A stretch of 32,000 nucleotides of DNA from Nostoc punctiforme PCC 73102 (GTDB lineage Bacteria; Cyanobacteriota; Cyanobacteriia; Cyanobacteriales; Nostocaceae): NCBI RefSeq assembly GCF_000020025.1, contig NC_010628.1:3510001-3542000 (forward strand), given 5' to 3'. This document shows positions 1-32,000 of this stretch, one piece after another; position 1 is the stretch's first letter, and the number at the start of each line of letters is the position of its first letter. The notes under the pieces are model-generated. The model saw nothing but the letters and a program-made list of their open reading frames with translations. It was not told the DNA's origin and searched no databases. The position numbers and the translations under genes are program-made.

Positions 1-4
1 CGTT

Positions 5-47
5 TAAAAAATAGGGGTTCAGAATAAGGCTTAAGACTTAAACCCCT
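5..47 (-). terminator. Candidate rho-independent terminator closing the kinase/HopA1-like operon
   Basis: Inverted repeat AGGGGTT (13-19) / AACCCCT (41-47). On the minus strand the stem is followed by T6 (complement of A6-A11). The loop is long (21 nt), hence moderate confidence. Confidence 0.5.
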
Positions 48-153
48 GATTAAGGGTTAATGCTTAAGCCTTAAGCCTTGTTATTTAAAATCTAAAATTG
101 AGTGAGCAAGAATATATCTTCAATCAAGAACTGGAAGTATCACATTCGGCGAT

Positions 154-1371
154 TCAGAGATTTATGGAAGTGTAGATATCATCCGAGTTTGGATTTAGGT
201 AAGGACGTTGCAATTCAATTTCCCATAATGAAAAATGCCGCAGAATTGCTGCTATCTTATCTGCTGGCGTATCATTTCCTAGATGCCAAGCTTCAAGCAA
301 ACCATTAGCAACAATTTGGCATCGATGTGTACCAAAACTTTCATGATCGCCAAATTTACGGTCTGGTTCTTCAGCGATCGCTAACCCTGGTGCTATAAAC
401 TTGGTAAATAAAGGTACTTGCTGCTGAAAATGCACTTGATTTTCTTTATATACCCTCTCTAAGACTGGACGAACAAGTTCATAATCCTTTTTGTCAAAAT
501 AAAGAACTGCTGAGTCGTAACGCCCATAATCAGAAGGGTTGTACAATGCTTTAAATGAGAAGGCAATGGATATAGCATTGAGTTGGCTAGTCAAATCGTT
601 CATGACTGCAACTGAGCCTTCGGGGGTCAAATTGAAGTAGACACGTACCAAAGTTTGATAATTTCGAGCCATAGCTGCATTAGCAATTGCCATATAAAAT
701 CCGTTTTGCACCAGATTCTTAGGCATTTTGATTGCTATTGAGTCACCAATATTAGCAGCTTGTTGTAAGCTATCGGGTTCAACGTGCACCCTCAAACCGT
801 TCTTATGCACCACCAAACTACCATCTAAGTCTTCTTTTAGAACCAGCCAATTATCATTCCAGTAGCCTACACCTCTGTTATTTTCATGCAAGCGATCGTA
901 AAAAGCTATATCTACACCAAATAGTGTATTGTTTTCGATATCTTGGTTTAAAGCCAAATTTGCTGCTTCTTTATTGGATGACGGAAGACTTTTCAATGAG
1001 CCATTGTAGTATAAGGCGTAAAGTATACTACGTAATTGATGACTCAAAAACTTATTTTGAAAATCTAAAGATAATTGTTGAAAGTGAGAGACTATTGATT
1101 CTGGTACTTCCACCGGGCCAAACTCTGGATGTCTAATACAATGGTAAGACTGGATTTCAACCTTATGAACGATATCTCGTAGTGATGTCTGCAATGACTC
1201 TGGAATATCTGATATTTGATTTGCCAGCGAATCTAATAGTTGCATAGAAACTTGCCTGTCAATAATGTGGAGAGATAGGGACAGACAAACAAAAAATGTT
1301 TGCGTCCCTTTGTTGACTTGGAATTTATTTTGAAGCGGGAGATAAATTAATGGGAGAGAGGTCTGATGCAT
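154..1371 (-). CDS. HopA1-family-like protein; candidate phospho-Ser/Thr lyase partner of the adjacent kinase
   Basis: 405-aa ORF directly downstream of the kinase on the same strand. The first ATG (1371) overlaps the kinase 3' end by 47 nt. An alternative ATG at 1245 (MQLLDSLANQ...) gives 364 aa with no overlap. I recall the C-terminal block RVYFNLTPEG...FSFKALYNPSDYGRYDSAVLYFDKKDY as typical of proteins annotated 'T3SS effector HopA1 family' in cyanobacteria. This family call is from memory and not verified by search. Confidence 0.55.
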   Translation of the reverse strand: MHQTSLPLIYLPLQNKFQVNKGTQTFFVCLSLSLHIIDRQVSMQLLDSLANQISDIPESLQTSLRDIVHKVEIQSYHCIRHPEFGPVEVPESIVSHFQQLSLDFQNKFLSHQLRSILYALYYNGSLKSLPSSNKEAANLALNQDIENNTLFGVDIAFYDRLHENNRGVGYWNDNWLVLKEDLDGSLVVHKNGLRVHVEPDSLQQAANIGDSIAIKMPKNLVQNGFYMAIANAAMARNYQTLVRVYFNLTPEGSVAVMNDLTSQLNAISIAFSFKALYNPSDYGRYDSAVLYFDKKDYELVRPVLERVYKENQVHFQQQVPLFTKFIAPGLAIAEEPDRKFGDHESFGTHRCQIVANGLLEAWHLGNDTPADKIAAILRHFSLWEIELQRPYLNPNSDDIYTSINL

Positions 1372-2515
1372 CTACACCAAAAATTGTTGGTATCGATGCT
1401 TCTGGACGGCATAATAAACTTTTAGCAACCTGGAGTATGCAAATACCTTTATTACCAAAAGTTTTTTCGTGCTGGAGTTTGGCTTGAATAGATTTAATCA
1501 AAGCGAAACCGCAAAACTGCATAACTCTCTGTAAAAAATCAGGATGAAGTTCTATAATTTCGGGGAAAGCAGAGAGGTAAGCAATCACCAACTCTCTAAT
1601 AGAAGGTTGCAGCAAATGTAGAGGAGTTGTTGCTAGACGTAAAGACTCTTGAATCGCCATTGTTTTACTGGTAATCATACTGTGTAGCCAAAGTTGTAGA
1701 TAGCTGGCTATCAGTGTTCCTAAATCACTAGCTGGATCTCCCCAAGCGCCACGTTCCCAATCAATCAATCGAATAATACTCTCATCTGAGGACGATTCAT
1801 TAAAAGCAGCTTCTTCCCAATTCAGGGAGAGGAGAATATTGTTTAGTTTCAGATCGTTATGGGTTAAACAACAGGGAATCAAGGCATTATTCAACTCTGC
1901 GATCGCCTGCCCTAGGCTATCATAACGTTGATAAAGAGACAAAAATTTTAGTCCATCGGTAGGTAACTTACCAAAAACTGCCGGGGAAACTCTATCCATT
2001 CCAAGATTTAGGTTAGGAATTCCTTGGCCAAATATATTCTTATTTAGGAAGAACTCTTGATACTCTTGACGGTCAATAGATAGGCGATGAATTGATGCCA
2101 AAGTAGTTCCAACTAGCATTGCAATCTTTATAGGAAATAATTTCAAATTCCTTTCCACATAAAAATCCATCAAATCCCGATAGTTAGTTAGATAATTGAA
2201 AACAAAGATTGAATTTTCAGGATCAAAATGTACTGCTTCTGAAAAATATGAGCGAATGTCGCTTAGTTCTGGGAAAGTTTGCAAAAAGTTATGAACTCGC
2301 CATTCTTTTAAAAACTCGCCAGAAGTCTTTCCCTCTCTTTTGTGAGGCTCTTGCTTAATTAGGAGTTTTCGGTTATCTGGTAAGCTGATTAATAAGTTAA
2401 AGTTTTTAGCAGGTACTAGCTCGATTTTGCTTAAAGACTTTTCATTTTGAGTACATAATCCTTGAAGAATCAGATAATCAAAAGCATTTTTAGAACTCAA
2501 TACAAATGATGTCAT
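1325..2515 (-). CDS. Aminoglycoside-phosphotransferase (APH)/protein-kinase-fold phosphotransferase
   Basis: 396-aa ORF. Catalytic-loop motif HNDLKLNNILL (HxDxxxxN), metal-binding Asp motif LIDWERGAWGDPASDLG, and an N-lobe Lys candidate in LLIKQE. Confidence 0.8.
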   Translation of the reverse strand: MTSFVLSSKNAFDYLILQGLCTQNEKSLSKIELVPAKNFNLLISLPDNRKLLIKQEPHKREGKTSGEFLKEWRVHNFLQTFPELSDIRSYFSEAVHFDPENSIFVFNYLTNYRDLMDFYVERNLKLFPIKIAMLVGTTLASIHRLSIDRQEYQEFFLNKNIFGQGIPNLNLGMDRVSPAVFGKLPTDGLKFLSLYQRYDSLGQAIAELNNALIPCCLTHNDLKLNNILLSLNWEEAAFNESSSDESIIRLIDWERGAWGDPASDLGTLIASYLQLWLHSMITSKTMAIQESLRLATTPLHLLQPSIRELVIAYLSAFPEIIELHPDFLQRVMQFCGFALIKSIQAKLQHEKTFGNKGICILQVAKSLLCRPEASIPTIFGVDASDLSPINLSPASK

Positions 2516-2659
2516 GGCTTCACGAAAGTATCAATGTTAACAATTAAGAGCTTTTGCATAGTTAATATTTTTAATAGATTAACAACCTATTATACCCACT
2601 AACTATGTGTAGATGAATTATCATACAATACCTATTATTTTCGGCTGTATGAATTAACC

Positions 2660-2697
2660 AAAAAAAGGTTAAAAATTCCAGGAATGTTTAACCTTTT
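2660..2697 (-). terminator. Intrinsic terminator (possibly leaky) between the precursor-like genes and the kinase gene
   Basis: Perfect 11-bp inverted repeat AAAAGGTTAAA (2663-2673) / TTTAACCTTTT (2687-2697) with a 13-nt loop. On the minus strand the 3' arm runs into a 7-nt T tract (2666 down to 2660). It starts 12 nt after the stop of the 2709..2921 gene. Confidence 0.6.
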
Positions 2698-2708
2698 GAA
2701 TTGATGCA

Positions 2709-2921
2709 CTATTGAGTGTTGAATGATTCTGCTAACTCTGCAACTTCATGGATAGCAAATGCCAACAAAGCAAAATTAAGGTTTTTCAAGCCATAGTTAA
2801 GAATTTGAGCAAGATCGTCATCTGCACCAGCATATATAGATATGTAATCAAGGTTGCTAATGTCTATTAGAAAACCTTCTGAATCATCGGTATGCAGATC
2901 AGAAATGGTAATTTTTGGCAT
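2709..2921 (-). CDS. Diverged paralog (c8) of the tandem-array peptides; double-glycine-type (AG) leader
   Basis: The ORF track gives 2709..2942. The start at M8 (2921, MPKITISDL...) aligns with MASIALSQL... of the array copies. Shared blocks: SEGFLIDISNLDYISIYAG vs SESFLSDLNNVDTITIYGG, and ILNYGLKNLNFALLAFA vs LLAYGIKGQEFALLGFG. No Cys. Confidence 0.7.
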   Translation of the reverse strand: MPKITISDLHTDDSEGFLIDISNLDYISIYAGADDDLAQILNYGLKNLNFALLAFAIHEVAELAESFNTQ

Positions 2922-3152
2922 GGATTCAAATCCCAAAAACATTGATCAATTAGTCAATGCGAGCATGAGTAAGCATCAATTACTTAATAATGTCGCCCGG
3001 CAGTCAGGAAAAAATTAATAAAATTGATCAACTGCTATAATCAAGCTTTAAATTGCTTAATCCAATGAAATATTCTGATTTTTGATAATCAAAAAAGCTG
3101 AATTTTAATCAGATTAATTTATTCAAAGCTATTTATTGCACCAGAATTTGGC

Positions 3153-3182
3153 AGCGATTAAGCTGTGTATTACTTAATCGCT
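3153..3182 (-). promoter_or_regulatory. Intercistronic stem-loop H1 (downstream of c1)
   Basis: AGCGATTAAG-ctgtgtatta-CTTAATCGCT: perfect 10-bp stem, 10-nt loop. Confidence 0.6.
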
Positions 3183-3223
3183 AATTTAAAAAGTTCCACA
3201 GAGCAATGTAGCTCAGTAGTCAA

Positions 3224-3484
3224 TTAATAGTGAGTATCTGTGTCACTAAATGACTTGACGATGTGTGCAGTCAAGCTAGCTCCAAAGCCTAACAATGCGA
3301 ACTCTTGTCCCTTAATGCCATAAGCTAAAAGTGGCTCTATGCCATGAGCAACGCTGGAAATCTCATAACCACCACCATAAACAGTTATAGAATCTACATT
3401 GTTCAGGTCGCTGAGGAAGCTTTCAGAATCTTGAAACAGTTCAGAACCAGTGGTATTTAGTTGCGAAAGAGCAATACTAGCCAT
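3224..3484 (-). CDS. Array copy c1: double-glycine-leader precursor-like peptide, 86 aa (YEISSVAHG / ...THY variant)
   Basis: The ORF is kept open in all copies, and differences from c2 are synonymous only (GCT/GCG, ATT/ATC, TTT/TTC). Leader ...FLSDLNNVDSITVYGG. The SD is degraded (TAGGGTAAAATT-ATG) relative to the other copies. Confidence 0.8.
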   Translation of the reverse strand: MASIALSQLNTTGSELFQDSESFLSDLNNVDSITVYGGGYEISSVAHGIEPLLAYGIKGQEFALLGFGASLTAHIVKSFSDTDTHY

Positions 3485-3526
3485 AATTTTACCCTACAAA
3501 AATTGTTACAGTTGAGCAGATTTGGC

Positions 3527-3556
3527 AGCGATTAAGCTGTGTATTACTTAATCGCT
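3527..3556 (-). promoter_or_regulatory. Intercistronic stem-loop H2 (between c2 and c1)
   Basis: AGCGATTAAG-ctgtgtatta-CTTAATCGCT: perfect 10-bp stem. Confidence 0.6.
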
Positions 3557-3597
3557 AATTTAAAAAGTTCCACAGAGCAATGTAGCTCAGTAGTCAA

Positions 3598-3858
3598 TTA
3601 ATAGTGAGTATCTGTGTCACTAAATGACTTGACGATGTGTGCAGTCAAGCTAGCTCCAAAGCCTAACAATGCGAACTCTTGTCCCTTAATGCCATAAGCT
3701 AAAAGTGGCTCTATGCCATGAGCAACGCTGGAAATCTCATAACCACCACCATAAACAGTTATAGAATCTACATTGTTCAGGTCGCTGAGGAAGCTTTCAG
3801 AATCTTGGAACAGTTCAGAACCAGTGGTATTTAGTTGCGAAAGAGCGATACTCGCCAT
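3598..3858 (-). CDS. Array copy c2: 86 aa, protein identical to c1
   Basis: Same ORF as c1. Canonical SD AGGAGAAAATT-ATG. Confidence 0.85.
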   Translation of the reverse strand: MASIALSQLNTTGSELFQDSESFLSDLNNVDSITVYGGGYEISSVAHGIEPLLAYGIKGQEFALLGFGASLTAHIVKSFSDTDTHY

Positions 3859-3900
3859 AATTTTCTCCTAAAATAATTGTTACAGTTGAGCAGATTTACC

Positions 3901-3930
3901 AGCGATTAAGCCGTGTATTACTTAATCGCT
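3901..3930 (-). promoter_or_regulatory. Intercistronic stem-loop H3 (between c3 and c2)
   Basis: AGCGATTAAG-ccgtgtatta-CTTAATCGCT: perfect 10-bp stem. About 41 nt after the upstream stop and 42 nt before the next ATG. Confidence 0.6.
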
Positions 3931-3971
3931 AATTCAAAAACTTACACAGAGAAATGTAGCTTAATAGTCAA

Positions 3972-4238
3972 TTAATAGTGAGTATCTGTGTCGCTAAATG
4001 ACTTGACGATGTGTGCAACTAAGCTAGCTCCAAAGCCTAACAATGCGAACTCTTGTCCCTTAATGCCATAAGCTAAAAGTGGCTCGATACCTTCAGAAAC
4101 ATTGGAAACTTCACCTTCATCGCCACCACCATAAATAGTGATAGTATCTACATTGTTCAGGTCGCTGAGGAAGCTTTCAGAATCTTGGAACAGTTCAGAA
4201 CCAGTGGTATTTAGTTGCGAAAGAGCGATACTCGCCAT
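3972..4238 (-). CDS. Array copy c3: 88 aa (DEGEVSNVSEG / ASLVAH / ...THY variant)
   Basis: Conserved ORF with an AGGAG SD. Leader ...FLSDLNNVDTITIYGG. Confidence 0.85.
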   Translation of the reverse strand: MASIALSQLNTTGSELFQDSESFLSDLNNVDTITIYGGGDEGEVSNVSEGIEPLLAYGIKGQEFALLGFGASLVAHIVKSFSDTDTHY

Positions 4239-4280
4239 AATTTTCTCCTAAAATAATTGTTACAGTTGAGCAGATTTACC

Positions 4281-4310
4281 AGCGATTAAGCCGTGTATTA
4301 CTTAATCGCT
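4281..4310 (-). promoter_or_regulatory. Intercistronic stem-loop H4 (between c4 and c3)
   Basis: Same sequence as H3. Confidence 0.6.
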
Positions 4311-4351
4311 AATTCAGAAACTTCCACAGAGCAATGTAGCTCAGTAGTCAA

Positions 4352-4618
4352 TTACAGGTTAGTATCTGTGTCGCTAAATGACTTGACGATGTGTGCAGTC
4401 AAGCTAGCTCCAAAGCCTAACAATGCGAACTCTTGTCCCTTAATGCCATAAGCTAAAAGTGGCTCAATACCTTCAGAAACATTGGAAACATCACCTTCAT
4501 CACCACCACCATAAATAGTGATGGTATCTACATTGTTTAGGTCGCTGAGGAAGCTTTCAGAATCTTGGAACAGTTCAGAACCAGTGGTATTTAGTTGCGA
4601 AAGAGCGATACTTGCCAT
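4352..4618 (-). CDS. Array copy c4: 88 aa (DEGDVSNVSEG / ...TNL variant)
   Basis: Conserved ORF with an AGGAG SD. Protein identical to c6. Confidence 0.85.
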   Translation of the reverse strand: MASIALSQLNTTGSELFQDSESFLSDLNNVDTITIYGGGDEGDVSNVSEGIEPLLAYGIKGQEFALLGFGASLTAHIVKSFSDTDTNL

Positions 4619-4660
4619 GATTTTCTCCTAAAATAATTGTTACAGTTGAGCAGATTTACC

Positions 4661-4690
4661 AGCGATTAAGCCGTGTATTACTTAATCGCT
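4661..4690 (-). promoter_or_regulatory. Intercistronic stem-loop H5 (between c5 and c4)
   Basis: Same sequence as H3. Confidence 0.6.
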
Positions 4691-4731
4691 AATTCAAAAA
4701 CTTACACAGAGCAATGTAGCTCAGTAGTCAA

Positions 4732-4998
4732 TTAATAGTGAGTATCTGTGTCGCTAAATGACTTGACGATGTGTGCAGTCAAGCTAGCTCCAAAGCCTAA
4801 CAATGCGAACTCTTGTCCCTTAATGCCATAAGCTAAAAGTGGCTCAATACCTTCAGAAACATTGGAAACTTCACCTTCATCGCCACCACCATAAATAGTG
4901 ATAGTATCTACATTGTTCAGGTCGCTGAGGAAGCTTTCAGAATCTTGGAACAGTTCAGAACCAGTGGTATTTAGTTGCGAAAGAGCGATACTCGCCAT
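4732..4998 (-). CDS. Array copy c5: 88 aa (DEGEVSNVSEG / ...THY variant)
   Basis: Conserved ORF with an AGGAG SD. One residue differs from c3 (T vs V). Confidence 0.85.
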   Translation of the reverse strand: MASIALSQLNTTGSELFQDSESFLSDLNNVDTITIYGGGDEGEVSNVSEGIEPLLAYGIKGQEFALLGFGASLTAHIVKSFSDTDTHY

Positions 4999-5040
4999 AA
5001 TTTTCTCCTAAAATAATTGTTACAGTTGAGCAGATTTACC

Positions 5041-5070
5041 AGCGATTAAGCCGTGTATTACTTAATCGCT
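5041..5070 (-). promoter_or_regulatory. Intercistronic stem-loop H6 (between c6 and c5)
   Basis: Same sequence as H3. Confidence 0.6.
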
Positions 5071-5111
5071 AATTCAGAAACTTCCACAGAGCAATGTAGC
5101 TCAGTAGTCAA

Positions 5112-5378
5112 TTACAGGTTAGTATCTGTGTCGCTAAATGACTTGACGATGTGTGCAGTCAAGCTAGCTCCAAAGCCTAACAATGCGAACTCTTGTCCCT
5201 TAATGCCATAAGCTAAAAGTGGCTCAATACCTTCAGAAACATTGGAAACATCACCTTCATCACCACCACCATAAATAGTGATGGTATCTACATTGTTTAG
5301 GTCGCTGAGGAAGCTTTCAGAATCTTGGAACAGTTCAGAACCAGTGGTATTTAGTTGCGAAAGAGCGATACTTGCCAT
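5112..5378 (-). CDS. Array copy c6: 88 aa, identical to c4
   Basis: Nucleotide-identical to c4 over the whole ORF by eye. Confidence 0.85.
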   Translation of the reverse strand: MASIALSQLNTTGSELFQDSESFLSDLNNVDTITIYGGGDEGDVSNVSEGIEPLLAYGIKGQEFALLGFGASLTAHIVKSFSDTDTNL

Positions 5379-5420
5379 GATTTTCTCCTAGAATAATTGT
5401 CACAGTTGAGCAGATTTGGC

Positions 5421-5450
5421 AGCGATTAAGCCGTGTATTGCTTAATCGCT
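5421..5450 (-). promoter_or_regulatory. Intercistronic stem-loop H7 (between c7 and c6)
   Basis: AGCGATTAAG-ccgtgtattg-CTTAATCGCT: perfect stem, one loop change. Confidence 0.6.
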
Positions 5451-5491
5451 AATTCAAAAAGTTACATAGAGAAATGTAGCTTAGTAGTCAA

Positions 5492-5758
5492 TTACAGGTC
5501 AGTATCTGTGTCGCTAAATGACTTGACGATGTGTGCAGTCAAGCTAGCTCCAAAGCCCATCAATCCGAACTCTAGTCCCTTAGTGCCATAACCTAAAAGT
5601 GGCTCGATACCCTCGGCAACATTGGAAACTTCACCTTCATTGCCACCACCATAAATAGTGATGGTATCTACATTGTTCAGGTCGCTGAGGAAGCTTTCAG
5701 AATCTTGGAACAGTTCAGAACCAGTGGTATTTAGTTGTGAAAGAGCGATACTCGCCAT
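5492..5758 (-). CDS. Array copy c7 (promoter-proximal): 88 aa, most diverged array member (NEGEVSNVAEG, LLGYGTKGLEFGLMGFG, ...TDL)
   Basis: Conserved ORF with an AGGAG SD. The leader is identical to c3-c6, and the substitutions are in the C-terminal part. Confidence 0.85.
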   Translation of the reverse strand: MASIALSQLNTTGSELFQDSESFLSDLNNVDTITIYGGGNEGEVSNVAEGIEPLLGYGTKGLEFGLMGFGASLTAHIVKSFSDTDTDL

Positions 5759-5801
5759 AATTTTCTCCTAAAGTAATTCGTCACAGTCGAGTAGATTTGG
5801 C

Positions 5802-5831
5802 AGCGATTAAGCTGTGTATTGCTTAACTGCT
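5802..5831 (-). promoter_or_regulatory. Degenerate copy of the stem-loop (H8) in the 5' leader upstream of c7
   Basis: AGCGATTAAG-ctgtgtattg-CTTAACTGCT. Two positions of the 3' arm are swapped, which breaks the middle of the stem. It marks the array boundary. Confidence 0.45.
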
Positions 5832-6308
5832 GATTACATTTTTATTCATAAATTTTATAAAAATCAAGCTTGTAAACCTGATTTGTAAGACATAAATAAA
5901 TGGATTGCGTCTTTATTGGTAGCTTTAGTTTTATTCAAAAAATGTTTGATAAACATCCTATGTTATTTGTGAAAATTAGCGCTCTCAAGATTACCAACTT
6001 CTTTGAGAAGTCGAGGGTCTAACTTTTCATGAATGATTTAGGATTACCATTTTTAGCGTCCTATCCTAATTGATACTAATAGAGTAGCGGATTAGGAGAT
6101 TTCAAGTTTGTGAAGTACAAAAATACTCCACCTGCACTGTCACGCACCTTGAAAAAGAGAGGGTTGGGAGGGGTATACTTCATCAAAGTACTGTATAAAA
6201 GTTTTTAGGCTCGTGAAGTCTTGTGTAGACAAACATGATATTCGGCAGGGCTAAACTTTAATCAAACCATATTTAAAGTTATGCATTCAATCAATTGCAA
6301 AAATCTCT

Positions 6309-6347
6309 AAAAAAAATAGTGCGCCCTTAATTAATCTAAGAGCGCAC
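6309..6347 (-). terminator. Rho-independent terminator of the 76-aa double-glycine peptide gene
   Basis: Stem GTGCGC(C)CTTA (6319-6329) / TAAG(A)GCGCAC (6337-6347). On the minus strand it is followed by T8 (complement of A6309-6316). It lies 37 nt after the stop at 6384. Confidence 0.7.
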
Positions 6348-6383
6348 GAGCCTAATGACTATAAAATTCTTAATTGCTCAAAA

Positions 6384-6614
6384 TTATTGTAAACCAGTCA
6401 GTTGTTTTCGTAGGTCTACTATTTGCTCTTCCATCTTGCTTAACCAATCATTAACAGTCTCTTTTACCTTCTGTGTTGAAAGCGTGGTAGCAGTATCTTC
6501 ATCGTCTCTTCTGGATCTTCTTCTCCCACCCTCTACAGTTCTCATTTCCCAATCGGTTAGTTCGGTGATGAGATTCACGTCATTATTAGGATGCAGGTTA
6601 GATATTACGATCAT
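6384..6614 (-). CDS. Double-glycine-leader peptide with a highly charged, helix-prone cargo (76 aa)
   Basis: The leader NLITELTDWEMRTVEGG fits the double-glycine consensus exactly in register (L-12, E-8, M-7, V-4, G-2, G-1). The cargo is RRRSRRDDEDTATTLSTQKVKETVNDWLSKMEEQIVDLRKQLTGLQ. It has its own terminator, and GAGG lies 15 nt upstream of the ATG. The overlapping plus-strand ORF 6355..6651 is judged spurious. Confidence 0.65.
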   Translation of the reverse strand: MIVISNLHPNNDVNLITELTDWEMRTVEGGRRRSRRDDEDTATTLSTQKVKETVNDWLSKMEEQIVDLRKQLTGLQ

Positions 6615-6823
6615 GACTATTGATGTACCTCACAAAATCCAGCGATATTAATTGATTTAGTCTGAGATAACATTAAGCTAAAAATCCAGACTACATCACT
6701 TGTATTTTGCAATAAAATCTTAGTCATTTAACTTTTTGGGGCTAATTTTCAAGACAAAAATAAAGGAGTTTCGTCTTTAAAAGAGATGATTTATATTTTG
6801 ATCTTGTTTGTCCTTCTAAATGG

Positions 6824-6851
6824 GTAGAGACGCGATTTCTCACGTCTCTAC
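6824..6851. repeat. Palindromic hairpin element GTAGAGACG-N10-CGTCTCTAC
   Basis: Perfect 9-bp inverted repeat (6824-6832 / 6843-6851), just downstream of the M16 gene stop on the minus strand, with no T tract. It resembles the small dispersed palindromic repeats I recall from Nostocales intergenic regions. Confidence 0.5.
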
Positions 6852-6875
6852 TTATCGTTACGATCGCAATTTGGA

Positions 6876-8393
6876 TTAATTCTTCGCCTGTGGCTGCGAA
6901 CCAGGAATCGTTACATCTATTGGTGTCACCTGCGCTGCTAGCTGCGTCAATGGTGGTTGAATGGCGGTTTGATTCCCCACCACTAGAGTCACGAGCTTTT
7001 CTGGCTTGAGGTATTCTCGTGCTACCCGTTGCACGTCAGCAGCTGTGGTGGCGGCGACGGCTTTTTGATAGCGAAAGAGAAAATCAGCCGGATAGCCGTA
7101 ATATTCGTATCGCATCAACCGTGATAAGGTTTGGCTGGGGTCTTGAAAGTTGAATACAAAGGAGTTGAGTGTAGATTCTTTGGCAAAAGCCAGTTCTTTT
7201 GCTGTCACTCTTTGAGTTTGAATGCGCTTGATTTCAGCTTGTAAGGCTTTGACAAACTGCACGGTAGCGTCCGATCGCGTTTGTCCACCAGCAATAAATA
7301 TGCCAGGATAATCGTAGCGGGGACTCCACTCGCCATAAACAGAGTAAGCTAAACCTTGGCGCGATCGCAATTCATTAAATAAGCGTCCACCAAATCCATT
7401 TAACACCCCATTCAAGACATCCAGCGCTGCATAATCGGGACTGTCAAACCGTCCGCCTAAATGGCCGAGAAGCACACTACTTTGGGTTAATTGCGGCTGA
7501 TTGACAAAAAAGACTCCACCTGTATTAGCTGGCGAAACCGATGGTAATTTCGGTTTAGCAATACCTGGGTTGCGATTCCAGTCGCCAAACTTAGCTTGAA
7601 CGAGCGATCGCATTTTCTTAGAGTCAAAATCCCCCACAATCCCCAAAATTATATTATTGGGGTGGAAATATTGCTGATAAAACTTCAGCAAATCCTCACG
7701 CTCAACCCGATCCACCGTTGCATACTCTATGGTGCGAGAGTATGGACTATCTTTGCCATAGATTAATTTTTTAAATTCTCGACTAGCAATCCCATCTGGA
7801 TTGTCATTGCGGCGGGCAATGCCACCCTTAGCTTGTGTCTTAGCCAAGTCTAGCTTTTCTTGAGCAAATGCTGGCGATCGCAGCACCTCGGCAAATAGCC
7901 CAAACACCGTTTCTAAATCTTCACTCAGGGCATCAAAGCTAGCACTACCAGAGCTTTCACCAATACTAGCTTCTACAGATGCCGCCCGCTGTTCCAATAT
8001 CTCGTTGAGTTCATCAGCCGAATGTTGCTTAGTTCCCCCAGTTCGCATTACCGCGCCTGTAAAACCAGCTAACCCAACTTTTTCCATTGGTTCCAGGCGA
8101 TTTCCTGTCCGCACAAACGCCGTCCCATTCACCAACGGCAACTCGTGATCCTCCATCAAATAGACAACCAAGCCATTTTGGAGAACAAACCGTTCATATT
8201 TCGGTATCTTAATCTCAGGTAGCGCTGGCAACTGCAACTCACTATAATGCTTTGCCTCAGTCGTCGCCGCCAGAGAAAAATTACAAGTTAAAAGTAAACA
8301 CGCAAAAACAGCAACTAAAGCATAAATTAACCCCTTCCCATTTTTGATTTTCAACGCCATCTGCCTTTTACCCTTCACCTTGTACCTCTTCAT
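6876..8393 (-). CDS. M16-family peptidase-like protein, non-catalytic type (no HxxEH), secreted
   Basis: 505-aa ORF (the start may be the internal M at MALKIKNGKG). N-terminal signal/TM LIYALVAVFACLLLTCNF. GFTGAVMRTGGT sits where the partner has HFLEHLAFKGT. It aligns with the partner along its length. Confidence 0.8.
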   Translation of the reverse strand: MKRYKVKGKRQMALKIKNGKGLIYALVAVFACLLLTCNFSLAATTEAKHYSELQLPALPEIKIPKYERFVLQNGLVVYLMEDHELPLVNGTAFVRTGNRLEPMEKVGLAGFTGAVMRTGGTKQHSADELNEILEQRAASVEASIGESSGSASFDALSEDLETVFGLFAEVLRSPAFAQEKLDLAKTQAKGGIARRNDNPDGIASREFKKLIYGKDSPYSRTIEYATVDRVEREDLLKFYQQYFHPNNIILGIVGDFDSKKMRSLVQAKFGDWNRNPGIAKPKLPSVSPANTGGVFFVNQPQLTQSSVLLGHLGGRFDSPDYAALDVLNGVLNGFGGRLFNELRSRQGLAYSVYGEWSPRYDYPGIFIAGGQTRSDATVQFVKALQAEIKRIQTQRVTAKELAFAKESTLNSFVFNFQDPSQTLSRLMRYEYYGYPADFLFRYQKAVAATTAADVQRVAREYLKPEKLVTLVVGNQTAIQPPLTQLAAQVTPIDVTIPGSQPQAKN

Positions 8394-8436
8394 ATCTCTC
8401 TACCTTTGCGCCCTCAGCGCCTCTGCGGTTCGTTTT

Positions 8437-10041
8437 TCATCCTTCTTTCGACAACAACTTACCAATCGTGCGATTTCCTGGCGTAAACGTCTCCTTCGCC
8501 ACTCGCTGAATATCAGCCGTCGTTACCGCCGAAATATCATCCAACTGCTTAAACAAATTCCGCCAAGAGCCAGTTTTCACCTCATATTCCAACAATTGTT
8601 GAGCCATCCCCATATTTGAATCGAGAGTACGTAACAAACCCGCCCGTGCTTGGGTTTTCACCCGTTCCAAATCAATCGCCGCGACAGGCTCAGTTTTTAA
8701 TTTGTCAATTTCTTGGCGCAAAGCCACCGCCAACTCATCAACTGTATGACCAGGAGCCGTGAGAGCATAGAATAACATCAGGTTTGGGTACTTATCTCCA
8801 GGAAAACCGCTAAAACCTTGGGCATTTAGCGCCAAACGCTGTTTTTCTACCAAAGACTTATACAAGCGCGACGTGCGCCCATCACTTAATAAACTACCAA
8901 TGATTTCATAGGTTGCATTATCTGGATGGGTAACTGCTGGGCGATGATAACCTTCTAAATACCAGGGTTGAGAAGGTAGTTGTAAAGTAACTTCTTGTGT
9001 TTGTTTTTGTGGCGGTTCCACGGGGATTTGTTCAACAGCTTTGGTTTTTGCTTTATAGCGGCCAAAATAAGTTTGCGCCAGTTTTTTCACTTCAGCCGGG
9101 TTAACATCTCCAACAATAGCGATCGCTAAATTACTTGGTACGTAGTGAGTATCAAAGAAATTTTGGACATCATCTGGTGTCAGATTGCGGATATCTTGGT
9201 CATAACCAATTACCGGACGCTTGTAAGGATGGACTTTATAAGCAGTATCGATAAACTTTTCCACCATTTGTCCAATCGGTGAATTCTCTACCCGCAGCCG
9301 TCGTTCTTCTAAAATGACATCTTTCTCTTTATAAAACTCACGACGAATTACCGGATCGAGAAACCGTTCCGACTCCAGCGACATCCACAGTTCCAGCTTA
9401 TTGGCAGGAAAACTGTAAAAATAACGGGTAGCTTCGGTTGAAGTATTGGCATTTAAACCCACACCTCCCGCTTGTTCCACAATTTGTCCCAATTCGTTTT
9501 GCTTGACAAGCTTACCTGCTTGTGATTCTACTTGCTTGAACTCAGTTTCTAATTGAGCAACCTCGTCTTTTTTGCCATCGGCTTTCGCTGCTTTAATTTG
9601 AGTATCTAACTGCTGCAATCTCTCTAGTAGAGGTTTTTCTGCTTTGTAGTCTTGCGTACCAATGCGCGTTGTACCTTTAAACGCCAAATGTTCTAGAAAG
9701 TGAGCTACACCGGTTTTACCATCTGGCTCATCCACACCTCCAACATTTGCATAAGTCAGGAAGGAAACCACAGGCGCTTGATGCCGTTCTAAGACAAGGA
9801 ATTTTAGACCATTGTCGAGGCGAAACTCCGTTAACTGTTTAATAACTCGATCCAGATAAGGTTGGATCGAATTTTGAACTGGTGGAGTTTGAGTTTTGGT
9901 TTCTTGAGGAGGTGCAACTTGAGTTTGAGCCAGAGCAATTTCTGGTAGCAATCCCCACCAGAAAACGATCAAAGCCAACAAAGTGACAAACAACCGCCGT
10001 AATAAATCCAAAATTGACCGACTGATCTGGTTCATAAGCAA
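8437..10041 (-). CDS. M16-family zinc peptidase (pitrilysin-like), catalytic type, secreted
   Basis: 534 aa. Inverted zinc motif HFLEHLAFKGT, downstream VILEERR glutamates, and an N-terminal hydrophobic signal/anchor LFVTLLALIVFWWGLL. Confidence 0.85.
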   Translation of the reverse strand: MLMNQISRSILDLLRRLFVTLLALIVFWWGLLPEIALAQTQVAPPQETKTQTPPVQNSIQPYLDRVIKQLTEFRLDNGLKFLVLERHQAPVVSFLTYANVGGVDEPDGKTGVAHFLEHLAFKGTTRIGTQDYKAEKPLLERLQQLDTQIKAAKADGKKDEVAQLETEFKQVESQAGKLVKQNELGQIVEQAGGVGLNANTSTEATRYFYSFPANKLELWMSLESERFLDPVIRREFYKEKDVILEERRLRVENSPIGQMVEKFIDTAYKVHPYKRPVIGYDQDIRNLTPDDVQNFFDTHYVPSNLAIAIVGDVNPAEVKKLAQTYFGRYKAKTKAVEQIPVEPPQKQTQEVTLQLPSQPWYLEGYHRPAVTHPDNATYEIIGSLLSDGRTSRLYKSLVEKQRLALNAQGFSGFPGDKYPNLMLFYALTAPGHTVDELAVALRQEIDKLKTEPVAAIDLERVKTQARAGLLRTLDSNMGMAQQLLEYEVKTGSWRNLFKQLDDISAVTTADIQRVAKETFTPGNRTIGKLLSKEG

Positions 10042-10184
10042 AAATTAAGATAAAGTTACACTACCTGAGAAACAGGATACTTAGCAAAAGGACGTTAATG
10101 TTGTATTAAGCTTGTTGAGCTTTTTTACTTGACGTTAGACAATAATGCTACAAATCGTGTTCCGCACATTTCACCATAACTGTT

Positions 10185-10799
10185 ATGCGAGTTTTTAATT
10201 CTTCCCCACCCTCAGAGGCTCAGACGCGCACCCGAATTTTACAGGCAGCACAACGGTTGTTCGCCTCTCAAGGATTTGATGGCACTACCACCCGTGATTT
10301 AGCGCAGGCGGCAGGTGTAGCTGAAGGCACTTTATTTCGTCATTTTCCCAATAAAAAAGCAATTTTAGTAGAAGTAGCCACGAGTGGCTGGGTAGAAATT
10401 TTAACAGATTTGCTAACAGAATTAAGTGAAATGGGCAGCTATAAAGCTGTAGCTCAAGTGATGCGTCGCCGGATGTGGAACTTTCAAAAAAATGCCGATT
10501 TGATGCGCGTTTGTTTTATGGAGGTGCAATTTCATCCTGATTTGCGCGATCGCATTCAATTAGAAGTCATTACTAAAATGACCGATGTCGGCGAAGCATT
10601 CTTCCAAACAGCAATGGATAAAGGCATTTATCGCAAAATGGACGCAAAGCTAGTTGCGAAAGTTTTCTTGGGAATGTTTGCGATCGCAGGTTTTTCTAAC
10701 AACACCCTCATCGAACCTGACGCTTCCCCCCAACAAATGCAGGAAATGGCTGAAGGACTCGCTGATATCTTCCTTAATGGTGTTTTAGCTAAGGATTAG
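10185..10799 (+). CDS. TetR/AcrR-family transcriptional regulator
   Basis: N-terminal HTH TRTRILQAAQRLFASQGFDGTTTRDLAQAAGVAEGTLFRHFPNKKAIL. Divergent from the M16 pair. Confidence 0.85.
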   Translation: MRVFNSSPPSEAQTRTRILQAAQRLFASQGFDGTTTRDLAQAAGVAEGTLFRHFPNKKAILVEVATSGWVEILTDLLTELSEMGSYKAVAQVMRRRMWNFQKNADLMRVCFMEVQFHPDLRDRIQLEVITKMTDVGEAFFQTAMDKGIYRKMDAKLVAKVFLGMFAIAGFSNNTLIEPDASPQQMQEMAEGLADIFLNGVLAKD

Positions 10800-10801
10800 G
10801 G

Positions 10802-10866
10802 ACTGGGTACTAGGTACTGGGTACTGGGTAGTTTCCTCAATCCCCAATCCCCAATCTCCAATCACC
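10802..10866. repeat. Two blocks of heptameric STRR-type tandem repeats between convergent genes
   Basis: ACTGGGT/ACTAGGT x4 (10802-10829) and CAATCCC/CAATCTC/CAATCAC x4 (10838-10865). Confidence 0.85.
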
Positions 10867-11299
10867 TAATTGCTTGCGCTTGCTGACTCCACTGTTGTAC
10901 TAGCTCAATTGCTGGACACAAGTCTCGTCGCTGCATTGTTGCTACTTGCAAGCGCATAATTTGTTGGTGCAATCGGTGAGTGGGAGTCTGTGCCAACTGT
11001 GCCACGGAACCAATACCTGCATGGAGCAATAAACCACAATATTGTATGCCTACACTAGGAATACGCGCCAAATCAGCTAAAGCTATCCATTTATTTACAT
11101 ACTGAAGATGAATCTGTAATTTATTTGCTAACGCCAGCCGTGCCTCTAGAGTCTTTCCTTGTTTGACTAGCGCTACTGTGGTATCAATCCCACAATTTTG
11201 CAGTTGTGATTGTTCGTCGTGGCTTAGTCCAGGTAATTGCTCGATTGGCCAGTCACGAGATGCGAGCAGATTTCGATTATTTGTATTTTTAGTAGACAT
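10862..11299 (-). CDS. DUF4332-like (helix-hairpin-helix) protein
   Basis: The ORF track extends to 11467, but the extra N-terminus is simply the 21-bp tandem repeat read in frame. The start at M57 (11299, MSTKNTNNRN...) is preferred. HhH-like motifs: LPGLSHDEQSQLQNCGIDT and IPSVGIQYCGLLLHAGIGSVAQLAQ. Confidence 0.6.
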   Translation of the reverse strand: MSTKNTNNRNLLASRDWPIEQLPGLSHDEQSQLQNCGIDTTVALVKQGKTLEARLALANKLQIHLQYVNKWIALADLARIPSVGIQYCGLLLHAGIGSVAQLAQTPTHRLHQQIMRLQVATMQRRDLCPAIELVQQWSQQAQAIR

Positions 11300-11315
11300 T
11301 TTAAAACTAAATATT

Positions 11316-11478
11316 GCCATTGCATCGACTGACAATGTGATTGCATCAACTAACAATGCCATTGCATCGCCTGACAATGTGATTGTTTTGACTGGCAATG
11401 CCATTGCATCGCCTGATAATGCGATTGTATCGCCTGACAATGCCATTGTATCGCCTGACAATGCCATTGTTTTGGCTA
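11316..11478. repeat. 21-bp tandem repeat, about 7.7 copies (consensus GCCATTGCATCGCCTGACAAT)
   Basis: Units start at 11316, 11337, 11358, 11379, 11400, 11421 and 11442, with a partial unit at 11463. The region is open in several frames on both strands; three track ORFs cross it. Confidence 0.9.
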
Positions 11479-11512
11479 GGAGGGGTCAGAATTCCCTTCT
11501 GAACAAAACCTC

Positions 11513-11540
11513 CTGCCACCTGCCTTCTGCCACCTGCCTC
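11513..11540. repeat. Heptamer repeat CTGCCNN x4
   Basis: CTGCCAC CTGCCTT CTGCCAC CTGCCTC, immediately downstream (minus strand) of the PhzF-like stop codon. Confidence 0.8.
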
Positions 11541-11542
11541 CT

Positions 11543-12352
11543 TCAAATGGTAAATAACTCACCTCGCAAAACAGTTACCGCTTGTCCGGCGATAAAAACG
11601 CGATCGCCTCCGGTATAGCGTACTTTTACCACTCCACCGCGACGGGATGCTTGATAAGCCAATAACTCATCTTTGTGTAAGCGATCGCGCCAGAAGGGAG
11701 CAAGACAGCAATGGGTAGCGCCAGTTACAGGGTCTTCATCAATTCCTAAACCCGGTGCAAATAAACGAGAGACGAAATCATATTCAGAATCAGAGTCGGT
11801 AAGGCTGGTGACAATGATCTCAGAAATAGGCAAAGTTTTTAATATTTGAAAATTTGGCTGTACTTGCCGTACCAAATCTTCAGATTCCAATTCCACTAAA
11901 TAGCCAAAAGAATTTAAGAAAACAGATTTGTAAGGTACACCCAAAGCTTGCTTGAGTTCTCGTGGAGCGACTGTTTCTTGTGAGTGATTCACAGGAAAAT
12001 CTAACTCAATCCACTCACCTTGCAATTTAGCAATCAGCACTCCGCTTTTGGTGTAGAACCGTGCAACTTCATTCTCCGACAAATGCCCCTCTGACCAAAG
12101 TACATGGGCACTAGCTAAGGTTGCATGACCACAAAGAGGCACTTCTATCGTCGGCGTAAACCAACGCAAATTGAAGCCATCATCCTGTTTAACTAAAAAA
12201 GCCGTCTCAGATAAATTCATCTCCTGTGCCACATTCTGCATCCAGCGTTCATTTTGGCGAGTAGGCAAAACACAGACAGCAGCAGGATTTCCTGCAAAAG
12301 GTCTATTGGTAAAAGCATCAACCTGGGTAATGATTTGTCCCATTAGAGTCAC
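11543..12352 (-). CDS. PhzF-family (phenazine biosynthesis-like) isomerase
   Basis: 269 aa. N-terminus QVDAFTNRPFAGNPAAVCVL, with NLSETAFL and the GHATLA active-site region typical of the PhzF/YddE family. Confidence 0.8.
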   Translation of the reverse strand: MTLMGQIITQVDAFTNRPFAGNPAAVCVLPTRQNERWMQNVAQEMNLSETAFLVKQDDGFNLRWFTPTIEVPLCGHATLASAHVLWSEGHLSENEVARFYTKSGVLIAKLQGEWIELDFPVNHSQETVAPRELKQALGVPYKSVFLNSFGYLVELESEDLVRQVQPNFQILKTLPISEIIVTSLTDSDSEYDFVSRLFAPGLGIDEDPVTGATHCCLAPFWRDRLHKDELLAYQASRRGGVVKVRYTGGDRVFIAGQAVTVLRGELFTI

Positions 12353-12701
12353 CCTAAAAATTAGACAGCAATATACTTATCAGGAGTGTGTTAGAGATTT
12401 ATGCCGATAGTTAACATTATTTCTAAGCCCATTTCTACGCGCCCATAACACACTAAAGTTCAGTTAAGCATTTATTGTTTCTCTACGCCTCTGTGCCCCT
12501 TTTCCACTTGTTGACAAAAAGTTATAGCTTTAACCCAAGCGTATTAGTCTATAGAAGTTTTCGATGTGGAATACAGCCACTGGTTCGTAAGGGCGCACAG
12601 CCATGCTGTTACATCAAAATGGAAACCGCCATATACAGTACCTTATAAATTAGGAATACAATCTCCACAAACTAGGGTAAATGTTCAAGCAAAACGGAAA
12701 T

Positions 12702-12929
12702 ATGAGGATAAAAATCTTCAGAAGCATCTTTGCTGCTGTCAACTTAGCGCTAATTTCTGGAGGATTAGTTAGCTGTGTTGTTGAGGTACCACAACCATCT
12801 GCTCCAACTGAGCAACAAAAACCAGTCATAGAACCTATCCAACAACCTAAGCAGAAAGACAAAGATGATGATGACAAACATAGCGATCGCAAAGATGATA
12901 AACACGACGATAAAGACGATAACGATTAA
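12702..12929 (+). CDS. Small putative lipoprotein with a poly-acidic/basic tail
   Basis: Start at the internal ATG 12702 (MRIKIFRSIFAAVNLALISGGLVSC). LVSC is a lipobox-like motif. The tail is KDKDDDDKHSDRKDDKHDDKDDND. The opposite-strand ORF 12650..12892 is judged spurious. Confidence 0.5.
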   Translation: MRIKIFRSIFAAVNLALISGGLVSCVVEVPQPSAPTEQQKPVIEPIQQPKQKDKDDDDKHSDRKDDKHDDKDDND

Positions 12930-12963
12930 ATAAAGGCAAAACTATAACCTTGGGTTTCCATTT

Positions 12964-14346
12964 ATGCTTATCCCACAAACTTCTACTTCCCTCGCCGATT
13001 GTTTACGCCTGCGACGGCAAAAATTAGCAAACCTCATTAAGTTTCCCGTAATTCTGTGGTCAGGTACCAACAGTCCCCGCAACTTTCCAGCAAATCCTTT
13101 TCCGTTTCGCGCTAACAGTCATTTCCTCTATTTTGCCGGACTACCATTACCAAATGCGGCAATTCGTTTAGAAGGGGGCAAGCTAGAACTATTCATGGAC
13201 GATCCATCACCTAGCAGCACTCTTTGGCATGGAGAAATGCCAACGCGCAATGAAATAGCCCAGAAGATTGGGGCAGATGTGGCTCGACCAATGACAGAAT
13301 TAGAGTCTTGGATAGAAGATGCTGTCACACTTGCTGTACAAGATGCAGCCACATGGACGCAACAATCGCAGCTATTAAATAGATGGGTTTTACCCCAAAG
13401 TCCTCCCCAAGGAATTGACTTAGATTTAGCTAAAGCGATCGCTTCTATCCGCCTCACTCACGATGAAGCTGCATTAACCGAGTTGCGAAAAGCTGCTGCT
13501 GTCACTGTTGAAGCACACAAAGTTGGGATGGCAGCAACACCTCAAGCCAAACTAGAAGCAGAAGTTCGCGCAGCGATGGAAGGGGTAATTATTGCCCACA
13601 ATATGACCACCTCTTACAACAGTATTGTCACCGTTCACGGCGAAGTTTTGCATAACGAACACTATCACCACCCCTTGCAACCAGGTGATTTACTACTTGC
13701 CGATGTTGGCGCTGAAACTGAGATGGGTTGGGCAGGTGATGTCACTCGCACATGGCCAGTTTCCGGCAAGTTTTCATCTACCCAGCGAGATATTTATAAT
13801 GTGGTATTGGCGGCTCATGATGCTTGCATTGCCAAAATACAGCCTGGTGTAGAGTATGAGGATATTCATCTATTAGCTGCCACGGTTATAGCTGAAGGTT
13901 TAGTAGAGTTAGGCATTTTCCAAGGAAATCCCCAATATTTGGTAGAGATGGATGCCCACGCGCTGTTTTTCCCTCATGGTATCGGTCATCTACTGGGTTT
14001 AGATGTCCATGATATGGAAGATTTGGGAGATTTAGCAGGGTATGAAGAAGGACGGAAAAGGAGCGATCGCTTTGGCTTAAGCTACCTCCGCTTAAATCGT
14101 CCCCTACGTCCAGGAATGTTGGTAACAATTGAACCTGGTTTTTATCAAGTACCAGCAATTTTAAATGATGCCAATGTTCGCTCAAAATATCAGAATGTGG
14201 TGAACTGGCAACGTTTATCTGAATTTGCCGATGTGCGCGGAATCCGCCTAGAAGATGATGTTCTAGTTACCGCAGAAGGTAGCGAAGTTTTAACAGCCGC
14301 ATTACCGAATGATGCCGATACTATAGAAAATTTAGTAGGTCGTTAA
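12964..14346 (+). CDS. pepP: Xaa-Pro aminopeptidase (M24B family)
   Basis: 460 aa. M24 metal-ligand blocks LLADVGAE, HGIGHLLGLDVHD, GMLVTIEPGFY and GIRLEDDVLVT. Confidence 0.85.
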   Translation: MLIPQTSTSLADCLRLRRQKLANLIKFPVILWSGTNSPRNFPANPFPFRANSHFLYFAGLPLPNAAIRLEGGKLELFMDDPSPSSTLWHGEMPTRNEIAQKIGADVARPMTELESWIEDAVTLAVQDAATWTQQSQLLNRWVLPQSPPQGIDLDLAKAIASIRLTHDEAALTELRKAAAVTVEAHKVGMAATPQAKLEAEVRAAMEGVIIAHNMTTSYNSIVTVHGEVLHNEHYHHPLQPGDLLLADVGAETEMGWAGDVTRTWPVSGKFSSTQRDIYNVVLAAHDACIAKIQPGVEYEDIHLLAATVIAEGLVELGIFQGNPQYLVEMDAHALFFPHGIGHLLGLDVHDMEDLGDLAGYEEGRKRSDRFGLSYLRLNRPLRPGMLVTIEPGFYQVPAILNDANVRSKYQNVVNWQRLSEFADVRGIRLEDDVLVTAEGSEVLTAALPNDADTIENLVGR

Positions 14347-14541
14347 CCTAGCCTTTAAAAGTGGTAAAAATTTTGGTTAATAACTCTTTACTCTGTGTCC
14401 TCTGCGCCTCTGTGGTTCATAAAATTATAAACCGCAGAGTCACAGAGAGCGCTAAGAAAAAATAAGAGATTTTACGAGTCACCTTGAAAGGGCTAGCCGC
14501 TAATCTGTCCATAATGCTTTGTTAAGTCAGGATGTTACCTA

Positions 14542-15033
14542 ATGATAAAAAACCCTATAGGATTACTACTCAACGGATTTATTGTCAGCTTCGGACTATT
14601 GCCATTATTAGCTCAAGCACAGCAGCCAGTACCGGTTTCTGATGCCCAAGTTGCAGCAATGGTAGAAGCATTGCGACAGGCTGCACCGCAAACAAAAAAT
14701 CCCAATGATGGATATTACAGCGAATGGCAAGTGAAACCAGAAACCCTCAAAGGCTGGTCAAGAACTTGTCTCAAACGAGAATTAACACCGACACAGTTTG
14801 AAAACAATCCTGCGATCGCTCGCCAAGTTGTCTCTTGCATTACCCGCCGTGAGTTAAGCAATCAGTTCCGCGCCACCAACAATAATGAAATTGCATCTGT
14901 GCGTGGCGCAGCTTGTTGGTGGATGACTGGTAGCTATACAGGTTGCAACAAAGGTTTCACTGCTGAGTATGTGCAAAAAGTTGTCCGTTTTTACCAACAA
15001 CAGCGTTCAAAACCGACAGCAACTCAATCATAA
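14542..15033 (+). CDS. Secreted hypothetical protein (signal peptide, 4 Cys)
   Basis: 163 aa. N-terminal signal LLLNGFIVSFGLLPLLAQAQ. No recognisable catalytic motif. Confidence 0.6.
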   Translation: MIKNPIGLLLNGFIVSFGLLPLLAQAQQPVPVSDAQVAAMVEALRQAAPQTKNPNDGYYSEWQVKPETLKGWSRTCLKRELTPTQFENNPAIARQVVSCITRRELSNQFRATNNNEIASVRGAACWWMTGSYTGCNKGFTAEYVQKVVRFYQQQRSKPTATQS

Positions 15034-15337
15034 AATTTCATCAAAGTGCCTAACGCACCCCTATTTAACACGGTGCGTTACGCTATCGCTAACATACGCA
15101 ATAGAACTCATATTTGATTGCGTGAAAAAACTCCCTACAACTCAAAAAGCCTTCTTTCCTATTTCCTCTTGCCTATTGCCTCTTGCCTTCCCATGTAAGT
15201 ATAGCTACGCTACGCGAACCAAAATCAAACCAGATTCCTATATTTAAGATTTACTTTATAAATAGTCTCTCAACCTAATAATCTGAAAAATAAAGAAGGG
15301 AATACTAAAAGTAGGTATTTCAGTTTCTTTATACTTT

Positions 15338-18300
15338 ATGATAACAAACAGTCCTAAAACGTCGAACTTATTAGACCTGCAAGAGTGTCACAAACAGCTA
15401 CAGTTAACGGTTCAGTACCAAAAAATATTGGCGAGAATTCTGGCTAAGATTCGCGCATCTGTAAACATAGAATCCATCTGTTCAACTTCTTGTCAAGATA
15501 TTTGTCGGCAATTAAAGATTGAGCGAGTTGCAATTTACCGCTTCAACACTGACTGGAGCGGTAGTTTTATTAATCGTTTTGGCTTTGCAGAACATCCTTG
15601 GGATGCATTGACTGCCTTTGGACAGGACTTGGTGTGGCAAGATTCGCATTTGCAAGAAACTCAGGGAGGGCGATATCGCAAAAATGAGCCGTTTGCTGTG
15701 GCTGATATTTACGATGCAGGGCACGCTCGTTGTCATATTGAAGTATTAGAACAGTTTCAGATTCGGGCCTATGCGATCGCACCGATTTTTATTGGTGCAA
15801 AACTGTGGGGAATGCTGGCAGCCTATCAACACTCTGCTCCTCGCCAATGGTGGCCTCACGAAGTTGAATTCTTAGCCCAAGCTGCCAGCCATCTCGGTGT
15901 GGCAATGCAGCAGGCAGAAACCCTAGAACAAACTAAACAACGCACAGGAGAACTGCAAGATGCGATCGCACGGCAACGTGCCTTGACGGAAGTGGTAGGA
16001 AATATTCGCTCCTCTGTGAATCCCGAAATTATTCTAGACACTGCCTGTCAAGAACTATGCAAACTCCTGAAGTTAGAGCGGGCAGCAATTTATCACTTTA
16101 ATGAAGATTGGAGCGGCGAATTTGTCAGCCAATTCGGGATGCTAGAGCCACAGTGGCATAGAATCCATCCTTTTGGCAAAAATCTAGTTTGGCAAGATAC
16201 CCACCTCCAAGAAACCAAAGGTGGACGCTACCGCAATAACGAAAGTTTTGTTGTTAACGACATCTACCAAGCCGGACACTCGCGTTGTCACATCGACATT
16301 TTGGAGCAATTCAAGATTCGGGCATATACCTTAGCGCCCATCTTCATCGGTCCAAAACTATGGGGACTGATAGCAGCATATCAACACTCCGGGCCGCGCC
16401 AATGGGCAAATTACGAAGTGGAGTTCCTTGGACAGGTAGGGGCACAATTGGGAGTCGCGATTCAGCAAGCCGAGAATTTGGCTCAGTCGAAACAACAGGC
16501 AGTTGCTCTCAAAGATGCGATCGCTCGGCAACGGGCACTAACTGAAGTAGTCGGTAAAATTCGCTCCTCTCTCAATATTGATTTAATCCTAAAAACTACA
16601 TGCCAAGAAGTGTGCAAACTGCTGCGAGTTGAGCGGGTTGGCGTTTATCGCTTCAATGAAGACTGGAGTGGTGAATTCGTCAGTAATTTCGGCATGGTTG
16701 AGGCACAGTGGGACAGCATCAATCCCTTTGGCAAAAATCTCGTTTGGGAAGATACCCACCTTCAAGAGACCAAAGGCGGACGCTACCGCAACAACGAAAA
16801 TTTTGCTGTAGAAGATATTTACCAAGCCGGACACTCACGCTGTCACCTCGATATTTTGGAACAGTTCAAGATTCGTGCTTATGCGTTAACCCCAATTTTT
16901 GTAGGACGGAATCTGTGGGGATTGCTGGCTGCCTATCAACATTCTGCACCGCGCCAGTGGGATAGTGTGGAAGTGGAATTTTTGGGACAGGTTGCGAGCC
17001 AACTGGGAGTAGCACTGCAAAGTTCTCAAATGGTGACTCAAATTCAAACTCGTGCTGATGAACTGCAACAATCGGCTGAACAGCGGAGGATTTTATTTGA
17101 TTTGGTCGTCAAAATTCGGGAATCGTTGGATTTAGAGACAATCTTGAAGACTACAGTACAGGAAGTGCGGCGATCGCTAAATACAGATCGAGTCGGCATC
17201 TTCCGCTTCGATCCGAATGTCGGTTTTTGCAGTGGTGAATTTATTGCTGAAGATGTGTTACCCAAATTCGATTCTGCTCTTGCTGTGAAGGTGCAAGACT
17301 ATTGCTTCGGCGATCAATATGCACCGCAATATCGCCAAGGGCAAGTGCAAGTTATATCTGATGTCAACAGCGTTGGCTCCAAAGTACCTCATCTTGATGT
17401 GATTGAGCGATTCCAAGTCAAAGCACAGATTATTGTGCCATTGATGGAAGGTGATGAACTGTGGGGTTTGTTATGCATTCACCAATGCACCCATACACGT
17501 CATTGGGAAGAAGCTGAATTGGAATTTGTCACCCAAGTGGCGGCTCAACTGAGTGTAGCACTGCGTCAAGCCAACTTGTTTCAACAATCTAGTTTGCTGG
17601 GTCAAACTCGTGAAGAAGCAAATCAACTCGCGCAGACTCTGAATGAACTGCGGACTGCCCAAATGCAAATTATCCACGCTGAAAAAATGGCCAGCTTGGG
17701 ACAACTGGTAGCGGGAGTTGCCCATGAAATTAATAACCCGATTAATTTCATCCACGGCAACTTAGAACACGCCCACCAATATACGCAAGAATTGCTTCGC
17801 TATGTGCAGCTTTATTGGCATCATTATCCTGATGCCGCACCAGAAATCCAAGAGTTTTTCAAAAAAGCCGAAATAGAGTATTTGGTCGACGACTTACCTA
17901 AATTATTCCAATCCATGCAGGTTGGCACTGAGCGCATTTGTGAAATTGTCACCTCTTTACGGAACTTCTCACGTTTAGACGAAGCCGATTTCAAGCCAGC
18001 AAACATTCATGAAGGCATCGACAGTACATTGATGATTTTGCAAAACCGCTTGAAGCCTTCAGGTGATAGCCTCACCATTCATGTGAGCAAAGACTATGGT
18101 AAGTTACCTCTGATAGAATGCTATCCCGGTCAGTTGAATCAGGTATTTATGAATTTGCTGTCCAATGCCATTGATGCTCTAGAAGAACGAATCACGCAGG
18201 AATTTTCTGAAGGACTGGCAAAAAACCCCAGCAAAATCCGAATTTCTACCTCCCTGCTCAATAAAGACTGGATTGTAATTCGCATAGCCGACAATGGACT

Positions 18301-18520
18301 CGGCATAGATGAAAAAGTCCTCTCTCGACTATTCGATCCATTTTTTACTACCAAGGTTGTCGGTAAAGGCACAGGACTGGGACTATCTATCAGCTACCAG
18401 ATAGTAACAGAGAAACATAACGGCAAAATCTACTGCCAATCTGAACTTGGCAAAGGTACAGAGTTCGTGGTTGAGTTGCCGATTTGTCAAGTTACAACTA
18501 GAAAATCAGTAACTAGTTAA
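15338..18520 (+). CDS. Sensor histidine kinase with three tandem cyanobacteriochrome-like GAF domains, a fourth GAF, and HisKA/HATPase
   Basis: 1060 aa. A 185-aa repeat occurs three times, each carrying YRFN(T/E)DWSG(S/E)F, W(Q/E)D(S/T)HLQET(Q/K)GGRYR, AGH(A/S)RCH (Cys132, Cys317, Cys502) and LWG(M/L)(L/I)AAYQHS. GAF4 has DYCF but a Pro where the CH Cys would be. H-box GVAHEINNP (His796), N-box NLLSNAIDA, G1 DNGLGI, G2 GTGLGLSISY. Confidence 0.9.
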   Translation: MITNSPKTSNLLDLQECHKQLQLTVQYQKILARILAKIRASVNIESICSTSCQDICRQLKIERVAIYRFNTDWSGSFINRFGFAEHPWDALTAFGQDLVWQDSHLQETQGGRYRKNEPFAVADIYDAGHARCHIEVLEQFQIRAYAIAPIFIGAKLWGMLAAYQHSAPRQWWPHEVEFLAQAASHLGVAMQQAETLEQTKQRTGELQDAIARQRALTEVVGNIRSSVNPEIILDTACQELCKLLKLERAAIYHFNEDWSGEFVSQFGMLEPQWHRIHPFGKNLVWQDTHLQETKGGRYRNNESFVVNDIYQAGHSRCHIDILEQFKIRAYTLAPIFIGPKLWGLIAAYQHSGPRQWANYEVEFLGQVGAQLGVAIQQAENLAQSKQQAVALKDAIARQRALTEVVGKIRSSLNIDLILKTTCQEVCKLLRVERVGVYRFNEDWSGEFVSNFGMVEAQWDSINPFGKNLVWEDTHLQETKGGRYRNNENFAVEDIYQAGHSRCHLDILEQFKIRAYALTPIFVGRNLWGLLAAYQHSAPRQWDSVEVEFLGQVASQLGVALQSSQMVTQIQTRADELQQSAEQRRILFDLVVKIRESLDLETILKTTVQEVRRSLNTDRVGIFRFDPNVGFCSGEFIAEDVLPKFDSALAVKVQDYCFGDQYAPQYRQGQVQVISDVNSVGSKVPHLDVIERFQVKAQIIVPLMEGDELWGLLCIHQCTHTRHWEEAELEFVTQVAAQLSVALRQANLFQQSSLLGQTREEANQLAQTLNELRTAQMQIIHAEKMASLGQLVAGVAHEINNPINFIHGNLEHAHQYTQELLRYVQLYWHHYPDAAPEIQEFFKKAEIEYLVDDLPKLFQSMQVGTERICEIVTSLRNFSRLDEADFKPANIHEGIDSTLMILQNRLKPSGDSLTIHVSKDYGKLPLIECYPGQLNQVFMNLLSNAIDALEERITQEFSEGLAKNPSKIRISTSLLNKDWIVIRIADNGLGIDEKVLSRLFDPFFTTKVVGKGTGLGLSISYQIVTEKHNGKIYCQSELGKGTEFVVELPICQVTTRKSVTS

Positions 18521-18599
18521 GGGGTTAGACCAGGAATAAGCAAAGAGGCAAAGTGATGATTTTTGCCGACTCACTTGACAAATTATCACTCGGCACACA

Positions 18600-19271
18600 T
18601 TACTGTACTGTTTGGGTAACAGCTATATTACATAATTGCTTTACCTTCTCGGCAACCCAATCAACGCGATCTTTTCCCCAAAATCTCTCGCCTTCGACTA
18701 CCCAATTCGGGACTCCAGGACAGCCAAACTGTTCGTATTCTGCCAAAGCTGCCACTGCTGCTTGTTTGGCTGCTTCCCCGTAGATTAACTCAAGAATGCG
18801 ATCGCCATTTAACCCGACATCATTTGCAACTTTCCTAATCACAGACTCATCATTAACATCAAGTAGATCGATGTACGTCGCTCGAAAAAAAGCTGCATCA
18901 AGCAGATGCTCCTTCCCAGTTCCACAAGCAGCGTAATAGGCTCTTGCAGGAAGTTCTTCCCGACCAAACTTCATTTTCTCCCAGCGCTTGACCCACCTAC
19001 CAAATTCTTCATACTCCTTGAGCCGAATTTCAATGCCGTACTTTTTCGCCCACCGCAAACAATCTTCTTTGTGATACGATGATAACAAAGCACTTTCACT
19101 TCTTCCTTGTAAATCAGCTACCTTTATACCTCGCTCCTTCGGTATATAAATTGGTCTTCGTTCAATATCAATAGGTAAACCTTGCAATGCTTTTTCCGCA
19201 AGAGCAATACCAATATATGAATTTGACGAGTGGTATATTGAGTATGAATATACTTTGATTCGCTGCGACAT
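18600..19271 (-). CDS. DsbA-like thioredoxin-fold protein (2-hydroxychromene-2-carboxylate isomerase family)
   Basis: 223 aa. The C-terminal PNWVVEGERFWGKDRVDWV is typical of the HCCA-isomerase/DsbA-like family. Confidence 0.6.
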   Translation of the reverse strand: MSQRIKVYSYSIYHSSNSYIGIALAEKALQGLPIDIERRPIYIPKERGIKVADLQGRSESALLSSYHKEDCLRWAKKYGIEIRLKEYEEFGRWVKRWEKMKFGREELPARAYYAACGTGKEHLLDAAFFRATYIDLLDVNDESVIRKVANDVGLNGDRILELIYGEAAKQAAVAALAEYEQFGCPGVPNWVVEGERFWGKDRVDWVAEKVKQLCNIAVTQTVQ

Positions 19272-19311
19272 CTATCTAAATTAACTCGCAATTTTAATAT
19301 TTTAATAAATA

Positions 19312-19941
19312 TTAAATGTGGCTTCTAACCCATTGGCGAAATTCTTTAACTAATTCTAAATAATCTTTTTCTCCCACTTGCGCTAAAAAGTTAGAAATCT
19401 CTGTTAATGGCAAATTGGGAAATATTAAACTCCGTTCAACAGATATATATTTATGATTTTCTAAAATGTTAATACTAAAATCATTACTATCATATCGCCA
19501 GATTTCAGGCACACCCATATCGGCATAAACTTGAAAGCAATTTATAGAACTGTTAGTAATATCAATTTCTACTACCAAATCTGGCGGTGGATCTTGGGAT
19601 AAATCTATTCTTTTTTTGCCTTTTATGAAATTAATATTTTCAATGTAAAAGCATTCATCTGGTTCTGCGCCACTCAGTTCTGGGCGCTTGAAAGTAGTAG
19701 AACCAAGGCAGTCAATTCTAACTTCTAGTTCTTCTGCAAGAGTTTCAACAAATCGACCCGCAATTCTTTTGTATCGTTCATGTTCAGGTGAAGGAGCCAT
19801 GATTTCTAGACTACCTCGATTGTAAGTAAGCCGGAGGCGGCGACTAGCACTAAGTTCAGTTAGCAAGTTTTCATAGGTTTGCCAACTGATACCCGATAAG
19901 TGGATGATTTCTGTGGGTTGAAGCAGTGTGTTGCTAGCCAT
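19312..19941 (-). CDS. Uma2-family (DUF820) restriction-endonuclease-like protein
   Basis: Start taken at the internal ATG 19941 (MASNTLLQP...). Motifs LEIMAPSPEHERYK, EPDECFYI, PPDLVVEIDITNSS and GVPEIWRYD. Confidence 0.8.
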   Translation of the reverse strand: MASNTLLQPTEIIHLSGISWQTYENLLTELSASRRLRLTYNRGSLEIMAPSPEHERYKRIAGRFVETLAEELEVRIDCLGSTTFKRPELSGAEPDECFYIENINFIKGKKRIDLSQDPPPDLVVEIDITNSSINCFQVYADMGVPEIWRYDSNDFSINILENHKYISVERSLIFPNLPLTEISNFLAQVGEKDYLELVKEFRQWVRSHI

Positions 19942-20156
19942 AGCGATATGTGATGTAGGTTCTCGCTGTACAATAGCCCTTCTTCGCCTCATTGTACTTT
20001 AAGCTCAATCTTCTATAAAGGTAGGTATCTGGTTGCTACAGTCGCGGTGAAAACTACTAAGCTGGTAAATAGCACGTTTAAAATTTAGCGGAAATTCGGA
20101 ATCGCATTTATCGGCGGTTCAAGATTCCTCATTGGCGAACTACCTGTAATTACATT

Positions 20157-21623
20157 ATGTTTGATGCTCTATCTGACCGTTTAGAAGCCGCCTGGAAAAA
20201 ACTGCGGGGACAGGACAAAATTTCTCAATCCAACATTCAAGATGCATTGCGCGAAGTGCGCCGCGCCTTGTTGGAGGCAGATGTCAATCTCCAGGTAGTC
20301 AAAGATTTTATTAGCGAAGTCGAAGCCAAAGCCCAGGGAGCCGAGGTAGTTACCGGCGTGCGACCTGATCAACAGTTCATCAAAATTGTTCACGATGAAC
20401 TGGTGGAGGTGATGGGAGAGGAAAATGTTCCCATCGCAGAAGCCCAGGAAAAGCCTACTATTGTGTTGATGGCTGGTTTGCAAGGTACTGGTAAAACCAC
20501 AGCGACGGCTAAGTTAGCCTTACATTTAAGAAAATTAGATCGTAGCTGTTTGTTGGTGGCGACAGACGTATATCGCCCAGCAGCGATCGACCAGTTGCTG
20601 ACGTTGGGTAAGCAAATTGATGTACCAGTATTTGAACTAGGAAGCGACGCAGATCCCGTAGAAATTGCTCGACAGGGCGTAGAACGCGCTAGGGCAGAGG
20701 GTGTAAACACAGTAATTATTGATACTGCTGGTCGCCTGCAAATTGACGAAGATATGATGGCGGAATTAGCCCGCATCAAAGCAACTGTCCAACCCCATGA
20801 AACTCTGTTGGTGGTGGACGCGATGACTGGTCAAGAGGCAGCAAATCTCACTCGCACCTTTCATGAGCAAATAGGAATTACTGGGGCAATTCTCACCAAG
20901 ATGGATGGTGATAGCCGTGGTGGTGCAGCGCTTTCAGTGCGAAAGATTTCGGGAGCGCCGATTAAATTTGTGGGCGTGGGTGAGAAAGTCGAGGCACTGC
21001 AACCCTTTTACCCCGATCGCATGGCATCCCGAATTTTGGGAATGGGCGATGTGCTAACTCTAGTAGAAAAAGCCCAGGAAGAGTTCGATTTAGCAGATGC
21101 TGAGAAAATGCAGGAGAAAATCCTGTCAGCAAAATTTGACTTTACTGACTTTCTTAAGCAGTTGCGGATGCTGAAGAACATGGGTTCTCTGGGAGGCTTC
21201 ATCAAGATGATCCCAGGAATGAACAAGCTTTCAGACGACCAACTCAAGCAGGGAGAAACCCAGCTTAAGCGCTGTGAGGCCATGATTAACTCCATGACTC
21301 GCCAAGAACGGCACGACCCCGATTTATTAGCCAGTTCTCCTAGCCGACGGCGACGCATTGCTGCTGGCTCCGGCTATAGAGAGTCAGATGTGACTAAACT
21401 GGTGGGTGATTTCCAAAAAATGCGATCGCTCATGCAGCAAATGGGTCAAGGTGGCTTCCCTGGAATGCCAGGAATGTTCGGCGGTGGCGGCGGTATGGGC
21501 AACGCTTTCGCAGGAGCTGGCAATCGTCCCGCAGCCCCCGGATGGCGGGGTTATGGTGGTGATGCAGGCACGAAAAAGAAAAAAACCAAAGAGAAAAAGA
21601 AAAAAGGCTTCGGCAATCTTTAG
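20157..21623 (+). CDS. ffh: Signal recognition particle protein Ffh (SRP54)
   Basis: 488 aa. MFDALSDRLEAAWKKLRG, GLQGTGKTTT P-loop, DTAGR, TKMDGDSRGGAALS, Met-rich M domain and a basic tail. Confidence 0.97.
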   Translation: MFDALSDRLEAAWKKLRGQDKISQSNIQDALREVRRALLEADVNLQVVKDFISEVEAKAQGAEVVTGVRPDQQFIKIVHDELVEVMGEENVPIAEAQEKPTIVLMAGLQGTGKTTATAKLALHLRKLDRSCLLVATDVYRPAAIDQLLTLGKQIDVPVFELGSDADPVEIARQGVERARAEGVNTVIIDTAGRLQIDEDMMAELARIKATVQPHETLLVVDAMTGQEAANLTRTFHEQIGITGAILTKMDGDSRGGAALSVRKISGAPIKFVGVGEKVEALQPFYPDRMASRILGMGDVLTLVEKAQEEFDLADAEKMQEKILSAKFDFTDFLKQLRMLKNMGSLGGFIKMIPGMNKLSDDQLKQGETQLKRCEAMINSMTRQERHDPDLLASSPSRRRRIAAGSGYRESDVTKLVGDFQKMRSLMQQMGQGGFPGMPGMFGGGGGMGNAFAGAGNRPAAPGWRGYGGDAGTKKKKTKEKKKKGFGNL

Positions 21624-21632
21624 TCATTAACC

Positions 21633-21660
21633 AATGACAAAGAACAAATGACAAAGGACT
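21633..21660. repeat. Heptamer-based repeat AATGACAAAGRAC(A/T) x2 downstream of ffh
   Basis: AATGACAAAGAACA AATGACAAAGGACT. Confidence 0.7.
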
Positions 21661-21821
21661 AATAGCAGCAAATGCTAGGCAGTGCTAAAATTAGCATTTC
21701 GACCTCAGAATTTATCAGCAGAGGAAACTAACCCTCAATTTCTCGGCAATAGCCAGATTTAGGTTGCTTCCTCACCCACTAGTTGCTAAATAATATCTAA
21801 ACAGGAGAATGATTCTTCAAC

Positions 21822-22082
21822 ATGATCAAACTGCGCTTGAAGCGATTCGGTAAAAAACGGGAAGCAAGTTACCGCATTGTCGCCATTAACAACCTCGCTC
21901 GCCGTGATGGCCGTCCCCTAGAAGAATTGGGATTTTATAACCCCAGAACTGATGAAGTGCGATTAGACGTTCCCGGTATCGTCAAGCGACTACAACAAGG
22001 CGCTCAACCCACTGACACCGTACGTCGCATTCTAGTAAAAGCTAATGTTTTTGAACAGGTCAGTGCAACAGCCGCATCATAA
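21822..22082 (+). CDS. rpsP: 30S ribosomal protein S16
   Basis: [41 protein letters not shown]. Confidence 0.97.
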
Positions 22083-22095
22083 TTTCGGAACAAAA

Positions 22096-22479
22096 TTGCC
22101 AACAGCCAGTCCCAACTATGTTGATCTGGTTCGGTTTTTGGTGCAGCCATTTTTGGAATCTCCAGAGACTTTAAGCGTCGATTGTGAAATTTCTCAGGCC
22201 CTAAACCGGGTTTGGGTTCGCATCGCCTTTGAAAGCACAGATAAAGGGAAAGTGTTTGGTCGAGGGGGACGCAATATTCAGGCGATTCGTACAGTAATTG
22301 CCGCAGCCGCAGCCGCAGCTGGGCAATCAGCATACCTGGATATCTACGGCAGTACCACTCCGGGCCGCGAAGGTATGTCTTTTGATGAAGACACAGAAGA
22401 GCGATCGCCACCGCCGACTAGAAGAGAAGTGCGTGGAAATGATGGGCCTAAACCCATTGTTAAACCCCGCCTCCGCTAG
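22096..22479 (+). CDS. KH-domain RNA-binding protein (UPF0109/YlqC-like)
   Basis: Conserved ffh-rpsP-KH gene order. PNYVDLVRFLVQPFLESPETLSVDCE and GKVFGRGGRNIQAIRTVI (GxxG KH loop). The track ORF begins at 22045, inside rpsP. The TTG at 22096, just after the rpsP stop, is my preferred start, but this is uncertain. Confidence 0.7.
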   Translation: MPTASPNYVDLVRFLVQPFLESPETLSVDCEISQALNRVWVRIAFESTDKGKVFGRGGRNIQAIRTVIAAAAAAAGQSAYLDIYGSTTPGREGMSFDEDTEERSPPPTRREVRGNDGPKPIVKPRLR

Positions 22480-22499
22480 GTTAAAACTAGAGAGCAAGT

Positions 22500-22534
22500 C
22501 TGAGCGGTTGTGATCACCTCCGCTCAGAATTTTT
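22500..22534 (+). terminator. Rho-independent terminator after the rpsP-KH unit
   Basis: CTGAGCGG (22500-22507) / CCGCTCAG (22520-22527), followed by AATTTTT. Confidence 0.65.
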
Positions 22535-22981
22535 GTAAAGATGGAAAGTAGCAAAAAGATTTTTGGATCTTTTTTTGAACTCTTCACCGAAGAGGAAGGG
22601 GAGCAGCCTTGCCGTGACTTGTGCCGAGCGGAGCCGAGGTAGCGTAGCCGAACGGGAGCAGTGGGCAGGGAGAAAGATACTGGAATTACCCTGCCACAAG
22701 GGTTAGAGAACAACTAAATTTATTTATGCTCAAGAGTAAAAGTATTTATTTCAAAATGTGTAACATTATAAGTAATACATCCTTACTTCAGAGCCAAGAC
22801 ATTCATTTATAGGGATTCTCCCCCCTGCTCCCCGCCCCCTGCCCCTTTTCCTCTTTTTGACCAGTGTCGATAATTTGTTGCAAAAATTTTTCTAAAATGT
22901 AATTAAAAAAGCGTAATTTCGCCTTTGGCGAGAAAATATTAACCTTTGTCAAAAATAGATCCTTACGAATTAAAAAATACT

Positions 22982-23935
22982 ATGGCAGGTGCTTTAACAA
23001 TTCAGCTGCCGAATGTTTCCAGTGCGATCGCTCTTGGAGGAGATAGAGAAGAAAATCTCAAAATCCTATCTAGGCAAACAGGAGCTAATTTAGTGCTACG
23101 CGGACAGGAATTAGTGATTTCTGGTACTCAAGAGCAAATCGATCTGGCTTCTCGATTGGTGCGATCGCTTGAAGACCTTTGGATTAAAGGCAATACCATC
23201 ACTAGTGCCGATATTTTAACAGCTCGTCAAGCCATAGATAGCGATCGGCAAGGGGAACTGCAAGATTTACAGCGAGATGTCCTTGCCAAAAGTCGCAGGG
23301 GCGAAGAAGTCCGTGCTAAAACCTTTCGCCAGCGTCAATATATCGACGCACTCCGTAGGCGCGATCTTACCTTTGGGATTGGGCCTGCTGGTACTGGGAA
23401 GACTTATCTCGCCGTTGTTGTCGCCGTACAAGCACTCCTTGCCAATCAAGTTGAAAAGCTAATTTTAACTCGCCCTGCCGTCGAAGCTGGTGAAAAACTC
23501 GGTTTTTTGCCTGGAGACTTACAGCAGAAAGTTAATCCCTATCTTCGCCCACTTTACGATGCTATTTACGAATTCATCGACCCAGAAAAAGTACCCAGTT
23601 TAATGGAACGCGGTGTGATTGAAGTCGCGCCACTTGCCTATATGCGGGGACGCACCCTCAATAACGCCTTTATCATTGTCGATGAAGCTCAAAATACTAC
23701 ACCCGCTCAGATGAAAATGGTTTTAACTCGTTTGGGCTTCCGTTCGCGGATGGTGATTACAGGCGATATGACACAAACTGATTTACCACTTCACCAACAA
23801 TCAGGTTTAGGAGTGGCTTTACAAATTTTAAAACACGTTGAAGGGATTGCCTTTTGTGAATTTTCCCAAAAAGATGTCGTGCGCCATCCTCTAGTTCAAC
23901 GCATTGTTGCTGCTTATGAACAATACGAAAAATAG
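22982..23935 (+). CDS. phoH: PhoH-family ATPase
   Basis: Walker A GPAGTGKTYLAV, Walker B IIVDEAQN, and ITGDMTQTDLP. The track start at 22946 is a TTG; the first ATG is 22982. Confidence 0.9.
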   Translation: MAGALTIQLPNVSSAIALGGDREENLKILSRQTGANLVLRGQELVISGTQEQIDLASRLVRSLEDLWIKGNTITSADILTARQAIDSDRQGELQDLQRDVLAKSRRGEEVRAKTFRQRQYIDALRRRDLTFGIGPAGTGKTYLAVVVAVQALLANQVEKLILTRPAVEAGEKLGFLPGDLQQKVNPYLRPLYDAIYEFIDPEKVPSLMERGVIEVAPLAYMRGRTLNNAFIIVDEAQNTTPAQMKMVLTRLGFRSRMVITGDMTQTDLPLHQQSGLGVALQILKHVEGIAFCEFSQKDVVRHPLVQRIVAAYEQYEK

Positions 23936-23955
23936 GAATTGGGAATTGGGAATTG
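23935..23955. repeat. Heptamer repeat GGAATTG x3
   Basis: Starts on the last base of the phoH stop codon. Confidence 0.8.
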
Positions 23956-23994
23956 GACATAGGGCATTAGTTAGGACTCCTCGTTTAACCAACG

Positions 23995-24029
23995 ACAAAT
24001 AACAAATGATAAAGGACAAATGACAAATG
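23995..24029. repeat. Heptamer repeat ACAAATG x5 (two degenerate)
   Basis: ACAAATA ACAAATG ATAAAGG ACAAATG ACAAATG. The final ATG is the start codon of the 24027 gene. Confidence 0.8.
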
Positions 24030-24431
24030 ACCACAACATTGAAAGAATTTTTAGAAGGTTGCGAAACTCTTGGAACCTTGCGTTTAATTGTCACTAGCAG
24101 TGCGGCTGTATTAGAAGCACGGGGCAAGATTGAAAAGCTATTTTATGCAGAATTACCAAAAGGTAAGTATGCGAATATGCACACTGAAGGCTTTGAATTT
24201 CACTTGAATATGGATAGAATTATTCAAGTAAAATTTGAAACTGGTGAAGCGAAAAGAGGCAACTTTACAACCTATGCTATTCGGTTTTTAGATGATAAAC
24301 ATGAGCCTGCTTTAAGCCTATTTTTGCAATGGGGTAAACCAGGAGAATATGAACCAGGACAGGTGGAATCTTGGGAGACTCTAAAAGAAAAGTATGGAGA
24401 ACTTTGGGAACCTTTACCAGCAGAGATTTAA
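24027..24431 (+). CDS. ChuX/HutX-like (heme-utilisation carrier-like) small protein
   Basis: 134 aa. The size and the N-terminal LKEFLEGCETLGTLRLIV... pattern resemble the ChuX/HutX family as I recall it. The assignment is tentative. Confidence 0.4.
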   Translation: MTTTLKEFLEGCETLGTLRLIVTSSAAVLEARGKIEKLFYAELPKGKYANMHTEGFEFHLNMDRIIQVKFETGEAKRGNFTTYAIRFLDDKHEPALSLFLQWGKPGEYEPGQVESWETLKEKYGELWEPLPAEI

Positions 24432-24438
24432 TATAGAT

Positions 24439-24472
24439 AAATGGTAATTGGCGAAACCGTCAATCACCATTT
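24439..24472. terminator. Candidate bidirectional hairpin between convergent genes
   Basis: AAATGGT-A-ATTG (24439-24450) / CAAT-C-ACCATTT (24461-24472). T-rich on the plus side (ATTTATTT). It overlaps the TIR gene stop codon by 2 nt. Confidence 0.45.
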
Positions 24473-25586
24473 ATTTAGATAATACAATGTTACGAAACTG
24501 AATATCTTTAAGTGATTTAGGTGAGTCAAATCCTTCTGCTTCAATATTAAGGACTTGTACTTTATTGACTTGTGAAGGAATCTCTAGAAAATTAACACTC
24601 AGCCTAACATTAGCATTTTGGATAAGTTGTGGACTAACGTAAGAAGTGTCTTTAACTGCATCAATCTCAACTGACTCAGCAGGATATGTGATGCCCTCTA
24701 AATCCAAGAATTTACTTCTCTTAGAGGGATAATTAGCGTATATTTTAAGTACTCTATCCTTGAGAGTATTTGTTATCAATACATCACATCTTACATTTTC
24801 ATTTAATCTTTTGCAGCTTTTAAGCTTAAAAATAAACCCTTCCACTTCGACCGTTTCTTGAGATCCTGTTTCTTGTTGAATACTTGGGTTACTCTTGTCA
24901 GGAACTGTAGGTGCAGGAGTTTTATTTGGTAAAGGATTTTCAAGAATAGTCTGAGGTATGGGTGTTGTTTTAATCGGATTTGGCAAATCAGTTTCAGCAG
25001 GTGATTGTGAGGTAACTTCAGAAGACTTTATAGTTTTTCCGCTAGATATATTTTCAGGACATTGTAGTTTTAAAAAACATCTAACTTCCGGAGTGGCAAT
25101 AGCAATAATTACACTTAATCCTGTTAATACTAGACCGAAAATAGCGATAAATTGATTAAAACCTACTTTTTTACTACGATATTTCAAAACTTTGTCTTGG
25201 ATAAGTCTCCAAAGTTTGACAATTTGCTCATTTTCGTGATCTCCATCCCAATTTAATAGATAAGCTGGTTGGATATCTAAAAATTCTCCAGGGACTTTAA
25301 TATTTTCAATTAATACAGGAATCAGAATCTTATTATTTTTTTTCGCTTCCAAAGCTAAACTTTTTAACAAGGCAGATTTTACAGAATTATTTGACCATAA
25401 AACTATGACAAATTTAGCTTTATCTAGCATTTCTGTTGTTTGATTTATGATTTTACTTCCTATAGAAATATTTTGTGCTTGCCAAACATCAATACTATAA
25501 TAATTTAAAGCATCTTCTAGGAGACTTGCTATAGCTTTATCCGATTCAGAGTAGAGCAAACAAACTTCATTTTGACGTGCGTTCAT
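24471..25586 (-). CDS. TIR-domain protein with a central transmembrane helix and a beta-rich C-terminal domain
   Basis: 371 aa. The N-terminus VCLLYSESDKAIASLLEDAL...IDVWQAQNISIGSKI...KAKFVIVLWSNNSVKSALLKSLALEA...ILIPVLIENIKVP matches the bacterial TIR_2 pattern. TM helix FIAIFGLVLTGLSVIIAIA, then a Pro/Thr-rich linker and a roughly 130-aa C-terminal domain. Confidence 0.75.
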   Translation of the reverse strand: MNARQNEVCLLYSESDKAIASLLEDALNYYSIDVWQAQNISIGSKIINQTTEMLDKAKFVIVLWSNNSVKSALLKSLALEAKKNNKILIPVLIENIKVPGEFLDIQPAYLLNWDGDHENEQIVKLWRLIQDKVLKYRSKKVGFNQFIAIFGLVLTGLSVIIAIATPEVRCFLKLQCPENISSGKTIKSSEVTSQSPAETDLPNPIKTTPIPQTILENPLPNKTPAPTVPDKSNPSIQQETGSQETVEVEGFIFKLKSCKRLNENVRCDVLITNTLKDRVLKIYANYPSKRSKFLDLEGITYPAESVEIDAVKDTSYVSPQLIQNANVRLSVNFLEIPSQVNKVQVLNIEAEGFDSPKSLKDIQFRNIVLSK

Positions 25587-25874
25587 TTATTATTTTCCTA
25601 ATTTTGCAAATTACTTAGCTCTCACCGAAATTTATGGTATTGATATATTGATATACTATAAATTAGATAATCAGCATTTTATGGAATTGTACACTAGTAA
25701 GAATCGACTTTTCAAACACTCAATTATGATAACTTATCTAAAAATTTTATGTAATACATATCATAGCTCAATGTGTGATTAGCTAGCTGGATAATGAGCA
25801 ATACCTTAAATGCTTTATTTTCCTGAAGATAAATTTTTATTCCATAAAAAATAAATATTAAACAAACACTACCG

Positions 25875-26675
25875 ATGCTTATAAAGAAGGCGATTTGGAG
25901 TTTTTGCTTAGTTGTTTCGTTCTTACTATGGAGTAGCGAAGCTCTTGCAGGAGAGTTGTCTGAACGGTTAGCAAATTTTCCTCAGTGGGAAAAATTAACT
26001 TCAGTGCAACAGGCTTCTGGTGATTTGGTTTACCCTGAATGGATGGCTGGTTCTTGGCAAGTTACCAGTACTTTAGTAGATTTAGCCGCACCTTTAGCAC
26101 CAGATATCGTAACTCCAGGGTTTGAAGGTAATCGCCGACAATTAAATCAGCCTGTGAGTTTTGTAGTAAGATTTGTGAAACAGCAACCACCTATTACTAG
26201 GTTAAAAATATTTCCTCAGATAGATTATAAATCCCCAATTTTAGTAGCAGATAGATCGTTTAATAGTTTGAACTTGGCACGGGCTTATTTAGGGGATGAA
26301 GCAGTGTTATCAGTCAAAGTAGATCCAGATTCACCTAATCGTCAGATTACATTCTTGCGTAGCAGTCACCAACTAGTTTCTATTGTGACTGCACGCGCTA
26401 CCGAAACTACCTCCGATGGCAAGTTCATCACTACAGAAGTGTTTCAACAATTATTTAAAGGCGGTTCACGCCCCTATTTAAACTCTGTAGAATCTACCAC
26501 TGCTTATCATAAACTTCCAACATCTAATCGGGCGATTAAAGCAGATCAAGTTACTGCTGTTTATCTTTCACCCCAAGATCCAGATTACTTTAAAGCTGGT
26601 TCTCAGCCAGTTGCTCTCTATCGCTATCGCCTCAAATTTTTCTCTCAAGAACTGCCAACTACTCCCAAAGAGTGA
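25875..26675 (+). CDS. Secreted conserved hypothetical protein
   Basis: 266 aa. Signal peptide WSFCLVVSFLLWSSEALAGE. No catalytic motif recognised. Confidence 0.6.
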   Translation: MLIKKAIWSFCLVVSFLLWSSEALAGELSERLANFPQWEKLTSVQQASGDLVYPEWMAGSWQVTSTLVDLAAPLAPDIVTPGFEGNRRQLNQPVSFVVRFVKQQPPITRLKIFPQIDYKSPILVADRSFNSLNLARAYLGDEAVLSVKVDPDSPNRQITFLRSSHQLVSIVTARATETTSDGKFITTEVFQQLFKGGSRPYLNSVESTTAYHKLPTSNRAIKADQVTAVYLSPQDPDYFKAGSQPVALYRYRLKFFSQELPTTPKE

Positions 26676-26762
26676 TTTGTCATCTAACTATTGACTCTAG
26701 TGTAATACGTCTGTAGTATATAAATTCCAAGTTTACGATCGCGCTCTTGGACGGTGTGCATC

Positions 26763-28583
26763 ATGGCCAAATTTCAAGATATTGTCAATTACTTTCGCTC
26801 TGACTGGAAGTTGAGTGTTTTCAGTATTACAGCATCTAGCATTTACGAAGTTATTGATTTAGTTGTACCTTATGCGATTGGACAGATTTTAAACGTTTTG
26901 TCTGCTCAACCTTTGGATAAACCACTTCAAAGTGCGATCGCAACTTTTTCTGACATCACCAATTACCCAGTTAATAAAACTCTATCTTTGAGTGTATTAC
27001 TGGGGTTAATTTTCGTTGTCACGGTAGTCAGAGCGCCTACACAACCTTGGTTAACCAATTGGTTTCATTGGGATATAGCTTTTAGGGCACGTCGAGAAAA
27101 AAACGAAACAGCGATCGCTAAAGTTCTGACTCTACCGCTAGAATTTTATGATGAAAATAACCCTGGACGTATTGCCGGAAGAGTAGCTAGAGGAATTTCT
27201 AACCACACTTGGGTGTATCCAGAAATTGCCGGACAGTTGATTCCTAAACTAGCTCGTGTACTGGGGATTTTTGTGTTTATCTTGTTCATTGAGTGGCGAA
27301 TTGCAATTTTATATCTAATTTCCTTTGTAATTATTCTCAGTTTCAGCTTGAAGAATTTGCAGCAGTTGATTGGGTACGAAAGTCGCCTGGATAAATATGG
27401 AGAGGACACCGAAAGCCGCACTTCCGAATTAATCACCAATATCAAAACGGTGAAAGCATTTGCGACAGAATCTAGAGAACTGAAACGGCAAAAGCAACGT
27501 TTGGATCGTGAACTAACAGTGCTTGATTATCGCATTCACAAAGGTTATACGATACTGGGTACTTGGCAAAGAACTGTAATTCAGTTTTGTGTGTTTACAA
27601 TTCTGGGTTTGACTTTAGCAGCAACAGTAAATGGGAGAATTTCTCTCGGTCACTTTGTCATGACCTTAACTCTTTCTAGTATGGCTTATGCCGAATTAGA
27701 ACCTATTAGTAGCTTGGCAGAAGTTTTTGCCCGTCGTTATTCTTCTATGCTGCGGTTTCACGAATTTCTGCAAGAGCCAACTGCATCTGATTCAGCTACT
27801 CTTTTAGAAGAGAGCAACCAGACAGAATCACCTTATAAATTTACTGGAAAAGTTGAGTTATCGCACCTCAGCTTTGGATATGATGCCAAGCATCAAGTTT
27901 TGCAAGATATTAACTTGTTGATTGAGCCATACCAAACAGTGGCATTAGTAGGGCGTTCCGGTTCTGGTAAATCTACTTTAGTGAAATTGCTGTTGCGATA
28001 TTTCGAACCTCAAGAAGGCCAAATTTTGATTGATGGTCAAGATATTCGGACTTTGGATGTGGGTAAGTATAGACGGAGATTAGCGATCGTTCACCAAGAA
28101 GTAGATGTTTTCAACGGTACGATATTGGATAATCTCACCTACGGCAGACCAAATGCTAGTTTGGAGGAGGTTCAGGAAGCTTGTAGAATTGCCAGAGTCG
28201 ATGAAGTAGTGCAGCACTTACCTAAAGGTTATTATACCGTCGTTGGGGAAAGAGGTGTCAGGTTATCTGGAGGACAAAGACAGCGCTTGGGAATTGCGAG
28301 GGCGTTGCTAGTGAACCCAGACGTGCTGATTTTTGACGAAGCCACCTCTAGCTTAGATTATGAATCTGAGCGTTCAATTCAGCTAGCAATGCGATCGATT
28401 CAGGGTACTTGCACCACTATTGTGATTGCCCACCGTTTAAGTACAGTGCGAGAAGCAGATAAAATTGTAGTTCTGGAGCAAGGAAAGATTGTAGAAGTGG
28501 GTAGCCACGATGAACTCTTGCATCAAGAAGGCATTTACCGCCGCTTGCACTCCCTACAAGAAACAGGAGAACTCCTAAGTTAG
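26763..28583 (+). CDS. ABC exporter, fused permease/ATPase (type I, MsbA-like); no C39 peptidase domain
   Basis: Walker A GRSGSGKST, signature LSGGQRQR, Walker B LIFDEATS, and an H-loop AHRL. The N-terminus goes straight into the TM region. The track start 26754 is GTG; the first ATG is 26763. Confidence 0.9.
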   Translation: MAKFQDIVNYFRSDWKLSVFSITASSIYEVIDLVVPYAIGQILNVLSAQPLDKPLQSAIATFSDITNYPVNKTLSLSVLLGLIFVVTVVRAPTQPWLTNWFHWDIAFRARREKNETAIAKVLTLPLEFYDENNPGRIAGRVARGISNHTWVYPEIAGQLIPKLARVLGIFVFILFIEWRIAILYLISFVIILSFSLKNLQQLIGYESRLDKYGEDTESRTSELITNIKTVKAFATESRELKRQKQRLDRELTVLDYRIHKGYTILGTWQRTVIQFCVFTILGLTLAATVNGRISLGHFVMTLTLSSMAYAELEPISSLAEVFARRYSSMLRFHEFLQEPTASDSATLLEESNQTESPYKFTGKVELSHLSFGYDAKHQVLQDINLLIEPYQTVALVGRSGSGKSTLVKLLLRYFEPQEGQILIDGQDIRTLDVGKYRRRLAIVHQEVDVFNGTILDNLTYGRPNASLEEVQEACRIARVDEVVQHLPKGYYTVVGERGVRLSGGQRQRLGIARALLVNPDVLIFDEATSSLDYESERSIQLAMRSIQGTCTTIVIAHRLSTVREADKIVVLEQGKIVEVGSHDELLHQEGIYRRLHSLQETGELLS

Positions 28584-28643
28584 GGAACATAATATTTTGG
28601 ATTTTGGATTTCAGGTTGACTCCATGAATTAATCCGCTTGATT

Positions 28644-28680
28644 AAATCGACTTTATTAACAATAAGGTCGATTTTTTAAT
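28644..28680 (+). terminator. Rho-independent terminator after the ABC exporter gene
   Basis: AAATCGAC (28644-28651) / GTCGATTT (28667-28674), continuing into a T tract (to 28677). Confidence 0.6.
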
Positions 28681-29105
28681 TATAATTAACACTATTACGT
28701 TACTACTAATTAATATATATCTAATAGCTTAAGTTCAGAATTTGTAATTTAATATCTATATATTCTATACAATATTAAAATTATCTCATTATAAAAATTT
28801 ACTATAAAAGGTGGTAGGAAGAAACTACCAATAGTAGCCTTTTAATAATCATTATAAATTATTGAATATTTAATTTTTTGGAAGTCTCAATTAGAATTAG
28901 CTATCCTCACGTTAGTACAAGGAATTGGCTATTTCTTGAAGTTGTTATTGAGATGTTAAAAACCAAGTACAGCATTTAACTAATTCGTAGCGAGTTAAAT
29001 TTGGCAAGACTCTGTGCCCCTACCCTGCGCGAAGGCAAAGCGCTTATGCACTTACCTTTGCTATCTACTGCGTTTAAAAACGCTACGATTTCACACAAAA
29101 GGGTA

Positions 29106-30062
29106 CTAAGATTTACTCTTATCTGCTTCTTTCTGCGCCGCCTCACTATATTTCTTATATAGTTGAGTCCGAATTTTAGCTTCCTGATAACGGCTGTGGT
29201 TTTGTGGCACCCTACTCATTAAATCTGAAGCTCGTTGCCACTTAGCAGCGATCTCTAGCCATTGAGTTGAGCTTGTGGCTGTTTTACCAGATGTAGAAGC
29301 TTGATTGGCAATTCGCACAGATATTGCAAATGGGTCATCAGATGTCTCATCAAAGCTATTGCTAGGAACACGAGATGGTGCTTGGGCTTTTCTCTGGTTA
29401 GTATTTTCTGTAGTTAAAGATTTGGAAGTTTGTGGTTGCATTAGGTTTTTCAGTTTATCACCTAGCTGGGCATAAACAATCCAACTAAGCAACAACAGCG
29501 AGCATAAACCAGCTGCTGCTAATACTTTGTTTTTAGATTTATTACTGTGTTTTTCTTGGTTAATAAGTACCAAAGGACGAGAAACTTGAGTTTTAGGAAA
29601 ATTTGGTTTTCCTAGGTCAGCTTGAGCTTCTGTAAAATCTTTAATTAATTGCTTTACAATATTAGGCTGAATTAAGGCAATTTCCTGTGACCAGAGCAAT
29701 TGGTTGTCGCGATCGCTATCTATCTCTTTTAACCATAGTAATTGTTGTTCTCGAACAATCCGACTGTTGATATTGACTCGGCGAATGTGACGCGGAGCAA
29801 TAGACTCAAGAATTTGCTGGATTTGTTCTACGAGGGAAGATTGCTCAAGTTGCTCTATCCTAGCCGCCTCGCACAGAAGTTGTAAGACACCATCAGAAAA
29901 AATGGCTCTAGTTCTGACACCAGATTTGGCTAGCTTTTCATTTAATAACTGAATAATCGCAGCAACGCTCCCTTGGTGAGCTTGCCAACCGATATCGTTT
30001 ATCCTGTCTACCATCTGAGGTTTGGTGATAACTCTTCCACCCTGACTGATTAACGTATTCAT
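29106..30062 (-). CDS. Hypothetical membrane-anchored protein
   Basis: 318 aa. Single TM VLAAAGLCSLLLLSWIVYAQL between a helical N-terminal domain and a Ser/Thr/Gln-rich region plus a C-terminal helical domain. No family recognised. Confidence 0.6.
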   Translation of the reverse strand: MNTLISQGGRVITKPQMVDRINDIGWQAHQGSVAAIIQLLNEKLAKSGVRTRAIFSDGVLQLLCEAARIEQLEQSSLVEQIQQILESIAPRHIRRVNINSRIVREQQLLWLKEIDSDRDNQLLWSQEIALIQPNIVKQLIKDFTEAQADLGKPNFPKTQVSRPLVLINQEKHSNKSKNKVLAAAGLCSLLLLSWIVYAQLGDKLKNLMQPQTSKSLTTENTNQRKAQAPSRVPSNSFDETSDDPFAISVRIANQASTSGKTATSSTQWLEIAAKWQRASDLMSRVPQNHSRYQEAKIRTQLYKKYSEAAQKEADKSKS

Positions 30063-30736
30063 TAATTTAGGGACTCTTTTCTACTGACCTTGATCTTGTC
30101 TTCGATTTTACGAGTAAAAAGATGAGTTGCCAAATAAAATCATAAAAGTCGAGCCTCCCTTCTCGGTTCGGTAAAGATGCTCGCTCGCGCTCAGTTAATT
30201 TAACACTCCCACGCTTAAAAAGCGTAAGATTCTTGAACTGAAACTGCGCTTTTAGGTTAACGCCGATACTGGCGGACGAGCTACCTGTTTGACATACTAC
30301 ATTATGATGTCTTTTGGCGATCGCATAAACTCAAGTTAAGTTAGCTAAATACTATCAGGTCGACACCAAAGGATGTTTAATGGCCAGTCGCTTCTCTGTA
30401 AGAGGCTACACCAAACTCCAACGCCTCTACACAACTAGTTCCTTCAACCTTTCCAACTGCGATTCTGCATATCTTGCTTGCGATTGGGCTTATTCCCTGG
30501 TTAATCTTTCCTGTTTCAGAGACACTTTCGCTGATATTTCTGGAAGTGTCATCCTGTCAGATATTAATCGCAAAGGAAACAAAATAGCTATATCAGGATA
30601 AATTTGTGAGTCATTCTCGCTTTTTTTTGCCTTTTTATCAGAATGGCAAGACTATTTAGTACAGCGATCGCTACATTAGAAGATATATATAAATAAAAAT
30701 CATTGTTGATTTTTCGTTCGCAGTTCACACAAAACC

Positions 30737-32000
30737 ATGAGTGCAAGTACCATTATTTCCGACAATCCCCTACTTCAAGGCGTTGGTTTACCTCCCTTTG
30801 CAGAGATTAAACCAGAACGAGTAGTACCAGCCTTCAATCAGTTGTTGGCAGAACTAGACCAGCAGCTTGCCACCTTAGAAGCTAGTGTACAGCCTACTTG
30901 GAGTGGTTTAGTAGAACCCTTAGAAAAGCTGACAGAAAGGCTTACCTGGAGTTGGGGGGTGGTGAATCATTTAATGGGTGTTAAAAATAGCCCGGAACTG
31001 CGCGAAGCTCATGAAATCGTACAGCCACTAGTTGTACAATTTATCAACAAGCTCGGTCAAAGTCAACCTATCTACAATGCTTTTAAAGCACTCCGTACCA
31101 GTGAGAATTGGGCAACTTTAGAATTAGCTCAACAGCGCATTGTAGAAGCCGCCATTCGAGATGCAGAACTTTCTGGTGTTGGCTTAGAAGGAGAGGTAAG
31201 AGAGCGTTTCAACGCCATACAAATGGAGTTAGCAGAACTTTCTACCAAATTTTCTAACCATGTACTTGATGCCACGAAAGCCTTCAGCTTAACCCTAACA
31301 ACACAAGCGGAAATTGAAGGTTTACCACCAAGCTTAGTGAGTCTAGCAGCTCAAGTTGCTCGTGCAGCAGGCGAAAGTAACGCCACACCAGAAAATGGCC
31401 CTTGGCGGATTACTTTAGACTTCCCCAGCTATGGCCCTTTCATGCAGCACAGCACCCGGCGAGATTTGCGTGAAAAGCTCTACAAAGCTCATATCACCCG
31501 CGCTTCTACTGGCGATTTAGATAACAACCCCTTAATTGAGCGCATTTTGAAGTTGCGCCAAGAACTCGCAGATATATTAGGCTTTAAAAGTTTTGCCCAA
31601 TTGAGTCTGGCTAGTAAAATGGCTCCTAATGTTGAGGCAGTCAACGCCCTATTAGAAGAACTACGCCATGCTAGTTATGATGCTGCTGTCAAAGACTTGG
31701 TAGAACTCAAAGCTTTTGCAGCAGCACAGGGAGCAGCAGAAGCTGAGGATTTAAAACACTGGGATATCAGCTTTTGGGCAGAACGCCAACGAGAAGCAAA
31801 ATTTGCCTTTACTGCTGAAGAATTGCGTCCCTACTTCCCGCTTCCCCAAGTGTTAGACGGCTTATTTGGATTAGTCAAGCGGCTGTTTGGTGTTACTGTC
31901 ACTTCTGCCGATGGTCAAGCCCCAGTCTGGCATGAGGATGTGCGTTATTTCCAAATTGCTGACGAAACTGGTTCTCCCATAGCCTACTTCTACTTAGACC
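30737..32000 (+). CDS. prlC: Oligopeptidase A (M3A family), 5' partial - runs off the window
   Basis: Not in the ORF track because it has no stop. ATG at 30737, open to 32000. MSASTIISDNPLLQGVGLPPFAEIKPERVVPAFNQLL...NHLMGVKNSPELREAH closely parallels the E. coli OpdA N-terminus (...LPPFSKIKPEHVVPA...HLNSVKNSPELREAY). Confidence 0.9.
   Translation, partial: MSASTIISDNPLLQGVGLPPFAEIKPERVVPAFNQLLAELDQQLATLEASVQPTWSGLVEPLEKLTERLTWSWGVVNHLMGVKNSPELREAHEIVQPLVVQFINKLGQSQPIYNAFKALRTSENWATLELAQQRIVEAAIRDAELSGVGLEGEVRERFNAIQMELAELSTKFSNHVLDATKAFSLTLTTQAEIEGLPPSLVSLAAQVARAAGESNATPENGPWRITLDFPSYGPFMQHSTRRDLREKLYKAHITRASTGDLDNNPLIERILKLRQELADILGFKSFAQLSLASKMAPNVEAVNALLEELRHASYDAAVKDLVELKAFAAAQGAAEAEDLKHWDISFWAERQREAKFAFTAEELRPYFPLPQVLDGLFGLVKRLFGVTVTSADGQAPVWHEDVRYFQIADETGSPIAYFYLD

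What the first reader, a model, noticed from the sequence alone, without database searches (positions are those of the whole stretch)
154..5831. Candidate undescribed RiPP-like system: eight Cys-free double-glycine-leader peptides plus an APH-fold kinase and a HopA1-like protein
Read right to left on the minus strand, the order is seven tandem 86-88-aa genes (5758->3224), a diverged eighth paralog (2921->2709), a terminator, an APH/protein-kinase-fold phosphotransferase (HNDLKLNN, IDWE), then a roughly 400-aa protein I recognise as HopA1-family, and an operon-end terminator at 5-47. All eight peptides have a hydrophilic N-terminal half that ends in a double-glycine-type motif in the correct register (L-12, D-8, I-4, G-2 G-1: FLSDLNNVD(T/S)IT(I/V)YGG; paralog FLIDISNLDYISIYAG). 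This is followed by a 47-49-aa part with a conserved amphipathic block (LLAYGIKGQEFALLGFGASL) and a Ser/Thr-acidic tail (KSFSDTDT-xx). Kinase plus HopA1-like lyase pairs are the established Ser/Thr dehydration machinery of class V lanthipeptides (LxmK/LxmY) and thioamitides (TvaC/TvaD). Here, however, no peptide contains any Cys. The window also has no cyclase, YcaO, radical-SAM enzyme or flavin decarboxylase. The product therefore cannot be a lanthipeptide or a thioamitide. The inferred outcome is a phosphorylated or Dha/Dhb-bearing peptide of a type I do not know to be described, encoded at unusually high gene dosage.
Basis: partly seen in the sequence, partly recalled or inferred. Interest (0 to 1): 0.92.

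Follow-up and report, generated by a model that had tools for sequence, protein, structure and literature searches.

The report
Catalogued cyanobacterial kinase/lyase peptide gene cluster
This stretch of the Nostoc punctiforme genome really does encode many copies of a small cysteine-free secreted-type peptide next to a kinase/lyase enzyme pair that probably turns serines into reactive dehydro-residues, but this cluster family, and this very locus, was already listed in published genome-mining studies, and nobody has yet shown what the peptides become or do.

Summary
The window carries seven tandem 86-88-aa genes, a diverged paralog, an APH-fold kinase and a HopA1-family protein (Pfam E 5e-60), all on the minus strand. 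The kinase's best fold match in the PDB is LxmK. The HopA1 protein aligns with the lyase LxmY and keeps the catalytic Arg/Lys/Arg/Tyr. No core has Cys, and no cyclase, YcaO or decarboxylase is found here or in 23 orthologous loci.

"Undescribed" is wrong. Eyles et al. 2021 defined this family ("Family 1A": cyanobacteria only, conserved double-glycine leader, several precursors, no conserved Cys). Their dataset contains these exact peptides under HopA1 WP_012409362. Wang et al. 2011 had already catalogued the cluster type as "group II". I found no paper that characterises a product.

My additions:
- The gene order is conserved: pepC, pepA x2-8, pepB, kinase, HopA1, often then a HetP-like gene and a divergent rotamase/HlyD/C39-ABC exporter. 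That exporter module is missing beside the N. punctiforme copy.
- One Ser ("KSF") is invariant in 135 pepA/pepB cores.
- The Anabaena PCC 7120 ortholog sits next to a gene I infer to be the commitment regulator asl1930.

Most likely chemistry: leader-guided Ser/Thr dehydration without cyclisation, then cleavage after Gly-Gly and export. Function is unknown.

The parts
154..1245 (-). HopA1-family (LanY/LxmY-like) phospho-Ser/Thr lyase, 363 aa. The open frame extends upstream to 1371.
   Evidence: Pfam PF17914 at E 5.3e-60. phmmer hit to LxmY, PDB 9DK1_B, at E 9e-8 with R/K/R/Y aligned. These four residues are invariant in 23 orthologs. The gene is called from the internal ATG in L007.
1325..2515 (-). 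APH-fold peptide kinase (LanK/LxmK-like), 396 aa
   Evidence: Pfam APH 26.8 bits against a 23.2 cut-off. NCBIfam LxmK E 1.1e-17, but 64 bits against an equivalog cut-off of 315. The AF2 model (pLDDT 73.8) has LxmK 9DK3/2/1 chain A as its best PDB fold matches, E 1e-12. K54, H219, D221, N226 and D252 are invariant in 33 orthologs.
2657..2705 (-). Hairpin followed by a U7 run, between the peptide genes and the enzyme genes. Likely an attenuating terminator.
   Evidence: Fold energy -13.7 kcal/mol, z = -3.14 against shuffles. Not scored by the simple terminator scan, because the stem is AT-rich and exceeds the scan's loop limit of 3-8 nt.
2709..2921 (-). pepB: a single-copy diverged precursor, 70 aa. 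Its leader ends in AG and its core ends in ...AELAESFNTQ.
   Evidence: A single-copy ortholog lies between the pepA array and the kinase in 18 of the other 22 loci that cover that interval; L002-L004 have none and L024 was not scored. Listed in the Eyles 2021 dataset.
3224..5758 (-). pepA array: seven tandem precursor genes at 3224-3484, 3598-3858, 3972-4238, 4352-4618, 4732-4998, 5112-5378 and 5492-5758. Each has a leader ...ELFQDSESFLSDLNNVDxITxYGG and an anionic, Cys-free, mostly helical core that ends in KSFSDTDTxx.
   Evidence: There are 69 homologous protein clusters, nearly all from Nostoc and other Nostocales. Exact sequences appear in the Eyles 2021 ESI. Ser80 is invariant in 135 of 135 distinct pepA/pepB sequences.
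6319..6347 (-). Intrinsic-terminator-like hairpin with a T-run, just downstream of pepC
   Evidence: 12-bp stem with 6 GC pairs, followed by T8. Fold z = -3.3.
6384..6614 (-). pepC: a single-copy third precursor type, 76 aa. Its leader is ...LITELTDWEMRTVEGG, and its core starts RRRSRR and ends in a helical tail. It has no ELFQDSESFL motif and no KSF motif.
   Evidence: An ortholog lies upstream of the array in the 15 loci with enough upstream sequence. A PCC 7107 homolog is listed in the Eyles ESI.
6876..10041 (-). Pair of M16 (insulinase-type) peptidase genes with N-terminal signal or transmembrane segments (6876-8393 and 8437-10041). Possibly associated as a second protease; association not established.
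   Evidence: Pfam. Located immediately upstream of pepC in 13 loci, but absent within 10 kb in L002-L005, L017 and L018. Wang 2011 lists M16 as a group II cluster domain. A leader-bearing peptide lies next to fragmented M16 genes in L025.
26..79 (-). Strong hairpin downstream of the HopA1 gene, the probable end of the operon
   Evidence: Fold energy -29.7 kcal/mol, z = -5.05.

Best explanation
**What it is.** This is the Nostoc punctiforme copy of a cyanobacterial RiPP-like gene cluster that published genome-mining studies already list. Its product has not been characterised. Eyles 2021 call the family 'Family 1A' of HopA1/phosphotransferase clusters. Wang 2011 call the cluster type 'group II' cyanobacterial bacteriocin cluster.

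**Proposed mechanism.**
1. Three paralogous classes of double-glycine-leader precursors are made: pepC x1, pepA x7 and pepB x1. pepA is in large excess because of its gene dosage and because a hairpin attenuator lies ahead of the enzyme genes.
2. The LxmK-like kinase and the LxmY-like lyase, probably acting as a heterodimer, bind the conserved leader helix (ELFQDSESFL). They phosphorylate Ser/Thr in the core and then eliminate the phosphate, which gives Dha/Dhb.
3. The best candidate site is the invariant Ser80 in the 'KSF' motif, together with the Ser/Thr of the SFSDTDT tail.
4. There is no Cys and no cyclase, so no thioether forms. The product is a linear, anionic, largely helical peptide that carries dehydro-residues.
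5. A C39-peptidase ABC exporter with an HlyD partner cuts after Gly-Gly and exports the peptide. This module, with a parvulin-type rotamase, lies next to the cluster in most genomes. In N. punctiforme it must be encoded elsewhere.

**What is shown and what is inferred.**
- Shown: the anatomy, the homologies, the conservation of catalytic residues and the synteny.
- Inferred: the enzyme-substrate pairing, dehydration as the end-point, the modified site, and export.
- Unknown: the biological role. The options are a membrane-active or antagonistic peptide, or a physiological or developmental peptide.
For: **Enzymes**
- HopA1 domain at E 5e-60.
- Alignment to the solved lyase LxmY keeps R/K/R/Y. 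This matches the mutagenesis-defined CaoY R187/K219/R229/Y236 and their +10/+17 spacing. All four are invariant in 23 orthologs.
- The kinase model's best PDB matches are LxmK chains, and its catalytic motifs are invariant.
- LxmK/LxmY and CaoK/CaoY are established as kinase-lyase dehydratase heterodimers.

**Substrates**
- The leader is shared by 658 representative peptide clusters with hypervariable cores. Of 134 evaluable cores, 131 contain Ser/Thr and 100 have no Cys.
- Ser80 is invariant in 135 of 135 pepA/pepB sequences.
- The AF2 model places a helix over the leader motif and a disordered segment around the Gly-Gly site, but confidence is low.

**Co-occurrence**
- The order peptides-kinase-HopA1 is found in every locus examined.
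- Eyles 2021 report that 96% of HopA1 proteins lie next to a phosphotransferase.

**Export**
- A cNMP-binding/C39/ABC exporter, HlyD and a rotamase are adjacent in 16 loci.
- The C39 domain has the catalytic QQSAADCG motif and a downstream His.

**No other tailoring enzyme** is conserved in the neighbourhood.
Against: - There is no experimental evidence that any member of this cyanobacterial family is modified.
- The invariant Ser is replaced by Leu ('KLF') in distant pepB-like relatives that still sit beside a kinase/HopA1 pair. 'KSF' may therefore be a structural helix-end motif rather than the modification site.
- The N. punctiforme locus lacks the exporter module. Downstream of HopA1 come a 2TM protein, a phasin, an FKBP protein and DnaB.
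- The cores carry net charges of -3 to -6, which is atypical of membrane-active bacteriocins.
- pepC lacks the ELFQDSESFL motif and may not be a substrate.
- In PCC 7120, asl1933, which by position is one of the peptide genes, was reported as not expressed after nitrogen step-down.
- The kinase scores far below the NCBIfam LxmK equivalog cut-off, 64 bits against 315.
Confidence: 0.6

Rival explanations
1. The cluster is a conserved physiological or developmental peptide system of filamentous cyanobacteria, not an antagonistic natural-product cluster. The exported peptides, dehydrated or not, would act in cell-cell signalling, in the envelope or extracellular matrix, or in the timing of heterocyst commitment. 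They would be coupled to the adjacent HetP-like regulator and to an exporter that resembles HetC. This rival concerns the role; it is compatible with the dehydration chemistry proposed above.
For: - The order pepC, pepA x n, pepB and the core motifs (YG-K-xx-EF ... KSF) are conserved across many Nostocales genera. Antibiotic cores would be expected to vary more.
- Kinase orthologs at 62% identity or more occur in nearly every named Nostocales genus.
- asl1933 is listed among genes specific to heterocyst-forming cyanobacteria.
- A HetP-like gene follows HopA1 in 9 loci. In PCC 7120 this gene is, by strand, size and position, asl1930. Deleting asl1930 advances commitment.
- Wang 2011 noted that HetP-like genes are skewed towards group II clusters.
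- Single-copy pepB and pepC beside multi-copy pepA suggests a major and minor subunit stoichiometry.
Against: - The same cluster with a HetP-like gene occurs in a Leptolyngbyaceae MAG (L004).
- Family 1A extends to Trichodesmium, Rippkaea and other non-heterocystous taxa.
- N. punctiforme and its closest relatives have lost the HetP-like/exporter linkage.
- No phenotype has been tied to the peptides or the enzymes.
- The asl1930 identification is inferred from coordinates and the locus-tag naming convention. It has not been checked against an annotation.
Confidence: 0.22
2. The end product keeps phospho-Ser/Thr. The HopA1-like protein would then serve mainly as a leader-binding or scaffold partner, or it would eliminate phosphate at only some sites.
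For: - Eyles 2021 explicitly left open a non-catalytic role for the HopA1-like TsaD.
- CaoY lyase mutants accumulate phosphorylated peptide, so such species are chemically stable.
- The acidic Ser/Thr tail (SFSDTDT) resembles an acidophilic kinase site.
Against: - All four residues shown to be needed for elimination in CaoY are invariant in 23 orthologs.
- Every characterised kinase/HopA1 pair performs full dehydration.
Confidence: 0.08
3. The peptides are unmodified double-glycine (class II-like) secreted peptides. The kinase/HopA1 pair acts on something else, such as pepC only, the HetP-like protein, or a self-immunity or regulatory target.
For: - No core residue other than Ser80 is invariant, and Ser80 is Leu in distant relatives.
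- A hairpin separates the peptide genes from the enzyme genes.
- One leader-bearing peptide, in L025, has no kinase/HopA1 within 8 kb.
Against: - The ELFQDSESFL leader is far longer and more conserved than export alone requires. It tracks the kinase/HopA1 pair across hundreds of clusters with unrelated cores.
- Of 134 evaluable cores, 131 retain Ser/Thr.
- L025 is a fragmented metagenome contig with frameshifted genes.
Confidence: 0.1

Closest known systems
Cyanobacterial 'Family 1A' HopA1/phosphotransferase RiPP-like BGCs (Eyles, Vior, Lacret & Truman, Chem Sci 2021, PMC8153245)
   Same: It is the same thing. The family is confined to cyanobacteria and pairs a HopA1 protein with a phosphotransferase. 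It has several non-identical precursors with a conserved double-glycine leader and cores without conserved Cys. The window's peptides and HopA1 (WP_012409362) are rows in the paper's dataset.
   Different: Nothing differs at the family level. The paper gives no product and no sub-architecture. The conserved pepC/pepA/pepB order, the invariant KSF serine, the missing exporter in N. punctiforme and the asl1930 adjacency in PCC 7120 are not described in its main text.
'Group II' cyanobacterial bacteriocin gene clusters (Wang, Fewer & Sivonen, PLoS One 2011, PMC3140520)
   Same: Both have Gly-Gly-leader precursors, a long-type C39 ABC exporter, HlyD, a SurA-like rotamase, extra 'modification genes', M16 peptidases and HetP-like neighbours. 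Two such clusters were counted in N. punctiforme.
   Different: In 2011 the kinase and HopA1 were not recognised as a dehydratase. The N. punctiforme locus in this window lacks the exporter, HlyD and rotamase part.
Class V lanthipeptide dehydratases LxmK/LxmY and CaoK/CaoY (lexapeptide, cacaoidin; PDB 9DK1-3)
   Same: Both use a split APH-fold kinase and a HopA1-fold lyase. The catalytic residues are conserved, and the kinase's closest fold match is LxmK.
   Different: Identity is only about 15-16% for the kinase. The precursors have no Cys, so no lanthionine or AviMeCys can form. No LanD decarboxylase, cyclase or reductase is present. The leader is a different, double-glycine type. The host is a cyanobacterium, not an actinobacterium.
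Thioamitide TsaC/TsaD (TvaC/TvaD) dehydration module
   Same: A kinase plus a HopA1-like protein is required for Thr/Ser dehydration.
   Different: There is no YcaO/TfuA, no Cys decarboxylase, no methyltransferase and no thioamide chemistry. The precursors are unrelated.
hetC-hetP locus of Anabaena PCC 7120 (C39 ABC exporter next to HetP)
   Same: A C39-peptidase ABC exporter is linked to a HetP-family gene. In PCC 7120 the cluster's HetP-like gene appears to be asl1930, a studied HetP homolog.
   Different: The gene order and orientation differ. No kinase/HopA1 pair or peptide array is known at hetC-hetP; that statement rests on my own knowledge and was not tested here. Whether the exporter is a HetC paralog was not tested.

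Membership tests
Eyles 2021 Family 1A (cyanobacterial HopA1/phosphotransferase RiPP-like BGC) | HopA1-domain protein encoded next to an APH-type phosphotransferase in a cyanobacterium | tested here: met
   The organism is Nostoc punctiforme by 99-100% protein identity.
Eyles 2021 Family 1A (cyanobacterial HopA1/phosphotransferase RiPP-like BGC) | Several precursors share the conserved leader that ends in a double glycine, and the cores lack conserved Cys | tested here: met
   The exact sequences are listed in the paper's ESI dataset under WP_012409362, network 1.
Wang 2011 group II cyanobacterial bacteriocin cluster | HlyD, a long C39-peptidase ABC transporter and a SurA-like rotamase lie adjacent to the precursors and modification genes | tested here: not met
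   These genes are absent from the window and from 7 kb downstream of HopA1 in N. punctiforme. They are present next to the orthologous cluster in 16 other loci, including PCC 7120. The local copy is therefore a truncated or split version.
Wang 2011 group II cyanobacterial bacteriocin cluster | M16 peptidase and HetP-like genes are associated | tested here: inconclusive
   The M16 pair is present at 6876-10041. It may reflect broader synteny, because PhzF, DUF4332 and TetR are conserved alongside it. A HetP-like gene is absent here and present in 9 orthologous loci.
Class V lanthipeptide (lanthidin) BGC | LanK-type kinase and LanY-type HopA1 lyase | tested here: met
   The match is at family and fold level. 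The NCBIfam LxmK equivalog cut-off is not reached (64 bits against 315).
Class V lanthipeptide (lanthidin) BGC | Cys in the core peptide, so that (methyl)lanthionine or AviMeCys can form | tested here: not met
   There are 0 Cys in the window's eight pepA/pepB peptides and pepC. Only 2 of 118 pepA and 2 of 17 pepB sequences contain any Cys; in the sequences printed those Cys are in the leader.
Class V lanthipeptide (lanthidin) BGC | Cyclase (LanX/LxmX-type) and/or LanD flavin decarboxylase or reductase in the cluster | tested here: not met
   No such Pfam family is found in the window or in 23 related loci.
Thioamitide BGC | YcaO/TfuA thioamidation pair and a Cys decarboxylase | tested here: not met
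   Absent from the window and from the related loci.
Class II (unmodified) double-glycine bacteriocins | Double-glycine leader with hydrophobic residues at -4, -7, -12 and -15 and an acidic residue at -8, cut by a C39 ABC exporter | tested here: inconclusive
   Positions -4, -8, -12 and -15 fit, but -7 is Thr/Ser. A catalytically intact C39 exporter is adjacent in orthologous loci only. Cleavage cannot be tested with these tools.
Class II (unmodified) double-glycine bacteriocins | Cationic, membrane-active mature peptide with a cognate immunity gene | tested here: not met
   Core net charge is -3 to -6 for pepA and pepB. No conserved candidate immunity gene was seen.

The most novel reading that the evidence does not exclude
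The cluster is not an antibiotic BGC. It would instead be a near-universal, vertically conserved three-peptide system of heterocyst-forming cyanobacteria, with a major pepA subunit and single-copy pepB and pepC. Its dehydroalanine-bearing, anionic helical peptides would be exported by a HetC-like C39 transporter and would act in filament physiology or in the timing of heterocyst commitment. They would work with the adjacent HetP-like regulator (Asl1930 in PCC 7120). The electrophilic Dha next to the conserved Lys might also form covalent (lysinoalanine-type) links between subunits or to envelope components.
Probability: 0.12. Interest if true: 0.8.

Novelty: already known. Interest (0 to 1): 0.4.

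Why it matters
If the chemistry is confirmed, this would be the first characterised product of the largest HopA1/kinase RiPP-like family. Eyles counted 183 clusters in 2021, and here the leader alone matches 658 representative peptide clusters.

It would show that the class V lanthipeptide dehydratase module also makes linear, Cys-free dehydropeptides. It would also give a leader and enzyme pair that could install Dha/Dhb in arbitrary cores.

For cyanobacterial biology, the cluster is conserved across Nostocales. In Anabaena PCC 7120 it sits beside a gene I infer to be a regulator of heterocyst commitment, together with a C39 exporter. That suggests a concrete genetic test of whether exported modified peptides feed into development.

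As a discovery claim, however, it is not new. The family, and this very locus, are already in the literature as predictions.

Tried and rejected
**Alternative identities for the tandem genes.** I considered gas-vesicle GvpA-like or other structural proteins. There is no Pfam or NCBIfam hit, and the leader clearly belongs to the Gly-Gly leader family, so I rejected this.

**Known RNA elements in the repeated spacers.** Rfam returns nothing above gathering score anywhere in the window.

**Promoters.** The consensus scan found fewer sites than the shuffles did (7 against 21.8), so no promoter claim is made.

**Direct sequence match of the kinase to LxmK in the PDB.** phmmer found nothing significant. 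Only the fold search and the NCBIfam HMM link the two.

**AlphaFold model of pepA.** Confidence is low (pLDDT 57.8), so I used it only for secondary-structure tendency.

**Later papers that characterise a cyanobacterial HopA1-cluster product.**
- Five papers mention both HopA1 and cyanobacteria. None characterises a product.
- No paper mentions both HopA1 and Nostoc.
- The leader sequence motif does not occur in any main text.
- The library covers open-access papers and bioRxiv only, so subscription-only papers could have been missed.

**alr2902 as the cluster's HetP-like gene in PCC 7120.** I rejected this. The coordinates, the complement strand and the 93-aa size fit asl1930 instead.

**The ABC transporter at 26754-28583 as the missing exporter.** I rejected this. 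It has no C39 domain, shares only 31% identity over the ABC part, and lies 21 kb away among unrelated genes.

**M16 peptidases as definite cluster members.** This is left unresolved (see parts).

**Multimer modelling of kinase, lyase and peptide.** Not possible with the tools available.

Full report
**1.

The minus strand of window 154-5831 carries the following, in the direction of transcription:
- Seven intact tandem genes of 86-88 codons, ending at 3224. Their coordinates are in the parts list.
- A diverged 70-77-codon paralog at 2709-2942.
- A 396-aa ORF at 1325-2515.
- A 405-aa ORF at 154-1371.

The seven genes sit in a DNA tandem repeat with a 374/380-nt period. Spacers included, copies are 92-100% identical within each length class and about 72-76% identical between the 86-aa and 88-aa classes.

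Pfam assigns the last ORF to HopA1 (PF17914) at E 5.3e-60 over the full profile. It assigns the 396-aa ORF to APH and choline-kinase families, just above the APH gathering score. The best NCBIfam match of the kinase is the class V lanthionine-synthetase subunit LxmK (E 1.1e-17), although it falls far below the equivalog cut-off. None of the peptides contains Cys.

The nearest protein relatives identify the organism as Nostoc punctiforme.

- The HopA1 gene probably starts at the internal ATG at 1245 (363 aa, as called in L007).
- The paralog probably starts at 2921.
It has its own Gly-Gly leader and a strong terminator at 6319-6347.

**2. The enzymes are a LanK/LanY-type dehydratase pair.**

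The lyase:
- A sequence search of the PDB with the HopA1 protein finds one significant relative. It is chain B ('Lyase') of 9DK1-3, at E 9e-8.
- That entry is the lexapeptide dehydratase heterodimer LxmK/LxmY.
- The alignment superposes vRvyf, fsfKaly, ygRyd and vlYf on the equivalent LxmY residues.
- The Lys, Arg and Tyr have the +10/+17 spacing of CaoY K219, R229 and Y236. An Arg lies about 31 residues upstream, like CaoY R187.
- Mutagenesis showed that K219, R187 and R229 are needed for phosphate elimination. The fourth residue, Tyr236, corresponds to SpvC Tyr158, which structural studies implicate in abstracting the alpha-proton; the paper did not mutate it.
- All four are invariant in 23 orthologs taken from the related loci.

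The kinase:
- phmmer finds no PDB relative of the kinase.
- An AlphaFold model built on 33 orthologs (pLDDT 73.8, pTM 0.78) has the three LxmK chains as its best PDB fold matches, at E about 1e-12 and TM 0.68/0.78. These rank ahead of methylthioribose and choline kinases.
- The ATP-binding Lys (K54), the catalytic loop H219-N-D221-L-K-L-N-N226 and D252 of IDWE are invariant.

**3. The peptides and their surroundings.**

I retrieved 24 related loci. Six came through a peptide (L001-L007, except that L006 duplicates part of L005) and the rest through HopA1 or the kinase.

One architecture recurs:
- pepC, in one copy.
- pepA, in 2-8 tandem copies.
- pepB, in one copy.
- The kinase.
- HopA1.
- In most genomes, then a HetP-family gene.
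- On the other strand, a parvulin-type rotamase, an HlyD-family protein and a roughly 1000-aa ABC transporter. The transporter has cNMP-binding and C39 peptidase domains.

The C39 domains keep the catalytic Gln/Cys (QQSAADCG) and the His. That fits cleavage after Gly-Gly.

The N. punctiforme lineage lacks this HetP/rotamase/HlyD/exporter module next to the cluster. This applies to the window, L007, L008, L009, L010 and L019. In L007 the genes after HopA1 encode a 2TM protein, a phasin, an FKBP protein and DnaB.

A pair of M16 peptidases precedes pepC in 13 loci, but so do PhzF, DUF4332 and TetR genes. The adjacency may therefore be ordinary synteny, and six loci lack it.

No cyclase, YcaO, radical-SAM enzyme, decarboxylase or reductase is conserved anywhere in these neighbourhoods.

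**4. Conservation within the peptides.**

pepA and pepB share an N-terminal leader, M-x-x-I-x-[IL]-S-x-L ... (E)LFQDSESFL ... Gly-Gly. pepC has a related start but a different second half, LTELTxWEMRxVEGG. After its Gly-Gly come an Arg-rich stretch and a helical tail.

I aligned 135 distinct pepA and pepB sequences from the loci and from the database search. The only invariant core residue is a Ser near the C-terminus, Ser80 of the 88-aa peptides. A Lys precedes it in 96% of sequences and Phe or Tyr follows it, giving 'KSF'. This holds even where the rest of the core has diverged beyond recognition, as in L005, L014-L018 and L020.

A profile of the family, searched against 1.84 billion representative proteins, finds 658 clusters at E <= 1e-3. 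Most of them match only the leader. Among 134 evaluable cores from the best 150 hits, 100 are Cys-free and 131 contain Ser/Thr.

In some distant pepB-like representatives the 'KSF' Ser is Leu ('KLF'). One of these still sits beside a kinase, HopA1, a rotamase and HlyD (L024). Ser80 is therefore the best candidate site in this locus, but the motif could be structural.

The cores are anionic: net -3 to -6 for pepA and pepB, and about +1 for pepC. A low-confidence AlphaFold model predicts a leader helix over ELFQDSESFLSDLNNVD, disorder around the cleavage site, and a largely helical core.

**5. What is already known.**

Eyles et al. 2021 (PMC8153245):
- They searched for HopA1 proteins and found that 96% lie next to a phosphotransferase.
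- They defined 'Family 1A' as 570 peptides in 183 BGCs. It is exclusive to cyanobacteria, has a conserved leader with a double-glycine motif, has variable C-terminal regions without conserved Ser, Thr or Cys, and typically has several non-identical precursors.
- Their supplementary dataset lists the window's pepA and pepB sequences verbatim under HopA1 WP_012409362 of N. punctiforme PCC 73102, in peptide network 1. The Calothrix PCC 7507 orthologs are listed too.

Liang et al. 2022 (PMC9486802) noted a cyanobacterial 'type-B' set of putative class V precursors. They selected only Cys-containing ORFs.

Wang et al. 2011 (PMC3140520) had already classified C39-exporter, HlyD and rotamase clusters with extra modification genes, M16 peptidases and HetP-like neighbours as 'group II'. 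They counted two in N. punctiforme.

The searchable library has five papers that mention both HopA1 and cyanobacteria, and none that mentions both HopA1 and Nostoc. None characterises a product. It is a published prediction whose chemistry and role remain open.

**6. A link to a model organism.**

The kinase has orthologs of 62-98% identity in nearly every named Nostocales genus. One of them lies on the Anabaena/Nostoc PCC 7120 chromosome, BA000019.2.

That locus (L023, 2,308,176-2,329,348) has the full set: an M16 pair, pepC, five pepA genes, pepB, the kinase, HopA1, a 93-aa HetP-family gene, the rotamase, HlyD and the C39 exporter.

The HetP-family gene lies on the complement strand, encodes fewer than 100 aa, and sits at about 2.3165 Mb. 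That fits the locus tag asl1930. The other known HetP paralogs (alr2818, alr2902, alr3234) are forward-strand genes located elsewhere. This identification is an inference from coordinates and the naming convention. It has not been checked against an annotation.

Deleting asl1930 is reported to advance commitment to heterocyst differentiation (PMC9045159, citing Videau et al. 2016). By the same numbering, asl1933 should be one of the peptide genes. It is listed among genes specific to heterocyst-forming cyanobacteria and was reported as not expressed after nitrogen step-down.

These links make a physiological or developmental role conceivable. Against that, the cluster with a HetP-like gene also occurs in a Leptolyngbyaceae MAG, and Family 1A extends to non-heterocystous genera.

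**7. Most likely mechanism, and how sure.**

I put 0.6 on the model given under the best explanation: leader-guided Ser/Thr dehydration by the kinase-lyase pair, no cyclisation, then Gly-Gly cleavage and export by a C39 ABC transporter encoded elsewhere in N. punctiforme.
- I am more confident, about 0.8, that this is a RiPP-type precursor and enzyme system.
- I am less confident, about 0.35, that Ser80 is the site.
- The seven-fold dosage and the hairpin before the enzyme genes would give a large excess of precursor over enzyme.

The rivals are:
- a phosphorylated end-product (0.08);
- unmodified peptides, with the enzymes acting on another substrate (0.10);
- for the biological role, a conserved physiological or developmental function rather than antagonism (0.22). 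This last one is compatible with the dehydration chemistry.

**8. Verdict.**

The feature is real and correctly read. It is not a lanthipeptide or thioamitide cluster, because the Cys and cyclase/YcaO criteria are tested and not met. It is a member of the published cyanobacterial Family 1A / group II cluster type, so I rate novelty as 'already known'.

The residual interest (0.4) has three sources: the product is unknown, the family is large, and this analysis adds some sub-structure. That sub-structure is the three peptide classes in fixed order, the invariant Ser, the split-off exporter in N. punctiforme, and the asl1930 adjacency in PCC 7120.

Noticed in passing
window 3224-5758 compared with L007 7346-10261; L022 compared with L023: The pepA array varies in copy number between closely related assemblies. 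The window has 7 copies, while a JGI N. punctiforme assembly that is 98-100% identical in the flanking genes has 8. Anabaena FACHB-709 has 4 and PCC 7120 has 5. The spacers are near-identical, which points to unequal crossing-over or gene conversion.
   Followed up: partly
window 2709-2921 (-) compared with L007 10565-10777: The residue before the conserved Ser of pepB is polymorphic between N. punctiforme assemblies. The window has ...AELAESFNTQ and L007 has ...AELAKSFNTQ. The otherwise 96%-conserved Lys is therefore not essential.
   Followed up: no
window 3135-3185, repeated in every spacer of the array (for example 3151-3166, 3525-3540 and 5800-5815): Each intergenic spacer of the array carries the same hairpin, with a stem of about 12 bp (UUAGCGAUUAAG...CUUAAUCGCUG). 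The fold of 3110-3225 (-) has z = -4.05. It could be an RNA processing or stabilising element for a polycistronic precursor transcript. Rfam gives no match.
   Followed up: partly
window 24471-25586 (-), and 24000-26000 generally: A 371-aa protein with an N-terminal TIR domain lies in a low-GC patch (0.30-0.36, against about 0.43 nearby). This may be a small defence or mobile island. A Uma2-family endonuclease gene lies at 19312-19992.
   Followed up: no
L025 8001-8159 and 8579-11077: A 52-aa peptide with the same leader and a short core (KMVVLVALIAILRH) lies beside fragmented, frameshifted M16 peptidase genes and an NRPS. No kinase or HopA1 is found within 8 kb. This is the only case seen of the leader without the enzyme pair, and it is a second, independent association with M16.
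   Followed up: no
L021 154-2485: In the Scytonema sp. RU_4_4 MAG, both the kinase and HopA1 are split into two ORFs each. This reflects either pseudogenisation or assembly frameshifts. The contig ends before any peptide genes.
   Followed up: no
L023 2741-3354 compared with L022 3083-3697: The divergent TetR-family regulator upstream of the M16 pair is split into two ORFs in the PCC 7120 reference. It is intact in the near-identical FACHB-709 assembly and in the window (10185-10799).
   Followed up: no
P0197, P0194, P0199, P0202 and P0224: Some relatives of pepA carry long Gly/Ala/Asn-rich, low-complexity C-terminal extensions after the KSF-type motif (for example ...AKSFSAAGIGGGGFGGAANGGTAPGG...). 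These look more like matrix or fibre proteins than antibiotics.
   Followed up: no
window 14542-15033 (+) and 29106-30062 (-): Two ORFs, of 163 and 318 aa, have no Pfam match at E <= 0.001.
   Followed up: no
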